In this document: one piece after another, positions 1-64,000 of the stretch
Numbering within the stretch: the first letter of the stretch is position 1
Layout: the number at the start of each line of letters is the position of its first letter
IMG/VR virus record: IMGVR_UViG_3300042396_000723
Coordinates: 1-64,000 of that record
From: a virus
Reading direction: 5' to 3' (one strand)
DNA length: 64,000 nt
Translations under genes and position numbers: made by a program
Notes under the pieces: generated by a model
What the model saw: only the letters and a program-made list of their open reading frames with translations
Database searches by the model: none
What the model was told of the DNA's origin: nothing

Positions 1-675
1 AAAAAAGCGACTCCTGCCAAAACCAAAAAAGCAAAACCCTCAACAAAGCTTAGTGAAGTTAGCAAAGAGCAGAAGAAAGTGGAGGCGATCGCAAAACCAT
101 CCAAAACAATAGGAGATGGAACTCATGACGGTGCACCTAAAAATGCTCAGGAATATTACGATATGGTGACAAAAAGCGGAGGTAAAATCACAAAAGAGGA
201 AGCAGAGGGAACAGCAAGAGCAATTGAAAAATGGGGGTTTGATTCCAATTACGTTAGGGATGTACAAAAAGCGGGTAAATCCAGTCAAGATGAGCAGTAT
301 ATAACCGATTACATCAACAATTCAACTCCGTACAAAGGAGAGGTTTATAGAGGGCTTTTGATCTGGATGGAAAACCCAATGGATCTCATGAAAGTAGGAC
401 AGCCATTGGATAATCAAGGGGCTCACGCTTCTTGGACTTCTAAGTTACAGGTAGCAGAGTATTTTGCTGATGTACCCGACGAGCTTCACTACTCTGTTGT
501 GATTAAGTCAATAAATAATAAAACAGGTGCGTCCATTCGTAACATTGCCGAAGAGTGGCAGGGGGGTTTCACGAAAATGGAGGAGGTCATAGTCCCTAAA
601 AATGCCAAGCATATTGTCAGAAGTATTAAGGAGACAAGAAAAGATGTCTTCTTTGTAGAGGTAGAAGAGGTTTGA
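1..675 (+). CDS. ADP-ribosyltransferase-like domain protein (possible MuF/minor-head associated), 5' end outside window
   Basis: Frame is open from nt 1 with no stop, so the GTG at 79 is not the true start. Translation has YRG, SWTS and MEEVIVP motifs resembling the R / S-T-S / E-x-E triad of ART toxins. Confidence 0.4.
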   Translation, partial: KKATPAKTKKAKPSTKLSEVSKEQKKVEAIAKPSKTIGDGTHDGAPKNAQEYYDMVTKSGGKITKEEAEGTARAIEKWGFDSNYVRDVQKAGKSSQDEQYITDYINNSTPYKGEVYRGLLIWMENPMDLMKVGQPLDNQGAHASWTSKLQVAEYFADVPDELHYSVVIKSINNKTGASIRNIAEEWQGGFTKMEEVIVPKNAKHIVRSIKETRKDVFFVEVEEV

Positions 676-691
676 TTCCTTCCAAAATAAA

Positions 692-716
692 ACCCCAAGA
701 ATACCTGGGGTTTTAT
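692..716 (+). terminator. intrinsic terminator
   Basis: ACCCCA/TGGGGT stem, 8-nt loop, then TTTTATT directly after the stop at 675 (coordinates approx.). Confidence 0.6.
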
Positions 717-886
717 TGTTACAATTCAAATTAAACCGATGTGTACTATTCAATGGGAATGGAAATAATGTACCGCAACCCTGCCTATTTAGTCAGAAAA
801 GACCCTGAAATGTTCGACTTTATTTATGCTGTTGTAAGACAACGTTAAACCGTTTGTTGATATAATTAAGAAAACTAGGGTTAACT

Positions 887-1483
887 ATGGATTTTAATAT
901 TTTTGAGTTAGACGGCAACAGATACCCACTAGAAAAGCCTATTGATTTCCTTCTGAATTGGGCAATGGAGGCATCGGCAGACGAGTTCAAGAGCAAGGAA
1001 TCATTAGATAAAATATCAAAGGTTGTTAAGGCTGTTTGTCCTGCTATTCCTAACGACTACTTCTTTACGGTTGACCCGCAGTGTACGATCCCTTTGATTG
1101 ACAGCTATCAAATAATTGACTTTGTAGCTAAATTAATGGTTTGTGTTATTGAGCGACGGATTAAGGTTATTGAGTCAATCCCAGAAGAAGACAGGGTATC
1201 TTTAAAAGTTGATATTGATCAAAAGGTGGCATTATTCCGTCAAGTTGTTGACCGCATCAGCAAGCAATTCTCTGACTTGAAGTTTAGCCTAATTTTGGGA
1301 GGGATTCAGATAACCAATAACGACAAACCACCATCCCCTGTGTCACAAGAAGATCCGAAACTTGTGGCATTGAATCGGCAGATGTGGACAGGGGTGTCCC
1401 CACAGACAGATTCAAAAATCATGGAACTGAAACGACAGATGGAGGATCTAAGTTCTGAGATTGCTCTACTAGAAAAGGTTTAA
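887..1483 (+). CDS. hypothetical protein, C-terminal coiled coil
   Basis: 198-aa ORF with ATG start; no recognisable motif. Confidence 0.55.
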   Translation: MDFNIFELDGNRYPLEKPIDFLLNWAMEASADEFKSKESLDKISKVVKAVCPAIPNDYFFTVDPQCTIPLIDSYQIIDFVAKLMVCVIERRIKVIESIPEEDRVSLKVDIDQKVALFRQVVDRISKQFSDLKFSLILGGIQITNNDKPPSPVSQEDPKLVALNRQMWTGVSPQTDSKIMELKRQMEDLSSEIALLEKV

Positions 1484-1484
1484 T

Positions 1485-1682
1485 TCAGTCCCCGTATCGA
1501 TCCTGGTACTCCTCAATCCCCATTTCTAGGAGCATCAAGAAAAAATAAGTCATCTCCAAAGAGTCAGAAGCGTCGTGCTTGCTGGCTTTTTCTTTTTGGG
1601 CGATCGCTTCTACCTTCTTATATAGGGGCATGGGAACACGGATGGACATTTTACGTTTTTCGATTCCGTCTGAAACTGGCAT
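1485..1682 (-). CDS. ribbon-helix-helix (CopG/Arc-like) DNA-binding protein
   Basis: 65 aa; N-terminal MSIRVPMPLYKKVEAIAQKE resembles an RHH beta-strand plus helix. Confidence 0.45.
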   Translation of the reverse strand: MPVSDGIEKRKMSIRVPMPLYKKVEAIAQKEKASKHDASDSLEMTYFFLMLLEMGIEEYQDRYGD

Positions 1683-1831
1683 TTTATAGGACTCCTAGCG
1701 AATTAAAAAATATTTTAGCATACCCCTTGACATTTGTAGGACAACCGGCTATTATTGGAAATGTGGATGGGAAAACACCCGAAACGACACCCGCCACAAA
1801 AACCAAAAACGCCACAGAGTAAGTAAACCCC

Positions 1832-2062
1832 ATGAACGCAACATTTAAAAGACTACTGGCTATTGACGACCTCAGAACCGCAAACATTGACCTCAACGAA
1901 TGGAAAGCCCTGGAAAGTGAATTAACCGATCCCGAATGCGTGGAGGTTGAAACAATCCCGAACTTCTATAAAACGCTGGCTAAATATACCGAGAAACGTC
2001 AGAAAGCTATGACAGCTTATCGCAAAGCGCATTTGGAATATTTAATCGAAATCGACTCATAG
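1832..2062 (+). CDS. hypothetical protein
   Basis: 76-aa ORF in the operon leading to the tape-measure gene. Confidence 0.4.
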   Translation: MNATFKRLLAIDDLRTANIDLNEWKALESELTDPECVEVETIPNFYKTLAKYTEKRQKAMTAYRKAHLEYLIEIDS

Positions 2063-2100
2063 CTTCCCAAACCGCAAACTCTACACTACAAAGGACAATT

Positions 2101-2766
2101 ATGCTTTTTACTCAACACATCAACGCATTAAATTCAGGTATCACCTCCATTCAATCCCGAATTGACGAACTAGAGGCTATTCTTAAAGGGTTACGCAACG
2201 ACAAAACCAATTTGGAAGCCGAACTTCAAACAGTCCTAACCTTAGAAGGTGCGGCGGAATCAGCTATCAATCAAGCTCAGTCTTTTGTTAACGCCGCCGA
2301 TTCTATGGGACGGACTGACCTGATCGCCACTTTCTGGCAGGCTATGGACGCTATGCAAAAAGGAGCGATCGCACAACTCCCAGAATCACCGGAACCCGAA
2401 CCTACCCCCGAACCCGAACCTACCCCCGAACCACAATCCCCAACCGATGACGTGATCACGGTAGAAGTGACACCGGAACCACAATCCCCAACCGATGACG
2501 TGATCACGGTAGAAGTGACACCGGAACCCGAACCCACCACCCCGACAACGCCAGATCCCATGACTGAAACTCAAAACGGTAAAGTCCCTCAGTCGGTAGG
2601 GAGTGCAGCTTTTAGCACAAAAGATGCTACCTTGGAAGAACTAAAAGAATATGTCCGAAACTTTCAATCGGACGATAAGACAAAAGTTCACGGGAAACTT
2701 AGTCAACGAAGTACCTGGGTGATCGCTGCCAAACAACTTATGAATATCTCAGACTACACGAAATAA
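2101..2766 (+). CDS. hypothetical protein with N-terminal coiled coil and PEPT-rich repetitive linker
   Basis: 221-aa ORF; internal PEPEPTPEPEPT and duplicated PEPQSPTDDVITVEVT segment. Confidence 0.55.
   Translation: MLFTQHINALNSGITSIQSRIDELEAILKGLRNDKTNLEAELQTVLTLEGAAESAINQAQSFVNAADSMGRTDLIATFWQAMDAMQKGAIAQLPESPEPEPTPEPEPTPEPQSPTDDVITVEVTPEPQSPTDDVITVEVTPEPEPTTPTTPDPMTETQNGKVPQSVGSAAFSTKDATLEELKEYVRNFQSDDKTKVHGKLSQRSTWVIAAKQLMNISDYTK
2428..2523 (+). repeat. perfect 48-bp tandem direct repeat (2 units) inside CDS 2101-2766
   Basis: gaaccacaatccccaaccgatgacgtgatcacggtagaagtgacaccg occurs twice head-to-tail. Confidence 0.9.
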
Positions 2767-2877
2767 GTAAAAATCCCAGACTGTACACCTGGGATTTAAT
2801 CAAAAAAGACAAGTAGATTCGCGAATCAATAAACCATAACCTCTTGATTTAATACTAACAAATCAAGGGGTTTTAGG

Positions 2878-5800
2878 ATGTCAAGTTCAAGTCTTAGCGG
2901 AGTCAGTATCACGATCTCGGCAAGTAATCAAGTTTCTCCTGTCCTTAGATCAATTCAAGAGGAGTTGCTTGGGCTGCGCCAACCCCTTCAGGTACTTGAC
3001 TTGTTTCGGAGTTCCTTTGGGGGGATAACGTCATCTATTGTTCAGGCTACGACAACTATCGGCTTCTTTGGGCAGGGGATGTCAACGCTTCGAGGGTTGG
3101 TTTCTAACGGCCCGTTTAAATTGTTGATTGGACAAACAGTCGAATTACATGGGCAGTTGCTATCGGTCGCTTCAACTATGGCGGCAACCTCAAAAATTAT
3201 TAGTAACGGGTTTGAAATTAAAGATCCTACACAAGCGATTCAGGCACTCAACCAACCTATAAACGAACAGATTAGACAGTTAAGAATTGATTCTATTGAT
3301 CTAGTTGGGGTCACGTCTAAGCAGTTGATTCCAGTATTTCAACAGGTGGCACAGGGTGCGACACCGATTGGAGCAACCCTAAGCGACGCAAGGAGTTTAA
3401 CCATTGACTTTGCAGCCGCACTGGGAACTTTACAAGTTCCATTGTTTCAAAGTAGGCAAGAAATTCAATCAATTTTTCTAGGAACAATTGATATGAATTC
3501 TATCCTGGCTAAATCGTTGGGGATAACTAACGTGATGGTTGCCAAGTGGAAGGCTCAGGGAACTTTGGTGCAGGAATTGACCACGCGATTGTCTGCATTT
3601 AGGGCCGGGAACAAATTGGCAGCCCAGAGTTTTTCTGGGGTAACTTCAAACATTCAAGAGATGTTTGAATTGATAGGACAAAGATCGGGGGAAAAACTAT
3701 TAACACCTTTGACTCAATCCCTAAACGAAGTCTACAAGTTTTTACAAACGAACCTTGATATGTTGGTGGGTGAATCGGGGAAGGTTACAGATCAGATCCT
3801 TCGCGCGGGTCTAGCCTTCCAGTCTATTTTTAAAACGGTTCTTGGGGATGTGGTGACGGTCTTTAAGGATGTTCCATTATTCTTGTTTACCTCTCTAGCG
3901 AACGCATTGGAGGCACTGAATCAAGGTCTGGGATTCACGATGGCGGTATTGCGTCCTGCCATTAACCTGTTCGCGGCATTATCAAGTGCGGTAGCTCCCC
4001 TCGCTTCTGGTTTCCTTGTGATTGCCCTTCAGGTAAAAGCCCTCACTGTTGGAGTAGGAATACTTTCTAAGGCTTTTGGGGTATTAGGCGGCATTCTGTT
4101 ACCCGGTGTCGGGCAAATCTTCCCCCTCCTTGTTGCTAACGCAGGTGCTTTAGGCGCTGCTTTTACGGGGCTTGGGGGAGCAACTATCTTCAGTTCTGTA
4201 GGTATGGCTCAATTCTCTGCCAACCTTCAGCGAATACCCGGCGCAATGACGTTAATGGCTTCTGCTACGGCAGCGTTAGGGAATCTTCTCAGGACAGTTG
4301 GCTTGGCGGTTGTCGCATTTGGTGCGTTCAAAATAATTGATGAATTTATCCTCAAAAACAGGGGGTTAATGGAAGTCCTTGGGGGTGTATTTGGGGGGTT
4401 GGGTGAAGTTGTCAATATTTTAATCGGGTCTTGGCAGTCAGCCTTGATCACTTCGACTGTTGTTGTCGGGGGGTTAGCGATCGCATTCCGCGCTCAATTA
4501 ATCCCTGCGGTTTTGTCGTTTATCTCAATTCAATTAGCTGGTGTTGTAACCAGTTCTGCATCTGCATTTGTGTTTCTTGCCGGAGTATTGACTTCTCTTG
4601 GATTTAGTAGTATGGCTATCACGGCCGGAACTGCTGCACTTCATTTACAAATGCTGTCTGCGTCTGCAAGTCTGGGAACATTGACTATGGGAGGGTTGGC
4701 TCTTGCTATTAAAAGTGTAGCCTTATCTGTAGCTACGTTACTCGCTCCTTTGGCTGCTGTAACTGCGGTAGTGGGAGGTGTTGGACTTGTTCTTTATAGT
4801 CAATCCTTAAAGGATTCTACAGAAGCCACACAGGAGTTAGCTAATAGAACTGAAGAATATGGGGATTTAGCTATTGATTCGCTTGAGAAACTGTCTGTGG
4901 CTCAGAAAAAGCAACAGGAGTCAGAGAAATCAGGGATTAGATTGACCGACGAAGAATATAAAAACAATCAAAAACTTCAAAATCAAGCCAAACTCAGGAT
5001 CGGATTAATAGAGGATCAAATAACTGCATTAAAAGAGCAGGAAAAAACAGTTAAGGGTGATGCCAACAAGTCTAACATTCAATCTCAAATAGGTGAGCTA
5101 GAAAAACTAAAAACGGCATTAGCTCAAGCATCTTCTAATGTGGTTATTGCACCAAAAGATTTAATGGTATTGGGGACGGCGTTAGAACAGTTAAAGAAAA
5201 AAGCAAATGAAGCTATGGACGCAATTCTAAAACCATCTGGAGATCAGGAGGTGTTTAAGAAAAAGGCATCCGAGGTTATTGAATTTAACATGGCTTTGTT
5301 AGAAATGGGGCAAACAATTGATAAGGATGTTATTACTAAACTACGTCAGTTAGCTAACGATACAAGGTTAGATCAAGAGGTTCAACGCAAGGCACAGGAA
5401 ACAATTACTAAAGTCATTGAGCAGGAAAGCAAAAAGCGATCCGATACTATTGCAAAACAAAAAGCAGAGGTAGAATCTCAACAAAAAAACGGGGAGATAG
5501 GAGTAAGGAAATCGGAAAAGTTAATAACTGATTTAACTATCAAGGAATTAGAGGAACGGAAATCAGCCCAACAAGAAATCCAGTCCGAGCAACGAGCTTT
5601 TGGAAACATTGAAGCAGCCCGAAAAGCAGGGGAAGAAATCAAGAAAATAGAATCAGATATTACTAAAGCAATTGCAGAGGAACGGTCTAAACGAAACGAG
5701 GAACTGGTTAAAAACTTTCAGGAGCAACAGTCAATTATTGAGGGGTATCTCGCCCAAGGATTAACCACAGAGAAAAACTACAACAACCAAAAATCACAGT

Positions 5801-7926
5801 TACAAATCGAGGGATTGGACGAACAAATTAGGCAGCAGCGAAACAAATTAGGAAAATTAGCAGGGGATGATAAAGAAGGTCGGGAGGCTATTAACGCCGA
5901 GATAGGGAAACTCCAAGTTCAACGGCAAAAAACAATTAAGGACGGTTATGATCAAGAGCTTTCTACCCTTGAAAAACAACTCCAGAAAACCGTTGATTTA
6001 GTCAAAGAGGCTGAATTAATTAGACAAAGTGAAGTTCAGAAGTCGTTTAATGAATTTGGAGGTAATCAGAATTTAATTAACGAGGAAAATGTAAAAAACA
6101 ACCTTAAGACCCTTGAGGCTGAATACAGTAACACGGTTAAAAAATTAAAGGAAACAAAATCTCAACCAGCACTATCAGATCCCCGACTAGAGACTGACAG
6201 ACAAACTAAAATCAGAAAGTTAAGACAAGAACAACTCCAACAATCTTTGGGGATGTTGAAAGTCGAGAAAGAAGCCTGGGATGCTCATACTCAAACCGTT
6301 TTAGGGAATATTGCCAAAGAAAACAATGCCCAACTATTAAGCATAGAAAAGCAGATTAATAGCGGTAACGTACTGAGGGAATTAGAGGGGGCTGCAAGTG
6401 CTACCGATAAAGTTCAGGAGTTGCAAGTTCTACTTAGTCGAGAAAAAGACATTAATAAGCAAGCCGAGTTAAGGTTGTCCCTAGAGAAAGCTATCAGGGA
6501 AGAACGGGAAGCCTGGGGAGCGTTGGGGATTGCCGAAATTGAAGCAATTAACAATCTTGAGTTAATCGCCTTAAAAAATCTGCTAAACCAAGGGAAAATT
6601 CTCAAGGAAGAATACGATCTGAAAATAGCACAGCAAGCCATAGAAACATTACAAAAACGAATTAGTTTAGAGACGGATGTTGGCAAGAAAATCAAGCTCC
6701 AATTACAGCTAGTTGAAGAACAAGGGCGGTTGATTGATGCAAACGTAAGGAGATACGAAGCAGGGTTAAACAAGGAAGCACAAGCCTACGAGAACACCAT
6801 TAAACGCCAGAATAATGAACTAGACAATCAGAGTCGGAAATTCGATATTCTCAATAAAGCCCTTCAGATGCGTTCGGAATTACAGGACGCACAGAAGGGG
6901 GTGTTTGACGCGGCTAGTAGCTTTTACTCAGGGGAATTAGATGCTTTAGTCCAAGGGGAACGCTCCGAACGGAAGAAAAAACAACTTGCAGAATTAATCT
7001 CGGCTATTAAATTAAAATCAGCAATACAGCAAGCTGAATTTGAGAAACAAAGTCTGATATCCCAACAATTAATGAAAACCATCGAGCTTGAACGGGAGAA
7101 AATAGCTGCTAGAAGGGCGCTGAATGATGCGAAAATTGAAAAAAGAAAAGCTGATAATGCTCTTAAAGTAGCAAAAAAAGATCCTAGAACAACTCCAGAA
7201 CAGTTAGAGGAGCTGCAAACAGCGGCAGATATAGCAGGGGAGAACGTTGGCTACCAAGAGCAAAATTTGGGTTTATTACGAAAACAAGAATTTAACCAGT
7301 CAAAGGTTTTTAAACTCCAGAGAGAAGCGTTAGAATTCCGCAGTCAAGGGGCTATTCGTTCGGCACAGGTAGACTTAGCGAACAACACCAGTAACAGATC
7401 ATTGAGACGACAGCGTTTTGCTGATATTACATCCAGTGTGCTTGATAGTTTTGGAGTAGACAGTATAAATGATCTAACGGGTCGAGCCGCGGCGACGGGA
7501 GAACAAGCCCTCAGAGAAAGTGGATTAAGGGGGGGTAGAAGACTTCCAGGGGGATTATCAGCAGAAGAACAGATGCGAAGCCTTAGAGGGGATTCTGGGG
7601 ATTTTTCTGGTGCAACAGGTAGCGCACCTTCTGAAATCTACAAACTAACTGGCGGACTCGGTGGGGGGTCGGCATCATCTCCTCAATTAACAGATCCTCT
7701 CAAACTTCCCTCTGCTTTGTCTCCTGTCCTATCCCCCATCGTCTCCCCAGACTTCTCACGGGCATTGCAGCAAGCTACAGGGAAAGGTCAAACGACAATT
7801 TCTCCAACAATAAATATCCCGATTACCGTAAACGGCGATCAAAAAGTGGGAGAATCAATTAAGAAACAGGTTGAACCAAGGTTAGAAAATGTTATTCAAC
7901 GAATGGTTAATCTCTCCCGTAATTAG
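2878..7926 (+). CDS. tail tape-measure-like protein
   Basis: 1682 aa; N-terminal third is Gly/Ala-rich with multiple hydrophobic segments, remainder is long K/E/Q-rich coiled coil; size and composition typical of a TMP. Confidence 0.6.
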   Translation: MSSSSLSGVSITISASNQVSPVLRSIQEELLGLRQPLQVLDLFRSSFGGITSSIVQATTTIGFFGQGMSTLRGLVSNGPFKLLIGQTVELHGQLLSVASTMAATSKIISNGFEIKDPTQAIQALNQPINEQIRQLRIDSIDLVGVTSKQLIPVFQQVAQGATPIGATLSDARSLTIDFAAALGTLQVPLFQSRQEIQSIFLGTIDMNSILAKSLGITNVMVAKWKAQGTLVQELTTRLSAFRAGNKLAAQSFSGVTSNIQEMFELIGQRSGEKLLTPLTQSLNEVYKFLQTNLDMLVGESGKVTDQILRAGLAFQSIFKTVLGDVVTVFKDVPLFLFTSLANALEALNQGLGFTMAVLRPAINLFAALSSAVAPLASGFLVIALQVKALTVGVGILSKAFGVLGGILLPGVGQIFPLLVANAGALGAAFTGLGGATIFSSVGMAQFSANLQRIPGAMTLMASATAALGNLLRTVGLAVVAFGAFKIIDEFILKNRGLMEVLGGVFGGLGEVVNILIGSWQSALITSTVVVGGLAIAFRAQLIPAVLSFISIQLAGVVTSSASAFVFLAGVLTSLGFSSMAITAGTAALHLQMLSASASLGTLTMGGLALAIKSVALSVATLLAPLAAVTAVVGGVGLVLYSQSLKDSTEATQELANRTEEYGDLAIDSLEKLSVAQKKQQESEKSGIRLTDEEYKNNQKLQNQAKLRIGLIEDQITALKEQEKTVKGDANKSNIQSQIGELEKLKTALAQASSNVVIAPKDLMVLGTALEQLKKKANEAMDAILKPSGDQEVFKKKASEVIEFNMALLEMGQTIDKDVITKLRQLANDTRLDQEVQRKAQETITKVIEQESKKRSDTIAKQKAEVESQQKNGEIGVRKSEKLITDLTIKELEERKSAQQEIQSEQRAFGNIEAARKAGEEIKKIESDITKAIAEERSKRNEELVKNFQEQQSIIEGYLAQGLTTEKNYNNQKSQLQIEGLDEQIRQQRNKLGKLAGDDKEGREAINAEIGKLQVQRQKTIKDGYDQELSTLEKQLQKTVDLVKEAELIRQSEVQKSFNEFGGNQNLINEENVKNNLKTLEAEYSNTVKKLKETKSQPALSDPRLETDRQTKIRKLRQEQLQQSLGMLKVEKEAWDAHTQTVLGNIAKENNAQLLSIEKQINSGNVLRELEGAASATDKVQELQVLLSREKDINKQAELRLSLEKAIREEREAWGALGIAEIEAINNLELIALKNLLNQGKILKEEYDLKIAQQAIETLQKRISLETDVGKKIKLQLQLVEEQGRLIDANVRRYEAGLNKEAQAYENTIKRQNNELDNQSRKFDILNKALQMRSELQDAQKGVFDAASSFYSGELDALVQGERSERKKKQLAELISAIKLKSAIQQAEFEKQSLISQQLMKTIELEREKIAARRALNDAKIEKRKADNALKVAKKDPRTTPEQLEELQTAADIAGENVGYQEQNLGLLRKQEFNQSKVFKLQREALEFRSQGAIRSAQVDLANNTSNRSLRRQRFADITSSVLDSFGVDSINDLTGRAAATGEQALRESGLRGGRRLPGGLSAEEQMRSLRGDSGDFSGATGSAPSEIYKLTGGLGGGSASSPQLTDPLKLPSALSPVLSPIVSPDFSRALQQATGKGQTTISPTINIPITVNGDQKVGESIKKQVEPRLENVIQRMVNLSRN

Positions 7927-7968
7927 TAGAGCCAATGCACAGGCTTGAATAGGTAGTGTTGAATGGTT

Positions 7969-8502
7969 TTAACTGGATTGTGATTGAGACCAATCGACAG
8001 CCGGCTTTATTGCTGCCATATAAAGATAAGGGAATAGTGTTGTCAGGTCTCCCCCTGTAATATTCTTTTTGAGGTGGGTTCTAAGCCATTTTATTATTGG
8101 TAAACCGCCCGATGTACCTAAAACGTAGTTAATAAAAACACTAAATTCACTTTTTAAATTTTCGTCCAATTGATTCATGTATTTGTCAATATCGGGGAGT
8201 AAAACATCCTGTCCGCAACTCAATACTTTAGATGCTAATTTAAAAGATTGAGCTATTTCTCCATTCTTGTTCTCTTGGAGTTGTAAATCCTTGCGTTGAG
8301 AATCAAAAAAACTTCCAGCTTTGATTCGATATCGAAGATAGTCACTCAGAATTTGATCGTCAAATATTGATGATTGCCGATTCTTTAGTATGTCAACTAG
8401 ATCCGTTTTTCCGTAGTTAGGATCTAACGCTTTCCGACGCTTTGCTTCTCCCATGTTTTTATCCCCAAAACTCTCAATAATTATACCGTATTTTGGACAC
8501 AA
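7969..8502 (-). CDS. hypothetical protein
   Basis: 177-aa ORF, ATG start. Confidence 0.5.
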   Translation of the reverse strand: MCPKYGIIIESFGDKNMGEAKRRKALDPNYGKTDLVDILKNRQSSIFDDQILSDYLRYRIKAGSFFDSQRKDLQLQENKNGEIAQSFKLASKVLSCGQDVLLPDIDKYMNQLDENLKSEFSVFINYVLGTSGGLPIIKWLRTHLKKNITGGDLTTLFPYLYMAAIKPAVDWSQSQSS

Positions 8503-8539
8503 CTAAACAATGAAAATGATATAATTAATAATAACAAAA

Positions 8540-8572
8540 CCCCTCGCGGTGCGTGAACACCCAGGGGTAGTA
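8540..8572 (+). promoter_or_regulatory. conserved 5' leader stem-loop motif, copy 1 (second copy at 19106-19141)
   Basis: CCCCTCGCGGTGCGTGAACACCCAGGGGTAGTAAACC about 30 nt upstream of the 8602 start; near-identical architecture upstream of 19162. Confidence 0.35.
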
Positions 8573-8601
8573 AACCAAAACTTCTAAGGAGACGGTTCAC
8601 C

Positions 8602-9138
8602 ATGTCAGATATTGTAAGATCAATCCGTGCAGAATTGAATCTAGGGGATAAAATTATTGATTGCTACCTATTCCCAGATGGAGAGAAACGGATCGGAATA
8701 GGTGGGGCGAGTATTGCTATCGGACGGAATAAAGAGTATTTGAGCAAGTCGGCTAAAAAGGGTACTAAAACGCTCAATGGCTTATGGGATATAGGTTACA
8801 CAGGTCGCCTAGAGGAAACCGAGATAAAAAATGATAGAGGTGCGACACGAAGTAAGACTATCTCAACCAGAGACTTTACAAAAGTAATCACATGGGACGC
8901 TGTAGTAAACAAAAATCAGAGTTCAATTGTCCTGTTAGCTGCTTTTGCTGAAACTGGGTTAGACGTAATTGTAGACAAGTTGTTCGACAATAAATCCGTA
9001 GATTTCCTACTGGAGAAAATTGTCCACTATACGAAATGGACTACAGAAGATCTCCAGGATGCCTTAAATGCCAACTATGACGATTGGAGCGTGATTGTGG
9101 AACAAGAGCAATTTTTGTTAGAGGGAGGGTTGAACTAA
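8602..9138 (+). CDS. hypothetical protein
   Basis: 178-aa ORF; stop overlaps the next start (TAATG). Confidence 0.55.
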   Translation: MSDIVRSIRAELNLGDKIIDCYLFPDGEKRIGIGGASIAIGRNKEYLSKSAKKGTKTLNGLWDIGYTGRLEETEIKNDRGATRSKTISTRDFTKVITWDAVVNKNQSSIVLLAAFAETGLDVIVDKLFDNKSVDFLLEKIVHYTKWTTEDLQDALNANYDDWSVIVEQEQFLLEGGLN

Positions 9139-9539
9139 TGAAACCCATCATAGAATCCAGAAAGTTTCCTATTCGGTTTTGCCACGTTATCCAGTGTGAA
9201 GGTTTTAGACTCCCTGATAGAGAATACCGAGTCACCATTGAATCAGCAATTTCTGTTGTCGGGTACGCCGAACTTAGACAACTTGATCCATTGACTGCGC
9301 TAAAGGAATTGGGGTTTAAGCATCGAGGGGAAATTATCAAAGTTAGAGATATTGAAACTCAAGTCATTTTTGAAACCTTGGGACTCCCCGATTTTAGTCG
9401 CCTAATATCTTTAGCATCAAGAATGGGGAAGCCTCACTCAGTGGCGTTTGTTGAGTCTATCGTTTCCACAGCCTTAGAAGATTGGTTTAGAGACTGCCAG
9501 AGGGAACAGATCGGGGTTGTAGGGGATTTAATCAGATAG
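9138..9539 (+). CDS. hypothetical protein
   Basis: In-frame ATG (MKPIIESRKF) overlapping the upstream stop; the track's longer GTG-start ORF from 9084 would overlap the previous gene. Confidence 0.5.
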   Translation: MKPIIESRKFPIRFCHVIQCEGFRLPDREYRVTIESAISVVGYAELRQLDPLTALKELGFKHRGEIIKVRDIETQVIFETLGLPDFSRLISLASRMGKPHSVAFVESIVSTALEDWFRDCQREQIGVVGDLIR

Positions 9540-9558
9540 TCGAATTAGATATCAAAAA

Positions 9559-9590
9559 GGCGCGGGGTTGAATCCGTGCCTAAGTTTTTT
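9559..9590. terminator. putative bidirectional intrinsic terminator
   Basis: GGCGCGG/CCGTGCC stem (one G-U) with loop GGTTGAAT, T6 downstream and A5 upstream; sits between converging + and - genes. Confidence 0.4.
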
Positions 9591-9620
9591 GGATTGGTTA
9601 ACGCAGTCTAAACGGAATTG

Positions 9621-9830
9621 CTAGGGATTGTGCGATCGCATACCATAATTTTTAGACATACGGAACCAGAAACAATCAAGGCAGAATTGAGAATTTGGCT
9701 TAACATCAAAACTAAATCCCAACCATCCATTTATGGGGTAAAAAGAAATACCATAATCACCCAAAAATATAAAGTCTGGCTCTTTTGTGTTTTCACTGCC
9801 GAGCAATACTGGATAAAAGTTTATGTGCAT
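9621..9830 (-). CDS. hypothetical protein
   Basis: 69-aa ORF continuing the minus-strand block; an overlapping plus-strand ORF (9618-9851) was not chosen. Confidence 0.3.
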   Translation of the reverse strand: MHINFYPVLLGSENTKEPDFIFLGDYGISFYPINGWLGFSFDVKPNSQFCLDCFWFRMSKNYGMRSHNP

Positions 9831-10067
9831 TCAGTCCTCACATGGGGTTGACATTGGTTCTTGTTCAATCCTGTCAAAAACCTCTTTGATTATAGAGAAG
9901 TTTTTGACAGCTCGGTTTCCCGTGTAGATTTCTGTTTTCCCGTAAACTGTTCTTACTCTTAGGATTGGTAACTGTGAGTTTAAGTTACTGATTTGATATT
10001 CTTTGATGTCTTCGACTCTGATCATTGTTAATTCCTGTTTGGTGAAGTGATAGAGGGTGAAATTCAC
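9831..10067 (-). CDS. hypothetical protein
   Basis: 78-aa ORF. Confidence 0.4.
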   Translation of the reverse strand: MNFTLYHFTKQELTMIRVEDIKEYQISNLNSQLPILRVRTVYGKTEIYTGNRAVKNFSIIKEVFDRIEQEPMSTPCED

Positions 10068-10084
10068 CCTCTGGTTATTAGCTA

Positions 10085-10510
10085 CTAACCGAGTGATTGA
10101 CGGGCATCTCTCAGGATTTTGTCCATTTGTTCTTGTGTAATGTCCATATCAGGATTGCTTTTGATGCGCCCCGCGCTAAATGCTTTCCCTGCGTAGGAGC
10201 GAATCATGGGAATTACAGGAATTACCACGGGTCGGGGTCGGGGTTGGGTTGTTACAGGGCGCAAGGCTTTGTATGCGGTCATCCATTTATTAGTCTTAAC
10301 CGTTGCCCATTTACCGTTTAAAACCGTTCCATCTTTGGTTCGGATGAAGTGGATGGTTTGACCATCGTTTGTTAATTCAGTCCAACCATAGCGGATTTCA
10401 ATCGTCCCATCTGGGTGAACCATTTTGATTGTGTCGATTGTGATTCCGTCAAACGTTGAGGTGTAGCTTGAGATGATCTCTGTGGTGATTGTGGCGATTT
10501 GAGCTACCAT
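10085..10510 (-). CDS. hypothetical protein
   Basis: 141-aa ORF. Confidence 0.5.
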   Translation of the reverse strand: MVAQIATITTEIISSYTSTFDGITIDTIKMVHPDGTIEIRYGWTELTNDGQTIHFIRTKDGTVLNGKWATVKTNKWMTAYKALRPVTTQPRPRPVVIPVIPMIRSYAGKAFSAGRIKSNPDMDITQEQMDKILRDARQSLG

Positions 10511-10574
10511 TGATTTAAGTCCTTAATTGGGTTGAGTGGAGTCGGTTGGGTGTCCCTGGTAAGTTGCTCGACCG

Positions 10575-10680
10575 ACTTTGTTTTACTTCTATGTTTTACA
10601 TCTTAACCGATTTGTTTTACGCTGTCAAGTAGTTTTACATCAGTCTTACTTATATGTTTTACTCGTAAGTAAGACTGATA
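10575..10680. repeat. iteron cluster A: 5 copies of GTTTTAC plus a 12-bp inverted repeat (CAGTCTTACTTA...TAAGTAAGACTG)
   Basis: GTTTTAC at about 10580, 10593, 10614, 10632, 10656; perfect IR at about 10641-10677; TGTCAAGTAGTTTTAC is shared with cluster B. Confidence 0.55.
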
Positions 10681-10724
10681 ACTTATAGATGGGTGAACTC
10701 CCCTCTAGGGAGGGGATTTGGGAT

Positions 10725-10991
10725 TTATTTAATTTTCGATTTTAACCATTTGATGATTTCGGTAACTTTCACGTCTTCCGGGAAGGTTTCAGTATCGGTA
10801 AACTCTAAGCCCGTGGGGTCGTACTGGGTAAGTTCGGCTTCTAATTGACCCTCAAAGGTAAGCGTTAAGAACAATTCGCCGTCAGATGGTAAAAAGTCAA
10901 TTTCACTATTTCCAAAGCGATAGAAGAAACCTTCTTCTGTAATCATCTTTTCAGATGCGAATGTCAGGAGCCGTTCTGTTTGGTTATTCAT
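10725..10991 (-). CDS. hypothetical protein (acidic), flanked on both sides by iteron clusters
   Basis: 88-aa ORF. Confidence 0.45.
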   Translation of the reverse strand: MNNQTERLLTFASEKMITEEGFFYRFGNSEIDFLPSDGELFLTLTFEGQLEAELTQYDPTGLEFTDTETFPEDVKVTEIIKWLKSKIK

Positions 10992-11059
10992 GATAGTTAG
11001 GTGCGGTTGTAGTGTTTGCGGGCTTTTCTTTACCCTATGTATAACAGTATAACAATTCT

Positions 11060-11190
11060 GTCTTACTTTGTCAAGTAGTTTTACTTTAGTATTACTTATA
11101 GGTTTATACTGTTTTACAGAATTACAATTAATCTTACTTATATGTCTTACTATTCGTTTTACATCGTGCTACACTTGAAGGTAAGACACA
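11060..11190. repeat. iteron cluster B: repeated GTTTTAC and CTTACTTATA(T/G)G motifs upstream of the RHH gene
   Basis: TGTCAAGTAGTTTTAC, ATTACTTATAGG, TCTTACTTATATGTCTTAC, CGTTTTAC and inverted GTAAGACA all within about 130 bp. Confidence 0.55.
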
Positions 11191-11204
11191 GAAGGAGTAA
11201 ACCG

Positions 11205-11567
11205 ATGGCGGCTAACAAATTAATTAACTTTCGATGCCCTGATGACTTACTTGCTGCAATAGAAGCCTACGGACGGGAACACTACCCTAACGGTCGGGGT
11301 AATACTGATTTTGACCAATCCAAAGCATTACGGGATATTCTAATTTCTGGCTTGGAGAGTTTAACCAATGGAGAAGTAAAGATAGAGAAAAAGGCTGACA
11401 AGCCCAAATCAAGCTATGCCGACCTATTGGATAGGATTGCCAAACTAGAGGCGCAGCAACCCACAGCTATTGATCCAACTATTATGGCGCGGCTAGATGC
11501 GATGGAGGCTGCAATCGCATTTGAGAAGGTGATGGGGATTTTGAAACAAATTGAAACCCCTAGTTGA
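11205..11567 (+). CDS. ribbon-helix-helix (CopG-like) transcriptional regulator
   Basis: GAAGGAG sits 7 nt upstream of the internal ATG; N-terminus MAANKLINFRCPDDLLAAIEAY fits an RHH fold; track start 11142 lies inside the iterons. Confidence 0.5.
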   Translation: MAANKLINFRCPDDLLAAIEAYGREHYPNGRGNTDFDQSKALRDILISGLESLTNGEVKIEKKADKPKSSYADLLDRIAKLEAQQPTAIDPTIMARLDAMEAAIAFEKVMGILKQIETPS

Positions 11568-11605
11568 TTTTTAATCGGAATCAAGCAATTATCACTAATT
11601 AAAAA

Positions 11606-11633
11606 GGGTAGAGGTTCAATCTCTACCCTTTTT
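11606..11633. terminator. bidirectional intrinsic terminator
   Basis: GGGTAGAG/CTCTACCC stem flanked by AAAAA and TTTTT, between converging genes. Confidence 0.7.
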
Positions 11634-11664
11634 AATGTTTGGTTTTAACTAAGTATTCTGCTAA

Positions 11665-12507
11665 TTACTCACCGATAATCATTTGGCGATCGCCTTTTTG
11701 ATTTGCCCATAATTCCCGAACCAATTCAACAGATTCAGCCGGAATATAGTCAGTCTGAACCGGACGCATGGCTTTAGAAATTAGATGATCATGTCCGCAA
11801 GATTCTAACCATTTTTCCAACTCCTTGCCAGACTTGAATTTTAATTCCTTGCCAAGTTGAGCTAAGGACTTCCCACGAAATACAGCTAACTGTTTTCCGT
11901 CTTCATTCATAACAACCGACTCGAATTGGGTTTCGGTTTCTCTCACCACCGCTTCGGGGCGACCTTGAATGAGTGCTAACATTCCTGCACCGTGAATGGT
12001 GACGATAGAGGCACTGGATTCTAAAACAAATCGCTGATCTTTCATGGAACTGGCTTGGGCTTCGGCAATTCGGACTTGCAACCGGAGTGCTTCTAATTCA
12101 TCGTGTTGCTGAGGAATGACGGTTTCCGCTTCACGGGTTTTAACAACAAAGTAAGATTGAGCTTGAGCGATTTCCGGTTTGCGGACATCACCATTCATGG
12201 CGATAAGATATGCCGCGTAACGAGACAGCTTATAGTCCTCTTGTCTACTTCCCCCTCCCTGTGGGCGTTTTACCAGATTGTCGGCTCCGGCAAAATGGTT
12301 TTCCGTCAACTCTCCTTGAATTTGACATGACACAATTGCCCGTTGAATCGCATCAGCAAATCTTTTCCATTGTCCATACCCTAATAACCCCATCAACTCC
12401 CGTGCCAACCAATACTCGCAACCTTCACGGTCAATGCGCTTAATGGAATCAAAAGGGGATTTGGATTGATTGTGATCTTGATTGCCAGACAATGCTAAAC
12501 TAGACAT
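11665..12507 (-). CDS. Bro-N domain protein (DinD-like, DNA-damage-inducible/antirepressor family)
   Basis: CEYWLARELMGLLGYGQWKRFADAIQRA matches the Bro-N core; start placed at the internal ATG preceded by AAAGGAGGG rather than the track's 12642. Confidence 0.55.
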   Translation of the reverse strand: MSSLALSGNQDHNQSKSPFDSIKRIDREGCEYWLARELMGLLGYGQWKRFADAIQRAIVSCQIQGELTENHFAGADNLVKRPQGGGSRQEDYKLSRYAAYLIAMNGDVRKPEIAQAQSYFVVKTREAETVIPQQHDELEALRLQVRIAEAQASSMKDQRFVLESSASIVTIHGAGMLALIQGRPEAVVRETETQFESVVMNEDGKQLAVFRGKSLAQLGKELKFKSGKELEKWLESCGHDHLISKAMRPVQTDYIPAESVELVRELWANQKGDRQMIIGE

Positions 12508-12699
12508 GGGAAACCCTCCTTTGGGTTTTTGTAAGTAATTTTTGAGAAAAGCTGGAGACTTACTACTTCCTCCGGCTTTTCTCATTCCTATATTATACAC
12601 CAAATTAACAGGAGCTTGAATAAAAAACGGGGTATTTAGCAAGTAAATAATATTAAAATTGTGCGGTGGTAAATTACATTAAATACCCTACAATAATCC

Positions 12700-13035
12700 C
12701 TAAATATCCCCATTACCTTCATCTTCTAAACTTTGGATATGCTCAAATACTACGCCCGTTTGATAGATTTGTTCATGGAGTGTGGCAATGGCTTTAACCG
12801 TCTCTACTGCCATCCTTCCGTGAATATGCGTCCCTGATTTGGTTAACTTGCCACAGGCTTTCATTGGGTCATCGCTCTTGGATGCTTGACTATAAGCCTT
12901 TGCACTAACAGCAATAGAAGATGATGCGATTACGTCTAACCCACGCAAATAAACCTCCATCCTTTTGATTCCATCCTCAAGATCCTTTTTATACTTCTCT
13001 CTATTTTCCTCAATCATTGATTTAATTGCCTCCAT
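12700..13035 (-). CDS. hypothetical protein (possibly longer, with N-terminal HTH; see findings)
   Basis: 111-aa ATG ORF; 51 in-frame codons upstream encode an HTH-like segment without an ATG/GTG/TTG. Confidence 0.45.
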   Translation of the reverse strand: MEAIKSMIEENREKYKKDLEDGIKRMEVYLRGLDVIASSSIAVSAKAYSQASKSDDPMKACGKLTKSGTHIHGRMAVETVKAIATLHEQIYQTGVVFEHIQSLEDEGNGDI

Positions 13036-13276
13036 TTTTTCGTTAATAATCTCTCGTTTCCTTTCTTCCCAAATGGGTTGTTTTTTCCAGTGTCTTATTA
13101 TCCCTTCTGAAACTCCAATCTGACTGGCAACCTCTCTGTTGGACAGGGATGGGTTGTCAAGAAATGCCTTAACAGCATCTTTGATCAGATGTGCCTTACC
13201 TCCCTTTATTTCGCAACCTTACGCAATAACAACACTTTAAAGTTAACATAGTTGAAAACATTGCTACAACTTAAAT

Positions 13277-13927
13277 ATGAGTAAACTTAAAATTACTGAG
13301 ACTGATATCTCTAAATTGACCCCTGATCCTAACAATGCAAGGAAAAGAACGCCCTTATCAGCAAGCGTTATTAGGAAATCAATTGAACAATTTGGGATGA
13401 CTCGGAGCATTGTCACCGATGAAAATGGCGTTATTTTGGCGGGTAACGGGGCGTTTGAAGAAGCGGGTCAATTGGGTATTGAAAGGGTGATCGTCGTCGA
13501 AACAACGGGTAATGAGATAGTGGCGGTGAAACGGACAAACCTTACTGCCGAACAGAAAACTCAATATGCCATTGCTGATAATACGGCTTCTGATTTCTCA
13601 ACATGGGATTTTGATATTTTGAGTGAGTTAACTCAGGAAATTGATCTATCTGAGTTTTTCCCTGATGATAAATTGAATGAATTATTAAAACAATTGGGGG
13701 ATAGCAAGAATGAAGGTATCAATGTTTTCCCTGATTATATCAACATGGACGATCAGGATGTAGAGACAACAGCAGAAAATTTTAGCTCGAATGTTAAGAG
13801 GAGTATAATTATTGATTTTCCTGCCGATGAGTATGACGAAGCTAAAAAACTATGTAACACAGCAAAGAAAAAAGGAGAAGATATTGGTGCTATTTTAGTA
13901 TCTGCACTAAAAGATGTTTTACAATAG
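13277..13927 (+). CDS. ParB/Srx-fold (ParB N-terminal domain-like) protein
   Basis: N-terminal ISKLTPDPNNARK...VILAGNGAFEEAGQLGIERVIVV resembles the ParB N-domain but with GNGA in place of GERR; acidic C-terminus. Confidence 0.55.
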   Translation: MSKLKITETDISKLTPDPNNARKRTPLSASVIRKSIEQFGMTRSIVTDENGVILAGNGAFEEAGQLGIERVIVVETTGNEIVAVKRTNLTAEQKTQYAIADNTASDFSTWDFDILSELTQEIDLSEFFPDDKLNELLKQLGDSKNEGINVFPDYINMDDQDVETTAENFSSNVKRSIIIDFPADEYDEAKKLCNTAKKKGEDIGAILVSALKDVLQ

Positions 13928-13951
13928 AGAACGAACCAGTAACCTGTACAA

Positions 13952-14746
13952 ATGAAAGAACAAAAATTAATAGTAACAAAACATGACTACAAAAGAAATG
14001 ATAGCCCAACAAGCCTCATTCCGAACGTAGTAGACTCAACTGTATTCCTTGATTCTATCGGTAACAAAGTTGGATTTTATCTCAGGAGTTTGCCGGATGA
14101 TGTTAATGATGTTTTAGAATATTGCAACAAAGAACTAAGAAGTGACAGAGTACCTAAATCGACAATGCACAGACAATTGCCACTGGGAACTAAAAGCAAG
14201 ACAGGAGCGTGGGAATATGATACTGTCGAACAGGAGTCTGTGATAATCGGATCTGTACCCGCAAAGCCTCACCAAAGAAGACCTTTTAATTCAATAAGTC
14301 AAGTTCATTTAAAAAATTCAGCGTCTGCTTTTATTAAAGGAATGATAGTATTAGCAAAGCTGTCAGAGAATCTGATTAAAGATATTATGCCAGAGCAGTA
14401 TTTTATTCAGAAAAAAATAATAGAAGAAAATGTTTTAAAAAAATTTAGATTTGGAGATTTATTTACTAGCTCTATTAGCAATTATAATATAGCTGCTAAT
14501 TATCATCAGGACAATAGAAATCTCAAGAACACTGTAAATGTTATTTACTCAAAAAAAGAAAATGCCAGTGGTGGAAATCTTCATGTGCCAGACTATGATT
14601 TGGTTTTTGATAGTGTTGACGGATCAATGATCTGTTATCCGGCATGGGCAAACTTACACGGAGTTACACCTATTTTACCCACAAAGAAAGGTGGATACAG
14701 GAATGGTATTGTTTTTTATCCATTAGGAGGTTTGCACAAAGAATAG
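13952..14746 (+). CDS. hypothetical protein, possible 2OG-Fe(II) dioxygenase fold
   Basis: C-terminal H-Q-D (YHQD), a distal His (LHGV) about 50 aa later and Arg (YRNGIVFY) fit the HxD...H...R spacing; weak assignment. Confidence 0.3.
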   Translation: MKEQKLIVTKHDYKRNDSPTSLIPNVVDSTVFLDSIGNKVGFYLRSLPDDVNDVLEYCNKELRSDRVPKSTMHRQLPLGTKSKTGAWEYDTVEQESVIIGSVPAKPHQRRPFNSISQVHLKNSASAFIKGMIVLAKLSENLIKDIMPEQYFIQKKIIEENVLKKFRFGDLFTSSISNYNIAANYHQDNRNLKNTVNVIYSKKENASGGNLHVPDYDLVFDSVDGSMICYPAWANLHGVTPILPTKKGGYRNGIVFYPLGGLHKE

Positions 14747-14822
14747 ATAAAAACATATGAATACTACGATTTTGTTGCATATTGAGGTTAACATAATCAT
14801 AAACCCTTCTACAACTTAAAAT

Positions 14823-15470
14823 ATGAGTAAGCCTAAAATTACTGAGACAGGTATCAGCAAGTTGACGCTATCTATTCACGAAACATTTCAACAAACGATT
14901 CAAGGTGAAGGGTTTTGGTCTGGGACTCCGTGCGATTTCATCCGATTACACGGGTGTCCGGTGGGGTGTTGGTTTTGTGATACTGGGTATAGTTCACAAG
15001 AAACAGTTAAGCCTCCATCAAAAACTTTTAAAACTCTCGACAATTTACTCAGGGAGTTAAAATCTGAGCATATTGTGATATCAGGCGGGGAACCTTTTAT
15101 CCATAAAGAGTTGCCCGAATTGGTTGATGCTCTTAATGATGCTGATAAATTTGTTGCGATTGAGACATCAGGGAGTTTTTTTCAACCCGTTAAAGACACC
15201 TGGATAACCCTTTCCCCAAAAGAACATCTAAATGATCGTTACCCCGTTTTAGACGAGCTATGGGGACTCGCTAACGAAATAAAATTAATTATCTCCACAG
15301 GGCAGGAGATTGATTTTTACAAGAAAAAGTTAGATGCGTTAAATATTCCTATCTACTTACAGCCGGAATGGAATGGCATAAATAAAACCCTTCCTTTAAC
15401 AATTGAATTAGTGATAGAATATAAGTATAGACTTTCTTTGCAAACTCACAAATTAATAGGGGTTCAATAA
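14823..15470 (+). CDS. queE: 7-carboxy-7-deazaguanine synthase QueE (radical SAM)
   Basis: TIQGEG followed by CPVGCWFC (Cx3Cx2C) cluster; length 215 aa. Confidence 0.8.
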   Translation: MSKPKITETGISKLTLSIHETFQQTIQGEGFWSGTPCDFIRLHGCPVGCWFCDTGYSSQETVKPPSKTFKTLDNLLRELKSEHIVISGGEPFIHKELPELVDALNDADKFVAIETSGSFFQPVKDTWITLSPKEHLNDRYPVLDELWGLANEIKLIISTGQEIDFYKKKLDALNIPIYLQPEWNGINKTLPLTIELVIEYKYRLSLQTHKLIGVQ

Positions 15471-15880
15471 TGTGGACACTGGTTAAGAAATTCACCTTTG
15501 AAGCGGCACACCAACTAACTAAACATCAAGGCAAATGCTCAAGACTTCATGGACATAGTTGGGTTGGATATGTTTATGTTTCAGGTGATAACCTAAAACA
15601 ATCAGGTAGTGAAGCGGGGATGGTGATGGATTATGGCGAAATTAAAAAAGTTATCAATCTTTTGGTCGATAATTATTTAGACCACCATTTTTTAAATGAT
15701 ACGACAAAACTAGAAAACCCTACCAGTGAAGAAATAGCGAGATGGATTTATGATCGAATCAAGCTCAAGCTCCCAGGACTTACAGCAATCAGAATCGATG
15801 AAACTTGCACAAGTCAATGCTTCTACTCTGAACTCAGTGATTTCTCTAGTAGAATCCGCAATGGTGACATTATGGGGTGA
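15470..15880 (+). CDS. queD: 6-carboxy-5,6,7,8-tetrahydropterin synthase QueD
   Basis: FTFEAAHQL...CSRLHGHSW...LDHHFLND...ENPTSEEIARWIY...ETCTS, hallmark QueD/PTPS motifs. Confidence 0.8.
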   Translation: MWTLVKKFTFEAAHQLTKHQGKCSRLHGHSWVGYVYVSGDNLKQSGSEAGMVMDYGEIKKVINLLVDNYLDHHFLNDTTKLENPTSEEIARWIYDRIKLKLPGLTAIRIDETCTSQCFYSELSDFSSRIRNGDIMG

Positions 15881-16373
15881 ACTACCAGAAGGAATGAAAG
15901 AGACACCTTCTAGGGTTGTTAAATACTGGGTAGAGATGTCTCAAGGTATAGGCGTTGATCCTTCCGAGTCTTTGAGTAAAGTTTTTGATTGTGGATATGA
16001 CCAGGTAGTGATTGAAAAGGGTATTCCTTTCACTTCATTATGTGAACATCACCTATTACCCTTTTACGGTGTTGCTCATATTGGCTATATTCCTAATCAA
16101 AAAGTTGTAGGGTTATCAAAACTCCCAAGGGTTTTAGAGGTGTTGGCAACACAACCCCAAATTCAAGAAAGATTAACTGAACAGATGGGCGATTTGATTT
16201 TTGATAAGTTGAGTTGTAAAGGTGTTGTAGTAATTTTAGAAGCGGAACATAATTGTATGAGTTGTAGGGGAGTTAAAAAGCATGGGGTGAAAACTATCAC
16301 CAGTTGTTTAAGAGGTGTTTTTATGACTGATTCCGCAGCCAGGGCAGAAGTTTTAAACCTGATTAAAGGATGA
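15798..16373 (+). CDS. folE: GTP cyclohydrolase I FolE
   Basis: CEHHLLPF, GLSKLPR, QPQIQERLT and EAEHNCM motifs; start uncertain (in-frame alternatives 15750 or 15861); overlaps the queD 3' end in another frame. Confidence 0.75.
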   Translation: MKLAQVNASTLNSVISLVESAMVTLWGELPEGMKETPSRVVKYWVEMSQGIGVDPSESLSKVFDCGYDQVVIEKGIPFTSLCEHHLLPFYGVAHIGYIPNQKVVGLSKLPRVLEVLATQPQIQERLTEQMGDLIFDKLSCKGVVVILEAEHNCMSCRGVKKHGVKTITSCLRGVFMTDSAARAEVLNLIKG

Positions 16374-16557
16374 CATGAGAATACATTTGATTATTCCTAT
16401 TAAGGGGGGATGCAAGTTGACTTTGCATCAAATGTTTTATTAGAACAGGAGTACACCAATAATTTATTCTCTTTTGCTTATCAAGAGTACGAAAAATATC
16501 AGCATCAGTATTGGAATGGATTAATTAATCGCGTCAACAGTACAAGGAATGAAAACA

Positions 16558-17268
16558 ATGGCTGATAAATGTTTGGTAATTTTAAGCGGCGGTCAAGATA
16601 GTACGACTTGCTTGGCGATCGCAAAAAGTAAATTCAAAGAAGTTCACGCAGTAACTTTTAATTATGGTCAACGGCATTTAACCGAAATTGAGAGCGCGAT
16701 CAAAATAGCTGAAAAGTTAAACTTAGCTTCCCATGAAATTATCGATCTAGGTCAGGGGATTTTAAAAGGTAGCTCCCCACTGGTCAGCAACAACGAATTG
16801 GGAGTTTATAAGAATGTTGATGAATTACCTGGCGGGGTAGAACCAACTTTTGTTTATAGCAGGAATATTTTATTTTTAACTATTGCATCTAATCGCGCCG
16901 CCGTTATGGGTATTAATGATATCTTTATCGGTGTCTGTGAAGCTGATTATGCGGGTTATTTTGATTGCAGACTAGATTTTATCAATGTCATGTCGAAAGC
17001 GTTAGGAGAGGGTGTTTATGGTTCGCCCGATGCTTTTAAAATTCATACTCCGTTAATGAGCTTAACTAAAGCCGAATCGGTATTATTAGCTAAGGATTTA
17101 TTGGGTGATGATTTTGATTCAGTGATGGAATTAACCCATACTTGTTATGCGGGTGTTAAGGGCGGATGTGGTAAATGTCACGCTTGTTTGATTCGTGACA
17201 GAGGTTTTCAAGAGGCGGGAATAGTTGACCCAATATGGAAGTTTAGAAATGTATCTGTATTTAGTTGA
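16558..17268 (+). CDS. queC: 7-cyano-7-deazaguanine (preQ0) synthase QueC
   Basis: PP-loop SGGQDS and C-terminal zinc motif CYAGVKGGCGKCHAC; internal ATG preferred over track start 16549. Confidence 0.85.
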   Translation: MADKCLVILSGGQDSTTCLAIAKSKFKEVHAVTFNYGQRHLTEIESAIKIAEKLNLASHEIIDLGQGILKGSSPLVSNNELGVYKNVDELPGGVEPTFVYSRNILFLTIASNRAAVMGINDIFIGVCEADYAGYFDCRLDFINVMSKALGEGVYGSPDAFKIHTPLMSLTKAESVLLAKDLLGDDFDSVMELTHTCYAGVKGGCGKCHACLIRDRGFQEAGIVDPIWKFRNVSVFS

Positions 17269-18361
17269 TCACTCATCCGAACGCGGACAACGCAAAGTTC
17301 TTACTGAGGAGAGATATATAAGCTATTTGCAATCCTACGCATTCGTTGGACAAGCGGGTTTTATTGACACTCAAAAATATTGGGAGGAGTTATTGAGGAT
17401 TCATTTAGCTGATACAACAGCAAAACTAAATGGTGACGTTAACATAAAAGAAGTTTTAGTTGATGAAAACAAACCAGAACATCTGTTTAGTTATGCCTAC
17501 CAAAACCACGAATCTCAATGGTCTGATTCTTGGAATCAGACCATTGAGAAAAACAAGAATATGAATATACATTTAGCGGGTCATTCTGTTAACGTTGACA
17601 TGGACAAAGTGGTGAAGCCTTTACATGAAAACCATTTAACAACATTTGCAGACCAGAAAGAAGTTAAAGATACTTTGTCCATTTTGGACAAAGTATCTGA
17701 CTTAAGACCTAGAGTAATAATTGACTCAGGAGCATTTACAGCTTTTACAACTGGGAAAATAATTAATCCTAAAGATTATGCTACATGGTCTTTAGACTTT
17801 CAGAAGCGATGGGAGCATAAAATGAAATCTCTAAGTTTTATGAACCTGGACGTTATTGGTAATCAAGATGATAGCTGGAAAAATCAATCAATACTTGAAT
17901 CGTTAGGAATGAAACCGATTCCTATTATTACTTTTGGATGTGATAAAAAGCATTTAATTAGAGCATTAGATAACTATGATTATATAGCTTTAGGCGGTTT
18001 AGTTCCCCATAGTAGGAATAAAATCAAACTTCAAAAATGGTTAGATTATTGTTTCAACATAATCATGGGAAGATATAAAGAAACGGGTGTTATGTCAAGG
18101 ATTCATTTACTCGGTATAACAACTGATTGGGTACTGAAAAGATATCCCTGCTATAGTTCAGATTCGTCATCATGGGTTGCTTGTTTAAGGTTTGGCGGCG
18201 GTGCTGCTGCGGGTTTAGATAAAATACCCAGATATAAAGAATCAGATGCCGCGTTATCAGCAACAATTCACACTTTACGATCAGAGGTAGTAAAATATAA
18301 AAAGATGGAAACTGAAGCAACAAATTTATGGAAATCAAGGGGAATAATCTGGGATGACTAA
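17249..18361 (+). CDS. dpdA: DpdA-like DNA-guanine transglycosylase (TGT superfamily)
   Basis: VIIDSGAFT (cf. TGT DSGGFQ), YIALGGL and RIHLLGIT motifs; sits directly after preQ0 genes; ATG at 17249 preferred over TTG 17225. Confidence 0.65.
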   Translation: MYLYLVDHSSERGQRKVLTEERYISYLQSYAFVGQAGFIDTQKYWEELLRIHLADTTAKLNGDVNIKEVLVDENKPEHLFSYAYQNHESQWSDSWNQTIEKNKNMNIHLAGHSVNVDMDKVVKPLHENHLTTFADQKEVKDTLSILDKVSDLRPRVIIDSGAFTAFTTGKIINPKDYATWSLDFQKRWEHKMKSLSFMNLDVIGNQDDSWKNQSILESLGMKPIPIITFGCDKKHLIRALDNYDYIALGGLVPHSRNKIKLQKWLDYCFNIIMGRYKETGVMSRIHLLGITTDWVLKRYPCYSSDSSSWVACLRFGGGAAAGLDKIPRYKESDAALSATIHTLRSEVVKYKKMETEATNLWKSRGIIWDD

Positions 18362-19028
18362 TTATAAAGTTGAGCGTGGGGTTTTGGTTGATAGTATTGA
18401 TATTGAACCTAACCCGTGGAACCCCAACAAAACATCTGAACGTCAGCAAGAGGCGATCACAGAATCATTAAATGCCTACGGTCAAATCATAGAATTACTG
18501 GTTAGACCGCATCCAGAAAAAAAGGGTAAATATCAAGTTATTGACGGGGAACATCGTTTAATCTCATTGAGCAACAAAGAGCAAAAAATCTTTGTTAATA
18601 TTATTTACGACTTACCCGATGTCGAAGCAAAGAAATTAACCATTATCCTCAATGAAACCAGGGGTGATGCTGATAAAATCGAACTTGCTAAACTATTGGA
18701 AGATATAAATAATGATTTAGGGATTGAAACGATCATAGGGTTGCCATACAGTTCTAATGAATTGGATGAGTTAATAAAATTAGCTGATATTGATTGGGAT
18801 AATTTTGCTAAGGGTGATGATGGTGACGAATTTGATGAAAATGATCCTACGACTGAATCATCGGAATGGATTACTGTAGTTGTTAAAATCCCTTCTGATG
18901 CGATGGAGAGAATACAAGATGTGTACAACATCGTAAAAGATGAAAGGGGTACTTTACACAAAGATAAAGCGATTGCATGGGGACAGGTTTTGGAGTCTAT
19001 GTCTGCTGATTACTTAGCTGGAAAATAG
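18354..19028 (+). CDS. ParB/Srx-fold (ParB-like nuclease domain) protein
   Basis: IDIEPNPWNPNK...QVIDGEHRL resembles the ParB/sulfiredoxin DGxHR core; overlaps the dpdA stop by 8 nt. Confidence 0.55.
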   Translation: MTNYKVERGVLVDSIDIEPNPWNPNKTSERQQEAITESLNAYGQIIELLVRPHPEKKGKYQVIDGEHRLISLSNKEQKIFVNIIYDLPDVEAKKLTIILNETRGDADKIELAKLLEDINNDLGIETIIGLPYSSNELDELIKLADIDWDNFAKGDDGDEFDENDPTTESSEWITVVVKIPSDAMERIQDVYNIVKDERGTLHKDKAIAWGQVLESMSADYLAGK

Positions 19029-19105
19029 GAATAATTGAACCTAAATTAATCGGGAGATTGCCAGACTAATTAATATTAATTGTGGTACAATAGTTAATAG
19101 AAATC

Positions 19106-19141
19106 GCCCTTCGCGGTACGTCAAATACCCAAGGGCTGTAA
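19106..19141 (+). promoter_or_regulatory. conserved 5' leader stem-loop motif, copy 2
   Basis: GCCCTTCGCGGTACGTCAAATACCCAAGGGCTGTAAACC about 25 nt upstream of the 19162 start; shares CGCGGTRCGT...ACCCARGGG...TAAACC with copy 1. Confidence 0.35.
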
Positions 19142-19161
19142 ACCTAACTAACAGGATCACA

Positions 19162-19431
19162 ATGAATAACTTTAACAAAGAACTGGCTTTAAGTTTACTC
19201 GGATCTGGTAAAGAATACCCCGTTGATTTTGAAGACGCTTGGCAATGGTTGGGATATTCGAGTAAACAGGCTGCCAAAAAGAAGCTAACCCGCAACTTTG
19301 AACAAGAGGAAGACTATTTATCCGAATGGATGAAAACCCCAGATGGCGGTCGTCCTAGCGAATCCATCTATCTCACCGTCGATTGTTTCAAGGCATTAGG
19401 GATTGATTGTTTTAATGTGTTATACTATTAA
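19162..19431 (+). CDS. antirepressor N-terminal (AntA-like) fragment, candidate exon 1
   Basis: 89 aa; VDFEDAWQWLGYS...SIYLTVDCFKALGI resembles the start of phage antirepressor N-domains and stops where the homing-endonuclease gene begins. Confidence 0.4.
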   Translation: MNNFNKELALSLLGSGKEYPVDFEDAWQWLGYSSKQAAKKKLTRNFEQEEDYLSEWMKTPDGGRPSESIYLTVDCFKALGIDCFNVLYY

Positions 19432-20165
19432 AACAATCACACAACACTTTAACAATAAATGAACATCGAAATATCTTCTGTTACGCCCCATCTAATTGAA
19501 GATTTAGCTAAGACAGGAATTTATTCTATTACACAAAAGAGTACGGGAAGAAAATATATAGGGAGTACATCGGAAAATTTTTACCAAAGATGGAGGCGAC
19601 ATTTAAGCGAACTAAAAAAAGGTAATCACCATAGCCAGTTTTTGCAACGAACCTGGGATAAATATGGCTCCGATGATTTTGTATTTGAGATTATTGAATT
19701 TCACGACGTACTATCTGTTTTAGATAATTTATCTTTATTGAATTTAGAACAGTCTTATTTGGATAAATTAACTCCAGAGTTCAATATTTCACCTTCTGCA
19801 CATAGTAGAAAAGGGGTGAAAGTATCGGAAGAAACCCGCACTAGAATCAAAGAAGCAAGAAAATATCAAGTAATGAAACCCGTTAAAGAAGAAACAAAGA
19901 AAAGAATTTCAGAATCAAATAAAGGAAAACATGAGGCAAGTATTGAAACTAGAAGAAAAATGGCTGAAGCAAAAAGAGGATTACCACTTAGGGCTATAAA
20001 TACTTATGTCTTAACATCTCCACTTGGTGTTGATATCACGGTAAATAACCTAAAAGATTTTTGTCGAGAAAATAATCTGAATTATCAAAACCTTTTTCAT
20101 GTTATAAGAGGGAATAGAAAATCTTCTCAGGGATGGAAAATAGTCAAGATAAATCCCTAGAGATG
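19412..20165 (+). mobile_element. candidate HEG-containing intervening sequence (possible group I intron) in antirepressor gene
   Basis: GIY-YIG ORF lies exactly between the two antirepressor halves; boundaries are inferred from the protein break, not from intron structure. Confidence 0.3.
19459..20160 (+). CDS. GIY-YIG homing endonuclease with NUMOD3-like repeats
   Basis: GIYSIT...KYIGST, RWRRHL, and repeated S-E-x-T/N-K-G-K motifs (VSEETRTRIKEARK / ISESNKGKHEASIETRRKMAEAKRG). Confidence 0.85.
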   Translation: MNIEISSVTPHLIEDLAKTGIYSITQKSTGRKYIGSTSENFYQRWRRHLSELKKGNHHSQFLQRTWDKYGSDDFVFEIIEFHDVLSVLDNLSLLNLEQSYLDKLTPEFNISPSAHSRKGVKVSEETRTRIKEARKYQVMKPVKEETKKRISESNKGKHEASIETRRKMAEAKRGLPLRAINTYVLTSPLGVDITVNNLKDFCRENNLNYQNLFHVIRGNRKSSQGWKIVKINP

Positions 20166-20687
20166 TCAGGGACGGAGCAAGGGAAGAAAACCCGACAATA
20201 TTTCCTGCGGTGCGAGAAGGAGTTGAAAAACACTCATGGAATTAATTTACTAGACAAGCCTTCACCTCAACTGATTAGTGATGCGGTTATGGCAGTTTTC
20301 CGACCCACCAATGTTGACCCAACACTTATCTCAGGGGTCATTGCCAACAACATCGCTAAAACTTATCCGGCGCTAGCTCCTGCGATGGAAGAATCCAAAA
20401 AACATCTGACCGTCGAAGTCGAGGGAAAACTTCTCACGCCCACCGAACTCGGATTAATCTTAGAACAGCGCACTGGTGTTAAACACAGTGGCAGACGAGT
20501 TAATCAATTGTTAGCCGAGAATGGATTGCAAACTCCTAACCCCGCGGGGAAAGATCCGGCTTGGGTTCCAACTCCAGAGGGGAGTGCTTTTTCTAAACTG
20601 TTACTTGCAGCGCAGAAGGGCGTTAAGGATGCGACTAGACAACATTTGCAGTGGTTTGAATCTGTTGTAGATGTTTTGGCGGTTTAG
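20163..20687 (+). CDS. antirepressor C-terminal part (KilAC-like), candidate exon 2
   Basis: EQGKKTRQYFLRCEKEL resembles the conserved R-x-YFI-x-E segment ending antirepressor N-domains; LTPTELGLILEQRTGVKHSGRRVNQLLAENGLQ is KilAC-like. Confidence 0.4.
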   Translation: MSGTEQGKKTRQYFLRCEKELKNTHGINLLDKPSPQLISDAVMAVFRPTNVDPTLISGVIANNIAKTYPALAPAMEESKKHLTVEVEGKLLTPTELGLILEQRTGVKHSGRRVNQLLAENGLQTPNPAGKDPAWVPTPEGSAFSKLLLAAQKGVKDATRQHLQWFESVVDVLAV

Positions 20688-20704
20688 AAGGTTGAAATAG
20701 CAAA

Positions 20705-20735
20705 AACCCCAGGGGTTGAGTCCTGGGGTTTTTAA
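20705..20735 (+). terminator. intrinsic terminator
   Basis: ACCCCAGG/CCTGGGGT 8-bp stem followed by TTTTT. Confidence 0.75.
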
Positions 20736-20941
20736 GGGTTATGGCGTGGTCTAACAGTATCCTTTCTCTCTCAAGTCTTGGATTTCATGAAATCCCCAGA
20801 ATTGCTTAACAGGGATAAAACCATCTTTTGTTATTACCCGCACTTTTTTCTCGGTTTCAATAACCTCGACAACAACATTTCCAAAAAACTCAAATCCAAC
20901 CTTGATCCAGTTTGCGTTCATTTTTTGCTCCGTATAATTCG

Positions 20942-21193
20942 CTAACAGTCTGTTGACAATATCGTTCCGTGTTCCCTATTCTGTCTTTCCTTGTCTCGTC
21001 GTCTTTCGGCACATAACCGCTTCTGTTCGCGCCGATTTTCCTTTTGTTCTGGGGTTAAGTTGGCAAGGTAGCGTTTCCGCCGTTCCCTTGCCTTCTCCGT
21101 CCCCTCGTACTTCAGATCCCTGTCTTTACCCTTCTGGGTTGCCTTATACCGTTGTTGGGCTTCCCAGAGGGAGGGTTTCCATTCTTTGGTCAT
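20942..21193 (-). CDS. small basic repeat protein (family member 1)
   Basis: MTKEWKPSLWEAQQRYKATQKGKDRDLKYEGTEKARERRKRY; paralogous to 22033-22236 and 24491-24694; start at in-frame ATG. Confidence 0.4.
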   Translation of the reverse strand: MTKEWKPSLWEAQQRYKATQKGKDRDLKYEGTEKARERRKRYLANLTPEQKENRREQKRLCAERRRDKERQNREHGTILSTDC

Positions 21194-21468
21194 GTGATAA
21201 ACCACCAATATTTCTTAATTCCCGTGCTTTTCCCGTTGTTGGGACAATCCCCTTCACCCATAACGAGGTTTCCGTCATTGGTGGGATAACCGTCTTCAGT
21301 TTCCCCGACTATTGACAACATGGCTCTATTTAGTGTTTGGATTGAGCAAATAACGTCTTTTTCTTCTTTGAGTTTTTGGGCTAATTCTTTGGTAGAAACC
21401 CCGTCAATCCATCCGGGGTCGCTGTCAATTATCCCCTTGATTTTTGTTTTTAATTGTTCTATTTTCAT
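21190..21468 (-). CDS. hypothetical protein
   Basis: 92-aa ORF with ATG preceded by AAAGGAGG. Confidence 0.5.
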   Translation of the reverse strand: MKIEQLKTKIKGIIDSDPGWIDGVSTKELAQKLKEEKDVICSIQTLNRAMLSIVGETEDGYPTNDGNLVMGEGDCPNNGKSTGIKKYWWFIT

Positions 21469-21538
21469 CTGTCCTCCTTTGTGCGTTTTGGTTTATTAAA
21501 TCCCTAGCCGTTTGGTGTTTGGCTAGGGTGTGGGGTTG

Positions 21539-21961
21539 TTAGATTGGTCGCCCTCTTTCGTCTCGGAGGTAAGGCAAATCATTTTCTTGATTAGCTTTAA
21601 CTTCTGTTTTAAAATTGTTCTCTTGCAACCACCGCCATAAAGCTCTCATTTCAGGTTTATTTTCATCTGTTAAGTCAAAATCACTTGTGATAGTTTGTCC
21701 ATCACCTTTACATCCCCACAGGATTTGAATTTGCTCAAATGGTGCAATTACGTTTACTTTCAAACCGTTTTGTTTTTGCGCTCTGTAACGGTCAACACCT
21801 TGTTGATACGTCGCTTTCCCCGCTTTTTTAGGGTATTTAGTAGATAAGGAGATTGTCTTTGCTCCGGCACACAAAAAACATCTTCCGTTGGCAATATGAG
21901 AAAATTCTTTCAAAAATCCTTTAGCGTCACATCTTGGGCAGTCTATTTGTTGGCAGTTCAT
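21539..21961 (-). CDS. hypothetical zinc-ribbon protein
   Basis: N-terminal CPRC...CFLC pairs; 140 aa. Confidence 0.5.
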   Translation of the reverse strand: MNCQQIDCPRCDAKGFLKEFSHIANGRCFLCAGAKTISLSTKYPKKAGKATYQQGVDRYRAQKQNGLKVNVIAPFEQIQILWGCKGDGQTITSDFDLTDENKPEMRALWRWLQENNFKTEVKANQENDLPYLRDERGRPI

Positions 21962-22000
21962 TGTTTCGTCCTTTGCTTTTGGGTGTTGTTCAATAATCTA

Positions 22001-22047
22001 AATATAGTAGACTTACGGCTATATGTCAACCCCTAAAATAAAATATT
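22001..22047 (-). promoter_or_regulatory. sigma70-like promoter (TTGACA-17-TATATT) with conserved upstream element, copy 1
   Basis: Minus-strand reading AATATTTTATTTTAGGGGTTGACA-17 nt-TATATT about 40 nt upstream of the 21961 start. Confidence 0.4.
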
Positions 22048-22236
22048 GTTTTTGCCTTTCCTGTGGCAAGTTCGGCACGTCGCAGGAGTTTTTGTTACGA
22101 GCCACTGAATCCGTCCACAGTGAAAACATTGACCCTTTCTATCGCCCCTCAACTCCTCTAACTTCTTCCTGTTCCGTTTGTTGTACTCAGTCCGGTTTTT
22201 TCTGCCCTTTTCTGAGTGGTTATAGTTGTCTGTCAT
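22033..22236 (-). CDS. small basic protein (family member 2)
   Basis: MTDNYNHSEKGRKNRTEYNKRNRKK...CFHCG...CRTC; ATG start; conflicts with plus-strand ORF 22023-22328, which was not chosen. Confidence 0.35.
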   Translation of the reverse strand: MTDNYNHSEKGRKNRTEYNKRNRKKLEELRGDRKGQCFHCGRIQWLVTKTPATCRTCHRKGKNNILF

Positions 22237-22324
22237 GTTATTATGAGTTAGTGGTTTTCTGTGACAAGTTCGCCACAAAGAAAGCCGGATCAATTGATCC
22301 GGCTTTTGGTTTGTTGCCTGAAAA

Positions 22325-22606
22325 TTAAAGCCAATCAGACCCCAAATTAAGAGCCGAATCGACTACGGCACCCTCAGGGAGTTCTTCTATTCCCAGTTCT
22401 TTAGCCATAGCGTCTTCGTCAAGACACGCATATCGGGCGCATTTTTTAGCTAATTCATAAAAGTCTTCATGCACCCAGTAGCCCCATTGACAGTCATACT
22501 GACCGCCAGAGATAAAACGATAGTGATTCTCTATCAATTTTTGTCTGTGATCTTCTAGTGAAACAAAAGCGTTTTCGATTTCCAATCCTTTGCTGTAGTC
22601 TTTCAT
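22325..22606 (-). CDS. hypothetical protein
   Basis: Start moved to the internal ATG because the track's TTG start at 22669 lies inside the -35 hexamer. Confidence 0.45.
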   Translation of the reverse strand: MKDYSKGLEIENAFVSLEDHRQKLIENHYRFISGGQYDCQWGYWVHEDFYELAKKCARYACLDEDAMAKELGIEELPEGAVVDSALNLGSDWL

Positions 22607-22639
22607 CTTGTTTGCTTGGTATTTTCTGTGACTTCCTAA

Positions 22640-22687
22640 ATAGTACACGGTGACAAGTTGTATTGTCAACCCCTAAAATAAAATATT
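22640..22687 (-). promoter_or_regulatory. sigma70-like promoter with conserved upstream element, copy 2
   Basis: The same 24-mer TGTCAACCCCTAAAATAAAATATT (plus strand) as at 22024-22047; minus reading TTGACA-18 nt-TACTAT. Confidence 0.4.
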
Positions 22688-22735
22688 TTTTAGATTGACT
22701 GAACCCCTTGCTATGTAAGGAGTTCAGTCTTTTGG

Positions 22736-23029
22736 TTAATCCTCAAATTTTGCCTTGAGAGCCAGCATAGCCTTTTTCTTCTTATGCCTTAAATAAGATT
22801 CGGCATCGGTCAATTTCCTGCCTGGAAAAATAGACGGTCTCCCTATAGGCTTAGGATCAGTTTTGGGATGAATCCTCGGTCTTCCCACGGGCTTAGGATC
22901 GGAGGTTTGGGACGCTCCGCAGGGGGTACAGCGCCATTTTTGCCGACCATCAGGACGCACCCCGTTCTTTTTCATCCTATGCCCACACTTTGGACAGGAC
23001 AGATGTTTTTCCGTGTTATCGTTGATCAT
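22736..23029 (-). CDS. zinc-ribbon (InsA-like) plus AT-hook-like DNA-binding protein
   Basis: CPKCGHRMKKNGVRPDGRQKWRCTPCG zinc ribbon, then PKPVGRPRIHP and PKPIGRPSIFPGRK GRP motifs. Confidence 0.5.
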   Translation of the reverse strand: MINDNTEKHLSCPKCGHRMKKNGVRPDGRQKWRCTPCGASQTSDPKPVGRPRIHPKTDPKPIGRPSIFPGRKLTDAESYLRHKKKKAMLALKAKFED

Positions 23030-23187
23030 CAGTAGCCTGTTATATAGGTTTGCTCAAGTCCCCAGATGTTTTGTCACATCGTGGGGATATTGCATTATTA
23101 TATCATTTTATCTTGGTAGCGCGATCGCTTAAAATCCCTAGCAACAATCAGGGTTACAGCCAATTTAAAAATAATTTTATAAAACGC

Positions 23188-23216
23188 TTGACATATCGTA
23201 GTAAGTAGATTATAGT
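23188..23216 (+). promoter_or_regulatory. sigma70-like promoter
   Basis: TTGACA-17 nt-TATAGT about 30 nt upstream of the 23248 start. Confidence 0.45.
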
Positions 23217-23247
23217 TGTATTAACAACACGCAAAGGACTCAAGACA

Positions 23248-24432
23248 GTGGACATCAAAGATATCGCTAAAGAAATCCGTGTAATTCTTGCCAACAGCTT
23301 CTACAAAACCAAATTCTCAGTTAAGATTAGTCGATTCAGTCAAGGATCATCAGCCGATATTACCTGGACTGATGGCCCCACAGAAAAACAGGTTAATGAA
23401 TTAGTTGGTTATTTTGGAGACACCCGATCTAAATTCATAAATACAACCCGCCTACATAGCGCGACACTGATTAACGGGGCGATCGCAAAATGGAAAGAGT
23501 TTCACCCTAGCCAAGCTCATTTAACCTTAAATTGTGTAGCATCTGGACTTGATCATTATGCAGCCTTTGATATTACCGAGTTTGGTTCCAACAACCCTGA
23601 TTTACCTCTCTATGAACAATCCATCTATGAGATTGTTCGCCATTCAATTCTTGATGAAACGGGTATCCGTGTTACTGGTGATTTAATCTCTAATGAAGAA
23701 TTGGTCAAACTCAATGAGTTAACCGAACCCGAAACCGAAACTCAAGAAACCATCACCCCTATTAAAATCAACTCACTCGCTGAACCGATTTATATTCAAG
23801 GAAATTACCCATCTTTAAACAAGTGCAATACAATTCAGCAATACATTCGGCAGGAAGACAATAATCGCACATTAACCCAGATAAGTAAGATAGTTGAACT
23901 TTCGTCAAAGGATTATCGTGAGTTCCTTCAAAACTTATTACAGCCCCACGAATGGCTCAATGGGGAAGGTGGGAGTGACAGTTTTTATAAGTCACCGCAC
24001 GGCGATAATTCAATAGCACTGATTAACGATAAAATTGAATTAAAAAAATGGTTAGCTGAACGCTACACAATTGCATTGTTAGTCACCAATGGATCTGAGT
24101 ACATTCTAGTTGACCCTCAAGGATATCGTTATGCCCGATACGTTGGCTTTGGTGTTGAGATGACACTTGACGATATTCTAAAGCTCTCGGAAGGGACAAC
24201 TACCGAACCTGAATTAGAAATAGCCGCGCCCGAACCCGAATCCAATCTAGTCCCATTCAAAAAACCAGTCCCTAGTTCAACACCCACGCCCGCACAAAAC
24301 CCCCAAAGTTCAGAGGATGTATTTTTTATCCAGACATACGAAGCATGGGTCAAGAAGCTGATGACAAAAGGGGAACTCAATAAGATTAAGAGCTTTGATG
24401 ATTGGTATGCGATCGCATCTCAAGTCCTTTAA
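23248..24432 (+). CDS. hypothetical protein
   Basis: 394-aa ORF, GTG start; Pro/Glu-rich C-terminal linker. Confidence 0.55.
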   Translation: MDIKDIAKEIRVILANSFYKTKFSVKISRFSQGSSADITWTDGPTEKQVNELVGYFGDTRSKFINTTRLHSATLINGAIAKWKEFHPSQAHLTLNCVASGLDHYAAFDITEFGSNNPDLPLYEQSIYEIVRHSILDETGIRVTGDLISNEELVKLNELTEPETETQETITPIKINSLAEPIYIQGNYPSLNKCNTIQQYIRQEDNNRTLTQISKIVELSSKDYREFLQNLLQPHEWLNGEGGSDSFYKSPHGDNSIALINDKIELKKWLAERYTIALLVTNGSEYILVDPQGYRYARYVGFGVEMTLDDILKLSEGTTTEPELEIAAPEPESNLVPFKKPVPSSTPTPAQNPQSSEDVFFIQTYEAWVKKLMTKGELNKIKSFDDWYAIASQVL

Positions 24433-24442
24433 TTAAACAATC

Positions 24443-24468
24443 CCCTAGTTATCACAGCTAGGGGTTTT
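24443..24468 (+). terminator. intrinsic terminator
   Basis: CCCCTAG/CTAGGGG stem followed by TTTT. Confidence 0.7.
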
Positions 24469-24490
24469 AGAACAATATAACGGGGTAATT

Positions 24491-24694
24491 ATGACTGATT
24501 GGAGTGAGTCTCAATGGCAAGCGCACAAACGCTACGAAGCCACCGAGAAGGCAAAAAAAAGACAGGCTAAATATGAATCCACCGAGAAGGCAAAGAAAAG
24601 ACAGGCTAAATATGAATCCACCGAGGAAGCTAAAGAAAAGCGACGGGTAAGGCAACGGCTTTACCTTCTCAGGAAAAAGGGATTAGCAGAATAA
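24491..24694 (+). CDS. small basic repeat protein (family member 3)
   Basis: Internal tandem KYESTEKAKKRQA repeats encoded by about 42-bp DNA repeats; N-terminus MTDWSESQWQAHKRYEAT matches the paralogs. Confidence 0.45.
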   Translation: MTDWSESQWQAHKRYEATEKAKKRQAKYESTEKAKKRQAKYESTEEAKEKRRVRQRLYLLRKKGLAE

Positions 24695-24698
24695 ATAA

Positions 24699-24734
24699 TT
24701 ATCCCGATCATTTGTAGTGATCGGGATAATTTTT
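24699..24734. terminator. bidirectional intrinsic terminator
   Basis: TTATCCCGATCA/TGATCGGGATAA 12-bp stem, loop TTTGTAG, then TTTTT; between converging genes. Confidence 0.7.
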
Positions 24735-24971
24735 CTACGCACTTAATACGATTGCAGCCGGATAAATTGCCATGTAATCGTTTTCACCTAAGCTGATTTT
24801 CTGTTGCTCAACTAAAGTAAAAATTGCAAACCAGAATACTTTTTCACTCAATCCCAAATCTTTCTGAGCTTTGGAGGGATAGGTAAATACTGCCCTCTTT
24901 CCTAGGAATTGAGGGATTAACCATTTTTCCACAATGGTGCTCGCATTCTCTAGTTCTTGAGTATTAATCAT
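24735..24971 (-). CDS. hypothetical protein
   Basis: 78-aa ORF. Confidence 0.4.
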   Translation of the reverse strand: MINTQELENASTIVEKWLIPQFLGKRAVFTYPSKAQKDLGLSEKVFWFAIFTLVEQQKISLGENDYMAIYPAAIVLSA

Positions 24972-25036
24972 AATTTAATCAGCACAAAACTATTGTTTTA
25001 TTATATAATATAAACAGTTCTAAATGCTAACAAAAT

Positions 25037-25393
25037 ATGGCGATCGCAACGAACCTAAACCAAAGAATTGAAGGGCAAAAACTTCTATTCACGGCTGCCA
25101 CTGATACTATGATTATCGGGGGAATAGTTAGCAATCTTTCTGTAACGGATGCCTATTTTAGCTTAAAACCTTTTATGGTTAATGCTAAGATAGATCGGGG
25201 TTTTCCATTCCAACTTCAAACCAAGTTACTCGCTCCTGCATTAACAGAGGTTAAGGCTTTTGCTGCTGATGCTCCTATTAATTTATTGTGGGATTCTAGC
25301 GATGGTTGGAACTCGGAAGTTTTAGAAAATTGGAACGGTTCAATCCCTAACTTTATTCCTGTATTGTTGAATATAACTATAGCGGAGATTTAA
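25037..25393 (+). CDS. hypothetical protein
   Basis: 118-aa ORF. Confidence 0.5.
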   Translation: MAIATNLNQRIEGQKLLFTAATDTMIIGGIVSNLSVTDAYFSLKPFMVNAKIDRGFPFQLQTKLLAPALTEVKAFAADAPINLLWDSSDGWNSEVLENWNGSIPNFIPVLLNITIAEI

Positions 25394-25397
25394 GATA

Positions 25398-25883
25398 ATG
25401 GTTTGGATGGGTTCAAAGGCGAATATAGCCACAATCACGGCTTTAAGTGTTACTGATTTAGAAGATGGAATTGTCTTCTATGCTTCTGCCGAAAAAACCT
25501 GGTTAGCATTAGCTAAAACCGACACGACTTCAACAGCAAATAGTAAAAGTTGCTACACTGCCACAGGGGGCGGTAGATGGTTTATATCCAGAGATTCTAC
25601 GGTTGTCGCCACTACCACGCCAACGGGGGCGGCTGCGATTGGAACCCGTTGGATATATCAAGAGAATGGGGCGGTCAATAACTATGATTCAGTCCTAACC
25701 TATGTCTACAACGGCACGGCGTGGGTTGAGACAGATGCCAGAATGCGCGTACACACTAACACCCCGGCAAGTGTTTCTAAGACCCCCAATAGTGCGAGAG
25801 AGACCTGGCTTGATACTTCTACTGGGCTGATGTATGTTGCCTTTTCCGGTGGGTGGGTTTGGGCTGGAGCCAGTAATGCTTAA
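25398..25883 (+). CDS. hypothetical protein (Thr/Ser/Gly-rich)
   Basis: 161-aa ORF. Confidence 0.5.
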   Translation: MVWMGSKANIATITALSVTDLEDGIVFYASAEKTWLALAKTDTTSTANSKSCYTATGGGRWFISRDSTVVATTTPTGAAAIGTRWIYQENGAVNNYDSVLTYVYNGTAWVETDARMRVHTNTPASVSKTPNSARETWLDTSTGLMYVAFSGGWVWAGASNA

Positions 25884-26616
25884 ATTTACTTGCGGGTCAA
25901 CTCAATCCATTGACTACGATCAATTTGATGGGATTGTCGCTGGGTATCATTTGAATCTTGGGAGGGAGCCTTGCGCTCTGGATATCCCCAATAAAATCTA
26001 TAGATCCCAATTCCTTTATGGTCACAAACACCATAAACCCGGCGAGGGATGGGAACACTGCGAGACTATTACTGAATGGGTTTATCAGAGGGTTTTGAAG
26101 CGCCCAAAGATTAACGAATGGGTGTTGGTAAATGAATTTACCGATGATTTAGGAGTTTGCTATCCAGATTACAAGCTCGATGACTTAAAGCGGTATTGTG
26201 AAGCCGCGCATATTGCCAATCCCAAAGCCCGATTAATCCTGGGAGATTTTAAGCCCCATCTTTTAAGGAAGTGGGAACAAATAGCGGTTATCTGTCACGA
26301 ATTAAATCGTGAAGGTTTCCCCGTTGAGGTTGGGGTTCAAACCCATATTAAGACCTATAACGCCCCCGTAATTCTTGATAGACTCCCACGGGTAATCAAG
26401 ATGTTTGACTGCCCTGTTCATCTAATAGAGGCAAGTCTCTGGTATCAGAATGATGTTGATAGGTTGCTATGTAATTACTTTTGGGGGAAATTAGAGGGAA
26501 TTGCAGACCAACCTAAAGTTAAATCATTTTGTCAGTGGTGGTTATGTTCTGAAGATGTAGAAATTGGGCGACGGATGCCTACTTTTGAAAACTTGCAGCT
26601 ATATGTTCCTAATTAA
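25876..26616 (+). CDS. hypothetical protein, possible TIM-barrel glycoside hydrolase
   Basis: WVLVNEFTDD (cf. GH10 WDVVNE) and VEVGVQTHI (cf. GxQxH); weak; ATG overlaps the upstream stop. Confidence 0.3.
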   Translation: MLKFTCGSTQSIDYDQFDGIVAGYHLNLGREPCALDIPNKIYRSQFLYGHKHHKPGEGWEHCETITEWVYQRVLKRPKINEWVLVNEFTDDLGVCYPDYKLDDLKRYCEAAHIANPKARLILGDFKPHLLRKWEQIAVICHELNREGFPVEVGVQTHIKTYNAPVILDRLPRVIKMFDCPVHLIEASLWYQNDVDRLLCNYFWGKLEGIADQPKVKSFCQWWLCSEDVEIGRRMPTFENLQLYVPN

Positions 26617-27164
26617 TTAACAAAAACCGCCATATCCAAAAGCCTGCCGTGCGGTCTAAATTCCCACTGTTTAAGAAACTCTTTCATATCTTCTAGTCCC
26701 AAGGTTGTGGCTTCTATCTCAACTTCTCTATCTAAAATCCCCTCCTCTTGTGTCCAATACTTAACACCATCATTAGGGTTGTTGTTATCATATGCAGGTT
26801 TTCGTTTCATTAAAATATATTCCTCGGAAAATTTCAAGGTTTCATTCTTTGGATTTGGAATGCCTAAACCTTGAATCCTAGCGGGAATTTTATTAATTAT
26901 ATCCAAGGACAAATTCTCGTCTTCTCCGGTTACATTGTAAAGCTCAACAGACCAATTAAATGATTCCTTTGAACACAAAAAAGCAAGGTTAGATGGGAAT
27001 ATAGTTGGAAGGTCTTCTGAACGTGAATATAATGATCCAAGCTCATCATTAGCCCTTCGGCAAGCATTGTACCGATAAAGCGTTCTTTTTAGCCACTGAT
27101 AACGCCAATTAGTAATATTATATTTTTGGTCTTCATAATAAGATCGAATGCCTCTAGCTTCCAT
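26613..27164 (-). CDS. hypothetical protein
   Basis: 183-aa ORF. Confidence 0.5.
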   Translation of the reverse strand: MEARGIRSYYEDQKYNITNWRYQWLKRTLYRYNACRRANDELGSLYSRSEDLPTIFPSNLAFLCSKESFNWSVELYNVTGEDENLSLDIINKIPARIQGLGIPNPKNETLKFSEEYILMKRKPAYDNNNPNDGVKYWTQEEGILDREVEIEATTLGLEDMKEFLKQWEFRPHGRLLDMAVFVN

Positions 27165-27189
27165 TTTATTCTCCTATTTTTGATTGTTT

Positions 27190-29520
27190 TCAAGTATCCG
27201 AACCCTCGCCAACAAGATAACGTGCTGGTTCAAAGTACGGGTACGAATACGGGGAGATTCTAGCCCATTTTACCACTTTTCCTTCTGAATCAAGAATTGG
27301 TGAACCTCTTAGCCGCTCTGATTCTACTACCTCGGCGAAATAGTTCTCTGATGTACGGTCAAAGCCTTCATAAGTGCCCGGAGGAGCTGCTACAGGTTTT
27401 AAATCAATATAATATCTATAGGGTCTAACACTACTTCTCCCGTGTGCGCTAAATTTAGTCTCAAGCTCAAAGATAAAATAACTGGTATTTGTTAACGGTT
27501 TTTTTGGACGCTCCAATAAATTCCAGAATATCCAATCTTTTTGATTCCACAAGGATTGAGGCTTAATGTAATCAGGGATTGATTCTATTGGGAAATAACG
27601 ATTTAATGATAGGTCTGTTGTAAAATCAGGTATTGGGTTTGTAGCCCAAGTACCAGGAATTGTCCCCGCTATTTGTGGGTAGCAAATCGGATTACCTGAG
27701 AAACCATTGTCCGACGCTCCTAGGTTGGAAATTGAAATCAAATTAAACCTAGCGTTGCCAGTCCCTCTGTTGTCATAAAATGACCGATATCTGGGGGTTT
27801 TCTCTTGAGTTGATATTTCGTAGCCGATAACAAATTGTTTTGTTTCTGTTAAAGGTTCTGGGTATGTTTTTAAAGATTCTGAAACAATAGAAAATGTTTT
27901 TTTATCTATTGTAAACGTTTTACAATATTTCCAACTGTCTTTTTTGGGTCTGGCATTACTTGTAATTACACCCGTCCCATAACGACTTACCTTGCTATAT
28001 TCATCTCCAATAAAAGGCACGGTATCGGGTGACTGTATCCATCCTTGAGTTACTGATCCAGAATTATAATCATACGTTTCATCGGGTAACTGTTTTCCTG
28101 TCTCCCACTCTCTAATTGTTCCATACAATATTGAAGCATAAATATTTTCTTTATCCATACTGACACGCCCAACAAAAGCCTCTGAAACTATAGGCTGTTC
28201 AGTCGGTCGCCATTCTGTTGCAGGGATATTGCTTTGAATGTATTCACCAGTTCCACTGCCAATTTCACCATTTATATCCCCCGTTTCTGTATCCCAATAA
28301 CTAAGTTTATAATGTTCTGCGGGTGCATCGGGAATAAATTTAACCTTTGTTGCTCTTGTTGGAAATTCAATTGGAAGGGTTAGTTCTTGTGTTTTTCCTT
28401 TTGATTGGTAGTTTAAAATAATGGAAGAATACCGACCTTTGAATCTCAAGGAATAAACCGGAATCTCCTCCTCAACAGGATCAGGATAGATTTCCCCATT
28501 AGCGTCTGTATTACATCCAGATGGTGAAACGCCTCTGACAAATCGAAGGGAGCCGGGGATGCCCCAGTAAGCTAAGATTTGATTTAAGTAGCTCTCGATA
28601 GCACCCTTTTTATCAAGTTGGCACATAACAGCAAAATATCCATTTTTATGTGCTTCGTCAGATGCTTCCCCTGCTGCTTCAGGGATAAAAGATTGGTGCG
28701 CTGAAATATTGACAGTGTTAATATCAGAATCTATAAGAGGATACCAAGCCCAATTATTTAATACTTGACTACATGAAACAACTCGACACATATCAAGATC
28801 CAAAACAGTTAGCATTCGACTCATTGTATAAAAACCAAAATCCTCCTCGTCTTCCCAATTGACGTATCTCATGACATTCGGTGCTGTTGCGTAGTAATTA
28901 ATGTATGCCGTTTCCTCACTCAAAAGTAAAGCCGTTGGTGCTGAAAATCTATAATATTCTTTCTTCCAGTTTGGAATTTTTGGGGTTCTAAACCCTATTT
29001 TTATTAGCCCCGCAGGGTAAGGGATGGGATCGAGAAGGGGGCAATGCTGTGGGCTTTGAGTTGGTGCTACTCCTAGCAAAAAATTCGGATCTGGATTCTC
29101 TTGCCAATTTTTCCAAAATCCATAAAAATTAGGATCGTAAACCTGAGTTTCTTTATTGGGATAAGTAGACTGCCCCGCTATTTTGAAAATTTGATAAAAT
29201 GAAACAGGGCTATTCCCACCCTGTAAATCGTAAAATAAAGTAACTAACTTGCTTTGGGGTGTATCAGATGTATTTGTGCCTGGTCTTCTCTCGTCGTTTA
29301 GAGCGTCTTCCTCTGTGGCATAGACTCCCGTGGGTTCGGGAATTTCAAGACAGCATTCTACGCCCGTATTACCAGGTGACAATATTTTTCTCCACGATGT
29401 TGTTCCCCCCGTAAAAACAAATTCCCTGTCATTTTCTTGAAGTTTTGAATAGAGGAAAGCAAAATCAAGTTTATTAATTATTGCCTCTGTAGAGAATTTA
29501 TAAGCTCCGTTAATTTTCAT
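27190..29520 (-). CDS. large hypothetical protein (putative virion/tail-associated)
   Basis: 776-aa ORF coupled by a 4-nt overlap to the upstream gene; aromatic/Gly-rich. Confidence 0.55.
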   Translation of the reverse strand: MKINGAYKFSTEAIINKLDFAFLYSKLQENDREFVFTGGTTSWRKILSPGNTGVECCLEIPEPTGVYATEEDALNDERRPGTNTSDTPQSKLVTLFYDLQGGNSPVSFYQIFKIAGQSTYPNKETQVYDPNFYGFWKNWQENPDPNFLLGVAPTQSPQHCPLLDPIPYPAGLIKIGFRTPKIPNWKKEYYRFSAPTALLLSEETAYINYYATAPNVMRYVNWEDEEDFGFYTMSRMLTVLDLDMCRVVSCSQVLNNWAWYPLIDSDINTVNISAHQSFIPEAAGEASDEAHKNGYFAVMCQLDKKGAIESYLNQILAYWGIPGSLRFVRGVSPSGCNTDANGEIYPDPVEEEIPVYSLRFKGRYSSIILNYQSKGKTQELTLPIEFPTRATKVKFIPDAPAEHYKLSYWDTETGDINGEIGSGTGEYIQSNIPATEWRPTEQPIVSEAFVGRVSMDKENIYASILYGTIREWETGKQLPDETYDYNSGSVTQGWIQSPDTVPFIGDEYSKVSRYGTGVITSNARPKKDSWKYCKTFTIDKKTFSIVSESLKTYPEPLTETKQFVIGYEISTQEKTPRYRSFYDNRGTGNARFNLISISNLGASDNGFSGNPICYPQIAGTIPGTWATNPIPDFTTDLSLNRYFPIESIPDYIKPQSLWNQKDWIFWNLLERPKKPLTNTSYFIFELETKFSAHGRSSVRPYRYYIDLKPVAAPPGTYEGFDRTSENYFAEVVESERLRGSPILDSEGKVVKWARISPYSYPYFEPARYLVGEGSDT

Positions 29521-30410
29521 ATTATTATTATCTCCTGAGAATCAAAATAGACCTTAGTTTTTAAAGATTCAGAATAAAACGATTCATTTTTCGATACAAC
29601 ATCTCCCGCAAAAGCCACCAATGAATCACTATTATACAGGAATAATATATTATAATCCGATGTTGATTCAGTTTTTATATACTCAACTTCGGACGCAAAC
29701 TTGATGGCAACAAATGGGCTAAGGGTTGTAACAGTTGAAAAAGAGATATCAGTATAATTTACTGGTTTTGTTGATGCTATGATTAGATTATTCAAAACAT
29801 CTTCAGATTTATTCGTGACAACGCCGTTTTTATCTACTATCAGTTCCGATAAAGAACCCGACAGGGAGCCAAACCCAGTAAACCAATCTACATCGCTACT
29901 AAACCACGTCAGACATTCCCTAGAGAAGCAATCCAATGGCGGTGCGGTGGTAACATTCCGATCCTTCTTATCGTAATTTGAAACAGTTATAACTTCGTTT
30001 ATCCCATCTTCATCTATCCTGAACAAATAGAGTGATTTGGCTTTATTTGCCTTAGTAGATGGGATTGAAATATCGTTATAGCCAACGTAAACGGGCGACG
30101 ATTCCGGTCGGGTATAGGCAAAGGGATTTTTAATTGATACTGTCCCTATGGGTGAGTTCAAAAACTCGGCTTCAGTGTTTAGACATAACCATTCCGAGTT
30201 GGTTGTGGAGTGAAACATCGGGACAATAGTTGATATTCCTAGGCCATAACTAACGGTTGAGTCCCATTGTTTCTTAGCTACCAACTCCAAAAATTCCACT
30301 GTTGGCAGTAACGAAACCGAACTAACATAATCAGTCGTCGTTGGCATTTCTCCCTCTGATCTCTCCAATAATATTCTAACACCCAAACCCATAAAACAAA
30401 AAGCCACCAA
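29517..30410 (-). CDS. hypothetical protein (putative virion-associated)
   Basis: 297-aa ORF. Confidence 0.5.
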   Translation of the reverse strand: MVAFCFMGLGVRILLERSEGEMPTTTDYVSSVSLLPTVEFLELVAKKQWDSTVSYGLGISTIVPMFHSTTNSEWLCLNTEAEFLNSPIGTVSIKNPFAYTRPESSPVYVGYNDISIPSTKANKAKSLYLFRIDEDGINEVITVSNYDKKDRNVTTAPPLDCFSRECLTWFSSDVDWFTGFGSLSGSLSELIVDKNGVVTNKSEDVLNNLIIASTKPVNYTDISFSTVTTLSPFVAIKFASEVEYIKTESTSDYNILFLYNSDSLVAFAGDVVSKNESFYSESLKTKVYFDSQEIIII

Positions 30411-30678
30411 GCGGATGCCAGGTAACTTTAAGAGAGAATCTTTCCACCAATATTATTATAACACGAAAACATTAACATAATCAGTCGTTGTTGGCATTGC
30501 GATCGCACTCCTCGTCCACGGGATAAAAAACTATATATCCCTTTGAGTTTATCGTTGCTTTGCACTTAATTGTCTTCCCTTGATTGTCGAGTAAATACCC
30601 TACAATCGACGGCGTAGCTATTTCCGTTGGTGCTGTTTCTGTTGTCATTCTATTTCCTCAATTCTTATCTAAATTTGT

Positions 30679-30957
30679 TCATGTTGATCTTTTCCACGCT
30701 TTTCTACAATCTTCAGAAGTGAACTTGTACAGTGTTCCTTTATCACGAGATACCTTGCCACCTTTACGACCTATCTCAGTCATGTAGTCTTTGTTTCGTG
30801 ATGTGGAAACCCCGCCATCGCTACACTCGTCTGGCGTGAATTTATGAAGCGTTCCTTTATCGTGAGATGCTTTACCGCCTTTGCTAGAAATCTCCCGACG
30901 TTTTTCTGGACTCATGGCGGCGAAACCACATTTCTTTTTCTTATTTTCTGATTTCAT
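30679..30957 (-). CDS. KGG-repeat stress-protein-like protein
   Basis: Two repeats EISSKGGKASHDKGTLHKFTPDE / EIGRKGGKVSRDKGTLYKFTSED typical of the KGG motif. Confidence 0.5.
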   Translation of the reverse strand: MKSENKKKKCGFAAMSPEKRREISSKGGKASHDKGTLHKFTPDECSDGGVSTSRNKDYMTEIGRKGGKVSRDKGTLYKFTSEDCRKAWKRST

Positions 30958-31081
30958 AATTTTACTAACATCTAAGTTAATATTTATTTTAACACAAATA
31001 CCTTATAATAAAGAAAAAGTATCTGAGTTTGTAGAGAATCTCAGATACTTTTAAAAAGCAAACACACAAAGCAACAACATA

Positions 31082-31633
31082 ATGATTATACAACAACTTT
31101 CACTATTTGAAACACAACCCGTAATTCTTGATTCAAACGAAAATTATACCCCGTCTGATTTGATTGATTTAGTCCATGAGTTTTATGGATTTCCTGAATT
31201 AGACCCTTTTAGCTGTGAACTTGCCAACCGAACGGTAAAAGCTCAAAAGATATTTACAATTCAAGATGATGGATTCAAACAGAACTGGAGACGGGCTAAA
31301 ACACTCTGGTTAAACCCTCCCTACAGCGCGGGATTTATTGAGAAGGTTGTTGATAAATTGATTGCAACATTGAACGAGACTGAAGCGGAAGCATTCTTGT
31401 TAACCAATACCGACAACAGTACGGTTTGGTACAAAAAGGCTTTGAATCGGTGCGATCGCTTCTGTCTACCGTCAACTCGGTTAACTTTTTATTCCCCAAG
31501 ACGGGCAGTGGAGGGGAAGAAACAAAACCAAAACCGATTCTCCCAAACTCTATTTTATTTCGGATTGCAACCTCAAAGATTTGAGGAAATTTTTGAGGGT
31601 TGGGGAACTGTTTGTCAGACTTCTAAATGGTAA
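31082..31633 (+). CDS. phage Dam-like DNA N6-adenine methyltransferase
   Basis: LNPPYS motif IV (N/DPPY) in a 183-aa protein, the size of phage Dam-family enzymes. Confidence 0.5.
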   Translation: MIIQQLSLFETQPVILDSNENYTPSDLIDLVHEFYGFPELDPFSCELANRTVKAQKIFTIQDDGFKQNWRRAKTLWLNPPYSAGFIEKVVDKLIATLNETEAEAFLLTNTDNSTVWYKKALNRCDRFCLPSTRLTFYSPRRAVEGKKQNQNRFSQTLFYFGLQPQRFEEIFEGWGTVCQTSKW

Positions 31634-31640
31634 AAAATAA

Positions 31641-31667
31641 CCCCTGTAAATTAATTTACAGGGGTTT
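31641..31667. terminator. bidirectional intrinsic terminator
   Basis: Perfect 24-bp palindrome CCCCTGTAAATTAATTTACAGGGG flanked by A- and T-tracts. Confidence 0.75.
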
Positions 31668-31691
31668 AAAGTTTTAGCTATTAATCACTGG

Positions 31692-31904
31692 TTATATATC
31701 GCCACGACTGACCTCGCGCCGAAGATCCAGGTCTTTATTTAAAACAAATACTCCATCTTGGAGTTCAATCAAATAGCCTGGTTTCAGTGCTTCAAAGATA
31801 GATCCTTGACACCGATCTGCTTTTTTATAATCCCCTGTAGACGCTAACTTGCCTTCCACGAAATTCAGAAAACCATCTTTGTTAAAGATTTTAATATCTC
31901 TCAT
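31692..31904 (-). CDS. hypothetical protein
   Basis: 70-aa ORF. Confidence 0.4.
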   Translation of the reverse strand: MRDIKIFNKDGFLNFVEGKLASTGDYKKADRCQGSIFEALKPGYLIELQDGVFVLNKDLDLRREVSRGDI

Positions 31905-31962
31905 TTGCTTTGTCCTTTATCAATCATTAATTTAGGGTGCTTTTTATTTGTTGAAACTTAAC

Positions 31963-32160
31963 CTATAAAGTAATCGTTTTTCCTGTTAAAAGATTTTCGA
32001 GAGCAACTCGATTTTCCATTAGGTGAATGGACTCTCCATCAAGACACTGAGATCCTATCTCGCCCTTTCTAATTTTCAAACAGTGGCTTGTTTTATTTGT
32101 CATTACCACCACAGGAATAGGGGGATAAGGTGGGGCTACTATGTATGCCGATAATTTCAT
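31963..32160 (-). CDS. hypothetical protein
   Basis: 65-aa ORF. Confidence 0.3.
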   Translation of the reverse strand: MKLSAYIVAPPYPPIPVVVMTNKTSHCLKIRKGEIGSQCLDGESIHLMENRVALENLLTGKTITL

Positions 32161-32213
32161 AATTATTGATTTAGTCCTCTGCGCTAACTCCTATTATAGT
32201 ACAAATCAAACCC

Positions 32214-32681
32214 TCAATATCTCCGCCTTAAATATTCTGCCAATAATAACGCCTCTGCCCTCCCGTGATGTTTTTCGAGTTTAAGATTGTTAGTTTCACC
32301 TGGAAACATCTGCAACGCCATCACCCTTGACGCTTTCTTATCTTTTCCTATTAGGCTGTAGTGCTTTTTCCATGCCTGGGGAGTAACAAACTCCATCGGG
32401 ATTCCTAGCGTTGCAATAATCCCAAGCCAAATCCCAAAACCCATCCCAAAGTTAAAAGTAGAAGATACCCCTTGCTTGGGCATTGCATGAACATTCTCAA
32501 TAATTAGGTGAGTATTGATGGTGATCATTTCCTTCAGTCCAGATGCCATTAATGTCGGGTTGGGGCGTATCTTTCCACTAATCTTAATCACTGGACAGTC
32601 GAGAAATTTAACCTCACCATTAGAAATCCTACACACTGCCCCCGTCGCTCCGGGGTCAATTCCGATAAATGTTTTAGTCAT
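32214..32681 (-). CDS. RuvC-like Holliday junction resolvase
   Basis: N-terminal FIGIDPGATGAV and C-terminal HGRAEALLLAEY match RuvC/YqgF family signatures. Confidence 0.7.
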   Translation of the reverse strand: MTKTFIGIDPGATGAVCRISNGEVKFLDCPVIKISGKIRPNPTLMASGLKEMITINTHLIIENVHAMPKQGVSSTFNFGMGFGIWLGIIATLGIPMEFVTPQAWKKHYSLIGKDKKASRVMALQMFPGETNNLKLEKHHGRAEALLLAEYLRRRY

Positions 32682-32994
32682 TATCCGTTGTTGTTTGTAA
32701 ATAGTTGATAACAGATGGGCTATAGTCAGATATTAAAATTCTTTCAATTGCCCAAGAGAAGTTGTATTTATCAATTTTTTCACCAAGTCTTCTGCTTAGA
32801 ATTTTAAATATTATTCTGATTTTATCGCCAATATAAGCAGATCCATAATTTAGATTTTTGGCAATCTCAGGATAAGTATTGTCGTTTAATATTCCCTCGA
32901 GAATCTTTCTAGTCAAGCTATCAAGATGTTTTCCGGTCTCGGAAAATACCAAACTATCAACCAACCAGATATATTCTAACTGTTCCCTAGTCAC
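32674..32994 (-). CDS. hypothetical protein
   Basis: 106-aa ORF. Confidence 0.4.
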   Translation of the reverse strand: MTREQLEYIWLVDSLVFSETGKHLDSLTRKILEGILNDNTYPEIAKNLNYGSAYIGDKIRIIFKILSRRLGEKIDKYNFSWAIERILISDYSPSVINYLQTTTDND

Positions 32995-33319
32995 CTATAA
33001 AATCTCCCTCCGCATGGTAGATCCCATTATGAATTTTAAAACCTTCAATATTCTCGGTTTCAATATCCGAAAAACTTACCCGTTCACTAACCATCCAGAT
33101 TAGTAATTTTTCTAAAGTGTCAAAAGCTGGAAGGTGTGGCAGTTCAAGCCTTAATCTATCGGGTGTTCCAAAAGCACCTTTAAAGTGAGTGCTGAATTTA
33201 AAGATAGAATAATGGCGATCGCTTACCCCTCTTGATATTTTTTCCACTTCATCGAGTAGGCATCCTAAGTTTTCCATCCTAAGTTTTCCATCCTTTCTTA
33301 GCACTGTTGGCATCCGCAA
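32987..33319 (-). CDS. hypothetical protein
   Basis: 110-aa ORF. Confidence 0.4.
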   Translation of the reverse strand: MRMPTVLRKDGKLRMENLGCLLDEVEKISRGVSDRHYSIFKFSTHFKGAFGTPDRLRLELPHLPAFDTLEKLLIWMVSERVSFSDIETENIEGFKIHNGIYHAEGDFIGD

Positions 33320-33554
33320 AAGCTATATGATCTCGCGTTATTTGCCACTCGTAACGAGGTCTTAGTCCCTCTCCAATCCTAACACAATCCGAGTCTGTAT
33401 CAGTCAGAGGAGTCACACCATTCTGATATTTGAACAGGGTCTTAGTCACCCAATTGACATCGGTTAATAATTGATTCCCGCCGCGTTTTCTGGCAGTGGT
33501 AACAACTAACTCGGCAATCTCTGGATAATTTGATTTAACTTTTGACTTTTTCAT
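33279..33554 (-). CDS. hypothetical protein
   Basis: 91-aa ORF. Confidence 0.4.
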   Translation of the reverse strand: MKKSKVKSNYPEIAELVVTTARKRGGNQLLTDVNWVTKTLFKYQNGVTPLTDTDSDCVRIGEGLRPRYEWQITRDHIAFADANSAKKGWKT

Positions 33555-33884
33555 TTAAAATTCTTGATTGTTGTCTATGGTTTTCTTGAACTCTGAACCA
33601 ACGGGAGCTAAGTTTTCTCGCCAGCTTAACCATCGGGTTTGTTGGTTTAGTTTGGCGGCGTTATAGTCTTCTAGTGTGATGTTCCAATCCTCAACAGGAG
33701 CAAACTCTAAACCAAGATCAAGAATGGTTTTGACAGCCCCTTCACGGGGGTATTTGGCTTTAGGGTTTGTCGTCCGGTGATAGAGTGTCATCAAAATAAA
33801 GTCTTTGTTTTTGGGGATGGGATTGGGTTCTGGGATTAACAGGATTTGACTGTAGACTGATTCGACTACTTCTGGATATTGCAT
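33555..33884 (-). CDS. hypothetical protein
   Basis: 109-aa ORF. Confidence 0.45.
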   Translation of the reverse strand: MQYPEVVESVYSQILLIPEPNPIPKNKDFILMTLYHRTTNPKAKYPREGAVKTILDLGLEFAPVEDWNITLEDYNAAKLNQQTRWLSWRENLAPVGSEFKKTIDNNQEF

Positions 33885-33891
33885 GAGGTTA

Positions 33892-34659
33892 TTAAGCTCT
33901 TGACGGTATCTTGTTAGTGTTGTCAGATGGAACTATTGAGGTAATACTTGAATCCCCATAATTATTCCACTGAACTATATTTGTCGCCTGCTTCCAGAGT
34001 TGTTGCACTCGGACTTTGTGAGGTAAAAATTCTTCGCTACAAAACTTTCCGAAGTAATCTATATCCCCATCATAACAATCAGTAATTAAATCCCTGGGAT
34101 ATTCAAAATCATAAATCCCGTAAATATTGTTAAAGTTTGCATCGGAATGTTTACCAGATCCCTCCCACAAACCAAATTGACCCCGAAACCACCCTCGACT
34201 TATATCTTCTCTCTTTTGGAATTGTTTACGTCTTTGTATCTCGTATTCGTAACCGTCAATCTCGCTACAGTCTTCCTGTTCATCAGGAGCGTAAAGCATC
34301 CCTATTGCTGTTTCCGAGTCAGGATCATAATGTGATGATATCCCGTTATCAAGCAAAGAAATCCCAACTAAAAGAATAAGCCCTTTGCAATTACAGTTTT
34401 CTATATTCTCCTTAATCTTCCGAACAGTTGCATCGTAATCATGGAACGGATAAACGGGTTTAACCTCAACAAATATCAATTCTTGTCTCCCTACTATCAC
34501 AAAGTCAGGTATCCATCCATCAAAATCGCAAGGTTCATATTCCCATTTCCAATTAAGTAAATCAAAGAAAGCCGCCCACTTAGCTTCTAATCTTGACCGG
34601 AATTGAATCCCATTATATCGAGTGGGTTTGTTTTTGATGGTGTAGTCAAATCCTTTCAT
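33892..34659 (-). CDS. PD-(D/E)xK-type nuclease-like protein
   Basis: FRSRLEAKWAAFFD...WIPDFVIV...ELIFVEVKP fits a PD...EVK active-site arrangement. Confidence 0.4.
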   Translation of the reverse strand: MKGFDYTIKNKPTRYNGIQFRSRLEAKWAAFFDLLNWKWEYEPCDFDGWIPDFVIVGRQELIFVEVKPVYPFHDYDATVRKIKENIENCNCKGLILLVGISLLDNGISSHYDPDSETAIGMLYAPDEQEDCSEIDGYEYEIQRRKQFQKREDISRGWFRGQFGLWEGSGKHSDANFNNIYGIYDFEYPRDLITDCYDGDIDYFGKFCSEEFLPHKVRVQQLWKQATNIVQWNNYGDSSITSIVPSDNTNKIPSRA

Positions 34660-34695
34660 GTTTTCCTCTTATTTGCTAATGTTTGCAATTCAAAA

Positions 34696-35316
34696 TTACC
34701 AACTCGGATTACCGCCATTAACGGCATCCGTCATGTATTTAGTTCTACGATGCCAACCCGACTTAAACACGGTTTGAGAAGGTCTACTGGTATAAATTGA
34801 GGTGTAATAACTATCTTGAGACTTGAGATAGTTTAACGCCTGTTCCTGCGGTGTTGACCCTGAGATATCCCACTTTTTACCACTATTAACATAACTATTC
34901 ATAATAGCTAAATTAAGCGGTTTCTGGGCTTTATCTGCACCTGAAGCTATCCAGTAGTCGGTGTGATATATCTTTATTGCTTGGGGTAAAGTTATTGAGG
35001 AAACGTTTAACCCGTGCCGTTTGGCTACACTTTCAATAATACCATACTTGGTTTTCCCACCGCCATCGGCAGGGTGATCCGACCAACCTCCTTCTACCTT
35101 CAAAATGTGACTTATAGCCCATGCAAAACCCTCGTCATTTATACCAGCTTGACTAACAGCTTTCTTAATCTCTTCAGGGGCTTGTGCTTTGGAAATATCA
35201 CCGGAAACATTACCCGATGGATTAGCACCCGTTACTGATTGAATTGCGGGGGATTGTAATAAATTGATAAGTGTAAACCCCGTTACCCCTAACATCATTA
35301 AGTTATTGAAAATCAT
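34696..35316 (-). CDS. GH108-family lysozyme with N-terminal membrane/signal segment
   Basis: ILKVEGGWSDHPADGGGKTKYGI matches the GH108 catalytic motif; hydrophobic N-terminus. Confidence 0.6.
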   Translation of the reverse strand: MIFNNLMMLGVTGFTLINLLQSPAIQSVTGANPSGNVSGDISKAQAPEEIKKAVSQAGINDEGFAWAISHILKVEGGWSDHPADGGGKTKYGIIESVAKRHGLNVSSITLPQAIKIYHTDYWIASGADKAQKPLNLAIMNSYVNSGKKWDISGSTPQEQALNYLKSQDSYYTSIYTSRPSQTVFKSGWHRRTKYMTDAVNGGNPSW

Positions 35317-35909
35317 TTTTTCGGCTCCATTATTGGGATTACTTTTTTAGGGTCAATATATTTCCCGTTGAGTTTTATTCCTAAGTGCAGGTGATTTCCG
35401 GTTGATGTTCCCGTAGTACCAACTAGAGCTATGGGAGTACCTGCTTTGACCGACTGACCCTTTTGAGCTAAAACTTTCGAGGCGTGGCAGTATTTGGACA
35501 GGTAGCCACCTGAGTGATTGATCTCAACTGCATTGCCACAACCGCCCATGTCACCCGCAAAAGACACCTGACCATCGGCAACGGCTAAGATGTTTGCACC
35601 CCCCGGCGCTGCAAAATCAATCCCGTTGTGCATTTTTTGCCCTCCCGTTACAGGATGCTCTCTCATACCAAACCCAGAAGATATTGTGTAAGGGGTTGAA
35701 TGGGGATAGATAAACTTAGGGGCGTTTTTACCTAACGTAATTGTTTCTGATGTTGTTGTTGATTGGGATTGAGGAACTGAGGTAGAGGGTGATCCAAACT
35801 TAAAAATGCTAAAGCCCACAAGCAAAACAGAAACGAAACACCAGAACCAAACATCATCAAGCTGTTCCTCACAATCCCTTATCCTCTCCTCCAATTTCCG
35901 GTTCAACAT
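35313..35909 (-). CDS. M23 family peptidase (LytM-like) with N-terminal TM segment
   Basis: HNGIDFAAP...INHSGGYLSKYCH...GTTGTSTGNHLHLGI motifs. Confidence 0.75.
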   Translation of the reverse strand: MLNRKLEERIRDCEEQLDDVWFWCFVSVLLVGFSIFKFGSPSTSVPQSQSTTTSETITLGKNAPKFIYPHSTPYTISSGFGMREHPVTGGQKMHNGIDFAAPGGANILAVADGQVSFAGDMGGCGNAVEINHSGGYLSKYCHASKVLAQKGQSVKAGTPIALVGTTGTSTGNHLHLGIKLNGKYIDPKKVIPIMEPKK

Positions 35910-35913
35910 TGCC

Positions 35914-36264
35914 TTATTTTCCCCCCATATCTTGCTTGCCTATTTGTTCTGATTTATCGTTTTTGGGAACGTCAAGGTTGTAGCGCGATCGCAAGCCACC
36001 TAATTTAAACTCGCCACTAAATAGGTTTTTAGCTGTCTCTTTCTTTTCGGGTTTAGTGGAATCGGAAGATTTTTTATCATCGGTTTTGGGTTCTTCTTTA
36101 GGTTTTGCCCAGTCCTCCTTGGGTATCTGCCTAGTTATTTCTGGGATGGTTTTTACCGTTTCGGCTACACCCTTTTTAAACCACCAAGGGATTGACTGAT
36201 TCCAACAAAAGTAAATCAGAAATACCCAACCCAGAACAGATCCAAAATAGAATAAAACTCTCAT
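35914..36264 (-). CDS. membrane protein
   Basis: 116 aa; N-terminal TM helix, then lysine-rich tail. Confidence 0.45.
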   Translation of the reverse strand: MRVLFYFGSVLGWVFLIYFCWNQSIPWWFKKGVAETVKTIPEITRQIPKEDWAKPKEEPKTDDKKSSDSTKPEKKETAKNLFSGEFKLGGLRSRYNLDVPKNDKSEQIGKQDMGGK

Positions 36265-36500
36265 TATTTAACATCCTCCAGTGATTCAATTGGGGTAATG
36301 GTTGAATCGGAATCGTCACCTTGACCGGGGGGAAGTTGACGATTATTTGTGGCATTTATAGACCCGCCGAACCAATAGGTTAAAGTCCCTACACTTTTCT
36401 CGAATAATGTCTTGATAGCGGTTTCAACTGTCATCCCTCTGACTCCAAAAAAGACAAGTAAAGTTAGCGCAGAAACGAAAACAATTCTTGAGGGTTTCAT
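36264..36500 (-). CDS. small membrane protein
   Basis: 78 aa with N-terminal TM helix; start overlaps the upstream stop. Confidence 0.45.
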   Translation of the reverse strand: MKPSRIVFVSALTLLVFFGVRGMTVETAIKTLFEKSVGTLTYWFGGSINATNNRQLPPGQGDDSDSTITPIESLEDVK

Positions 36501-36512
36501 AAGTAAAGGCTC

Positions 36513-37949
36513 CTATTTATTAATTAAGACTTTGGACTGAGAGGACTGAGATAATTGAGACTCCCATGCGGGTTTGAGGTAATTCGTGTAACGCTTGTTA
36601 GTAGAACGCGGCTCTATTCCTAACTCGCTACAAATTTGTTTTAGGGGTGATGGAATCAAACCGTGGGAATATTTAAAAGCCCGAAGTTCAAGAGAAGATT
36701 TAAACAGGGCAGTATTAACCTGCTCCCACCAATCACTATCCGGGTCGGTTGATTTGGCACTGGCAAAGGTAACGTTAAATCCTGATAGGTCAGGAATTGA
36801 AACTACTCTTGATTGCCCTTTGATTGTGCAGATAGCGGGTCTTTTCCCTTCCTTGAGCAACCTTTCAGCTATCTCTATTAACCCCGTTTTCTCCCCTGCT
36901 AAATACCGTAACTGCGATTCAGGGATTGATGGGTAGCAGATTATTAATTGAGCTAAATTTTCCAGTGTTGCCAAAGTAAAACCACCCTCACCGACGGACG
37001 CGGATTGACCCACGGGGATTAACTTAATCTTGTAGCCTCTACCCTGCTTAATGATCTCAATTAGCTTATCGAGCCGGGAATTGGTTTTGTCTGACTTGTA
37101 TCGTTCCACGATACTGTCAAATTCTTCGCAGATTAGGCAAATCGGAGTCAGGTCAACTTGAATTTCTGATATCTTTTTGGCTCCGTTTTTGGCTCCGTCA
37201 ACACAAGCCTTAATCCGTTTATCTAATTGGGCGTGAACGTGATCAATTAGGCTATCAATCTCGTCATCGGGTTGCTTGATCCATTCGGTGTCCAACCCAA
37301 ACCAATTATTAAGATAACCGTCATTATCGGGCTTTCCATAGTTCGGGTCAGCAATAAACAGTTGACCATCGGGGTTATTCTCAAGCCATTGACTGATTAT
37401 CAATCCCAGGAGTTTAGATTTTCCCGACCCCGTGCCACCCGTTAGCCTTTGATGTGGCAACGATAGAAATTCGGATACCCAACCCGAATCATCTTTGATT
37501 GATTGAAACTTAGACTTGATTTCCGGTGGGATAGCGCGGATCAACAGTTGAGATGATTTGGCATAACCTTTTTCTCCAAAGTCCCCTAGACTATCCAAAG
37601 CCTGACCAACTCCCCAAACTGTCCAACTAACTGATTTAGCCAAGGTATCGGGGACGGTGCGGGGTAGATCCTCAAGTTTGACCATAGACTCATCCCCTAG
37701 TATCAACCCCGCTAAAGCACCAAGGCATCCCACGCCCGCTAAATATAGAAGGATTGAATTATTAACGGGTTTACGCTCAATTACCAAAACGCTACCCCAT
37801 TCTCCTTTCTGAGATTGGTGGGGTGAGATACCTTTTAAATCCTCAATCTGAACAGTCGCAGCGCTGAATAAACCAATGGCTGAAAATCCTAAACTTGCTG
37901 CAACGGCAACCCCCCAATTATCCTTAGTGAAGTTATTTGGTCTTGCCAT
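36513..37949 (-). CDS. membrane-anchored FtsK/SpoIIIE-like (or coupling-protein-like) P-loop ATPase
   Basis: Two N-terminal TM segments, Walker A LTGGTGSGKSKL, Walker B LICEEFD; start at the ATG preceded by AAGGAGG. Confidence 0.55.
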   Translation of the reverse strand: MARPNNFTKDNWGVAVAASLGFSAIGLFSAATVQIEDLKGISPHQSQKGEWGSVLVIERKPVNNSILLYLAGVGCLGALAGLILGDESMVKLEDLPRTVPDTLAKSVSWTVWGVGQALDSLGDFGEKGYAKSSQLLIRAIPPEIKSKFQSIKDDSGWVSEFLSLPHQRLTGGTGSGKSKLLGLIISQWLENNPDGQLFIADPNYGKPDNDGYLNNWFGLDTEWIKQPDDEIDSLIDHVHAQLDKRIKACVDGAKNGAKKISEIQVDLTPICLICEEFDSIVERYKSDKTNSRLDKLIEIIKQGRGYKIKLIPVGQSASVGEGGFTLATLENLAQLIICYPSIPESQLRYLAGEKTGLIEIAERLLKEGKRPAICTIKGQSRVVSIPDLSGFNVTFASAKSTDPDSDWWEQVNTALFKSSLELRAFKYSHGLIPSPLKQICSELGIEPRSTNKRYTNYLKPAWESQLSQSSQSKVLINK

Positions 37950-38739
37950 CTTTAGCCTCCTTTTCTGCCAATTGTTTAGCCTCAAGTTCTAATTGCTTTT
38001 GAAGGGCCTCAGTCCGCTTCTGCTGCTCGTAGGTTAAAGCTCTAAGTGTCATGGCAACCTCAGAGAACCGACGGACATCACTCGCCAAAACCGAGACATT
38101 AACAGAGGTAAACTTTAATTGAATTTGATCTGCCGATGTAGTTTCCCAATGGCGTTTTAGTGCCAAAAGATTTCCCCAAACCTCAAACAACAAATCAGCC
38201 GCTTGCTTCCGTTCTTTAGGTGAACCGTTAAATTCTCCCTCTAGCGTAGCTTTATCAAGTTTGTTAGCCAGAAAGTTGATTTTCTTAATCAGAAATAACT
38301 CAATAGAAATGGGTTTCTTTTCAATCTCAGAACGAGCTTGCAACAGGAATGTTTCTGCTACCGCTTCACTCAAGTTGTTAACTTGAAAACCTACCTCGTT
38401 TAATGACTTATCTAATAGCTCATTTCGTGCCATTTCTAAGTCAGGGGATGGTTGAAATTCTCCAGAATTATCATTAGCTTCGGTCGAGGTTTCCCCTGTT
38501 GGTTCTACCGTCATTTGCTGAACTTCGGCACTTTCAGCTACGGGAACGTTAGGAGCAAACTTCTTGATAATTCCTGATTTATTCCCGACTAAGGTAATAA
38601 AACTACAAACTGCAATAACTGTTAGTAAAACCGCTACTCGTTTTCGTGTTTTATTAGGCTTTCTAGGTTCCCTCTGAGTGGCTTCTGAATCCCCACTAAA
38701 AGCTGGTAAGTCATCACTAGGCTGTAAACTGTCTAACAT
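37933..38739 (-). CDS. membrane-anchored coiled-coil protein
   Basis: 268 aa; one TM helix (VAVLLTVIAVCSFITLV) then coiled coil. Confidence 0.5.
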   Translation of the reverse strand: MLDSLQPSDDLPAFSGDSEATQREPRKPNKTRKRVAVLLTVIAVCSFITLVGNKSGIIKKFAPNVPVAESAEVQQMTVEPTGETSTEANDNSGEFQPSPDLEMARNELLDKSLNEVGFQVNNLSEAVAETFLLQARSEIEKKPISIELFLIKKINFLANKLDKATLEGEFNGSPKERKQAADLLFEVWGNLLALKRHWETTSADQIQLKFTSVNVSVLASDVRRFSEVAMTLRALTYEQQKRTEALQKQLELEAKQLAEKEAKDGKTK

Positions 38740-38744
38740 CTATA

Positions 38745-39170
38745 TCAATCTCCCTGTGCATGGTGTGAGGTTTTGATTTTCTGGGCGTTGGTGTTTGGAG
38801 TGGTGTTTTCGGGCGAAAGTACCTTTCCATAGAGTTCAAGGGCTTCAAAGTATTCAGGACTCCCAGGCTGAAGGCAATTCAGGTGATTCTCGGTTGCCCT
38901 TTGGATCAGTTCACCCAACACAAGGTTAAAGTCTGGTTTTGTGTCTGATCTGTTGGGGCTTGTTTCCTTGTTTGATTGGGTGTTATTGCGGGTTGTGATA
39001 GCCAAGAGTGCAGTAGTTGTGGAACTAGCTATTAATCCGATAAAACCCCCGTATTGACCCATTCTAACCTCTGATATTTCCGGTTCTAATGTTAGGGATA
39101 ACAGGACTGAACTAAGACCACCAATCACAGTTCCAACCATGATCGCCTTAACGGGTTCTGGGATTTTCAT
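38745..39170 (-). CDS. membrane protein
   Basis: 141 aa with two hydrophobic helices. Confidence 0.45.
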   Translation of the reverse strand: MKIPEPVKAIMVGTVIGGLSSVLLSLTLEPEISEVRMGQYGGFIGLIASSTTTALLAITTRNNTQSNKETSPNRSDTKPDFNLVLGELIQRATENHLNCLQPGSPEYFEALELYGKVLSPENTTPNTNAQKIKTSHHAQGD

Positions 39171-39460
39171 ATTGATAGTTTTGGGATTGTTCCCTGATTC
39201 GACTAAAAACTACTTGATTGCTAAATATTAAAAACCCAATAAAGAATGCTGTTAAATAATAAATAGTATTCATTAGAAACAACCTCCCATTAAAAAGGGC
39301 ATTACGTTATGTGAGCAGTAAACTCCAAATAGATTAACCAAGTCGATAACGATTCCCACTTAAAACCCTCCCATTAATAATTCTAATTGTTGACTGATTT
39401 CCTTGGGTTGAGGGATTTTTAGGATAACTTCTATTCTCTCAACCCGTGTTTCTAGTTCGT

Positions 39461-39970
39461 TTATTCTCCGAAAAAACTTCTCACAGCTAACTGGGATTTT
39501 TTTGACTTTCCCACCGCTTCGTTAAGTTGCTGTTCTAAAGCCTCAATTGAGATTTCTTGATCAAAGTCTAAGAGGTTTCCTAACTCATCCCCGGACGCTT
39601 GATCAATTGCATTCTTGTACTCAGGAATCCCAACTAATAAAGCCTTGGCGGATTCAATTTCATCGTCTGCAATTTCATTTAAGAAAGCCAATTGTTTTGC
39701 TTTTTTAAATAGTTTAGCATCTTCCCGCCCGGAGTTTTGACCCGCAACAACAACGGCTTTAGTGTTAACAATCGCGTTATCCTTAGCTTTCTTTTGGGTC
39801 TTAACAACTGCATCATTGAGTTGATCTGTTGTACTCCCTTTGGTGATAGCTGATTTAGTCTGCTGTTTCGGCTGTTCCGCCTGGGTTTGGGGTTTCCGTG
39901 AGTTCTGATACAACTCGGTAAGTTCCGGTTGAGTGTTGTTGTCGGTAGCTTGTGATTCTTGATAGGACAT
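39461..39970 (-). CDS. hypothetical protein
   Basis: 169-aa ORF. Confidence 0.45.
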   Translation of the reverse strand: MSYQESQATDNNTQPELTELYQNSRKPQTQAEQPKQQTKSAITKGSTTDQLNDAVVKTQKKAKDNAIVNTKAVVVAGQNSGREDAKLFKKAKQLAFLNEIADDEIESAKALLVGIPEYKNAIDQASGDELGNLLDFDQEISIEALEQQLNEAVGKSKKSQLAVRSFFGE

Positions 39971-40328
39971 CGACTTTAAACTCCTTAAATAGTTGGGTTG
40001 TGTTTAGCATTAACATCTTCTGGAAAACTTCTATCTCGATAGATAAACCGTTGTTTAAACAGTGGTGATAGAGGCTTTGGAACTGATAGTAGGTATGGTG
40101 TGGGTATTTGGAACTAACAAAAATATGCAATAGGTACAAGATGTTTAATTCCGCCCAATCAACAGGTTTTCTTGTTATCCCCAAAACCCCTTTTCTGTCT
40201 GCGATTGTCTGGTGGGAAACCTTGAAAATCAACTGAATCTCTTTTGAGGAAAATGGTTCTAAAGCGTTTTCGTCTCTAAGATCTATTGTTTTCCTAATTC
40301 CCCCTTGCCTCGATCTAAAATCGCCCAT
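39855..40328 (-). CDS. hypothetical protein (start or extent uncertain)
   Basis: 157-aa ORF overlapping the downstream gene by about 116 nt in another frame. Confidence 0.3.
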   Translation of the reverse strand: MGDFRSRQGGIRKTIDLRDENALEPFSSKEIQLIFKVSHQTIADRKGVLGITRKPVDWAELNILYLLHIFVSSKYPHHTYYQFQSLYHHCLNNGLSIEIEVFQKMLMLNTTQLFKEFKVDVLSRITSYRQQHSTGTYRVVSELTETPNPGGTAETAD

Positions 40329-40451
40329 TCATGGCTTCCTATAGTCCTCCGTTCTGGGTTTACTCAGGCTTGATTTAACCTGATGTACCAATAGTAAACC
40401 CACCTCTAAGGGTGGGCATAGGGGAAAATACATCTGGGGTGGAATTTGCCA

Positions 40452-40655
40452 CTACTGATTATTCTTTTCCTGCCATTCCATAACATAAAGCGTGTGTTTG
40501 CAAAATCGTTTCAATACATCTCGGTCAACCCATAAGTCCACAAAGGTATTATCTTGATTAATCGTTGCAATACAGTATTGACCATTAAGGTTTTGCCCTA
40601 ATTTTATTTCCCCTTTTAGGTGATGGACTTCTTGAGAGTGTGAATAATTGTCCAT
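40452..40655 (-). CDS. hypothetical protein
   Basis: 67-aa ORF. Confidence 0.35.
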   Translation of the reverse strand: MDNYSHSQEVHHLKGEIKLGQNLNGQYCIATINQDNTFVDLWVDRDVLKRFCKHTLYVMEWQEKNNQ

Positions 40656-40852
40656 TATATTTTTCCCTCTGATTGTGCTAACAAACCTAAGTGGCGACGA
40701 AATTGAACGTATTGGGGTTTAGGGTCGTAGCCTTTGCGACGGTGATTTTTTACCGTGTCAGGGTCGGCTCCTGTTAACAATGAAATTTGGTTGATGGATT
40801 TTCCGGTAAGTAAACGAAATTCATCTACAGATAGTTCTTTTTGTGCAAACAT
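40655..40852 (-). CDS. hypothetical protein
   Basis: 65-aa ORF. Confidence 0.35.
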   Translation of the reverse strand: MFAQKELSVDEFRLLTGKSINQISLLTGADPDTVKNHRRKGYDPKPQYVQFRRHLGLLAQSEGKI

Positions 40853-40977
40853 TGTAATAGCCTCAACTGGGTTAAAGAATGGGTTGGGGTGGGGCTGATC
40901 GGCTGATATCCGGTCAGCCCCTTTCAGTATTTGTGTTAATGTTATGCTGATTATATGCTAAACGACATAAAAAAACA

Positions 40978-41229
40978 ATGGACAAAAGGTATAGAATTAC
41001 GATTAAGATCCCTGCGTGGCATAATAAGCGATTAAGGGAATGGGCAGCACTCAAGGGTGTAGCACCCACAACCTTGGCGGGTAACGTATTGCAAGCTCGA
41101 ATAGAAGCAAACGACGAACAAATTGTGGCGATGTTAAAGTCTCGGTCTGAGGATGAAGGATTAACTATTGAGGAATTTATTAAAAAGATTGTCAATGATT
41201 CAGATGATCAAGAAAAGCCCACTAGGTAG
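40978..41229 (+). CDS. ribbon-helix-helix (CopG-like) protein
   Basis: ITIKIPAWHNKRLREWAALKGVAPTTLAGNVLQARIE fits an RHH beta-alpha-alpha pattern. Confidence 0.5.
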   Translation: MDKRYRITIKIPAWHNKRLREWAALKGVAPTTLAGNVLQARIEANDEQIVAMLKSRSEDEGLTIEEFIKKIVNDSDDQEKPTR

Positions 41230-41281
41230 AGTGAGCTTCTTTGGAGTTATCGGGAATAAGGGCAGGAGTTGTAAGATTGTT

Positions 41282-41716
41282 TTAAATAAGACTGTTCAAA
41301 CTATTTACAATTTCTTCCTTATTGATTTCATCATCTACAAATCTTTTTGCATTGATTGAATCAATTAAAAATTGAAAAGCTCTTGATTCAGTAAGATACA
41401 TTGGGATATTTAAAACGTTGTCAAGTTCACCGTTAAATATTTTATTTGCTATTATCACGGCATCCTCAACATTTAGAACGCCATCATGCACCAACAATTC
41501 CACAATGCCAATTAATCCCATGTAGAATCCAGCTTTTAATAAATCCGAATAATCGGGTTTTACTATTTTGGCTTTTTCGTTAATTTCAACCGTAGATTTA
41601 TGAGCTAAACTGTATTCTAAACAGTATTTGAAATTATCTGGGTTCAATTGTGAGAGTAAAATAACGCCTTTTTCACTCACAAACTTTGAGCCAGAATCTA
41701 ATTCTTTAATGTCCAT
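41282..41716 (-). CDS. hypothetical protein
   Basis: 144-aa ORF. Confidence 0.45.
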   Translation of the reverse strand: MDIKELDSGSKFVSEKGVILLSQLNPDNFKYCLEYSLAHKSTVEINEKAKIVKPDYSDLLKAGFYMGLIGIVELLVHDGVLNVEDAVIIANKIFNGELDNVLNIPMYLTESRAFQFLIDSINAKRFVDDEINKEEIVNSLNSLI

Positions 41717-41829
41717 TTTGTCTCCATAATGTTTCCTGTGGGATGCCCCTACTCTGACGGGAATCAGAAATAGGGGCTTTTAATTTATTTTATCGCCACC
41801 ATTGTCCGTCGCTGATGAAGTCTTGATCG

Positions 41830-42159
41830 TTAGATAAACAAACTTAACTGACCCTCACTAGCAACCGCTTTACGTTTTGGATTGTTCCACGATTCCCCCC
41901 GACTGTTGACACGGTTTCGCCAGTGGGGATAGGTTCTGAACGGTTGTTTCAGTGCCACAAATTTAGGAATCAGTTTCAATTCCTCAAGCCAGATTTTGTA
42001 AGGACTGTATTCCCTGGCTCCGAATGGGTAGCGGTCGTTGCAATACTTCCGGGCATCCTTAGAGTTGATCTCTTCGCTCAGACAAGCGCATTGTGCTTCG
42101 TACTCGATCAAAGAGTCTGCAATCTTTGAGATTGAACAATCGCGCCAAGACATTTGCAT
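41830..42159 (-). CDS. hypothetical protein
   Basis: 109-aa ORF. Confidence 0.4.
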   Translation of the reverse strand: MQMSWRDCSISKIADSLIEYEAQCACLSEEINSKDARKYCNDRYPFGAREYSPYKIWLEELKLIPKFVALKQPFRTYPHWRNRVNSRGESWNNPKRKAVASEGQLSLFI

Positions 42160-42290
42160 TTCAATTCCCTCCAGAATAATAATTCAACCAATACCAAAAC
42201 GTTGTCAGTTGCCACTCGTGGGGTTTTTTACGACTGACAATATTGCGCCATAGTCTGAAGTTGGCTCGAAAGTCACGCAGGCCAGTCCAA

Positions 42291-42572
42291 TCAATCATGT
42301 TTCCTCCTGTGTTTTTTGGGGTTTAGCGATCGCAAATAATCTGCAATCGCTCGGCAATGGTTTGGATCATTAACATCTTCATGACACTGAATCCAATGTT
42401 TAATCAGTGTCAAATTGTAGCCATACCCCGCCCGATTCCCCCCAGGGCGTTTGTAATAATGAATATTTTCGATCCATTTTTTGTGAGAGTGTTTAACGGA
42501 ATCGGGATTTTTTAATCCCAGGAGTTTGACCGCTTCATGTTTGGAGCCAAATTCGTAGGCTGTGGCAATCAT
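42291..42572 (-). CDS. hypothetical protein
   Basis: 93-aa ORF. Confidence 0.4.
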   Translation of the reverse strand: MIATAYEFGSKHEAVKLLGLKNPDSVKHSHKKWIENIHYYKRPGGNRAGYGYNLTLIKHWIQCHEDVNDPNHCRAIADYLRSLNPKKHRRKHD

Positions 42573-42958
42573 AAACCTTGAATCCTTAACTGAATAGGAA
42601 CCTCGTTAATCTCCAACAATCCTTTTTTAGAAAGTTTTGCCAATTCAACCTGAACATCTTGCACGTCGAATTTAATTTCTTTCTCCTTCCCCAATGGAGT
42701 TACGCCAGAACAGTCAAGTATTGTGATTAGATTTTCTGGTGTAACTTCTAAATCTTTATTGCAGCCATAAAGAAGACGAAGCATATAGAGAATGTAGACA
42801 GATTTGTTTATTCCCCCTGCTATTAAATCCGATTGCAAATTATAAACAGATTGGACTAATTTACCCTGTTTATTCATCACTGTCCCCATATTTTTCTCTG
42901 GGGCTTTTAATTGAATGACGTTATCAATTTCAGTGGTTTCAATTTGTTCAACTTGCAT
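42569..42958 (-). CDS. hypothetical protein
   Basis: 129-aa ORF; 4-nt overlap with the next gene. Confidence 0.45.
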   Translation of the reverse strand: MQVEQIETTEIDNVIQLKAPEKNMGTVMNKQGKLVQSVYNLQSDLIAGGINKSVYILYMLRLLYGCNKDLEVTPENLITILDCSGVTPLGKEKEIKFDVQDVQVELAKLSKKGLLEINEVPIQLRIQGL

Positions 42959-42967
42959 AATCTTCTC

Positions 42968-43261
42968 CTATCTAGTAAAACTGATTTGAGCATCCCAGAG
43001 GGTTTGAAGCCACTGGTTTTGCGTGGGCATTAAGTGTTGATTTTTTTCTCTTAACGGATGCGGGAACATCCTCCGAGCTAGTTTAGATGCTGCGATCGCA
43101 TCTTTTTTAGAATGAAAATACCCAGGGAAACGTCGCCCTGATGCCAAGTGAGTAACCCCCCAGTAATCGTCGTCAATCCGATGTACAGCGATCCACTTTC
43201 TGATAGTTGCCTTTACTTTCCATCGCCCATAAATAGTATGGGTTACAATCGTTTTTCTCAT
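42968..43261 (-). CDS. hypothetical protein
   Basis: 97-aa ORF. Confidence 0.4.
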   Translation of the reverse strand: MRKTIVTHTIYGRWKVKATIRKWIAVHRIDDDYWGVTHLASGRRFPGYFHSKKDAIAASKLARRMFPHPLREKNQHLMPTQNQWLQTLWDAQISFTR

Positions 43262-43449
43262 GACTCAACCCTTGTTCTTGTGATAACTGAAACGGGAACC
43301 CCGTCCCAATCTTCCTGGATATAGTATCTGCCAGTGCCAGATTTATTCATTTCCTCGCACTTTTTCCGAGCTTGATTAAATCTCGGATAAGACGCGATAA
43401 TAACGCCTTTTCCTAGTTCCCAAATCGCGTAGCCTTTCTGTTTGCTCAT
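43258..43449 (-). CDS. hypothetical protein
   Basis: 63-aa ORF. Confidence 0.35.
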   Translation of the reverse strand: MSKQKGYAIWELGKGVIIASYPRFNQARKKCEEMNKSGTGRYYIQEDWDGVPVSVITRTRVES

Positions 43450-43540
43450 CTTTCTGTCTTAATGTTAATTTGGCATATTCAATAGCAAAAAATATGCCCC
43501 CTTTATACTGTTTTTCCCTGTATGGATTGGGGGCTTAAAC

Positions 43541-43697
43541 TTTAAGCTCGTTTTAATCTCGAACCATATTGAACGTGATGGTATAGAGTCTCAACAGTTT
43601 TGAACCGATGCCCACAGTCTGGACATTTCCGCTCTCGGTACTCTTTCCTCGTGCCGACTACACAAGTCTTTTCAGCGTTGCATTTAGGACATTTCAT
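43541..43697 (-). CDS. small zinc-ribbon protein (not in ORF track)
   Basis: Hand translation MKCPKCNAEKTCVVGTRKEYRERKCPDCGHRF... with two CxxC pairs, preceded by GGAGGAGG; coordinates approx. Confidence 0.4.
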
Positions 43698-44050
43698 TAC
43701 AACACCTCCTCCTTCTTGTTGTAAAAGTCTTTTAGTTCGCTAATGGCTTTAATGAGAAGATCAATTTCTGGAGAATAACGCTTCGTACTTGACATCTGGT
43801 TTCTGGTTAATGGGTTAAAAAAGGGGTGTAGCTAGAGGGCTTTCCACCCCAGGAGATTCTTACTTACACAAACGTTTAAATGATTAAACGATTTTTGTCT
43901 AAACATCACCTCCTTCATCTTCGGCTTCAATATCAATTGAAGCATCCGCTTTTTCTAGCAGCCATTCGATAAATTCTTGGTAGATTTCTTCTTTGGTCAA
44001 AGAAGGATAATCTATTTCTTCTGTGTCACCACAAGCTCTAAATATTGCTT

Positions 44051-44347
44051 TCATGATTCTCCTTTCTGCTTGATATAATCCCCAAGCGATAAAACATAAA
44101 CTTCTGTCCCTTGTTCAATTGTTCCTTCGCTCCATTCAGGCTTGGGGATTCCCTTAGAGATTCCTAACAAAGTAACTGTTACCGAGGGGACGCTGTTGCC
44201 GTATCCGTTGGTAAAGCGGATATGGGTTAGTGGCTTATGAAATCGGGATTGATAGTAAGGTTTAATCTCCCGATATTCCTCTAGCTTCACGCCGGAGGCT
44301 ATCATGTCAAACCACTTTTTCTTGATGGCTAGAGTTAAGGTTTTCAT
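44051..44347 (-). CDS. ASCH/PUA-like domain protein
   Basis: LTLAIKKKWFDMIASGVKLEEYRE resembles the ASCH N-terminal motif. Confidence 0.4.
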   Translation of the reverse strand: MKTLTLAIKKKWFDMIASGVKLEEYREIKPYYQSRFHKPLTHIRFTNGYGNSVPSVTVTLLGISKGIPKPEWSEGTIEQGTEVYVLSLGDYIKQKGES

Positions 44348-44379
44348 AACCCTTTTCCTGCTCTCATAAGTTCATTGAT

Positions 44380-44589
44380 CTAGCGAGTGCGATCGCGCCC
44401 CGCTTGTTGACCATCTTCATAACACCCTTGATCAAGGTGTGCTATTACTTCATCCCCTTTCAGGAGCCACCATTTCCGGTGATAAGGGACAGAACCCGTA
44501 GCGGTTCCCCAGAGTTCAACGCCTTCGGGCATCGCGTAATAATCTTTGTCGTAATTTGAAGCCACCCGTCTAATTTCTGATGCGTTCAT
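44380..44589 (-). CDS. hypothetical protein
   Basis: 69-aa ORF. Confidence 0.35.
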   Translation of the reverse strand: MNASEIRRVASNYDKDYYAMPEGVELWGTATGSVPYHRKWWLLKGDEVIAHLDQGCYEDGQQAGRDRTR

Positions 44590-44668
44590 AATTCTCTTAT
44601 TTATGCTGGGTTTTGAATTGGGGGAATTTCACCCCCGGAGTTAATCAGTCAAGAACCAAGGCAATTAT

Positions 44669-45352
44669 TTAGAAATCGAAATTACTTCCAGTGAGAACTT
44701 TTACTTCAACAGGTGGCAGCGCCGAGGGGAGTGTGGGAGTTTTGTTCCCAACTAAATAACTCAATTCATCTTGAGCAAGACCATCAATGCACTGCATCAT
44801 CCGAGTCCCTTCCATGTCGGTCATTCGAGACAGATTAGCCGGATCAGCTAAAACCGCCGACGCTTGATCTAACATCGCCCAGTCGGTGCGCTCCTGCCAA
44901 GACCACTTAAGGCTGTAATAATTAACAGGCTTGATAACGTTGTTGGCATCGGGTTTGGAGCTTGACTGTTTGACAAATTCGGGTACAAAAATGCCTGTCG
45001 CGGGTTCCACACCTCGCGCTTGAACTTCTGTGACGAGGCGGTTAAAATCCCCTAAAGATTGGGTTTTTAAGTACGTCACCATCACCACACCTTTAGGCAG
45101 TTCCCCCGATTCAGCGACGAACCAAATCTGTCCCCAGGTTGCGCCTTGAGTTTGTCCGAGGTCGCCCCAGAATTTGGAGAATTTCAGGATTGTCATGGAA
45201 CATTTAGAGCCATAATCGGTGTCGCCAATTGTCCATTGTCCGGCTTGGCAATTGTTACGAACGGCAATAGGGAAATTGGGAACTAAGATTGCATCTTTCG
45301 GCTTAGCTCCGAAGACGGAAATAGTGGATTTTTCGGCTGCTGTTTTTGTCAT
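44669..45352 (-). CDS. hypothetical protein
   Basis: 227-aa ORF. Confidence 0.5.
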   Translation of the reverse strand: MTKTAAEKSTISVFGAKPKDAILVPNFPIAVRNNCQAGQWTIGDTDYGSKCSMTILKFSKFWGDLGQTQGATWGQIWFVAESGELPKGVVMVTYLKTQSLGDFNRLVTEVQARGVEPATGIFVPEFVKQSSSKPDANNVIKPVNYYSLKWSWQERTDWAMLDQASAVLADPANLSRMTDMEGTRMMQCIDGLAQDELSYLVGNKTPTLPSALPPVEVKVLTGSNFDF

Positions 45353-45445
45353 TTTGTTTTAGCTTGGTTTCTGTTAGTTTAATTAGGCTTAATCGCACCG
45401 CCCCAACGCCTCACAATCGCACTATGAAGCGTAAGGGAAAAACGA

Positions 45446-45682
45446 TTACTGATTACGCTCTTTGTACATATCAAAAGGATAAAAGTCGTCATCCGGCATT
45501 TCGGGAAAGAAGCCGTCGCTACCATCGGCAAATAGAATAATTCCCCCTGAGTTGTTGGGGTTCTTGATAAAAATGTCCCCTTCTGGATTTGAGAAATAAT
45601 CCAGACTTAAACTAGATCCACGATCAGATCCGATCTCATAGGCTCTATCTAAATTTTTTCTGTCCATGTTAGTTTTCTCCAA
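45446..45682 (-). CDS. hypothetical protein
   Basis: 78-aa ORF. Confidence 0.35.
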   Translation of the reverse strand: MEKTNMDRKNLDRAYEIGSDRGSSLSLDYFSNPEGDIFIKNPNNSGGIILFADGSDGFFPEMPDDDFYPFDMYKERNQ

Positions 45683-45866
45683 GAATTGAATTAATTAATT
45701 CGTTAAACTCATTCATTGTTCCCTGTGGAATCTGCTTAATAATTGCAGGGATCAAAACATCGTCAATCTCAATACATCGGTCGTTATAGGTTTCGTTGAA
45801 CTCGACAATGAAGTCGCGTTCTTCTATTAATTCGACGAATCTTTCAGCCAACTGCTTAACATCCAT
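45669..45866 (-). CDS. hypothetical protein
   Basis: 65-aa ORF. Confidence 0.35.
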   Translation of the reverse strand: MDVKQLAERFVELIEERDFIVEFNETYNDRCIEIDDVLIPAIIKQIPQGTMNEFNELINSILGEN

Positions 45867-46096
45867 TACGCCACCTCCTCGTGGGATTTGTAATATTTCA
45901 CCGATCCGTTGTCGTAACGATATTCGATCCGATAGACTCGGTTAAATTTATCAGTTTCTTCTTTATTCGGAAATCCTATGATTCCTTCACATCTGAAGGT
46001 GGGATTTTCCCCATTCTCTCCCACCCATTCTTTAAATTCTTGGTAGGTGTCGAAGTTGATGGGTTCGATTCCCAGCGTGATGTAGTTACTGTTCAT
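45866..46096 (-). CDS. hypothetical protein
   Basis: 76-aa ORF. Confidence 0.4.
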   Translation of the reverse strand: MNSNYITLGIEPINFDTYQEFKEWVGENGENPTFRCEGIIGFPNKEETDKFNRVYRIEYRYDNGSVKYYKSHEEVA

Positions 46097-46171
46097 TTTT
46101 TTTGCCTTAAATAATTAATGCTTTGTTGAACCTTTTAGGGACTTGTTCAGGTCTCGGTTGTTCTATGGGTA

Positions 46172-46696
46172 TTAATAGCGGTTTTCCTCCTCAGTCCAAC
46201 TTTGTTCAACTAAGCAATCAACAGCTAACTGAAACGAACTATGGCGGGACGTACTATACTGAAAACCTTTCCCATGCACCAGCATCTCACCGACCGCATA
46301 AAACCAGGATTTGTACTGGACTACGAAACCCAACTTACAACCCGTCTCATAAATAACCGTCCCCTGTTGTTTGGCTAAGGAAACAATCATTTCTTGAGTT
46401 GGTTGATTCGCGTCGATTAATTCCCGTTTTTGGGAACAGATTAGCTCCCAATAGAATGAGAACTGATCCGCACCAATTAGAATTGCGCCACCATCAGCTA
46501 ACACAAATTTCAAGATGTCGTGATTGGTAAAGATACCTGTTATCTGTTCGGGCGTGGGATTGATTTGTCCGAATGTGTCCCAAGCAATGACTTGGGCAGC
46601 GATGGTCTTGTCTAGTGCTAACGCCATGATTTCCCCTGAAATCAGAGGGGCGGGCGCTGTCTGAACTTGACTTGTTTGGACGGTTGTTGCTATCAT
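46172..46696 (-). CDS. hypothetical protein
   Basis: 174-aa ORF. Confidence 0.5.
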   Translation of the reverse strand: MIATTVQTSQVQTAPAPLISGEIMALALDKTIAAQVIAWDTFGQINPTPEQITGIFTNHDILKFVLADGGAILIGADQFSFYWELICSQKRELIDANQPTQEMIVSLAKQQGTVIYETGCKLGFVVQYKSWFYAVGEMLVHGKGFQYSTSRHSSFQLAVDCLVEQSWTEEENRY

Positions 46697-46915
46697 GGTT
46701 TAGTTGGGTTTTGACCCGTAAGGCGGTTGGCACTGATGTTGTAGTCGGGTGCTGACCGCTTTTGGCTTTGTATCTACAATCTTATAGTAATCTGATTACT
46801 ATGTCAAGGGGTTTCGGAAAAATTCTTGTTACTACACAAAAAGAAGTTTAGGTATTGGCGGCAAGGCTTGTACAGAAAGGCATTTAGCTTATGCGGTTGC
46901 AATCGACAATCACTC

Positions 46916-47248
46916 TCATCGCTTCTGACTAAAGGACTTGATTGTCACGGTAGGGAACAGGTCTCGGATATCAGCACCGAGGGTCTTTAAAACAAAATCC
47001 AATCTTTCACGACTAACAGATGCAACTTTTCCCTGTTCCCATTTGAGGATTGTGTCAAAGGAAACCGTTGGCTCCGTAAGGGTTGCAAGTTTTTTTTGCG
47101 ATATGTTTTTGGCATTTCTTACATCTTGCAATCTAGTCCCAACGTCCTTATCCCAAGCAATTTGGACAATACAGTTATATGGAATCATAATCTCCTCTTC
47201 TTGATCTTTCGGTATAGTATTGACATTACTACCTTTTTGTTCTAACAT
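46916..47248 (-). CDS. HTH (XRE/Cro-CI-type) transcriptional regulator
   Basis: VGTRLQDVRNAKNISQKKLATLT...ILKWEQGK is a classic XRE HTH; start uncertain (track 47401, in-frame ATGs at 47248 and 47188). Confidence 0.5.
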   Translation of the reverse strand: MLEQKGSNVNTIPKDQEEEIMIPYNCIVQIAWDKDVGTRLQDVRNAKNISQKKLATLTEPTVSFDTILKWEQGKVASVSRERLDFVLKTLGADIRDLFPTVTIKSFSQKR

Positions 47249-47465
47249 AGCAATATTGTAGGAATCTGGCAAGACCAAATCACCAGATTCCTGCACCCCC
47301 TGAAACAACAAGCCTTGGATCGGCTTTGTAAATCGTAAGGGGAAAAACCCGAAAAGGAAAATGCCTATGGGATGAAACTGAACGGGCAGATTGTAGAACA
47401 CCTAAATACCAGAGGGAAGATTCAAGCATTCCCTTTGGTTTCCTAAATAATGAAATGAAAAAAAT

Positions 47466-47490
47466 AGCGATAGCGATTGCGATTGCGATT
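47466..47490. repeat. tandem hexamer repeat (GCGATW)x4
   Basis: agcgat agcgat tgcgat tgcgat t between the HTH regulator and the replication module. Confidence 0.8.
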
Positions 47491-47630
47491 TTTGCAGTCA
47501 TAAATTGTTTATTAATTTTCTGTGATGATTCGCAGAAAATCGGGGAAAATTCCCCGTCGGAAGAGCAACCCAAACGGGGAGATGGTCGAAGAAGCTGATC
47601 ATCATTTTCCCTAAAAATTTTGAGGAAAAT

Positions 47631-47909
47631 ATGAAGATTTCAATTTCAGAAGAATTGGATGACATTGGAATGTCCGCCGAAGCATTCCGAGTCTATTTTG
47701 CGATCGTTTGCCATATTGCAAATCACGAGACGTTTCCAACGGTTGATCAAATCACGTCAAAATGTTTTTCCAGACGACGCGCGTCTGGAAAAACGCAGAC
47801 AAGGCTTGCGTTGCGCGAGCTAATTAAGCTCGGTTTAATTAGCGGTGATATCGAAACGGAAAACTATACCTTAGTTCATCCCAGTAAGTGGGAAGTGGGG
47901 GCTGTATGA
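47631..47909 (+). CDS. winged-helix DNA-binding protein (possible replication-module organizer N-domain)
   Basis: 92 aa; helix-rich with a basic wing, first gene of the operon containing dnaB. Confidence 0.4.
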   Translation: MKISISEELDDIGMSAEAFRVYFAIVCHIANHETFPTVDQITSKCFSRRRASGKTQTRLALRELIKLGLISGDIETENYTLVHPSKWEVGAV

Positions 47910-49081
47910 AACCATCTATTCTAGCCGCCTTTGCAGAAGCCGTCCCCTATATCCCCGGACTCAGACAGCAAACAGGGAGCGTAGTAGCCACGATTCTTAT
48001 GATGCAACTTGAGTATCGTTTCGCAAAGTATCCAGACGGGTTTTATAAGTTTTTAGAACCCCCTCAAAACGGACATCAGGACTACAGGCTTGGGGATAGT
48101 TGGGTTGAGGAACTCGCTTTTTCTAAAGAAGAATTTAGGACTGGGTTTGACAAGATTGGAGTCCGTTACAACTCCAAAACCCAGTATGACGAAGCAAAAT
48201 CTAGCGGATCGGAATTTGGTTGTAATTACTACTGTTCTTACGTTGACCGGAGGTCGGGGTTAACTTTCTACTTTCGGAATCACAGCAAGGTAGATGAGCT
48301 AATTTCCGATATCGAACCCAGGCAAAAATCAGTGGGTTTTCGCCCACGGAAAACTAGACCCCAAATGGTAGATCCCAATCTACAGGAAATCGGGAATCCC
48401 AATTTACTGAATATGGTAAATCCCAATTTACCATCATCGGGAATCCCAATTTACCAGAGTGGTGAATCCCAATTTCCTATTCCTTATATAGATATTTCAG
48501 AAAAGACTTCAGAAAAGACTCCAGAAAATACCCCCCTTACCCCCCAAGGGGAATCGGAGGAGGGGGGGATTCAGAACGAAGCCGTTTTGATTTCAAACGA
48601 AGACCAGGGGAAAGAGCTTACCGAGGACTCTGCTACACAGCAAAGTCAAAAAGAGAATCACCGACCTGAACAAAATCTTAATCCGGTGATCAGACATTCC
48701 GCCGCCGTCGAGTCCGATCCTCGATTTCTACCAACGGACGCAACAGCAGACAATATGAAAACTTGGAACGCAATTGTGGCGACCGGAGCCATGAGAGGTG
48801 AGCGATCGCCCGACCCTGAGTTTTTGGAATATTACAGGGGGCTATTAAGCAAATGCACTCATTACAGGGGCAAAGACTGTAATTCAAACCATGCCAAATC
48901 TTCCCTTGCTCAGAAATGGAAATCCGAGCCACTAAAAATCCTTGCCGATGCCGAGTCGTGGTTGAAATCAAAAGCCAAGTTTAGCGGTGGCAAATCAACC
49001 CAGACCCGCAATATCAGCGAACTTTCTAGGGATGAACGCCTCGCCATCCTGAGAGCCAAACGCGAACAAAAAGGAGCCTAA
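47888..49081 (+). CDS. hypothetical protein (replication module)
   Basis: 397-aa ORF; repeated NPNL-like tetrapeptides. Confidence 0.5.
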   Translation: MGSGGCMKPSILAAFAEAVPYIPGLRQQTGSVVATILMMQLEYRFAKYPDGFYKFLEPPQNGHQDYRLGDSWVEELAFSKEEFRTGFDKIGVRYNSKTQYDEAKSSGSEFGCNYYCSYVDRRSGLTFYFRNHSKVDELISDIEPRQKSVGFRPRKTRPQMVDPNLQEIGNPNLLNMVNPNLPSSGIPIYQSGESQFPIPYIDISEKTSEKTPENTPLTPQGESEEGGIQNEAVLISNEDQGKELTEDSATQQSQKENHRPEQNLNPVIRHSAAVESDPRFLPTDATADNMKTWNAIVATGAMRGERSPDPEFLEYYRGLLSKCTHYRGKDCNSNHAKSSLAQKWKSEPLKILADAESWLKSKAKFSGGKSTQTRNISELSRDERLAILRAKREQKGA

Positions 49082-49083
49082 CC

Positions 49084-49671
49084 ATGACCGAGCTTAACGA
49101 TGAAATCTTTGATCAGGGAATTGAAAACCTGAAAGAAAATTTTTCCGACGCGATTTTCACCGAACTCAAATATGAAATTTGGTTCGACAAACTCTCTCAG
49201 GAGTTATCAGCTGAAGAATTTGAGACTGCAATCCGTGAGGCAATTTTCAACCTTAGCAAGTGTCCCACGGGAAAAGAGCTTGTAAGCCTCGTTAAAGAAT
49301 CCGAACGTGAGTTAGTAAGTAACTGTTGGTCAAGATGCCTAGAATCGCTTGCTAAACGCCTCCCGTTGAATAATTTAGACGATGCGAGTCAATATGCAAT
49401 CGTTCAACTCGGAGGGATGTCTCACCTTGGGTCGATTGAAAGTACCCAACTCAACTACCTGAGCAACGATTTCAAGACTCATTGGCAAGCCTACCGAAAA
49501 GCCCCGCGAGAATTTGAGCGTCCCACGCAGGTCATCCCCCGTGAGCAAATCGAGTTCAAGCCCAATGGACTCAAGCCACAGATTTCAGAGGAACAGAAGT
49601 TAAAAAATCAGGAATTTCTAAATAACCTGATCGCCACAAAAATGAATAAAAACTTAAATGGAGCGAAATAA
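49084..49671 (+). CDS. hypothetical protein (replication module, possible helicase loader)
   Basis: 195-aa ORF immediately 5' of dnaB; stop overlaps the dnaB start. Confidence 0.45.
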   Translation: MTELNDEIFDQGIENLKENFSDAIFTELKYEIWFDKLSQELSAEEFETAIREAIFNLSKCPTGKELVSLVKESERELVSNCWSRCLESLAKRLPLNNLDDASQYAIVQLGGMSHLGSIESTQLNYLSNDFKTHWQAYRKAPREFERPTQVIPREQIEFKPNGLKPQISEEQKLKNQEFLNNLIATKMNKNLNGAK

Positions 49672-50987
49672 TGGAAACAATAATCATGCAAAACGTTGAG
49701 GCAGAACAAGCCGTTTTGGGAGCGATTCTCTTAGACCCCGAAGCTATGGGGCGAGTTGCGGAAACGCTAACTGCTAAATCTTTTTCCCTGCGATCGCATC
49801 AAACAATCTACAAAGCAGCTTTAGCATTACATTCCGAGGGAATAACCACGGATTTAATGACCGTCACTACCTGGTTATCCGATCAGAAATTACTTGAAAA
49901 AGCCGGGGGACAATTAGGATTAACCCAATTATTAGACCGCACAGTTTCAGCAGTTAACATTGATCAATACGGGCTGTTAATTGCCGATAAGCAAACTCGA
50001 AGAAACCTAATTGAATCTGCCCATAAAATTATTGAATTGGCAGAAGATACCAGTCAACCTTTAGAGACAATTCTCCAAAAGTCAGAGGAACAAATTGCTA
50101 ATATTTCCCAATCAAAATCACAACAGGATTTAGTTTCGATTGGTGAAACTTTAATTGATACCTTTCAAGAAATTGAAGACCGGAGCGAAAGCAAGATTCC
50201 CCCCGGTGTCCCCTCTGGATTTTATGACCTCGATGCTATGACTGGAGGATTCCAACACACCGACTTAATTATTGTGGCAGGAAGACCTGCAATGGGCAAA
50301 TCGAGTTTGGCTTTAAATTTTGGATATAACATTGCCAAAAAAGGGCTACCCGTCGCGGTCTTCAGTTTAGAAATGTCTAAAGGTCAATTAGTCCAAAGAC
50401 TATTATCGAGCGAAACCAAAATTGAAAGTACCCGCATTCGTTCAGGAAACATTCAGCAAGAGGAATGGGAACCTTTGACAACCGCAATTAGTTCCTTAGC
50501 AGAATTACCGATTTATATTGACGACACCTCGAATATTACCATCACCGAAATGCGTTCTGAAGCTCGAAGATTGCAAGCCGATAACGATGGAAAGTTAGGC
50601 TTAATTCTAATAGATTATCTGCAATTAATGGACGGAGGAAGTGATAATCGGGTGCAAGAATTGTCAAGAATTACACGGGGATTAAAGGGAATGGCAAAAG
50701 ATTTAAACGTTCCTGTAGTTGTCCTGTCTCAGTTGAGTCGTAGCGTCGAACAGCGCACCAATAAACGCCCAATGCTTTCAGACTTGAGAGAATCGGGCTC
50801 AATTGAACAAGACGCGGACTTAGTAATGATGATCTATCGAGATGATTATTATAATCCCAACACTTCGGACGCGGGAATAGCTGAATTAATTTTAGCTAAA
50901 CATCGCAACGGCCCCACCGGAACAGTAAAGCTATTGTTCGATTCTCAATTTACCCAATTTAAAAATTTAGTACGGGGGATGAACTAA
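49671..50987 (+). CDS. dnaB: replicative DNA helicase DnaB
   Basis: N-terminal AEQAVLGAILLDPEA, Walker A AGRPAMGKSSLALN, Walker B LGLILIDYLQLM, RecA-like SQLSRSVEQR and arginine finger region. Confidence 0.9.
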   Translation: METIIMQNVEAEQAVLGAILLDPEAMGRVAETLTAKSFSLRSHQTIYKAALALHSEGITTDLMTVTTWLSDQKLLEKAGGQLGLTQLLDRTVSAVNIDQYGLLIADKQTRRNLIESAHKIIELAEDTSQPLETILQKSEEQIANISQSKSQQDLVSIGETLIDTFQEIEDRSESKIPPGVPSGFYDLDAMTGGFQHTDLIIVAGRPAMGKSSLALNFGYNIAKKGLPVAVFSLEMSKGQLVQRLLSSETKIESTRIRSGNIQQEEWEPLTTAISSLAELPIYIDDTSNITITEMRSEARRLQADNDGKLGLILIDYLQLMDGGSDNRVQELSRITRGLKGMAKDLNVPVVVLSQLSRSVEQRTNKRPMLSDLRESGSIEQDADLVMMIYRDDYYNPNTSDAGIAELILAKHRNGPTGTVKLLFDSQFTQFKNLVRGMN

Positions 50988-51416
50988 ATGGACATACTTG
51001 GTTGGGAAGACTTAGGAAGTATTATCAATTGGTTTTACGAACAGCAGAGACAAGGCAAAACTTCCTTTAAAGTTCAAGAAATGCGCGATAAGTTTAATTT
51101 GAATATTCCAAATTCAAACACCCGAATAAAACGGTTTCTTAAGTTTGGAATCATTAAACCACTAACTTATGGCAGATACGAAATCGAACCACTGTCAGAA
51201 GAAAGAATCCAGGAGATTAAAGACAAAATCATCCCCCCTAATCCCATTTTTAAAACCTATTATTTCAGGGGAAGACAACATACCGTCGAATGGATTTACC
51301 AAAACCAAAACCCCCCGATGACCCTCCAATATTTTGCTCAAAGACTTCAACGGGGTTGGTCACTAAAGAAAGCATTAGAAACACCGACCCGAAAATACAA
51401 AAAAGAGGTTAATTAA
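50988..51416 (+). CDS. hypothetical protein
   Basis: 142-aa ORF. Confidence 0.5.
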   Translation: MDILGWEDLGSIINWFYEQQRQGKTSFKVQEMRDKFNLNIPNSNTRIKRFLKFGIIKPLTYGRYEIEPLSEERIQEIKDKIIPPNPIFKTYYFRGRQHTVEWIYQNQNPPMTLQYFAQRLQRGWSLKKALETPTRKYKKEVN

Positions 51417-51420
51417 CGCC

Positions 51421-51984
51421 ATGACCGCAGCAACCAAGAAGATAATTGAAAGAATCTTAAAAATTGGTGAGTGGGTAGAGATTGACCCACATAAACACCG
51501 CCCATCTTATCTAATAAGAGGTACAGCATGGCGAGTTGAAAGTTTCAATGTATTAAAACAAACCTGTCAAGTAACTAACGAAAAAACCAGATCGGAAACC
51601 CTAGACTTTGAGGAGGTTTCCGACTCATCCCCATTCAAAAAAACAGATATTGTGCAATTAAAAAAGGATAGCCGTTACATCGGACGGGTGATTATGTGCC
51701 GGGGGAATAAAATCAAAATTCAGTGGGCGAAAGGATTGGCAGAATCCTTAGACTCGGACAAGATAAAACTATTTATTCAGATGGTCAAAGGGGAACAAAT
51801 CCCCCTCGGAAATTACGCTTTCCAGAAAGGCGATCATGTCAAAACTACAGACAAGAATTTTGGCAATGTAATCCTCACTGTAAAAGAATGCTTACCCTCT
51901 GGAATGGTGGTGTTGAGTTCATCAAACGATCCTAATTTATTGCTCCCCGGCTGTGGCTTAACAATTGTTGAGGAGGGTTTCTAA
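51421..51984 (+). CDS. hypothetical protein
   Basis: 187-aa ORF. Confidence 0.5.
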   Translation: MTAATKKIIERILKIGEWVEIDPHKHRPSYLIRGTAWRVESFNVLKQTCQVTNEKTRSETLDFEEVSDSSPFKKTDIVQLKKDSRYIGRVIMCRGNKIKIQWAKGLAESLDSDKIKLFIQMVKGEQIPLGNYAFQKGDHVKTTDKNFGNVILTVKECLPSGMVVLSSSNDPNLLLPGCGLTIVEEGF

Positions 51985-53015
51985 TGCCAACATTCGCAAC
52001 ATTATTCATGGGCGGAGGCGGTGCAGATTTGGGGTTAGAGGCCGCAGGGTTTAAGTCTTTATGGGGAATTGAAAGAGATCCTAAAATTGCAGAAGTAGCA
52101 CGATTAAATTTCCCAAATACCAAAGTATTTAATTCTTGCGCAGGAGACATAAACCCCCGCAGTCTTCCCTATGTTGACCTGCTTTGGATGAGTCCCCCGT
52201 GCCAACAGTATTCAAACGCTAGACGGGGTAATTTAGGCGATCACAAAGACAAGGACGCGGGGCTGTACTGTAGCAGTTATATCGCAGCGATTGATCCTCG
52301 ATGGGTAGTTTTAGAAAACGTCCCTGGCTACTCAAAATCACCTGTATTCGAGAAAATCCTACAATCCTTAATTCGCCACGGATATCGCTATCATTGGTTA
52401 ATACTTGACGCGGCGGATCACGGGGTTCCCCAAAACCGGAAACGGTTGATTATGTGGGCAGTTAAAAATGATCAACCTCTCCCCTATTTCCCCGAATCAA
52501 AACCCAAAAAGGGATGGTATCAAGCCATTGCTGACTTAATCCCAGAAATGCAGGACTGTGAGCTTGCAGACTGGCAGATTAAGCGACTAAATGAATTGGG
52601 TTATTTACCAGAAAAAGCCTGGATTGATATTGGGAAACAACTCATTAGACAGGCTACAGTTCGGGAGTCAAACGATCCAAGTTTTACTATTGTGAGTGGT
52701 CATGTTAACTCGCATTCTCCTATCCTGTTAATCCCCCGAGCGGGAGCTTGCATCAAGAATATTCTCCCGACTCCACAGAACAAACCCTGCCCAACAATTC
52801 GAGCTATGAAGGATGTTTCAACCCATTGGGCGGACATCGTGCAGGGAAGCCAAATTAAACGAATTAGTCAGAAAGCGACGGCACGGCTCCAGACTTTCCC
52901 CGACTCCTATCAATTCCCAGAATCCAAAACTTTAAGCCAACAAATAATAGGAAACGCCGTGCCTCCGTTATTGGCTAAAGAATTAGGTCTGGCAATCTTA
53001 AAATCAATTAACTAA
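51984..53015 (+). CDS. DNA (cytosine-5)-methyltransferase
   Basis: Motif I LFMGGGG, motif IV SPPCQQYS (PCQ), motif VI VLENVPG. Confidence 0.85.
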   Translation: MPTFATLFMGGGGADLGLEAAGFKSLWGIERDPKIAEVARLNFPNTKVFNSCAGDINPRSLPYVDLLWMSPPCQQYSNARRGNLGDHKDKDAGLYCSSYIAAIDPRWVVLENVPGYSKSPVFEKILQSLIRHGYRYHWLILDAADHGVPQNRKRLIMWAVKNDQPLPYFPESKPKKGWYQAIADLIPEMQDCELADWQIKRLNELGYLPEKAWIDIGKQLIRQATVRESNDPSFTIVSGHVNSHSPILLIPRAGACIKNILPTPQNKPCPTIRAMKDVSTHWADIVQGSQIKRISQKATARLQTFPDSYQFPESKTLSQQIIGNAVPPLLAKELGLAILKSIN

Positions 53016-53017
53016 CC

Positions 53018-53461
53018 ATGAAAACATCAACTAAAGCCAAAACCAAACCCGCTAAAAAAGGATTTCAACCCGCCCCTAAAATTCATGACAATGACTTACA
53101 TATATTTTCTTGTGAGTGCCTTTGGTATGACTCAGAAACCGACGAGGAACTATTGACCGAATTGTGGACAGTCAAACTCGATAAACGACGGTTTCGGACT
53201 GATGTCAGGCAAGCCATTATTACGGGGTTGATCTATTGCTTTCTTGAAACACCGGAAGCAACGGAACGGCATATTAACAGGGTGTTTTTTTGGAATAATA
53301 AATCCCGTGCCTATGAGCCATTAGGGGCGGTGTCTGACGCGCCGATGGACGGATCTAGTCCGGTTGATTTTGAAGCCGATCCGGTGGTGGCTTATGAGCG
53401 ATTAAAAGCCCTTTGTGTCGAGATCGAAGTTATCAAGGTTGACGATTGCTTTTGCTCTTGA
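53018..53461 (+). CDS. hypothetical protein
   Basis: 147-aa ORF. Confidence 0.5.
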   Translation: MKTSTKAKTKPAKKGFQPAPKIHDNDLHIFSCECLWYDSETDEELLTELWTVKLDKRRFRTDVRQAIITGLIYCFLETPEATERHINRVFFWNNKSRAYEPLGAVSDAPMDGSSPVDFEADPVVAYERLKALCVEIEVIKVDDCFCS

Positions 53462-53469
53462 CCTTTTAA

Positions 53470-53515
53470 AAATACACAAATAAACTTGTTTTTTTTGCGT
53501 TATTTGTGTATAATG
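53470..53515 (+). promoter_or_regulatory. promoter-like element with overlapping inverted repeat (extended -10 TGTGTATAAT)
   Basis: ACACAAATAA...TTATTTGTGT inverted repeat and a TATAAT box about 16 nt after TTGTTT. Confidence 0.4.
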
Positions 53516-53519
53516 AAAA

Positions 53520-53780
53520 CAGTCAAGAATCAAGGTTTACCAATGTAGTTTGTTGGTAAATAGTTAACCAGTCTAAGCTCTTTACTGAGCTACGTTATTG
53601 GGAAGTGTTTAAGTTCATACCTTGGGATGCGTTGCCAGTTCCAAGCTCTATAACTAAGTGATTAAACAGATGTACAGCAATTAAGTCAGCAATACTGCTG
53701 ATACCCTCTTAATAAGCAGCGATTTCCCACAAATCCCCATAATCTGTTATAACTGGTGAGTAGTTATATGAGGTTGTTTT
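53520..53780 (+). ncRNA. candidate structured noncoding RNA or long 5' leader
   Basis: About 260 nt without an ORF downstream of the promoter-like element; hairpins TTTACCAA/TTGGTAAA and CAGCA/TGCTG. Confidence 0.25.
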
Positions 53781-53781
53781 T

Positions 53782-53982
53782 ATGGTAAGACCCCACGAAC
53801 ACAGGCAAGAAATCAAAGCCAGACTCAAACCAGAAGATAGGGAGAAGTTGAAAGCCCTCGTCGTTGGCATGGGTTATCGTTATTGGAGGCAGGAGTCACC
53901 GGAACCCGCATGGACTGAGTTTTTGGAGGCGATCGCAACGGGCGATATAATTCTTTACAAAAAAGTCGGGGGAGGGGGTTGA
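53782..53982 (+). CDS. hypothetical small protein
   Basis: 66-aa ORF. Confidence 0.35.
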   Translation: MVRPHEHRQEIKARLKPEDREKLKALVVGMGYRYWRQESPEPAWTEFLEAIATGDIILYKKVGGGG

Positions 53983-54043
53983 CCTTTTGGGATAAGTGGG
54001 GTACAGTTATAAATGTAGAAGGTTGAAATAAAGGAACAAGACG

Positions 54044-54274
54044 ATGACCACTCAAACCGAGCCAACTAAAATTTACTGCGACCGGAAATTTTCACTTTAC
54101 GACGTAACACCCTGGACAGCCGCAAGGCTGACGAATTTCTTTAACTTGGTTGACGATGGTGAAGACGTGAAACGTGCCGTCAATGGGTTGAAAACCTGGA
54201 AAGGTAGTCAGTCCTACCGCTTGACAATGAGTGACAAAGCTTCGATTGATTACGTTATTGAATGCTACGGTTAA
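54044..54274 (+). CDS. hypothetical protein
   Basis: 76-aa ORF. Confidence 0.45.
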   Translation: MTTQTEPTKIYCDRKFSLYDVTPWTAARLTNFFNLVDDGEDVKRAVNGLKTWKGSQSYRLTMSDKASIDYVIECYG

Positions 54275-54342
54275 AGATTAATTAACCGAGTAAGGTGGCT
54301 GCCCTACTCGGTTCGAAGTCAATCATTTAAGAGGAGTATACC

Positions 54343-54852
54343 ATGTCAAGCAAAAAACAGGTCAAGCAATCTTTAGAACTGACACTAAGTTTAGCCGAAT
54401 CACTAGGGCCATTAACACGGTCAGAAGCTAAAGAGTTTTTTGGATTATTGGGAGAACTCAATAAAGTTTTCAGTAAAGTAGTTGACCCCGATGCTCACGG
54501 CCTAAAACCCGAACCCAGTCCCGAAGTAGTTAAACACCCCATTGATGCCCTACTCAAAAAAGGAAAGGTCGAACTACCAGAGGGACGCTACAAACAACTG
54601 ATTCAGATTCATGACGAGCTTTTAGTCCTCAAGATTAAATTCTTGAGTGCGAAGCAAAATCAGAATGTCACCTGGTTCCCCCTTGAGTGGAACGGGGATA
54701 AGTCAGCCGCGTTGTACTTGTCATCGTCGGAATGGTCTATAGCTCCCATCAAGTACCGAGATGACAACGATTTGACGGGCGAGTGGGAAGGATTTGATCT
54801 TACTGAGTTCATGAGTATGAACTGCCCAGAGTTTGATCAAGACGAATATTGA
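54343..54852 (+). CDS. hypothetical protein
   Basis: 169-aa ORF. Confidence 0.5.
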   Translation: MSSKKQVKQSLELTLSLAESLGPLTRSEAKEFFGLLGELNKVFSKVVDPDAHGLKPEPSPEVVKHPIDALLKKGKVELPEGRYKQLIQIHDELLVLKIKFLSAKQNQNVTWFPLEWNGDKSAALYLSSSEWSIAPIKYRDDNDLTGEWEGFDLTEFMSMNCPEFDQDEY

Positions 54853-54904
54853 TTTCATGGGAGGTCTTACCCTCCCTCCAAGAAGTAAAGCAGGAGAACA
54901 AATT

Positions 54905-55063
54905 ATGCTATATCGCATCACCCGAATCAAAACCGCACCCGACAGAAAAGACCGTCAAGGGTATTATTTAGAAGCCTTGAATGAGTTAGAGGCTTTGACA
55001 AGATTTCATAACCAATTCCCTGAATTTGTAGGGGAAGAATTAGAGTTAGAGGAATGGAATTAA
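54905..55063 (+). CDS. hypothetical small protein
   Basis: In-frame ATG with AGGAG 8 nt upstream; the track's longer form would overlap the previous gene. Confidence 0.4.
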   Translation: MLYRITRIKTAPDRKDRQGYYLEALNELEALTRFHNQFPEFVGEELELEEWN

Positions 55064-55088
55064 AAGACCTCTAATTCAACTTAAAACT

Positions 55089-55118
55089 AACCAGGGGTTT
55101 ATATTCCCTGGTTTTTTG
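55089..55118. terminator. bidirectional intrinsic terminator
   Basis: AACCAGGG/CCCTGGTT stem followed by TTTTT, between converging genes. Confidence 0.7.
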
Positions 55119-55122
55119 CTGT

Positions 55123-55719
55123 TTATCTAATCACAGGGACAGGAATAATCCCCATCAGAATGCCAGATATTTCCTGAAACATTCGCGTAGTTGTTTGCGT
55201 TGCGTCAATTATAATCCAGTTATTTTGCCTAGCCAATTCCAGATATCCGAAGCGAACCCGATCTAAAAAAAGCAAGTCTCGTTCAACCTTGTCCAGAGGT
55301 TTGTCGAGATCGCGGCGCACCGCCACCTCAACAGGACAATCGAACAAAATCACCATATCGGGATCAATTCCCCCCGTCGCCTCGTGATTTAGCTTCCTTA
55401 AATTATCTAAATTAAGCCCGTGCCCATATCCCTGATAGGCAAGTGTTGAATCCGTGTATCGATCACACAATACCAAATCAGAATCTTCTAACAAATATCT
55501 AATCGTGGGATTGTGTTTAATCCTATCCTTCAGGATTAATTTAAGCTGCTGCTCCGGCGTTAAACACCCATTCTTTAATTCAAAACGAACGTCATAATCG
55601 CAGGGTTCTCTTGTGATGTAGAACTTTAACTTTAACGCCGTGAAATGGTCGCAAAGTTTTCTAATTTGGGTTGTTTTCCCACTGCGGTCAATACCTTCAA
55701 AAGCAATCAATTTACTCAT
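55123..55719 (-). CDS. tmk: thymidylate kinase
   Basis: P-loop FEGIDRSGKTTQ, DRY-like LCDRYTDSTLAYQG and lid region; start at ATG overlapping the upstream stop. Confidence 0.8.
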   Translation of the reverse strand: MSKLIAFEGIDRSGKTTQIRKLCDHFTALKLKFYITREPCDYDVRFELKNGCLTPEQQLKLILKDRIKHNPTIRYLLEDSDLVLCDRYTDSTLAYQGYGHGLNLDNLRKLNHEATGGIDPDMVILFDCPVEVAVRRDLDKPLDKVERDLLFLDRVRFGYLELARQNNWIIIDATQTTTRMFQEISGILMGIIPVPVIR

Positions 55720-55880
55720 TTCATCCTCATCCAATTTTTAATCAAATCATCTTTAATCATACCTTGCCTTATTAATTCAATTATATATTCTCTAGCTTCC
55801 TCCAGTGTCAATATATCCACATTACGTTTAATTATCGCAAGTTTAAATTCTTGCTCCATTGTTAGCTGTGTTGGTTCCAT
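55716..55880 (-). CDS. hypothetical small protein (not in ORF track)
   Basis: 54-aa hand-translated ORF whose TGA overlaps the tmk ATG (ATGA). Confidence 0.35.
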   Translation of the reverse strand: MEPTQLTMEQEFKLAIIKRNVDILTLEEAREYIIELIRQGMIKDDLIKNWMRMK

Positions 55881-55912
55881 TTCCGTTGTTATAAGAATAT
55901 CAACACATAGAT

Positions 55913-55976
55913 TATATCAAAAAATATTTTGATTTTTATACCTCTTTAATACAGAATCAAAATATTTTTTTGATTT
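55913..55976. promoter_or_regulatory. pair of palindromic operator-like sites (ATCAAAA-N-TTTTGAT)
   Basis: ATCAAAAAATATTTTGAT and ATCAAAATATTTTTTTGAT about 45 bp apart in the divergent region between the tmk operon and the RHH gene. Confidence 0.4.
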
Positions 55977-56011
55977 ACCTGTTGCCAATTGCTCCTGATG
56001 ATGGATTTAAT

Positions 56012-56040
56012 TTGCCAATGCGTATAGTATAGAAATATAT
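56012..56040 (+). promoter_or_regulatory. sigma70-like promoter
   Basis: TTGCCA-17 nt-TATATA upstream of the 56063 start; shares ATGCGTATAKTATAGAA with the promoter at 56269. Confidence 0.4.
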
Positions 56041-56062
56041 AAATACAGCAGGAGATGGCACA

Positions 56063-56272
56063 ATGCGCGACTATATAAACAGAGTCCCCGACTATGGGGA
56101 AAAGAAAAAGCCTCACAATCTGAGTTTGACCGACACGGCGTGGCAACGGCTTGATAAATTAGCTGCGCTCTTGGGAGTGTCCAGGAGTGAGTTCGTCGAA
56201 CGCCTATCCCGTGGAGCGATTGCCCCACAAGACTTACAAGCCTTTTATAAAATTTTTTTAAAAAAAGGTTGA
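56063..56272 (+). CDS. ribbon-helix-helix (CopG-like) regulator
   Basis: LSLTDTAWQRLDKLAALLGVSRSEFVERL fits an RHH fold. Confidence 0.5.
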   Translation: MRDYINRVPDYGEKKKPHNLSLTDTAWQRLDKLAALLGVSRSEFVERLSRGAIAPQDLQAFYKIFLKKG

Positions 56273-56298
56273 CAATTTCTAAAGTATGCGTATATTAT
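56269..56298 (+). promoter_or_regulatory. sigma70-like promoter
   Basis: TTGACA-17 nt-ATATTA/TATATT upstream of the 56328 start. Confidence 0.45.
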
Positions 56299-56327
56299 AG
56301 AATTTGTAAACGCACAGAGGTAACGCC

Positions 56328-57131
56328 ATGACAACCGCAACCACAGCAAAAACCAAAACCGCAGCAAAAACTAAAACCCCTGAGTGGAAATGGAATAATA
56401 ATCTGGGGTGTGATGCCCTAAAACTCCCTACAAAGGGATGTCACGTTGACAACAGAGGAAACGTCTGGAAAGACGGCGACTCCATTGGTAACGTCACCCC
56501 GTTGCCAAATTCAGTTAAGGTGACACCCCTAGAATGGGTTGTCACCCACGAACAAAAACAGGAAGCCGTTTCCTGCGAAAAGCTACACGGGAGCTACAAA
56601 AAAAACGCGACTCCTGCCCGTCGTAAAGAATCCCCCGATGGGATGCGGGGAGGCAATTCTCAGTGGGGAGAAGTCTCTGGCCCTAAAGCCCATTTTGTGG
56701 CTGATGAGTACGAGGTGATTGTCACCTACACGGCAACTAAAGCCGTCAATCAATTCAGGGAAATTATTGAGGGAAAACCCAAGTTTCCTTCCCCCACTAC
56801 CATTGCCTATGAAACGGGCTATGGGAAAGAAACGGAATATACCGTGACCGAGTTGGCCGTCTTAGACTTGCCTACCGAAAAAGTGGAGAAGGTCTACACA
56901 GACCAACGAAAACACCTCTATGGAGAGGCAATCAAGGTTGTCAAAGAATACCTTGACAATTTAGATAAACCCGTTGAAGGGCTGTTAAAGGTCGGTGACA
57001 GCGTGATTCACCCTGTATATGGACAGGGAACTGTCACAAAGGCTTTCGGGACTAAAAACCCCACCTACCAGTCCGTTTGCGCGGATTTCCCCTGCGGGAA
57101 CAAGATGGTAGGAAAATGTGACCTGATATGA
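56328..57131 (+). CDS. hypothetical protein
   Basis: 267-aa ORF with Thr/Ala/Lys-rich N-terminus. Confidence 0.55.
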   Translation: MTTATTAKTKTAAKTKTPEWKWNNNLGCDALKLPTKGCHVDNRGNVWKDGDSIGNVTPLPNSVKVTPLEWVVTHEQKQEAVSCEKLHGSYKKNATPARRKESPDGMRGGNSQWGEVSGPKAHFVADEYEVIVTYTATKAVNQFREIIEGKPKFPSPTTIAYETGYGKETEYTVTELAVLDLPTEKVEKVYTDQRKHLYGEAIKVVKEYLDNLDKPVEGLLKVGDSVIHPVYGQGTVTKAFGTKNPTYQSVCADFPCGNKMVGKCDLI

Positions 57132-57187
57132 CCTTTTCACTATGATTACCCCACGGAAGCCACAGCTAAAAACAGAGAGGAAAAACA

Positions 57188-57685
57188 ATGACAACTTTCA
57201 CAAAACCAGAAAACCTTTTTGATTCAGTTGATTTTCAAGGATTTGTCGTCGGAGAAGACGACGCGGTAACAACAGTATTGTATCGGGGTCAAGTCCCCGA
57301 TTTTAAGCGGAATAAAAAACAGGTCGTAAAGTTTGACTTCGACCTTCACTGCCTAACGGCAAAACACTGGTTTCTAGCTATAGAGCTATCTACTTCTGAC
57401 CTTTTGTTTAAGGAGGTAGAAAGTTGTCCTGTTGAACTTCCCAATGAGTTCAAGGATTCAGTTGTCCTGCACCCTGTAAACGGGAAAGTGGGCGTTTGGG
57501 TTGCGCCGATGTCACCCACTGATGTTTCGGGTTGGCAAAAAGCTATGGAAACTACAGCGACAGAGGTAAAAGCCTCTGGTAGTGTGAAGTTTCGAGGGCT
57601 TCACAACCTGTTCAACAGGCTATCCCGCGTTACCCCCAAAACAGGGGTTGTTGGGGGTGCTAAATTCCCGACATGGAGAGACTAA
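57188..57685 (+). CDS. hypothetical protein
   Basis: 165-aa ORF. Confidence 0.55.
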   Translation: MTTFTKPENLFDSVDFQGFVVGEDDAVTTVLYRGQVPDFKRNKKQVVKFDFDLHCLTAKHWFLAIELSTSDLLFKEVESCPVELPNEFKDSVVLHPVNGKVGVWVAPMSPTDVSGWQKAMETTATEVKASGSVKFRGLHNLFNRLSRVTPKTGVVGGAKFPTWRD

Positions 57686-57710
57686 AAGTAGCGATCTCAG
57701 GTTAGCTCCT

Positions 57711-57737
57711 AGCACGGTTCGATTCCGTGCGGTCGCA
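57711..57737 (+). other. tRNA 3'-end-like element (T-arm plus acceptor-like), not a complete tRNA
   Basis: CACGG-TTCGATT-CCGTG followed by CGGTCGCA; no D-arm or anticodon arm can be built upstream. Confidence 0.3.
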
Positions 57738-57774
57738 TTCCCGAAAGGGATTATTAACTACATAGGCTAAAGCA

Positions 57775-58056
57775 ATGAAGAAACATCAAATCAATGAGCA
57801 ACTTAGTAAGTTATTGAAACTTACTAACTGCTCTAACCTAGAGGTAACGGTTGACAACAACACCAGGGATTGTATGACCGTCTGGAAGCTATGGGGTAAA
57901 GGTGGGCAAATTGCCCAAGCCGAAGCACGGTTTGGATCGGAATATTCTGATCAACCCGATGGTTTTGCCTTCTATTTAGAAGGCTACAACTGGACAGATT
58001 ACTGTCCTACAGTTCAAGATTGTGCCAGCCAACACAAGGAGCGCGCTCTTGTCTAA
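57775..58056 (+). CDS. hypothetical protein
   Basis: 93-aa ORF. Confidence 0.45.
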   Translation: MKKHQINEQLSKLLKLTNCSNLEVTVDNNTRDCMTVWKLWGKGGQIAQAEARFGSEYSDQPDGFAFYLEGYNWTDYCPTVQDCASQHKERALV

Positions 58057-58057
58057 T

Positions 58058-58222
58058 ATGACCCATTATTTCGGCTACGAAGTCGAGATTAAAGATAAAT
58101 CAGGGAAGTACGCCTGGTTTATCTACCAAGACGGGGTAATCATCTTTTCAAGTGGCTACGATTACCCCACAGAAGCCACAGCCTATGACTGCGCTTGCAG
58201 TCGCATTGACACATTATTCTAA
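58058..58222 (+). CDS. hypothetical small protein
   Basis: 54 aa from the in-frame ATG (track's TTG start at 58022 overlaps the previous gene). Confidence 0.35.
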   Translation: MTHYFGYEVEIKDKSGKYAWFIYQDGVIIFSSGYDYPTEATAYDCACSRIDTLF

Positions 58223-58233
58223 GGAAAAATCAA

Positions 58234-58614
58234 ATGGAAATCATTAACGCTACACCCCATCAAATCGTTATCTGTAGCAACCAAGGGGTTGTCCAAGATG
58301 CAAAGACTAAGCAATTCACAGCTTCGGCTGTTGAGATCCTCCACACCCTGCCACCATCGGGAATCATCCCCCGCGTGGCGATGGGGAATACCGAATCCGA
58401 ACCCATTTTAGGTATTCCAGTCCAAAGCGTTCAATATGGCGAGATTGAGGGACTCCCCCCTGCGTCTCCCGATGTTTATTATGTAGTGTCGGGACTGGTA
58501 GCAGCAGCCGCCGTTAAAGTGAACAGGGCTGATTGCCTGGCTCCGGGTGCGCTAGTCCGCAATTCTGCCAACCCATCAGAGGTGTTAGGCTGTCTTTTTT
58601 TGCAAAAGCCCTGA
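58234..58614 (+). CDS. hypothetical protein (possible frameshift partner of downstream zinc-ribbon ORF)
   Basis: 126-aa ORF ending just after a T7 run. Confidence 0.45.
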   Translation: MEIINATPHQIVICSNQGVVQDAKTKQFTASAVEILHTLPPSGIIPRVAMGNTESEPILGIPVQSVQYGEIEGLPPASPDVYYVVSGLVAAAAVKVNRADCLAPGALVRNSANPSEVLGCLFLQKP

Positions 58615-58721
58615 TTGGCGACGGTTGCCCCCGGTGTGGTAGTCATAGGCTGGTTAGATATGGTTACACCGAACACGGTCGCCGCCGAATGAAATGCAAG
58701 GATTGTAATAAATTATTTTAA
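58533..58721 (+). CDS. zinc-ribbon (InsA-like) ORF in -1 frame, probably expressed only as a fusion
   Basis: CPRCGSHRLVRYGYTEHGRRRMKCKDCNKLF; only a TTG start, no SD; lies in the -1 frame relative to 58234-58614. Confidence 0.35.
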   Translation: MPGSGCASPQFCQPIRGVRLSFFAKALIGDGCPRCGSHRLVRYGYTEHGRRRMKCKDCNKLF

Positions 58722-58725
58722 AATC

Positions 58726-58757
58726 AACCCTCTAAATATTTAGAGGGTTCTTTTTTT
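58726..58757. terminator. bidirectional intrinsic terminator
   Basis: Perfect palindrome AACCCTCTAAATATTTAGAGGGTT followed by T7. Confidence 0.75.
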
Positions 58758-58759
58758 GA

Positions 58760-59449
58760 TTATCTGATAATCGTTAACGTCGTAGTCTCTGGCAACTTCA
58801 CCCACGGATAAACGATCCGCCAAACATCGTGACTATAAATATTTTTCGTCATGTACCGGGCGTCGGGAACTTGTTTAATCTCTATCCCCATCTTAATACT
58901 CATCGCTTTGAGAGGTCGCCAACTGAAGTTAGACTCATGAACTTTATTGAACTTGGCAACCCTGATGATTGACGAATAATCAAAAAGTTCATCCAAAGCC
59001 TCGGACAGTTGATTGTTTTCTTCCTCAAGCAGTGCTTTCTCGGCCTCTAACTTTTCTACCTCTAACGCCAATCGTCCAGCCTCTAGCAAAGCCTGAGCAT
59101 AGGTTTGTGGTAACGCAAGCGGGGTCTGAACGTGGTTATTCTTAGCAAGGGAGAAAGCCTCAACTAACCGTTCTTTGCAATCCAAAACCTGATCACTGTT
59201 TCGGGAAAACGTCATCAAAAGTGTTGCTTGTGCTTCATTCAAGAAACAGTAAGAGACTTCGTAAGCCCCACCCTGCGGGCGTCTCACCACGTCCGTTTTA
59301 AACGCGACTGGTGTTTTTCGTTCTAATCGGTCTAAATACTTTGTGATTGTTTGCAGTAAGTTCTTATGTTGAATCCCCAGTTCATCAGCAATCAATCGGG
59401 AATCGACAACTAAGGTGTCATTCTGTGTGGTAATGTCAAGAATAGCCAT
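58760..59449 (-). CDS. phage regulatory protein Rha / antirepressor-like
   Basis: N-terminal LVVDSRLIADELGIQHKNLLQTI resembles the Rha DNA-binding domain; central coiled coil. Confidence 0.55.
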   Translation of the reverse strand: MAILDITTQNDTLVVDSRLIADELGIQHKNLLQTITKYLDRLERKTPVAFKTDVVRRPQGGAYEVSYCFLNEAQATLLMTFSRNSDQVLDCKERLVEAFSLAKNNHVQTPLALPQTYAQALLEAGRLALEVEKLEAEKALLEEENNQLSEALDELFDYSSIIRVAKFNKVHESNFSWRPLKAMSIKMGIEIKQVPDARYMTKNIYSHDVWRIVYPWVKLPETTTLTIIR

Positions 59450-59604
59450 TGTTTACTCCGTATAAGTAAGTTGTGGTTAGACCCGTTCAAAAGCCAAAAA
59501 CTTTTGGCGGGTTGCCTATTTATATTATAATACAAACCCAATATCTTCACCAATAAAAATAACCCAACAATTAATAAATCATCGGGTGTGTTGTCCAATT
59601 TTAA

Positions 59605-60036
59605 TCAGTGTGCATTATTATTATAGCACCCTATTTCATCATCAACCATTGCTGAAACCAAAGGTTTTCTTTCTGGAAATAAATCTTTAATTGACCTGAC
59701 AGCATCAATATAAGACTTACCGAGGTATGTTCCATTCTCTCCAAAACTAACAGGGATATCAGAAACCGCCCACCACCCAGACCGACCTCTGAACTCAATA
59801 TACCAATAACCATAGTTGGTATTTTCTCCCGTTGTTTGGGATATTAAATTATTTAATTGTTCTGTTTTTGTTTGCATTCGCAACATCATTTCCTCTCTAA
59901 TTTTCCCTTGAAGTTCCCAGATATCTTTTTTTATAATGTCGTTCATCTGATTAGCTAATCTCATCTTGTACCCTGAATCCGTAGTAGCATTCTCGTACTC
60001 GGTTATTAAATTTTTTAATGCTTCCGTATCCATCAT
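59605..60036 (-). CDS. hypothetical protein
   Basis: 143-aa ORF. Confidence 0.45.
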   Translation of the reverse strand: MMDTEALKNLITEYENATTDSGYKMRLANQMNDIIKKDIWELQGKIREEMMLRMQTKTEQLNNLISQTTGENTNYGYWYIEFRGRSGWWAVSDIPVSFGENGTYLGKSYIDAVRSIKDLFPERKPLVSAMVDDEIGCYNNNAH

Positions 60037-60272
60037 CCCACCTCAAAAGTAACAACATTCCACTTCAATTCTACCTGTAATTCTACCTGTAATTTTACCT
60101 GTTCTGATATCCATTTATCCATACACGAATTAATAAAAACAGGATAATCATTACGAGATTGTAGCCATTGTTTAGGATACTTAACTTTCAATTCCTTAAT
60201 CGTGAAAGTTTCCTCGGATACGGTAACTTCACGATCCAATGCAATCAGTTTAATTTTAGTTGAATTATTCAT
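60033..60272 (-). CDS. hypothetical protein
   Basis: 79-aa ORF, 4-nt overlap with the next gene. Confidence 0.4.
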   Translation of the reverse strand: MNNSTKIKLIALDREVTVSEETFTIKELKVKYPKQWLQSRNDYPVFINSCMDKWISEQVKLQVELQVELKWNVVTFEVG

Positions 60273-60344
60273 GATAAAAAGGGACTGGGTTGTGTTGGTG
60301 TTGCATTAAATACAATCTAATGCCCTCCCGTGCAAGAGATTGTC

Positions 60345-60791
60345 TCAGGTTTGATTGCCGTCGTTAGTGTTTGAATTACTTGCATTGGTAGATACCCCTT
60401 TTAGCTTCTTTATTATTGCAATAGCTTTTTGATGTTCTGAAGCTAAGTGTTGATATTTTTCTTGAATGTTTACTAATTGTTCAGAAAAATTAGAGTTAGT
60501 TTTCTCCTGTAGCGCGGCTATCTTTTCCCTGAGTTCGTTGTTTTCAACCTCAAGCCTGTTTAAATCATTCTCCCTATAATTAGCCTCCCTCTGAAGGCTT
60601 TTAATTTCACTTTGTAATTCAACTATAACCTTGATGTTTTTGGTATCAAAAATTCTATTGATAGCAATACCAATTACACTACTACCACCCAACAGAACGG
60701 TAATCAAACCAAATACTGATTGAATCGTTTGGTCTGTAGTAGCTGTTGTTGTATTTGATTGGAGAATAACATGAAAAAAAGACATCAACAT
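60345..60791 (-). CDS. membrane-anchored coiled-coil protein
   Basis: One TM helix then coiled coil. Confidence 0.45.
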   Translation of the reverse strand: MLMSFFHVILQSNTTTATTDQTIQSVFGLITVLLGGSSVIGIAINRIFDTKNIKVIVELQSEIKSLQREANYRENDLNRLEVENNELREKIAALQEKTNSNFSEQLVNIQEKYQHLASEHQKAIAIIKKLKGVSTNASNSNTNDGNQT

Positions 60792-60808
60792 TTTGATTAC
60801 GAGGGTAA

Positions 60809-61339
60809 TTAACTTTTGTAGGCATATTTAATTGATAACATAATCTCTGCAAGCATTGAAGAAAACACCCCGCAAGCTAAGGAAGATATACTGCCATTTT
60901 GCTTGATTCCTACAGACAAAAAGAAAACTACTATAAACAATACTGAAAGGATGTGGCAGATATTTAAAAGAATATAGCAAGCAGTCCAAACAGAGGAGCT
61001 AATTTCACTACTAAACTCTTTCTTGAACTTGTAGACGAAACACCAACAAATTATCCCGCCAATCCCCACCCCAAGGGTGATAGCGTTTAAAAAATCAATA
61101 CTCTCATTTATCCATCTAATAGATGTTTCTAATGGGGTAAAAATCATTCCAAACAATCCGACCAGAATCATCACCAGGAAATGATGATTAAAAAATAATG
61201 CCTGAACTATATATTTAATTCTAAAAACAGGGCGTGGCATATTGCAATATTTACCCCCTCTTTCTAAAATCGTAAGACTCACCCTCTTTTTTTCGCTCTT
61301 TGAGTTTTTTGCTACGTTCATAGTGATGCCCCAATACAA
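60809..61339 (-). CDS. multi-pass membrane protein
   Basis: 176 aa with about 4 hydrophobic helices; start uncertain. Confidence 0.4.
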   Translation of the reverse strand: MYWGITMNVAKNSKSEKKRVSLTILERGGKYCNMPRPVFRIKYIVQALFFNHHFLVMILVGLFGMIFTPLETSIRWINESIDFLNAITLGVGIGGIICWCFVYKFKKEFSSEISSSVWTACYILLNICHILSVLFIVVFFLSVGIKQNGSISSLACGVFSSMLAEIMLSIKYAYKS

Positions 61340-61610
61340 GGAAAAGCGATAAAAAACTTATAATAATTTGAATTATTAAAGTTGATATTTTCATATTATC
61401 AAACTTGTCATAACCTATCTTGTTAAAGCTGTCAAACAATAACATCAATCCGTTATTTATCAACAGAGTAGATGACAAGTATTGATTCAACTTTCGGTTA
61501 TCAAATATCAAGGAAAATCCATTAATAATAGAAATCAGTCCGGCAAAGAAAAGCAAGAAGGCATAACCGGACTGGTTGAAAGGGAGCGAAAAAATTGATA
61601 TTGATATCAT
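61251..61610 (-). CDS. membrane protein
   Basis: 119 aa with 3 hydrophobic helices; overlaps the downstream ORF. Confidence 0.35.
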   Translation of the reverse strand: MISISIFSLPFNQSGYAFLLFFAGLISIINGFSLIFDNRKLNQYLSSTLLINNGLMLLFDSFNKIGYDKFDNMKISTLIIQIIISFLSLFLVLGHHYERSKKLKERKKEGESYDFRKRG

Positions 61611-61930
61611 TCTATTGGTGTTAATGGGTTGTTTTTTGACGCTTCAATTGCTGCTTTTCTGGTGGCTATTATTCCCATTGCCTCTGTAACCAGTGCAATT
61701 TTTATCCACTCCATCTTTTCGGAAAATCCTGGATATTTAGTCTCTAATTCATTGGGTGTTCCCAAATTCAAAATACCTTCACCTGGACTTGTCCCCAAAA
61801 CTTCTCCAGTCTCAAGATTGACAATCGAATATTGGTGGCACAGTTCAATTACAACATCCAATAAAATCCCACTCACAGGAATCTGTTGGCTTTGTAATAC
61901 AAAAAAATGGTCTTTTTTCTCAATAGTCAT
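61607..61930 (-). CDS. hypothetical protein
   Basis: 107-aa ORF directly downstream of the tail-fibre gene. Confidence 0.45.
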   Translation of the reverse strand: MTIEKKDHFFVLQSQQIPVSGILLDVVIELCHQYSIVNLETGEVLGTSPGEGILNLGTPNELETKYPGFSEKMEWIKIALVTEAMGIIATRKAAIEASKNNPLTPIE

Positions 61931-61934
61931 GATT

Positions 61935-64000
61935 TTATGCCGTGTAAATTATTGTTATTTTAACTGGTTTTGATAAAATATTTTCGCTATTTGTTGGATG
62001 ATTTATTATTTGTATGTCCGCCACTGACACGGACACGGAAAAATGAAGACCAACAAACTGTGTATCATATCCAGACAATACAAACGCGTTTGCGCTGAAT
62101 TCCACTAATACTGTGACGGATACAATTTTTGAAACCGTAACTCCATGAGCTATTAATGCAACCCCCCCTTCAGTTGCAGCCGTAGTCCCCGTCAAAACTT
62201 TAATCTTAATCCCTGGATGATTAGCGTCCCCACCTAAAGAACTGAAACCACCAACATATTGATTTCCTCCAATCCCCTGTCCCCCAGGAATTACACTAGC
62301 TCCCGTGGTGGGAGATGTTGAAGGTGTTGTGGAATTAGTTGATATCACACCTCTTAGGTAGGTATTGGTGATACTTGAATCACCAATTGTTACGGTGTTT
62401 GAGCCGTTACCGGTGGCGTTAAAACAAAATACGTTTTCGTTGGTTGCGTTCTGGGTTCCTTTTGTATTTGCGCCAAAAAAACAAGAGTTATTTGAGATAG
62501 TTAGACCTGTAACGCCGTCAGAAGTGAAGCGTCCTGCACCAACTCCAAAACCTGCCAAATTACTCCCTGTTATATTGCTGAAAAGCGCACCAACTCCAGA
62601 GGCAGTTAAATTATTCCCTGTAGTGTTATTTTCTAAAGCCCCAACGCCAAAAGCAGACGAATTATTCCCTGTAGTATTAGAACGAAGCGCATTAAGTCCA
62701 GCGGCAGTTAAACTACTCCCTGTAATATTGGACAAAAGCGCACTAACTCCAACTGCCGTTGAATAATTCCCTGTGGTGTTATTTTGTAAAGCCCCAGTTC
62801 CAAAACCTGCCAGGCCAATACCTGTGGTATTGGCCTGGAGCACACTAACTCCTGTTATTGTATTTGTGTCTAAACTCCCCCCTCCTCTCCCAATAGGAAT
62901 CAAATTATAAGAATTGGCACTAACAGTACCAGCAAAAATAGCACCCGTAACCCCTAAACTAGCGACCCTTAAAGCCCCTGTAGTTGTTGATGTTGATTGG
63001 GTTGATAGGGGAATATGAAATCTCGAACTATCAACAGAGAAATAAGTAGTCGCACCATCTCCCCAGGATTGAATCCCTGTCGATATATCTCTCTCCCACC
63101 ACGTTCTAGTGGTACTCAGGGGAATGTTAAAGGAAGCATCAACAGCTATCCCGTTATGAAAACTGGTTGTATTCCAGTCTACACCATTAGCTTTCCGACA
63201 AAGCCAAGTTCTTTCTGTTATTATGTTTCCTGATGCCCCTGTTTTTGAAGATAAAACTTGAAAATCTCCAGATGTACTACCGAGAGGAGACCCTTGATAT
63301 AGACTAACTCCTGCACCTAAAGAACCTATTATGTTTCCGTTTACTGCTAGATTCCCCGTGATAGTCCCACCCGCCAATGAAAGATAGGAATTAATATCAA
63401 TTGAATAAGTCCCATCCCCTGTTTTCTTTAGGAATCCTGGGGTGTCGGATAGCGATTGAATAGCAATTAATTCGTTGCCGATACTGTTAGTTGAAACCGC
63501 AGTTACTTGACCCTTAGCATTGACAGTAATAGCAGGAATTGAACTAGCACTACCGAAAGAACCAGCATTACTATTGACCGTTGCCAGTGTTATCGCACTT
63601 GTAACATTGGCTGAACCATCAAAAGATACTGAATAACTAGCATCCCCCGTTGTTGTAATTGTCCGTGGCGTGGTTAGTTTTAAAGCCTCTCCCGCAGTAG
63701 CAGAACTCGATATCTCAACATAAACAGAACCCGACCATCGGTAAACTTTATTAGTCGTTTCATCAACGTAAATCTTTCCAGTTTCACCCGTACCTGGGAA
63801 CCCGGCAAGGTTTGTATAACTCAGGACATCATCAACATAAGACGGTAAAAGCCCAGATGAAATTGTGCCAGACGCGGCGTTTAAACTTGTTAAAACTTCG
63901 TTACCAGTAGACGCGATCGCACCAACATCAGACGCGGTTAAACTAATCTGAGCTTTAGGAACCTTGGTATTTGAATCCAAGGTAGCCACACCATTAGCCA
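61935..64000 (-). CDS. tail fibre-like protein, N-terminus outside window
   Basis: Frame stays open upstream of the GTG at 63989 to the window edge; Thr/Ser/Gly-rich with about six 17-19-aa N-x-TG-x(4)-A-x-G-x-(G)AL repeats; KIYVDETTNKVYRWSGSVYVEI fibre-like segment. Confidence 0.55.
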   Translation of the reverse strand, partial: ANGVATLDSNTKVPKAQISLTASDVGAIASTGNEVLTSLNAASGTISSGLLPSYVDDVLSYTNLAGFPGTGETGKIYVDETTNKVYRWSGSVYVEISSSATAGEALKLTTPRTITTTGDASYSVSFDGSANVTSAITLATVNSNAGSFGSASSIPAITVNAKGQVTAVSTNSIGNELIAIQSLSDTPGFLKKTGDGTYSIDINSYLSLAGGTITGNLAVNGNIIGSLGAGVSLYQGSPLGSTSGDFQVLSSKTGASGNIITERTWLCRKANGVDWNTTSFHNGIAVDASFNIPLSTTRTWWERDISTGIQSWGDGATTYFSVDSSRFHIPLSTQSTSTTTGALRVASLGVTGAIFAGTVSANSYNLIPIGRGGGSLDTNTITGVSVLQANTTGIGLAGFGTGALQNNTTGNYSTAVGVSALLSNITGSSLTAAGLNALRSNTTGNNSSAFGVGALENNTTGNNLTASGVGALFSNITGSNLAGFGVGAGRFTSDGVTGLTISNNSCFFGANTKGTQNATNENVFCFNATGNGSNTVTIGDSSITNTYLRGVISTNSTTPSTSPTTGASVIPGGQGIGGNQYVGGFSSLGGDANHPGIKIKVLTGTTAATEGGVALIAHGVTVSKIVSVTVLVEFSANAFVLSGYDTQFVGLHFSVSVSVADIQIINHPTNSENILSKPVKITIIYTA

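What the first reader, a model, noticed from the sequence alone, without database searches (positions are those of the whole stretch)
53470..53781. Promoter with operator-like inverted repeat followed by about 260 nt of ORF-free, hairpin-rich sequence
An extended -10 (TGTGTATAAT) sits inside the inverted repeat ACACAAATAA/TTATTTGTGT, and the next 260 nt have no credible ORF in a genome that is otherwise tightly packed. They contain an 8-bp hairpin (TTTACCAA/TTGGTAAA) and others, so this may be a regulatory sRNA or a structured leader of the downstream small-gene cluster.
Basis: seen in the sequence. Interest (0 to 1): 0.5.

Follow-up and report, generated by a model that had tools for sequence, protein, structure and literature searches.

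The report
Truncated IscB guide-RNA relic in cyanophage
The ORF-free, hairpin-rich stretch is the promoter and first 168 nt of a known guide-RNA scaffold (HEARO/omega RNA of the Cas9-ancestor nuclease IscB); a 5.4-kb deletion removed the rest of the RNA, the nuclease gene, a CRISPR array and an integrase, all of which sister phages still carry.

Summary
In detail: a promoter-like region with a perfect 12-bp inverted repeat, then 320 nt with no credible ORF, including the reported hairpin. It is not a new sRNA or riboswitch-like leader.

Window 53522-53689 is the first 168 nt of a HEARO RNA (Rfam RF02033), the omega-RNA guide scaffold of IscB. It is the only Rfam hit in the 64 kb: 58.9 bits, below the 83-bit gathering score, E=2.3e-9.

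The window is a PaV-LD-like Planktothrix phage. Sister-phage contigs have the same upstream ORF and promoter. They then carry a full 216-nt HEARO (122-127 bits), a 432-aa IscB, a CRISPR array of 36-nt repeats, small ORFs and an integrase. Only after these comes the 66-aa ORF that here follows directly.

Here about 5.4 kb is replaced by 47 nt of unmatched sequence. The window holds no IscB, CRISPR repeat or integrase. A second assembly (L004) has the identical junction.

Best reading: an inactivated relic whose promoter now probably drives the downstream small genes, with the relic as an accidental leader.

The more interesting lead lies in the sister phages. There the HEARO 5' end and P1 strand are complementary to the CRISPR repeat, which suggests a tracrRNA-like split guide.

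The parts
53018..53461 (+). Upstream 147-aa ORF, homologue of PaV-LD ORF011R. It is the last gene before the variable locus.
   Evidence: nucleotide homology to PaV-LD runs to window 53447 (= PaV-LD 7865). No Pfam or PHROGs family.
53458..53486 (+). Candidate promoter P1: TTGACC, 17 bp, TAAACT. Predicted start near 53493, which would give the RNA a leader of about 29 nt.
   Evidence: 9 of 12 consensus match. Both hexamers are conserved in all four sister sequence variants. Function not shown.
53486..53514 (+). Predicted start at 53521/53522, which is nt 1 of the HEARO scaffold.
   Evidence: TATAAT in the window clade, TACAAT in the L005/L009/L010/L014/L016 clades. The spacer is 17-18 bp. Not listed by the scan because the -35 matches only 3 of 6.
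53472..53511 (.). Perfect 12-bp inverted repeat ATACACAAATAA / TTATTTGTGTAT with a 16-nt spacer. It spans the -35 of P2 and overlaps its -10.
   Evidence: It has 3-4 uncompensated mismatches in two sister clades. Role unknown.
53522..53689 (+). Nt 1-168 of a HEARO RNA (IscB omega-RNA scaffold): the truncated relic.
   Evidence: Rfam RF02033: 58.9 bits, E=2.9e-11 for the region and 2.3e-9 for the whole window. nhmmer with a profile of 10 non-phage HEARO RNAs gives E=3.5e-19 and is confident up to 53689. The 168 nt are identical to the intact 216-nt HEARO of L025 (168/168).
53522..53533 (+). HEARO nt 1-12 (GUCAAGAAUCAA). Complementary over 12 contiguous pairs (one G-U) to nt 14-25 of the sister phages' CRISPR repeat.
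   Evidence: Shuffled repeats pair with all 12 terminal nt in 0.12% of trials. The test was chosen after the pairing was seen.
53535..53561 (+). It occupies the position of the two small hairpins that helix P1 encloses in the Rfam consensus.
   Evidence: In L008 the G-U closing pair becomes A-U, so the pair is kept.
53561..53568 (+). P1 3' strand (UAGUUAAC). It pairs poorly with the RNA's own 5' end, but nt 42-47 form 6 contiguous pairs with the 5' end of the sister CRISPR repeat (GUUAAU).
   Evidence: Well-aligned canonical HEARO RNAs have 6-7 Watson-Crick pairs in this cis helix.
53617..53651 (+). Conserved HEARO hairpin (ACCUUGGGAUGC...CAGUUCCAAGCUCU), intact here.
   Evidence: 11 of 11 pairs are kept in the window. 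Most of these pairs show compensatory changes across the 16 sequences.
53690..53736 (+). 47 nt of unmatched filler at the deletion junction. It replaces HEARO nt 169-216, iscB, the CRISPR array, three small ORFs and the integrase.
   Evidence: found only in the window and L004. No significant similarity to the intact HEARO 3' end (P=0.2-0.7). It forms 9 consecutive pairs with the GUUAUUGGG strand, P about 0.05.
53737..53781 (+). Sequence that in PaV-LD and L003 lies directly after the integrase stop codon. It holds the ribosome-binding site GAGG (53770-73) of the 66-aa ORF.
53782..53982 (+). 66-aa ORF, homologue of PaV-LD ORF019R. It is now fused behind the omega-RNA promoter and relic.
   Evidence: 89.6% nt identity to PaV-LD 11542-11771. 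No Pfam or PHROGs family.
53788..53824 (-). Protospacer-like site matched 35/37 by a spacer of sister contig L010. The BLAST segment covers 34 nt with 1 mismatch.
   Evidence: The same spacer matches L010's own copy of this ORF 37/37.

Best explanation
The region is the promoter plus the 5' 168 nt of an IscB guide-RNA gene (HEARO / omega RNA).

In sister PaV-LD-like phages the same promoter is followed by a full 216-nt HEARO RNA. After it come iscB (432 aa, RRXRR and HNH domains), a CRISPR array of 36-nt repeats, three small ORFs and a tyrosine integrase.

In this phage one deletion of about 5.4 kb, patched with 47 nt of unmatched sequence, removed five things:
- the last 48 nt of the RNA, which hold the family's most conserved motif, the 3' strand of the pseudoknot and the original 3' strand of the long-range helix;
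- iscB;
- the CRISPR array;
- the three small ORFs;
- the integrase.

What remains is an orphaned, structurally incomplete scaffold that most likely cannot guide anything.

The promoter is intact and no terminator-like site follows it. The relic is therefore probably still transcribed, now as an accidental 260-nt 5' leader of the 66-aa ORF and the small genes behind it.

Shown: family identity, truncation point, orthology with intact loci, and absence of iscB, array and integrase from the window. Inferred: loss of function, promoter activity, read-through into the 66-aa ORF.
For: Family identity:
- HEARO is the only Rfam match in the window, 53522-53737, 58.9 bits against a gathering score of 83, E=2.3e-9 window-wide.
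- An nhmmer profile built only from 10 non-phage HEARO RNAs hits 53524-53712 at E=3.5e-19. It covers model positions 3-175 of 209, with confidence falling after 53689.

Orthology with intact loci:
- 13 IMG/VR contigs carry the same upstream ORF end and promoter, then a full HEARO at 122-127 bits.
- 6 metagenome contigs, partly the same assemblies, also carry the intact form.
- In 9 of the 13 IMG/VR contigs a 432-aa ORF starts at +252 (428 aa in L006; two contigs end before it; cut to 74 aa in L011). It has Pfam RRXRR 1.7e-72 plus HNH, and matches solved IscB structures at 1e-29 to 1e-39.
- Arrays of 3-19 repeats lie downstream, with 58 unique spacers in all.

Deletion:
- Window homology to L003 stops at 53689 and resumes at 53737. 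In L003 these two points are 5,376 bp apart.
- The conserved 3' motif AGUG...AUAACAUUGnCGAGGCnAACnUUAC is absent from the window.
- tblastn finds no IscB or integrase in the window, and there is no CRISPR repeat at up to 3 mismatches.
- L004, a separate 27-kb assembly, is colinear with window 51966-59605. It has 9 mismatches and the identical junction, so the junction is not an assembly artefact.

Repeated decay of the locus:
- L011 keeps HEARO but lost most of iscB and the array through a different 2-kb deletion.
- L006 and L025 keep only 3 degenerate repeats.
- PaV-LD lacks the whole promoter-HEARO-iscB-array block.

Other:
- No terminator-like site lies between 53515 and 53781.
- The HEARO structure is backed by covariation: 23 of 31 predicted pairs show compensatory changes.
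Against: - No transcript data exist, so promoter use, the transcription start (53493 or 53521) and read-through are all inferred.
- The 47-nt filler happens to offer 9 consecutive pairs to the 5' strand of the long-range helix (P about 0.05), so a partial fold cannot be excluded.
- The relic keeps the whole 5' region that is complementary to the sister CRISPR repeat, so a residual trans activity is conceivable.
- Only 64 kb of a genome of about 95 kb was seen. By synteny with PaV-LD the unseen part is the structural module, but an iscB there is not formally excluded.
- The host-genome scan uses short exact peptide words and finds only close relatives, so a host IscB cannot be ruled out.
Confidence: 0.85

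Rival explanations
1. The truncated RNA works as a decoy. It is expressed from its intact promoter and keeps the 5' segment and P1 strand that are complementary to the sister phages' CRISPR repeat. It could therefore soak up the crRNAs, or the IscB, of a co-infecting cassette-bearing sister phage and protect this phage: an RNA-based anti-IscB/CRISPR countermeasure.
For: - The promoter and HEARO nt 1-168 are identical to an intact copy (168/168 against L025).
- 12 + 6 bp of complementarity to the repeat are retained.
- Sister arrays do carry spacers that match this phage: 35/37 at 53788-53824, and 31 nt with 2 mismatches at 10590-10620.
Against: - Only one allele is known (window and L004, identical across the feature), so there is no evidence of selection on the truncated form.
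- The same event also removed the integrase module, as a single random large deletion would.
- It is not yet shown that IscB uses the array at all.
- The matching spacer also matches its own genome 37/37, so it is not clearly a weapon.
Confidence: 0.04
2. It is an evolved structured 5' leader or cis-regulator (attenuator or riboswitch-like) of the downstream small-gene cluster, or a free-standing regulatory sRNA.
For: - It lies between a promoter and the 66-aa ORF with no terminator in between.
- It contains stable hairpins.
Against: - In PaV-LD and L003 the 66-aa ORF follows the integrase after about 48 nt with no such leader.
- The sequence is orthologous to a HEARO RNA that precedes iscB in the sister phages.
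- No other Rfam family matches.
- Fold energy is only marginally better than shuffles.
Confidence: 0.05
3. It is a complete but divergent omega RNA that still guides an IscB or IsrB supplied in trans, by the host or by an unseen part of the phage genome.
For: - cmscan aligned it end to end to the model, positions 1-211.
- The filler can pair with the long-range helix strand.
Against: - The score is 68 bits below that of the closest intact sister copy (58.9 against 126.9) and below the gathering score.
- The family's most conserved 3' motif and the pseudoknot 3' strand are missing.
- The filler is not significantly similar to any HEARO 3' end.
- There is no IscB in the window, and no Planktothrix locus turned up in the genome scan.
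Confidence: 0.03
4. The junction is an assembly chimera and the real genome carries the intact cassette.
For: Metagenome-derived sequences of related phage variants can mis-join.
Against: An independent 27-kb IMG/VR contig (L004) has the same junction and filler, and differs from the window at 9 other positions.
Confidence: 0.01

Closest known systems
HEARO RNA (Rfam RF02033), the omega RNA of IscB/IsrB OMEGA systems. Sources: Weinberg et al. 2010 and Altae-Tran et al. 2021, both from memory; Goltsman et al. 2022, PMC9755519, read.
   Same: - Sequence and core helices of nt 1-168.
- Sister copies pass the Rfam threshold, sit directly 5' of an RRXRR+HNH ORF, and show the family's covarying helices.
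- PMC9755519 reports that 65% of HEARO-nuclease 5' UTRs hit RF02033 and that over 16% of such fragments look viral or prophage-derived.
   Different: - The window copy lacks the 3' quarter and the nuclease gene and scores below threshold.
- In the phage lineage the cis P1 helix is degenerate.
- The best -10 element puts the predicted start at scaffold nt 1, so there may be no 5' guide in cis.
- No TnpA or IS ends were seen, and the locus sits at one fixed site.
CRISPR-associated IscB, for example DelIscB. Sources: Altae-Tran et al. 2021, not held here; Zhang et al. 2025, PMC12660989, read.
   Same: The sister phages pair an IscB with a CRISPR array, and an RNA segment is complementary to the repeat. 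PMC12660989 describes the same logic for DelIscB: repeat and anti-repeat in the guide RNA.
   Different: - In DelIscB the array lies upstream of the ORF and is part of one continuous ncRNA. In the sister phages the array lies downstream of iscB and the HEARO RNA has its own promoter upstream.
- The carrier is a phage.
- None of this is present in the window itself, which holds only the relic.
tracrRNA of type II CRISPR-Cas9 (established knowledge).
   Same: The topology inferred for the sister phages: the 5' part of the scaffold RNA pairs antiparallel with the repeat, so that the spacer comes to lie where the omega-RNA guide normally lies.
   Different: - No processing, crRNA ends or Cas9 are known here.
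- The duplex is short (12 + 6 bp) and interrupted by a hairpin.
- There is no array in the window.
Phage-borne CRISPR arrays used against competitors or hosts, such as cyanophage N-1 and huge phages (from memory).
   Same: Sister arrays sit in a phage genome, differ strongly between near-identical phages, and at least two spacers match PaV-LD-like phages.
   Different: - The adjacent effector candidate is IscB rather than a Cas protein.
- No cas1 or cas2 was seen.
- One spacer matches the carrier's own genome perfectly.

Membership tests
HEARO RNA (RF02033) / IscB omega RNA | Covariance-model score at or above Rfam's gathering score (83 bits). | tested here: not met
   The window scores 58.9 bits. 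Orthologous sister copies score 122-127 bits.
HEARO RNA (RF02033) / IscB omega RNA | Homology to family members over the scaffold. | tested here: met
   nhmmer profile of 10 non-phage members gives E=3.5e-19 over model positions 3-175 of 209. Nt 1-168 are identical to the intact L025 copy (168/168) and syntenic with the sister loci.
HEARO RNA (RF02033) / IscB omega RNA | Complete set of conserved helices: P1, pseudoknot, long-range helix, two internal hairpins, plus the conserved 3' motif. | tested here: not met
   One hairpin is intact at 11/11 pairs. The 3' strand of the second hairpin, the pseudoknot 3' strand and the AUAACAUUGnCGAGGC motif are deleted. The long-range helix is only mimicked by the filler, 6/9 to 9 consecutive pairs depending on register, P about 0.05.
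HEARO RNA (RF02033) / IscB omega RNA | Located directly 5' of an IscB or IsrB ORF (RRXRR/PLMP + RuvC, with or without HNH). | tested here: not met
   No IscB in the window by tblastn or Pfam. In the sister contigs that extend far enough, a 428-432-aa ORF starts at +252, and the L003 protein has RRXRR and HNH. 10 of 17 genomic relatives scanned have HEARO directly upstream of the ORF.
HEARO RNA (RF02033) / IscB omega RNA | 5' guide segment contiguous with the scaffold. | not testable with these tools
   This needs transcription-start mapping. Promoter P2 predicts a start at scaffold nt 1 (no guide); P1 predicts a 29-nt leader. No target for such a leader was found in the window or PaV-LD.
tracrRNA-like RNA of a CRISPR-associated IscB/Cas9-type system | Anti-repeat complementary to the repeat of an adjacent CRISPR array. 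| tested here: inconclusive
   Sister phages: HEARO nt 1-12 pair with repeat nt 14-25, and nt 42-47 with repeat nt 1-6. Cofold energy is -27.2 against -10.0 kcal/mol for the HEARO 5' segment alone. Whole-RNA duplex energy is beaten by 28 of 1000 shuffles. A 12-bp run anywhere in the RNA has P=0.11; pairing of the 5' terminal 12 nt has P=0.001, a post hoc test. A repeat variant (C25U) keeps the pair as G-U. The window has no array.
IS200/IS605-type mobile element carrying IscB | TnpA or terminal hairpins, with copies at different sites. | tested here: not met
   All phage copies sit at one site behind the ORF011R homologue. No transposase was seen in L003 between HEARO and the integrase. The ends were not analysed further.
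Any other curated RNA family (riboswitch, leader, sRNA) | Rfam match. | tested here: not met
   Only chance-level hits (E of 0.16 or more) besides HEARO in 53300-54100, and none window-wide at E of 0.05 or less.

The most novel reading that the evidence does not exclude
The relic marks a locus at which PaV-LD-like cyanophages carry a natural split-guide IscB system.

In this reading a HEARO RNA is transcribed from its own promoter with no guide in cis. It acts like a tracrRNA: its 5' 12 nt and its P1 3' strand pair with crRNAs from a fast-changing CRISPR array downstream of iscB. That would be a living intermediate between OMEGA and type II CRISPR, carried by a phage and probably used in phage-phage conflict or self-regulation.

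An even bolder extension is that the truncated copy in this window still acts as an RNA decoy against that system. I put that extension at about 0.04 on its own.
Probability: 0.4. Interest if true: 0.8.

Novelty: new member of a known kind. Interest (0 to 1): 0.45.

Why it matters
By itself the window feature is a dead end: a pseudogene of a known guide RNA. It explains an odd ORF-free gap and warns against annotating it as a new sRNA or riboswitch.

Its value is as a pointer. In a bloom-forming cyanobacterium's phage lineage, the IscB locus exists in several states:
- complete, with a CRISPR array;
- IscB and array deleted (L011);
- array eroded (L006, L025);
- RNA truncated (this window);
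- absent (PaV-LD).

This is a natural deletion series at one locus. None of the 39 closest genomic relatives, and neither of the two other cyanophage IscB loci checked, has an array nearby. The complete form shows repeat/scaffold complementarity and a degenerate cis P1 helix. That makes the question of how omega RNA split into crRNA and tracrRNA directly testable with sequences now in hand.

It also suggests that phages may use Cas9-ancestor nucleases with adaptive-looking arrays.

Tried and rejected
- Rfam at gathering thresholds found nothing in the window, and there are no tRNAs. The hit appears only in E-value mode.
- PaV-LD region 8542-14771 has no HEARO. Its ORF018R, which I first suspected to be IsrB, is a genuine tyrosine integrase.
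- Ten mid-size window ORFs were scanned for IscB-type domains: none.
- Origin of the 47-nt filler: no match in any fetched locus, in PaV-LD, or in IMG/VR other than L004. I considered that it is a diverged HEARO 3' end and rejected this: alignment to intact 3' ends is no better than shuffles (P=0.68 and 0.22), and the 9-bp complementarity is borderline (P=0.05).
- A cis guide upstream of the scaffold used for homing: no site with 2 or fewer mismatches in PaV-LD or elsewhere in the window.
- A second anti-repeat site, HEARO nt about 158-203 (best duplexfold hit): it is disrupted without compensation by the L009/L010 repeat variant, so I did not favour it.
- The CRISPR repeat is not in PLSDB plasmids, GenBank phages or the paper library.
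- Pfam and PHROGs gave nothing for the flanking 66-, 76-, 147- and 169-aa ORFs.
- Most of the 31 metagenome pattern hits were chance matches; 6 were real.
- Altae-Tran et al. 2021 is not held in the library, so statements about it rest on memory and on PMC12660989 and PMC9755519.
- No covariance model of my own was built; Rfam plus nhmmer sufficed.

Full report
**What is in the sequence**

The reported features are all present.
- A perfect inverted repeat lies at 53474-83 / 53500-09. It extends to 12 bp (53472-83 / 53500-11) and spans a promoter-like pair of hexamers, TTGTTT (53486-91), 17 bp, TATAAT (53509-14).
- The "extended -10" is one base out of register.
- The consensus scan lists an overlapping second candidate instead: TTGACC (53458-63), 17 bp, TAAACT (53481-86).
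- The stretch 53462-53781 has no ORF of 60 aa or more on either strand.
- The TTTACCAA/TTGGTAAA hairpin (53536-43 / 53553-60) extends to 11 bp.
- Perfect 12-bp inverted repeats occur at 14 loci in the window, against about 0.1 expected.
- Fold energy alone is unimpressive, z = -1.79.

**Identity**

- At gathering thresholds Rfam finds nothing in the window, and there are no tRNAs.
- In E-value mode one family matches, and it is the only hit in all 64 kb: HEARO (RF02033) at 53522-53737. The score is 58.9 bits against a gathering score of 83, with E=2.9e-11 locally and 2.3e-9 window-wide.
- HEARO is the structured 5'-UTR RNA of IscB-type nucleases. It serves as their guide RNA (omega RNA), with the spacer at its 5' end (PMC9755519).
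- An independent sequence profile built from 10 non-phage HEARO RNAs hits 53524-53712 at E=3.5e-19. It covers only model positions 3-175 of 209, with confidence dropping after 53689.

**Genomic context**

- The window is a relative of Planktothrix phage PaV-LD, with 77-98% nucleotide identity in blocks.
- Homology to PaV-LD runs to 53447, near the end of the ORF011R homologue, and resumes at 53737, just after the PaV-LD integrase stop and ahead of ORF019R.
- Between these points PaV-LD has 3.7 kb (ORF012R to the integrase ORF018R) and no HEARO in the part scanned.

**Sister phages resolve the structure**

- A degenerate pattern from the conserved hairpin retrieved 14 IMG/VR contigs.
- 13 of them have the same upstream ORF end and the same promoter region, followed by a full 216-nt HEARO at 122-127 bits.
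- In 9 of the 13 a 432-aa ORF starts at +252. L006 has 428 aa, L007 and L016 end before the ORF is complete, and L011 is cut to 74 aa. The L003 protein carries Pfam RRXRR (1.7e-72) and HNH domains and matches solved IscB structures at 1e-29 to 1e-39.
- Six metagenome contigs, partly the same assemblies, are also intact.
- In L003 the order is: HEARO, iscB, a leader of about 100 nt, a CRISPR array (13 copies of GTTAATGATTGTATTGGTTCTTGACTGACTTGATAC with spacers of mostly 35-45 nt), ORFs of 202, 93 and 104 aa, a 378-aa ORF aligning with the PaV-LD integrase gene, and then the 66-aa ORF homologue.
- Arrays differ strongly between otherwise near-identical contigs: 58 unique spacers, with the most degenerate repeat at the iscB-distal end.

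**What happened in the window**

- The window is identical or near-identical to the sister copies up to 53689, which is HEARO nt 168 (...AATTAAGTCAG).
- Then come 47 nt with no match anywhere except L004.
- Homology resumes at 53737. In L003 the two junction points are 5,376 bp apart.
- The missing 48 nt of the RNA include the family's most conserved motif and the 3' strands of the second hairpin, the long-range helix and the pseudoknot.
- The HEARO structure is well supported on an alignment of phage and genomic members: 23 of 31 predicted pairs show compensatory changes.
- The window has no IscB or integrase by tblastn, and no CRISPR repeat or array.
- L004 comes from a separate 27-kb assembly. 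It is colinear with window 51966-59605, has 9 mismatches elsewhere, and has the identical junction. The junction is therefore real.
- The truncated allele is rare. No further copy turned up in the metagenome scan.

**The cassette decays repeatedly**

- L011 keeps HEARO but lost most of iscB and the array through a different 2-kb deletion.
- L006 and L025 retain three degenerate repeats.
- PaV-LD lacks the block altogether.

**Most likely function now**

The remnant is an orphaned, incomplete guide-RNA scaffold. Its loss of function is inferred.
- The promoter is unchanged and no terminator-like site follows it. The relic is therefore probably transcribed as the 5' leader of the 66-aa ORF and the small genes behind it.
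- This leader is an accident of the deletion. In PaV-LD and L003 the 66-aa ORF follows the integrase gene after about 48 nt.
- The inverted repeat over the promoter is perfect only in the window clade. It has 3-4 uncompensated mismatches in two other clades, so an operator or hairpin role is unsupported, though not excluded.

**The lead in the sister phages (inference)**

- The best -10 element places the predicted start at scaffold nt 1, so this RNA may carry no guide in cis.
- HEARO nt 1-12 (GUCAAGAAUCAA) pair contiguously with repeat nt 14-25.
- HEARO nt 42-47 (GUUAAC, the 3' strand of helix P1) pair with repeat nt 1-6 (GUUAAU).
- The cofold energy is -27.2 kcal/mol, against -10.0 for the HEARO 5' segment alone.
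- Well-aligned canonical HEARO RNAs close P1 in cis with 6-7 Watson-Crick pairs that covary. The phage RNA manages only 2+2+1 interrupted pairs, whereas the repeat's 5' end pairs better with the same strand.
- This topology would place a spacer exactly where the omega-RNA guide normally sits, as in crRNA:tracrRNA.
- The statistics are mixed. Best duplex energy is beaten by 28 of 1000 shuffles. A 12-bp run anywhere has P=0.11. Pairing of the terminal 12 nt has P=0.001, but that test was chosen after the fact. There is no true covariation; one repeat variant merely keeps a G-U pair.
- None of 39 genomic IscB relatives (up to 61% identity; Symploca, Hormoscilla, Crocosphaera, Ktedonobacter and others) has an array within 4 kb. 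Neither do the Microcoleus and Nodularia phage IscB loci within 3.5 kb.
[quoted passage not shown] CRISPR-associated IscBs such as DelIscB are known, but with the array upstream and fused into one ncRNA (PMC12660989).

**Spacer targets**

- Only two spacers found targets in the sequences I hold.
- One L010 spacer matches window 53788-53824 at 35/37, which is codons 3-14 of the 66-aa ORF on the antisense strand. It matches L010's own copy 37/37.
- Another L010 spacer matches window 10590-10620 with 2 mismatches.

**Verdict**

The finding is a truncated member of a known RNA family. It is of modest interest in itself, but it points to an unusual phage-borne IscB-CRISPR locus.

Noticed in passing
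L003 (reverse complement) 4590-7140; also L008, L009, L010, L012, L014, L015, L018, L033, L045: Sister PaV-LD-like phage contigs carry HEARO, a 432-aa IscB and a CRISPR array of 36-nt repeats (GTTAATGATTGTATTGGTTCTTGACTGACTTGATAC). There are 58 unique spacers across the contigs, and no cas1 or cas2 in the flanks seen. The repeat is absent from PLSDB plasmids, GenBank phages and the paper library.
   Followed up: partly
L010 3902-3938 (spacer) against L010 7515-7551 and window 53788-53824: A phage-borne spacer matches its own genome 37/37 in the 66-aa ORF homologue, antisense to codons 3-14. It matches the window 35/37 and PaV-LD 32/34. This could be self-targeting, autoregulation or the lack of a TAM; it is unexplained.
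   Followed up: partly
window 10590-10620 (inside ORF-free gap 10511-10724, next to a 12-bp inverted-repeat locus at 10639-10679): A second L010 spacer matches here: 31 nt with 2 mismatches, in an intergenic stretch.
   Followed up: no
L011 8263-8770: An independent decay of the same locus. HEARO is intact, iscB is cut after about 73 codons and joined to the last degenerate repeat: a 2,042-bp deletion relative to L003.
   Followed up: yes
window 50797/50798 (DnaB-like helicase ORF 49671-50987) against PaV-LD 4786-5208: The PaV-LD helicase gene has an extra 423 bp that reads like a mini-intein (starts CLTGDSLI, ends VVHNS). The window's helicase lacks it.
   Followed up: partly
window 53448-53736 against PaV-LD 7866-11541: This phage has no integrase anywhere in the 64 kb. 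It also lacks homologues of PaV-LD ORF012R-014R, 016R-018R and the PAPS reductase ORF020R. It may be an integrase-less variant.
   Followed up: partly
window 13952-14746: A 264-aa ORF with a just-sub-threshold match to the Tet/JBP 2OG-Fe dioxygenase domain (33 bits against a cut-off of 34.9). A C5 cytosine methyltransferase lies at 51984-53015. Together they hint at DNA base modification.
   Followed up: no
window 43450-44050: The largest ORF-free gap in the window (601 nt). No Rfam hit at E of 0.05 or less.
   Followed up: no
window 17513-17549 and 17668-17698: Two long perfect palindromes about 150 nt apart, both inside the 378-aa ORF 17225-18361, which has no Pfam family.
   Followed up: no
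L090 (Nodularia phage vB_NspS-kac68v162, record 62191-65680): Here the IscB homologue with its upstream HEARO is flanked by genes annotated as IS607-family and other transposases. This is a mobile-element context, unlike the fixed locus in the PaV-LD-like phages.
   Followed up: no

What the first reader, a model, noticed from the sequence alone, without database searches (positions are those of the whole stretch)
55913..56040. Paired palindromic sites in the divergent region between the tmk operon and an RHH regulator
Two copies of ATCAAAA-N(4-5)-TTTTGAT lie about 45 bp apart, upstream of a promoter (TTGCCA-17-TATATA) for the RHH gene at 56063. This is the usual arrangement for autoregulation by a dimeric repressor. 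The promoter at 56269 shares the motif ATGCGTATAKTATAGAA with it.
Basis: partly seen in the sequence, partly recalled or inferred. Interest (0 to 1): 0.4.

Follow-up and report, generated by a model that had tools for sequence, protein, structure and literature searches.

The report
Paired palindromes at cyanophage nblA promoter
Two near-identical AT-rich palindromes really do lie between the divergent nblA–tmk operon and a small ribbon-helix-helix (RHH) regulator gene of a PaV-LD-like Planktothrix cyanophage, but they sit on the nblA promoter, and the RHH protein more likely binds the other shared motif; this is an ordinary, still untested promoter-control region.

Summary
ATCAAAA-N4-TTTTGAT (55916-55933) and ATCAAAA-N5-TTTTGAT (55956-55974) are the only such sites in the 64-kb window and in the 95-kb PaV-LD genome. 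They are mutual inverted copies sharing a 16-nt perfect repeat. The 17-mer ATGCGTATAKTATAGAA is present at 56018 and 56286.

- The left-hand operon is nblA–tmk.
- Its conserved extended -10 (TGATATAAT, 55919→55911, minus strand) abuts palindrome 1. The palindromes therefore lie at about -12..-29 and -52..-70 of the leftward promoter.
- They lie at least 38 bp upstream of the -35 proposed for the RHH gene.
- Three RHH relatives (66-84% identity) have no such palindromes and no nblA. All keep the promoter downstream of the RHH gene, with T(G/A)CGTATA-NN-ATAG(A/G)A and a TTCTA-N16-TAGAA dyad.
- At least 7 contigs are deletion variants that keep the palindromes but lack the RHH gene.
- Sister lineages carry a different single palindrome (GATTTTGTATC-N5-GATACAAAAC) at the same place.

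Best reading (confidence about 0.4): the palindromes are a lineage-specific paired control site of the nblA–tmk promoter, bound by an unidentified dimeric regulator. The RHH protein acts at the 17-mer sites. Nothing is experimentally tested. Interest is modest.

The parts
55916..55933 (.). Palindrome 1, ATCAAAA-AATA-TTTTGAT. It covers about -12..-29 of the leftward nblA promoter.
   Evidence: position relative to TGATATAAT
55956..55974 (.). Palindrome 2, ATCAAAA-TATTT-TTTTGAT. It covers about -52..-70 of the leftward promoter. Its 55955-55970 stretch is the exact reverse complement of 55919-55934.
55935..55954 (.). 20-nt core between the repeat arms. It is a decayed remnant of the GATTTTGTATC-N5-GATACAAAAC palindrome that sister lineages carry here. 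It holds 3 of the 7 variable positions of the lineage.
55911..55919 (-). Extended -10, TGATATAAT, of the nblA-tmk promoter. The inferred start is near 55904, giving a 24-nt leader.
   Evidence: It is one of only two TGnTAnnnT matches in the intergenic region, both on the minus strand (the other is TGATATTCT, 55902->55894). It is conserved as TGATATAAT or GGGTATAAT upstream of nblA in five divergently arranged relatives' lineages, and it is re-used at a second locus in L253.
55716..55880 (-). nblA (phycobilisome degradation protein), first gene of the leftward operon.
   Evidence: Pfam NblA E 6.6e-13; annotated as nblA in PaV-LD ORF022L
55123..55719 (-). tmk (thymidylate kinase). Its ATG overlaps the nblA stop (ATGA).
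   Evidence: Pfam Thymidylate_kin 8.2e-35; sequence; PaV-LD ORF021L
55982..55987 (+). TTGCCA, homologue of the TTGACA -35 of the rightward promoter in relatives. It may pair with TTTAAT at 56006-56011 (18-nt spacer).
   Evidence: alignment; sequence; inference
56012..56041 (+).
   Evidence: not returned by the consensus scan; both hexamers substituted in PaV-LD
56018..56034 (+). 17-mer ATGCGTATAGTATAGAA, candidate RHH operator at its own promoter. It is the right half of the P2 dyad.
56063..56272 (+). RHH regulator gene (PaV-LD ORF023R homologue). Its stop TGA lies inside the -35 of P2.
56269..56302 (+). P2 promoter, TTGACA-16-TATATT, with the 26-bp dyad TTCTA-N16-TAGAA (56277-56302) and the 17-mer (56286-56302). 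This is the candidate main RHH operator.
56328..57131 (+). ORF024R-like gene transcribed from P2.

Best explanation
The two palindromes are a lineage-specific paired control site of the leftward nblA-tmk promoter of a PaV-LD-like cyanophage. They are not the autoregulatory operators of the RHH gene.

Shown:
- They are two inverted copies of one 16-19-bp element.
- They are unique in the genome.
- Copy 1 fills the spacer and touches the conserved extended -10 (TGATATAAT) of the promoter that reads into nblA. Copy 2 lies 40.5 bp (about four helical turns) further upstream.
- Sister lineages have a different, strongly conserved palindrome at the same position.

Inferred: a dimeric, or dimer-of-dimers, sequence-specific DNA-binding protein occupies both copies cooperatively. 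It could be encoded by another phage gene or by the host. Bound at -12..-29, it excludes RNA polymerase from the nblA promoter. This would time or condition expression of the phycobilisome-degradation and dTMP-kinase genes.

The RHH protein most likely acts elsewhere. Its candidate sites are the T(G/A)CGTATA-NN-ATAGAA motif inside the TTCTA-N16-TAGAA dyad over the -10 of P2 (56277-56302), and its half-copy in the spacer of the RHH gene's own promoter (56018-56034). Through these it would repress itself and the downstream gene.
For: - Uniqueness and non-randomness.
- Inverted-copy structure.
- nblA and tmk identity.
- The intergenic region has only two TGnTAnnnT matches, both on the minus strand. 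TGATATAAT abuts palindrome 1; the other, TGATATTCT, lies 17 bp nearer nblA.
- TGATATAAT or GGGTATAAT is conserved upstream of nblA alleles that are only 74-77% identical, with four different right-hand neighbours. The same promoter cassette is re-used elsewhere in L253.
- The palindromes lie upstream of every candidate -35 for the RHH gene.
- RHH relatives at 84, 70 and 66% identity lack the palindromes and lack nblA. They keep the downstream promoter P2, with the RHH stop codon inside its -35. P2 identity is 71-85%, against 62-71% for coding DNA and 47-57% for flanks.
- ATGCGTAT flanks the RHH gene on both sides in the window and, with one copy inverted, in L013.
- A more distant RHH (P0024) has three AATACGTAA/ACGCAATA repeats upstream.
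- At least 7 contigs are deletion variants that keep both palindromes intact without the RHH gene on the DNA held.
Against: - No binding, transcript-start or expression data exist for this region. Literature searches found none.
- Every complete palindrome pair found outside the deletion variants is adjacent to the RHH gene, including a recombinant with a different nblA-tmk allele (L158). Linkage therefore does not exclude the RHH protein as the binder.
- Within the lineage the region is 97-100% identical. The absence of substitutions in the palindromes (0 of 7 variable sites in 37 of 145 nt, p about 0.13) is not significant.
- Half of each palindrome is ancestral sequence with another role: the T-tract plus TG of the extended -10, and the outer arm of the older palindrome. 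The perfect repeat could therefore have arisen by templated mutation without selection.
- The -35 region of the leftward promoter is poor.
- The binder is unidentified.
Confidence: 0.4

Rival explanations
1. One reading: the RHH protein binds both palindromes, as two dimers per site with the sites looped or cooperating. It thereby autoregulates its own promoter and, in passing, the divergent nblA promoter, as Arc and Mnt do in the P22 immI region.
For: - The RHH gene is the adjacent divergent gene.
- Half-site centres 11-12 bp apart suit two RHH dimers on one face (sequence; established knowledge of Arc/Mnt/CopG operators).
- The palindrome pair and the RHH gene occur together with two different nblA-tmk alleles (window type, and L158).
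- Sister lineages without the RHH gene have a different palindrome here.
Against: - The palindromes are 38-101 bp upstream of the proposed -35 and cannot occlude it.
- RHH relatives with a near-identical predicted beta-strand (KKPHNLSLTDTAW in the window, KKPHNISLTDTAW in L013) have no such site nearby. They conserve a G/C-containing motif unrelated to the palindromes.
- Deletion variants lacking the RHH gene keep the palindromes, although they are too recent for decay to be expected.
Confidence: 0.18
2. There is no dedicated binding protein. The palindromes are promoter architecture plus mutational by-product. A/T tracts act as spacer or UP-like and curved DNA for the nblA promoter. The perfect inverted repeat arose by hairpin-templated (quasi-palindrome) correction around an older palindrome.
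For: - The core is 80% A+T.
- ATTATATCAAAAAA, which includes one half of site 1, is identical in lineages that lack the palindrome. There it is simply the T-tract plus TG plus -10.
- One half of site 2 is the flank of the older palindrome (AATCAAAAATAG in L153).
- Each site therefore consists of one ancestral half plus the complement of the other site's ancestral half.
- The single strand folds into a 19-bp stem (-11.3 kcal/mol, z -5.2).
- The loop of the older palindrome is found flipped (CCCCT or AGGGG) between lineages, a sign of hairpin-mediated events.
Against: - Two independent changes were needed to make both sites palindromic and identical.
- The older palindrome at this place is strongly conserved in arms but not in loop across many contigs and at three different promoters. 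That points to a functional site here, which the pair replaces.
- The 7-nt arms end in specific G/C positions (ATC/GAT) typical of recognition half-sites.
Confidence: 0.25
3. The inverted repeat is a DNA-structure element, such as a replication origin, a cruciform, or a recombination or packaging site, rather than a transcriptional control site.
For: The element is AT-rich, unique in the genome and has a significant hairpin/cruciform potential. The region is a recombination hot spot between modules.
Against: - There are no iterons or DnaA-like boxes.
- The replication genes of PaV-LD (ORF005R initiator, ORF007R helicase) lie about 10 kb away.
- The observed breakpoints lie at the nblA start and at ATGCGTAT, not in the palindromes.
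- The position fits promoter geometry closely.
Confidence: 0.05

Closest known systems
P22 immI region (Arc and Mnt RHH repressors acting on the divergent Pant/Pmnt promoters)
   Same: It has a small phage RHH gene beside a divergent promoter region with short dyad operators, and tetramer-type half-site spacing of about 11 bp. This comparison rests on established knowledge, not on a test made here.
   Different: In P22 the operators overlap the promoters they control. Here the palindromes overlap only the promoter of the opposite operon. Comparative evidence links the RHH protein to a different motif. There is no detectable sequence relationship to Arc or Mnt.
TrcR (All0854) of Anabaena PCC 7120, an autoregulated cyanobacterial RHH repressor whose 8-bp sites (for example TGTAGTAT) overlap -10 boxes (PMC10272220)
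   Same: Both involve a cyanobacterial-world RHH repressor, an operator over the -10, and autoregulation. The window has TATAGTAT at 56023-56030 inside the 17-mer. Relatives without the RHH gene have an exact TGTAGTAT over the -10 TAGTAT of the homologous promoter.
   Different: Homology of the window protein to TrcR could not be tested, because the TrcR sequence is not held. TrcR is 111 aa (336-nt gene) and this protein is 69 aa. The best non-PaV-LD phage hit is Nodularia phage gp146 (47.5% over 40 aa, E 0.02). That protein has no counterpart in the second phage said to carry a TrcR homologue, so it is probably not that homologue. TrcR sites have nothing in common with the AT-rich palindromes.
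NtcA-type (class II, CRP-family) cyanobacterial promoters, known to drive host nblA
   Same: The target is an nblA promoter with a good -10, a poor -35 and a dyad upstream. In sister lineages the dyad centre is near -39 to -41.
   Different: There is no GTA-N8-TAC in the intergenic region. The sister-lineage palindrome is GTA-N9-TAC. The window's palindromes are centred at -20.5 and -61.
Paired cooperative operators of temperate-phage and plasmid switches (lambda OR/OL; pLS20 Rco with overlapping divergent promoters and looping, PMC4207663)
   Same: Two copies of one dyad lie about four helical turns apart in a divergent promoter region.
   Different: No repressor has been identified. PaV-LD is described as lytic although it encodes an integrase. 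There is only one pair of sites, and no distant second cluster in the genome.

Membership tests
RHH (Arc/MetJ/CopG-type) autoregulatory repressor-operator unit, with the palindromes as operator | The regulator has a ribbon-helix-helix fold. | tested here: inconclusive
   Pfam RHH_1 E 2e-4, 21.6 bits against a 20.5 cut-off. PHROG transcriptional regulator E 0.003. Weak hits to the RHH antitoxins MazE6, VapB and BrnA. The AlphaFold2 model has low confidence (pLDDT 64) and shows helices 24-37 and 41-50 plus a third helix; no strand is modelled in the monomer.
RHH (Arc/MetJ/CopG-type) autoregulatory repressor-operator unit, with the palindromes as operator | The operator overlaps or abuts the regulator's own promoter. 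| tested here: not met
   The palindromes end at 55974. Candidate -35 hexamers are at 55982-55987 and 56012-56017, and -10 candidates start at 56006 or later. The palindromes overlap the opposite (nblA) promoter instead.
RHH (Arc/MetJ/CopG-type) autoregulatory repressor-operator unit, with the palindromes as operator | Operator and regulator co-occur in relatives. | tested here: not met
   L013, L182 and L183 carry the regulator (84, 70 and 66% identity) without the palindromes. At least 7 contigs carry the palindromes without the regulator on the DNA held.
RHH (Arc/MetJ/CopG-type) autoregulatory repressor-operator unit, with the palindromes as operator | The protein binds the sites specifically. 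| not testable with these tools
   Needs EMSA or footprinting.
RHH repressor-operator unit, with the 17-mer / P2 dyad as operator | The site overlaps the core promoter and co-occurs with the regulator in relatives. | tested here: met
   The 17-mer fills 56018-56034 between TTGCCA and TATATA. The dyad 56277-56302 spans the spacer and -10 of P2. P2 with T(G/A)CGTATA-NN-ATAG(A/G)A is conserved in all four RHH lineages while the downstream genes differ.
TrcR lineage of cyanobacterial RHH regulators | Sequence homology to All0854. | not tested
There is no NCBIfam model for the lineage.
NtcA-activated promoter | GTA-N8-TAC centred near -41.5. | tested here: not met
   No GTA-N8-TAC or GT-N10-AC occurs in 55881-56062 on either strand.
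IHF site | WATCAANNNNTTR. | tested here: not met
   No exact match. AATCAAAATATTT misses only the last position. IHF is not expected in cyanobacteria (own knowledge).
Sigma-70-type extended -10 promoter (for nblA-tmk) | TGnTATAAT at a suitable distance upstream of the gene, conserved in relatives. | tested here: met
   TGATATAAT lies at 55919->55911, 30 nt before the nblA ATG. It is conserved in the L157, L161 and L166 lineages, and as GGGTATAAT in L144 and L153. The transcript start has not been measured.

The most novel reading that the evidence does not exclude
The control region in front of the phage nblA gene is a swappable sensor. Different lineages carry different palindromes: the paired ATCAAAA-N4/5-TTTTGAT sites here, and GATTTTGTATC-N5-GATACAAAAC in sister lineages, where that palindrome is re-used at three promoters. 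Under this reading the palindromes are recognised by host transcription factors. The phage would then couple phycobilisome degradation and dTMP supply to the physiological state of the Planktothrix cell, instead of running a fixed early/late programme.
Probability: 0.12. Interest if true: 0.6.

Novelty: new member of a known kind. Interest (0 to 1): 0.3.

Why it matters
nblA is the best-known auxiliary metabolic gene of freshwater cyanophages, and how phages control its expression is unknown. I found no paper analysing this promoter region. The analysis gives concrete, separable targets for experiment: a paired dyad on the nblA promoter, a distinct candidate RHH operator on two rightward promoters, and natural variants that swap or delete each part. 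If a host factor binds the nblA-side palindromes, that would show a phage wiring an auxiliary gene into host regulation. If the palindromes prove to be a simple phage repressor site or mere promoter architecture, the finding is routine.

Tried and rejected
- Within-lineage conservation. 59 loci give 6 distinct sequences. There are 7 variable sites and none falls in the palindromes, but p is about 0.13, so this is uninformative.
- Searching viral contigs for the paired pattern. Only PaV-LD-like contigs carry both sites; the other hits are single chance matches.
- Genome and metagenome scans with the RHH protein returned only near-identical copies. More distant relatives came only from the profile protein search.
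- A near-match, ATCAAAAATTCTATTGAT at 60645, lies inside a 148-aa ORF and was judged to be chance.
- Third and fourth ATGCGTAT copies in PaV-LD lie inside coding regions (ORF027L-like and the PAPS reductase gene) and were judged to be chance.
- NtcA, CRP and IHF consensus sites are absent.
- TrcR membership: the protein sequence could not be obtained. The Nodularia phage hit is probably not the published TrcR homologue.
- The AlphaFold2 model of the RHH protein was too weak (pLDDT 64) to justify a fold search.
- Rfam search of the DNA that replaces the RHH gene in the deletion variants gave nothing above threshold.
- The J Virol 2012 paper that I recall as describing nblA in PaV-LD (guessed id PMC3255931) is not held.

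Full report
**Context.** The window is a PaV-LD-like Planktothrix cyanophage. Window 54000-58000 matches Planktothrix phage PaV-LD at about 90% identity over 52% of its length. The 481-nt stretch 55860-56340 is 98% identical to PaV-LD and 100% identical to an IMG/VR contig.

The genes around the finding are as follows:
- tmk, 55123-55719, minus strand. Pfam Thymidylate_kin, E 8e-35.
- nblA, 55716-55880, minus strand. Pfam NblA, E 6.6e-13. Its stop overlaps the tmk ATG.
- A 69-aa RHH-like gene, 56063-56272, plus strand. Pfam RHH_1 scores 21.6 bits, just above the 20.5 cut-off.
- An ORF024R-like gene, 56328-57131, plus strand.

**The observation.** Both palindromes are present exactly as described.
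- They are the only matches to ATCAAAA-N3-6-TTTTGAT in the window (0.01 expected). They are also the only ones in the whole 95-kb PaV-LD genome.
- They are reverse complements of each other: 55919-55934 and 55955-55970 form a 16-nt perfect inverted repeat.
- The region is 72.5% A+T, so I shuffled the 182-nt intergenic region alone. Two or more 7-nt-arm palindromes turn up in 3.1% of shuffles. A 16-nt inverted repeat turned up in none of 2000.
- The 17-mer ATGCGTATAKTATAGAA is at 56018 and 56286.
- Small corrections: the sites are 40 bp apart start to start. The TTGCCA/TATATA pair has an 18-nt spacer and fails the consensus scan. Both of its hexamers carry a substitution in PaV-LD.

**Which promoter do the palindromes belong to?** On the minus strand the sequence reads ...ATCAAAATATTTTTTGATATAATCTATG..., followed after 30 nt by the nblA ATG.
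- TGATATAAT (55919→55911) is a perfect extended -10. It is one of only two TGnTAnnnT matches in the intergenic region, and both are on the minus strand.
- With a start near 55904, palindrome 1 covers -12..-29 (spacer plus the edge of the -10). Palindrome 2 covers -52..-70.
- For the RHH gene, every candidate -35 (55982 or 56012) lies downstream of both palindromes.

**Relatives of the nblA side.** I collected nblA loci with alleles 74-77% identical to the window's, which have four different right-hand neighbours.
- All divergently arranged lineages keep TTTTTTGATATAAT (L157, L161, L166) or GGGTATAAT (L144, L153) at the corresponding place.
- None of them has the paired palindromes or the RHH gene.
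- Instead they carry a single palindrome, GATTTTGTATC-N5-GATACAAAAC, centred near -39. Its 5-nt loop occurs in both orientations (CCCCT or AGGGG).
- The same palindrome, at the same 21-nt distance from a TTGACA, also precedes a PcfJ-like gene. It is part of a bidirectional promoter cassette that is re-used at a third locus in L253.
- The window has no copy of it. Only a decayed remnant remains in the 20 nt between the two palindromes.
- Half of each window palindrome is ancestral sequence. ATTATATCAAAAAA is the T-tract, TG and -10 seen in relatives. AATCAAAA is the outer flank of the older palindrome. The other half of each is the complement of the other site's ancestral half.

The pair is therefore a lineage-specific replacement of an older, evidently functional dyad in the control region of the nblA promoter.

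**Relatives of the RHH side.** A profile search found RHH relatives at 84% (L013), 70% (L182) and 66% (L183) identity.
- None is next to nblA and none has the palindromes.
- All four lineages keep the promoter immediately downstream of the RHH gene. The RHH stop codon lies inside the -35 TTGAC(A/G). They also share an invariant block T(G/A)CGTATA-NN-ATAG(A/G)A and an outer dyad TTCTA-N16-TAGAA.
- This 34-nt promoter is 71-85% identical to the window's. The figure is 62-71% for the coding DNA and 47-57% for the flanks. The gene downstream differs in each lineage.
- In the window, the right half of this dyad is the 17-mer.
- In L013 the core ATGCGTAT also lies upstream of the RHH gene, inverted.
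- A more distant RHH (P0024) has three AATACGTAA/ACGCAATA repeats upstream.

The RHH gene and the P2 dyad thus travel together as a module, which makes the 17-mer/P2 dyad the best candidate RHH operator. The motif has no resemblance to the palindromes.

**Natural variants.** At least seven contigs (the L147 class) are identical to the window through nblA, both palindromes and TTGCCAATGCGTAT. They then jump into the middle of an ORF027L-like gene that lies about 1.7 kb to the right in RHH-containing genomes. This is a deletion of the RHH gene through ORF026. It shows that phages lacking the RHH gene persist with the palindromes intact. The variants are too recent for this to say anything about selection.

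Conversely, L158 combines palindromes and RHH gene with a very different nblA-tmk allele. That same NblA protein sits behind the older palindrome in L157, L159 and L160. The palindromes are therefore physically linked to the RHH side in the recombinants seen. With only about 130 bp between them, this is weak evidence for a functional link.

**Mechanism.** My best reading is given at a confidence of 0.4.
- A dimeric or tetrameric regulator binds the two copies cooperatively; 40.5 bp is about four helical turns.
- From -12..-29 it blocks RNA polymerase at the nblA-tmk promoter.
- The RHH protein represses P2 and its own promoter through the 17-mer sites.
- Shown: the anatomy, uniqueness, promoter position and comparative patterns. 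Inferred: binding, cooperativity, direction of regulation and the identity of the binder.

The main rivals are these:
- No protein binds, and the pair is A/T-rich promoter architecture made symmetric by hairpin-templated mutation (0.25). The single strand folds into a 19-bp stem with z = -5.2.
- The pair is an origin or structural element (0.05).

**Comparison with known systems.** The arrangement works like the divergent operator regions of P22 immI or other phage and plasmid switches, but the membership tests for 'RHH autoregulatory operator' fail for the palindromes on position and on co-occurrence.

The closest characterised cyanobacterial analogue for the RHH/17-mer part is TrcR of Anabaena. 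TrcR is an autoregulated RHH repressor whose 8-bp sites (for example TGTAGTAT) overlap -10 boxes (PMC10272220). The window has TATAGTAT inside the 17-mer. RHH-less relatives have an exact TGTAGTAT over their -10. Homology to TrcR could not be tested. NtcA, CRP and IHF consensus sites are absent.

**Verdict.** This is a real, non-random, operator-like pair of dyads in an ordinary kind of place. I found no published analysis of this region.

Noticed in passing
Its stop overlaps the tmk start (ATGA at 55716-55719).
   Followed up: yes
window 56269-56274; L013 1034-1039; L182 737-742; L183 461-466: The stop codon TGA of the RHH gene lies inside the -35 hexamer TTGAC(A/G) of the next promoter in all four RHH lineages. 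The regulator gene and this promoter form one inseparable module, while the gene downstream differs.
   Followed up: yes
L013 1-780: At least eight copies of GAGAATTGAAAC (some with one change) are spread over the 750 nt upstream of the RHH homologue, which is iteron-like. None occurs in the window.
   Followed up: partly
L144/L153/L157/L161/L166 about 2370-2400; L007 4977; L253 2390 and 5304: The palindrome GATTTTGTATC-N5-GATACAAA(A/T)C is conserved, with its 5-nt loop found in both orientations (CCCCT or AGGGG). It is part of a bidirectional promoter cassette re-used at three different loci in PaV-LD-like phages. It is absent from the window.
   Followed up: partly
L253 5130-5290 (minus strand): At the third copy of the cassette, the TGATATAAT side runs about 85 nt into a terminator-like hairpin (AAAAGCCCTCC...GGAGGGCTT) with no ORF. 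This may be a small RNA.
   Followed up: no
L147, L148, L150, L152, L156, L042, L064, L097, L125: These are deletion variants in which P1's ATGCGTAT is joined to the middle of an ORF027L-like gene. The RHH gene, ORF024R and the following genes are lost. They were found in several independent metagenomes.
   Followed up: yes
L158 / L009 compared with L157, L159, L160: This is a mosaic. The same NblA protein (P0007; 77% to the window, with tmk only 47%) sits behind the paired palindromes plus RHH gene in one contig and behind the older palindrome plus a PcfJ-like gene in others. The recombination point is at the start of nblA.
   Followed up: partly
L144/L153/L166, about 60 nt upstream of the ORF024R-like gene; window 56023-56030: TGTAGTAT overlaps the -10 TAGTAT in these relatives. 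This is the sequence reported as a TrcR (Anabaena RHH repressor) site at the trn operon. The window has TATAGTAT. It may be host TrcR control of phage promoters, or coincidence.
   Followed up: partly
window 55982-56019: TTGCCAAT is directly repeated 30 nt apart (55982 and 56012). Relative to sister lineages, the window has about 20 extra nt between the ancestral -35 and -10 of the rightward promoter, so two tandem weak promoters are possible.
   Followed up: partly
window 56333-56372: An 18-nt tandem repeat at the 5' end of the ORF024R-like gene encodes a low-complexity TAKTKT-rich N-terminus. Similar N-termini occur on other small genes placed behind this promoter type in relatives (for example L253 5411).
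   Followed up: no
L009 / L012, equivalent of window 56046-56052: A 7-nt deletion with nearby substitutions lies between the proposed RHH promoter and the ribosome-binding site in some variants. A GGAGG is retained.
   Followed up: no

What the first reader, a model, noticed from the sequence alone, without database searches (positions are those of the whole stretch)
57711..57737. tRNA 3'-end mimic downstream of a gene; a related hairpin at 9559-9590
CACGG-TTCGATT-CCGTG plus CGGTCGCA looks like a T-arm with a consensus T-loop and an acceptor 3' strand, but no D-arm or anticodon arm exists upstream. This could be an attP-like core (phages integrating into tRNA genes carry the tRNA 3' end), a tRNA-like 3' structure, or an unusual terminator. 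A second hairpin with loop GGTTGAAT and stem CCGTGCC occurs at 9559-9590. No integrase was found in this window.
Basis: seen in the sequence. Interest (0 to 1): 0.45.

Follow-up and report, generated by a model that had tools for sequence, protein, structure and literature searches.

The report
Mini tRNA-like RNA between cyanophage genes
A 47-base remnant of a tRNA (acceptor stem plus T-arm, no D or anticodon arm), followed by a small hairpin, sits between two co-directional genes of a Planktothrix cyanophage; its folding is conserved in related phages, so it is most likely an RNA-processing signal and not a phage integration site.

Summary
The element is therefore a complete mini-tRNA: a 6-bp acceptor stem, a 3-bp mini-hairpin, a 6-bp T-arm with a consensus T-loop, and discriminator A. 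It is followed by UU and a CCC-GAAA-GGG hairpin.

The window is a relative of Planktothrix phage PaV-LD. Seventeen distinct copies from PaV-LD-like phages keep the fold, with compensatory changes in both the acceptor and T stems. G·U pairs occur only on the gene-sense strand. A distant relative (L061) carries four diverged copies with the same architecture.

The attP reading fails. No cyanobacterial genome among 185,579 species carries the 25-mer. The window has no integrase. Relatives carry 2-4 copies.

It is not a canonical tRNA (ARAGORN and Rfam find none), and it has no terminator U-tract.

Best reading: a tRNA-derived "t-element"-like punctuation signal cut by RNase P and RNase Z inside a polycistronic mRNA. 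The processing step is inferred, not shown.

The hairpin at 9558-9581 is an ordinary terminator-like hairpin and is unrelated.

The parts
57691..57696 (+). 5' strand of the acceptor-like stem (GCGATC). Base 57697 (T) would be position 7 but is mismatched in this copy.
   Evidence: Pairs with 57731-57736 in the MFE fold. In the alignment this helix is 97.5% paired, and two of its pairs change on both sides.
57699..57710 (+). Mini-hairpin AGG-ttagct-CCT. It takes the place of the D and anticodon arms.
   Evidence: It is shortened in some relatives (the ttag deletion in L020, L035 and L059) and replaced by a longer, anticodon-arm-like hairpin in L061.
57712..57730 (+). T-arm: a 6-bp stem GCACGG/CCGTGC around the loop TTCGATT (57718-57724).
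   Evidence: The stem is 100% paired in 17 distinct copies, with 3-4 covarying pairs. The loop letters T54, T55, C56, G57 and A58 are invariant.
57731..57737 (+). 3' strand of the acceptor-like stem (GGTCGC) plus discriminator A (57737).
   Evidence: The discriminator is A in 16 of 17 copies.
57738..57752 (+). UU linker, then the CCC-GAAA-GGG hairpin (57740-57749), then AUU.
   Evidence: In L061 and L073 the same position holds CCCC-ucgu-GGGG, CCC-gcaa-GGG, CCGC-aauaac-GCGG and CCCC-guua-GGGG.
57188..57685 (+). Upstream ORF (165 aa, no family match). Its stop codon ends 5 nt before the element.
57775..58056 (+). Downstream ORF (93 aa, no family match). Its start codon lies 25 nt after the 3' hairpin.
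56269..56298 (+). Promoter-like site (TTGACA, 16/18-nt spacer, TATATT/TATTAT; 11 of 12 matches). Likely start of the transcription unit that contains the element.
   Evidence: This is a consensus match only.
58726..58759 (+). Terminator-like hairpin with a T-run. Likely end of the same transcription unit.
9558..9591 (+). It is terminator-like, lies after ORF 9084-9539, and is not part of the element family.
   Evidence: It is not matched by model R1.

Best explanation
The element is a tRNA-derived, tRNA-like RNA module. It is transcribed in the sense of its flanking genes, as part of a polycistronic phage mRNA. It keeps only the 'top half' of a tRNA: a roughly 12-bp acceptor/T-arm stack, a consensus T-loop and discriminator A. 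That half is what RNase P, RNase Z and the CCA-adding enzyme recognise.

Proposed mechanism (inferred, not shown):
- RNase P cuts just 5' of G57691 and releases the upstream mRNA.
- RNase Z cuts after A57737. The downstream mRNA then begins with UU plus a GNRA-capped hairpin, which would shield its 5' end.
- A mini-tRNA of about 47 nt is released as a by-product.

The element would thus punctuate the operon and uncouple the stabilities of small accessory-gene mRNAs. This is how plant mitochondrial t-elements and the mascRNA module of MALAT1 work.
For: SHOWN
- Fold: a three-way junction in the window and in PaV-LD. RNAalifold predicts the same structure without guidance.
- Covariation: 94.4% of cells are paired, against 29-44% for slid controls. 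Six or seven pairs change on both sides. None of 500 shuffles reaches the observed values.
- Strand: all 17 G·U cells of the acceptor helix are on the + strand. They would be A·C mismatches on the other strand. The + strand fold is also the stronger one (z = -2.6 versus -1.6).
- T-loop: the letters are invariant across copies whose stems differ.
- Stack length: acceptor plus T stem is 12 bp in the window, 12, 12, 12 and 13 bp in the four L061 paralogs, and 13 bp in L073.
- Diverged paralogs: the L061 copies have quite different stems (GCGATC/GGTCGC, AGCGGA/TCCGTT, GCCTA/TAGGC, ACAACC/GGTTGT). All keep the order discriminator A, UU, small hairpin, AUYU, RBS, ATG.
- Position: the element is always sense to its neighbours. 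The upstream stop codon lies 0-12 nt before G1 and the downstream start 13-27 nt past the model end in most copies.
- Operon context: the window copy lies mid-operon, between a promoter-like site and a terminator-like site.
- Origin: L061 copy a shares 25 contiguous bases of T-arm plus acceptor with a phage tRNA-Gly(UCC).

FROM THE LITERATURE AND ESTABLISHED KNOWLEDGE
- Non-canonical tRNA-like t-elements, found with the same GGTTCRANYCC motif, direct RNase P and RNase Z cleavage that forms mRNA ends (PMC1920247).
- Minihelices of acceptor stem plus T-arm suffice as substrates for RNase P, RNase Z and the CCA-adding enzyme (my own knowledge).
Against: - No transcript-end data exist for PaV-LD or its relatives, so cleavage is entirely inferred.
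- Diversity is shallow. Most copies come from one phage lineage and fall into two T-stem types, so much of the covariation may reflect only a few events.
- Some copies look decayed without obvious harm. PaV-LD itself has an A·C mismatch at pair 1-72, a second copy with the T-loop inverted, and a third site reduced to a single GCGATCGC plus the hairpin. The window copy has a T·C mismatch at position 7-66.
- In many copies the acceptor halves are HIP1-like octamers (GCGATCGC). HIP1 is a self-complementary repeat that is hugely enriched in this genome, so part of the pairing could come free.
Confidence: 0.55

Rival explanations
1. Decaying tRNA pseudogene. The element is the remnant of a phage tRNA gene that lost its D and anticodon arms. 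It has no function of its own and persists by linkage and through HIP1-type sequence maintenance.
For: - It resembles a phage tRNA-Gly(UCC).
- PaV-LD carries degenerate versions: an inverted T-loop and a solo HIP1 remnant.
- Mismatches at pair 1-72 (PaV-LD) and pair 7-66 (window) are tolerated.
- HIP1 is enriched 22 to 0.2.
Against: - Compensatory changes keep both helices paired.
- Four paralogs in L061 have unrelated stems but the same architecture, stack length and trailing hairpin.
- T-loop letters are invariant while the stems vary.
- Position and orientation relative to genes are constant.
- The element is retained in a lineage whose tape-measure protein is only 43% identical.
Confidence: 0.15
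2. DNA-level junction for modular gene exchange. The conserved intergenic block of about 75 bp serves as a homology patch, or a HIP1-bounded hotspot, at which small accessory genes are swapped between phages. This can coexist with an RNA role.
For: - The same element joins at least seven different upstream flanks to at least seven different downstream flanks.
- In the window it sits exactly at a synteny break with PaV-LD.
- L045/L048 carry an extra gene bracketed by two copies.
- A precise interior deletion between the two HIP1-like halves is seen in PaV-LD.
- Some copies are chimeric, for example a type-A 5' part joined to a type-B T-arm in L045c2.
Against: A homology patch needs neither a T-loop consensus, a 12-bp stack, GNRA loops nor strand-specific G·U pairs. 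The L061 paralogs are too diverged from one another to recombine, yet they keep the fold.
Confidence: 0.15
3. Trans-acting mini-tRNA. The released, CCA-tailed RNA of about 47 nt is itself the product. It could act as a decoy or sponge for host enzymes or defence toxins that act on tRNA acceptor ends, or as a substrate for aminoacylation.
For: The acceptor/T-arm half is what such proteins bind. Structure and discriminator are conserved. Several copies per genome would raise the dose.
Against: Acceptor sequences differ widely between the L061 paralogs, so no single identity set is kept. The tight coupling to the downstream start codon and to the trailing hairpin points to a cis role. There is no associated protein gene.
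Confidence: 0.08
4. attP-like core: the 3' end of a host tRNA gene, carried for site-specific integration.
For: Many phages integrate into tRNA 3' ends. PaV-LD encodes a genuine tyrosine recombinase 3.3 kb upstream of its copy.
Against: - The 25-mer, in both the window and PaV-LD variants, is absent from every cyanobacterial genome in a scan of 185,579 species. The only hit is a Planctomycetota tRNA-Lys.
- The window lacks the integrase.
- There are 2-4 copies per genome.
- A paired, covarying 5' strand is present.
Confidence: 0.03
5. Transcription terminator or attenuator.
For: It has GC-rich hairpins directly after a stop codon. Cyanobacteria lack Rho and may use atypical terminators (my own knowledge).
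Against: No U-tract follows either hairpin, and the scan does not call it a terminator. The next gene starts 25 nt downstream on the same strand with no promoter-like site in between. A plain terminator does not need a T-loop or acceptor pairing.
Confidence: 0.04

Closest known systems
Plant mitochondrial t-elements (Forner et al. 2007, PMC1920247)
   Same: Both are non-canonical tRNA-like folds that keep the GGTTCRANYCC T-arm and an acceptor-like stem. Both are embedded next to mRNAs. T-elements are cleaved by RNase P and RNase Z to form mRNA 3' and 5' ends, and the freed t-element receives non-templated C/CA.
   Different: T-elements occur in an organelle, not a bacteriophage. There is no sequence homology. 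Here the element is fused to a conserved UU-hairpin-AUU module just upstream of the next RBS, and cleavage is untested.
mascRNA / MEN-beta tRNA-like modules of MALAT1 and NEAT1 (Rfam RF01684)
   Same: A tRNA-like structure inside a longer transcript is cut by RNase P, which defines the upstream RNA's 3' end, and by RNase Z. A small tRNA-like RNA is released.
   Different: These are eukaryotic nuclear lncRNAs. The Rfam score here is 15.8 bits against a threshold of 42.5, so the element is not a member.
Phage-encoded tRNA genes and tRNA-gene fragments at att sites
   Same: The T-arm and acceptor sequences are of tRNA type. L061 copy a shares 25 nt with a phage tRNA-Gly(UCC). True phage tRNAs can also be followed by an ATT-CCC...GGG hairpin.
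   Different: It has no D arm, anticodon arm or anticodon, and ARAGORN finds nothing. Unlike att fragments, it keeps a paired 5' strand and matches no host tRNA.
RAGATH-36 RNA (Rfam RF03104)
   Same: The family consensus begins with a near-identical hairpin, caCGG-UAcGAUU-CCGug, followed at once by a second small hairpin.
   Different: The score is 18.6 bits against a gathering score of 70. Only the first ~40 of 128 model positions align. I found no published function.
PeSL-type intergenic cassettes of T4-like phages
   Same: Both are conserved structured intergenic blocks that flank small variable genes and mark mosaic junctions.
   Different: PeSLs are promoter-plus-stem-loop units, not tRNA-like. 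There is no sequence relationship.

Membership tests
Canonical tRNA gene | Cloverleaf with D arm and anticodon arm, detected by tRNA finders or the Rfam tRNA clan | tested here: not met
   ARAGORN finds 0 genes in the window, in PaV-LD and in L061. Rfam finds nothing at gathering score. The best hit in the tRNA clan is 11.6 bits.
Canonical tRNA gene | T-arm with a G53-C61 closing pair, loop T54-T55-C56-R57-A58, and a 12-bp acceptor/T stack | tested here: met
attP / tRNA 3'-fragment integration core | Sequence identity with the 3' end of a host tRNA gene | tested here: not met
   The pattern CWSGGTTCGATTCCSWGYGGTCGCA was scanned against 185,579 species genomes. It gave 1 hit, a Planctomycetota tRNA-Lys. 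Limits: the match had to be an exact 25-mer, only one genome per species is held, and the host strain HAB637 itself was not available.
attP / tRNA 3'-fragment integration core | A cognate integrase in the same genome, usually adjacent | tested here: not met
   No integrase homolog in the window (17 further ORFs scanned against Pfam without a recombinase domain). PaV-LD has one 3.3 kb away, but that block is deleted in the window's phage. Only 64 kb of a genome of about 95 kb was seen.
attP / tRNA 3'-fragment integration core | A single site per genome consisting of the tRNA 3' part only | tested here: not met
   There are 2-4 copies in PaV-LD, L020, L032, L045, L215, L227 and L061. A covarying 5' acceptor strand is present.
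Intrinsic (Rho-independent) terminator | GC-rich hairpin followed directly by a U-tract | tested here: not met
   The scan does not call 57691-57752 a terminator. The tails are CGCATTCC and ATTATTAAC. By contrast, 9558-9581 does meet the criterion.
t-element-like processing signal (functional class) | Non-canonical tRNA-like fold that contains GGTTCRANYCC and an acceptor-like stem | tested here: met
   The motif definition is taken from PMC1920247.
t-element-like processing signal (functional class) | Element termini coincide with mRNA 3' and 5' ends; cleavage by RNase P and RNase Z | not testable with these tools
   I found no transcript-end data for PaV-LD-like phages.
RAGATH-36 (RF03104) | Score at or above the Rfam gathering score (70 bits) over the 128-position model | tested here: not met
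   18.6 bits, E = 0.13. Only the 5' hairpins align.
tmRNA (including the permuted cyanobacterial form, RF01851) | tRNA-like domain plus a tag reading frame; score at or above the gathering score | tested here: not met
   11.6 bits against 70. ARAGORN finds no tmRNA.
Integron attC site | Integron-type integrase nearby, and R''/L''-L'/R' cores with GTTRRRY | tested here: not met
   There is no integrase in the window. GTTAGCT / GTTAGCC does not fit GTTRRRY (read). The inverted repeats are those of a tRNA top half, with a fixed T-loop.

The most novel reading that the evidence does not exclude
PaV-LD-like cyanophages, and at least one unrelated phage (L073), have turned remnants of their own tRNA genes into portable 'mini-tRNA + hairpin' cassettes. 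These cassettes would do two jobs. First, they would hijack the host tRNA-maturation enzymes to cut phage operons into separately stabilised mRNAs. Second, they would serve as junctions at which small accessory genes are exchanged. The released CCA-tailed minihelices might in addition act in trans on host factors that bind tRNA ends.
Probability: 0.12. Interest if true: 0.75.

Novelty: new variant of a known kind. Interest (0 to 1): 0.5.

Why it matters
tRNA-like punctuation of mRNAs is textbook for mitochondria and is known for a few eukaryotic lncRNAs. I found no description of it for bacteriophage operons.

If confirmed, it would have three consequences:
- It would show that a phage can recruit host RNase P and RNase Z to shape its own transcriptome.
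- It would explain a class of 'orphan T-arm' hits that tRNA finders discard and that are easily mistaken for att sites.
- It would give a compact, portable processing module for cyanobacterial synthetic biology.

There is also a practical lesson for annotation. A tRNA 3'-end look-alike in a phage genome is not by itself evidence of an integration site.

Tried and rejected
- Canonical or odd tRNA. ARAGORN in standard mode found nothing. Mitochondrial or low-threshold modes gave only noisy, inconsistent calls.
- Rfam. Nothing at gathering thresholds. Weak sub-threshold hits to RAGATH-36, mascRNA and cyano_tmRNA were judged not to indicate membership.
- attP. Rejected on the genome-wide 25-mer scan, the absent integrase and the multiple copies.
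- Terminator. Rejected for the element but accepted for 9558-9581.
- Relationship between the two hairpins. Rejected, because the model gives no hit there.
- Additional copies in the window. There are none. The GGTTCGATTCC at 46062 lies in a different context and scores only 12.8 bits.
- The viral scan with CGCAGGTTAGCNCCT was too unspecific. It gave mostly random loci, which I reused as a background sample.
- One pattern call failed on syntax.
- Flanking proteins. No Pfam or PHROG function was found that could hint at a partner protein.
- Literature. I found nothing on this element, on RAGATH-36, or on fine-scale PaV-LD transcript maps.
- Integron attC analogy. Considered and rejected: no IntI and the core motif does not fit.

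Full report
**What is there**

Window 57711-57737 reads AGCACGGTTCGATTCCGTGCGGTCGCA, exactly as reported. ARAGORN finds no tRNA or tmRNA in the 64 kb, and Rfam finds nothing at gathering thresholds.

It lies 5 nt after the stop codon of ORF 57188-57685 and is complementary, with one G·U pair, to GGTCGC at 57731-57736. The RNA of 57680-57760 folds as follows (-25.7 kcal/mol, z = -2.6):
- a 6-bp acceptor-like stem;
- a 3-bp mini-hairpin, AGG-uuagcu-CCU;
- a 6-bp T-arm with loop UUCGAUU;
- an unpaired A;
- UU;
- a CCC-GAAA-GGG hairpin.

The next ORF starts at 57775. The opposite strand folds less well (z = -1.6).

**Context**

The window is a circularly permuted relative of Planktothrix phage PaV-LD (HQ683709). 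A promoter-like site at 56269-56298 and a terminator-like hairpin at 58726-58749 bracket four or five co-directional small ORFs of unknown function, with the element in the middle.

The element also marks a synteny break. To its left lie the PaV-LD ORF024 homolog and one extra ORF. To its right, 57760-58760 has no PaV-LD counterpart.

**Conservation and covariation**

PaV-LD carries the element after ORF024, with the T-stem changed from CACGG/CCGTG to CTGGG/CCCAG. Pattern scans of IMG/VR and JGI metagenomes recovered many copies. Seventeen are distinct.

On their alignment:
- 94.4% of pair cells are standard pairs, against 29-44% when partners are slid by 1-3 columns.
- Six pairs change on both sides. 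In the acceptor stem these are G-C/A-U/G-U and U-A/C-G/U-G. Three more are in the T-stem.
- None of 500 shuffles reaches the observed values.
- RNAalifold, given no structure, returns the same fold. It adds a seventh covarying pair that makes the T-stem 6 bp.
- All 17 wobble cells of the acceptor helix are G·U on the + strand, so the folded molecule is the sense RNA.
- The T-loop letters are invariant.

The diversity is shallow, essentially two T-stem types in one phage lineage. The shuffle control therefore overstates the number of independent events.

**A more distant witness**

Locus L061 comes from a phage whose tape-measure protein is 43% identical to PaV-LD's. It carries four copies in a row between small same-strand ORFs. 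Their acceptor stems are unrelated in sequence: GCGATC/GGTCGC, AGCGGA/TCCGTT, GCCTA/TAGGC and ACAACC/GGTTGT.

Each copy nevertheless folds as acceptor stem, variable middle and T-arm, with an acceptor-plus-T stack of 12, 12, 12 and 13 bp. Each is followed by A, UU, a small GC hairpin (often GNRA-capped), AUYU, an RBS and ATG.

An unrelated phage, L073, has two copies of a pure 12-13-bp minihelix with the same tail, flanking a 73-aa ORF.

Across all loci the element is sense to its neighbours. In most copies the upstream stop lies 0-12 nt before G1 and the next start 13-27 nt past the model end.

**Origin**

L061 copy a shares 25 contiguous bases (GAGGGTTCGATTCCCTCCGGTCGCA) with a tRNA-Gly(UCC) that sits in the tRNA cluster of a 58%-GC phage. 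It also shares that tRNA's acceptor 5' strand and anticodon-stem 5' strand. The family therefore most likely descends from a phage tRNA gene by internal deletion. This is inference.

**The attP reading**

A 25-mer pattern covering both the window and PaV-LD variants hit one genome among 185,579 species. That hit is a Planctomycetota tRNA-Lys(UUU).

PaV-LD ORF018R is a genuine tyrosine recombinase. However, the whole block PaV-LD 7865-11542 is missing from the window's phage, and the element persists there. Multiple copies per genome and a covarying 5' strand are also not what an att core looks like. I put this reading at about 3%.

Limits of this test: the match had to be exact, only one genome per species is held, the host strain itself was not available, and no second genome scan was allowed.

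**Decay and DNA-level behaviour**

Model R1 finds one copy in the window and three sites in PaV-LD:
- the full copy;
- a second copy after ORF025, whose T-loop is inverted (CACGG-AGTCGAA-CCGTG) and whose trailing hairpin is lost;
- a third site after ORF026, where the interior 38 nt are gone. This leaves a single GCGATCGC plus ATTCCCGAAAGGGATTTAACCA.

In many copies the two acceptor halves are HIP1-like octamers. HIP1 occurs 22 times in the window against 0.2 expected.

The same element joins many different gene pairs, and some copies are chimeric.

The block therefore also behaves as a recombination or deletion hotspot. This supports the pseudogene and 'mosaic junction' rivals, though neither explains the RNA-specific constraints.

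**Mechanism proposed**

The features under selection are the T-loop, a stack of about 12 bp, discriminator A and the sense orientation. These are the features read by RNase P, RNase Z and the CCA-adding enzyme (established knowledge).

Plant mitochondrial t-elements were found with the same GGTTCRANYCC motif. They are cut by these enzymes to make mRNA ends (PMC1920247).

I therefore propose that the element punctuates the phage operon:
- RNase P cuts at 57690/57691.
- RNase Z cuts at 57737/57738.
- The GNRA hairpin becomes a protective 5' structure for the downstream mRNA.

The fold and its conservation are shown. Transcription, cleavage and the stabilising role are inferred. Confidence in the processing model is about 0.55. 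Confidence that this is a conserved tRNA-derived structured RNA element, rather than an att site or a terminator, is about 0.9.

**The second hairpin**

Region 9558-9581 forms a 9-bp stem (6 G-C pairs) with a 6-nt loop GTTGAA, followed by AAGTTTTTTG. It lies after ORF 9084-9539, at a convergent gene boundary. It meets the terminator criteria, lacks a T-loop, and is not matched by R1 even at E = 10. The resemblance to the element is superficial.

**Novelty**

I found no description of this element or of tRNA-like punctuation in phage operons. Rfam's RAGATH-36 shares the first hairpin, but the score is far below threshold. I rate the finding as a new variant of a known kind, of moderate interest. 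The structure is solid, the mechanism is plausible, and it can be tested directly.

Noticed in passing
window, whole (e.g. 9632-9639, 53929-53936): The cyanobacterial HIP1 palindrome GCGATCGC occurs 22 times, against 0.2 expected from shuffles. The element's acceptor halves are one-mismatch HIP1 copies. In several relatives they are exact HIP1 copies.
   Followed up: partly
L199 (PaV-LD) 15090-15179 and 15538-15573: PaV-LD has two degenerate copies of the element. One has the T-loop precisely inverted within its stem. The other is reduced to a single HIP1 octamer plus the CCCGAAAGGG hairpin, as if the interior was deleted between the two HIP1-like halves.
   Followed up: partly
window 53447-53737, versus PaV-LD 7865-11542: The window's phage lacks a 3.7-kb block of PaV-LD that includes ORF018R. 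ORF018R is a bona fide tyrosine recombinase with an arm-DNA-binding domain. PaV-LD may therefore be able to integrate, while this relative cannot.
   Followed up: partly
window 49671-50987, versus PaV-LD 3659-5398: The PaV-LD replicative helicase gene has about 424 extra bases (4785-5209) that are absent from the window's DnaB-type gene. This looks like an intein-sized insertion.
   Followed up: no
window 13952-14746: This ORF has a near-threshold match to the Tet/JBP 2OG-Fe(II) dioxygenase domain (33 bits against 34.9). It may be a DNA-base-modifying enzyme.
   Followed up: no
L073 2556-2647 and 2887-2978 (- strand): A phage unrelated to PaV-LD carries two identical copies of a pure 12-13-bp acceptor/T-arm minihelix followed by A-UU-CCCC-GUUA-GGGG. 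Each copy lies just upstream of a small ORF. The architecture may be more widespread than the PaV-LD lineage.
   Followed up: partly
L004 1263-1284 and L052 1991-2012: These AT-rich phage contigs carry an orphan tRNA 3' half (anticodon-loop-like region, T-arm and acceptor) that ends in CTGGGTTCGATTCCCAGTGGTCGCA. There is no 5' half and no ARAGORN call. This looks like a genuine att-type tRNA fragment and makes a useful contrast to the element.
   Followed up: no
L064, L065, L069, L071, L079, L084, L089: Several true phage tRNA genes in tRNA clusters are followed directly by ATT-CCC-loop-GGG-A hairpins like the one after the element. The search pattern required this tail, so its frequency is unknown. 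It suggests that the hairpin belongs to a tRNA-gene unit.
   Followed up: no
window 46185 onward, versus PaV-LD 306 onward: The window is circularly permuted relative to the deposited PaV-LD genome. Window 1-44 kb corresponds to PaV-LD 58-94 kb, and window 46-57 kb to PaV-LD 0.3-14.8 kb.
   Followed up: yes
window 55089-55123 and 58726-58759: These are two clean terminator-like hairpins with T-runs at convergent gene boundaries. They are useful for defining the transcription units around the element.
   Followed up: partly
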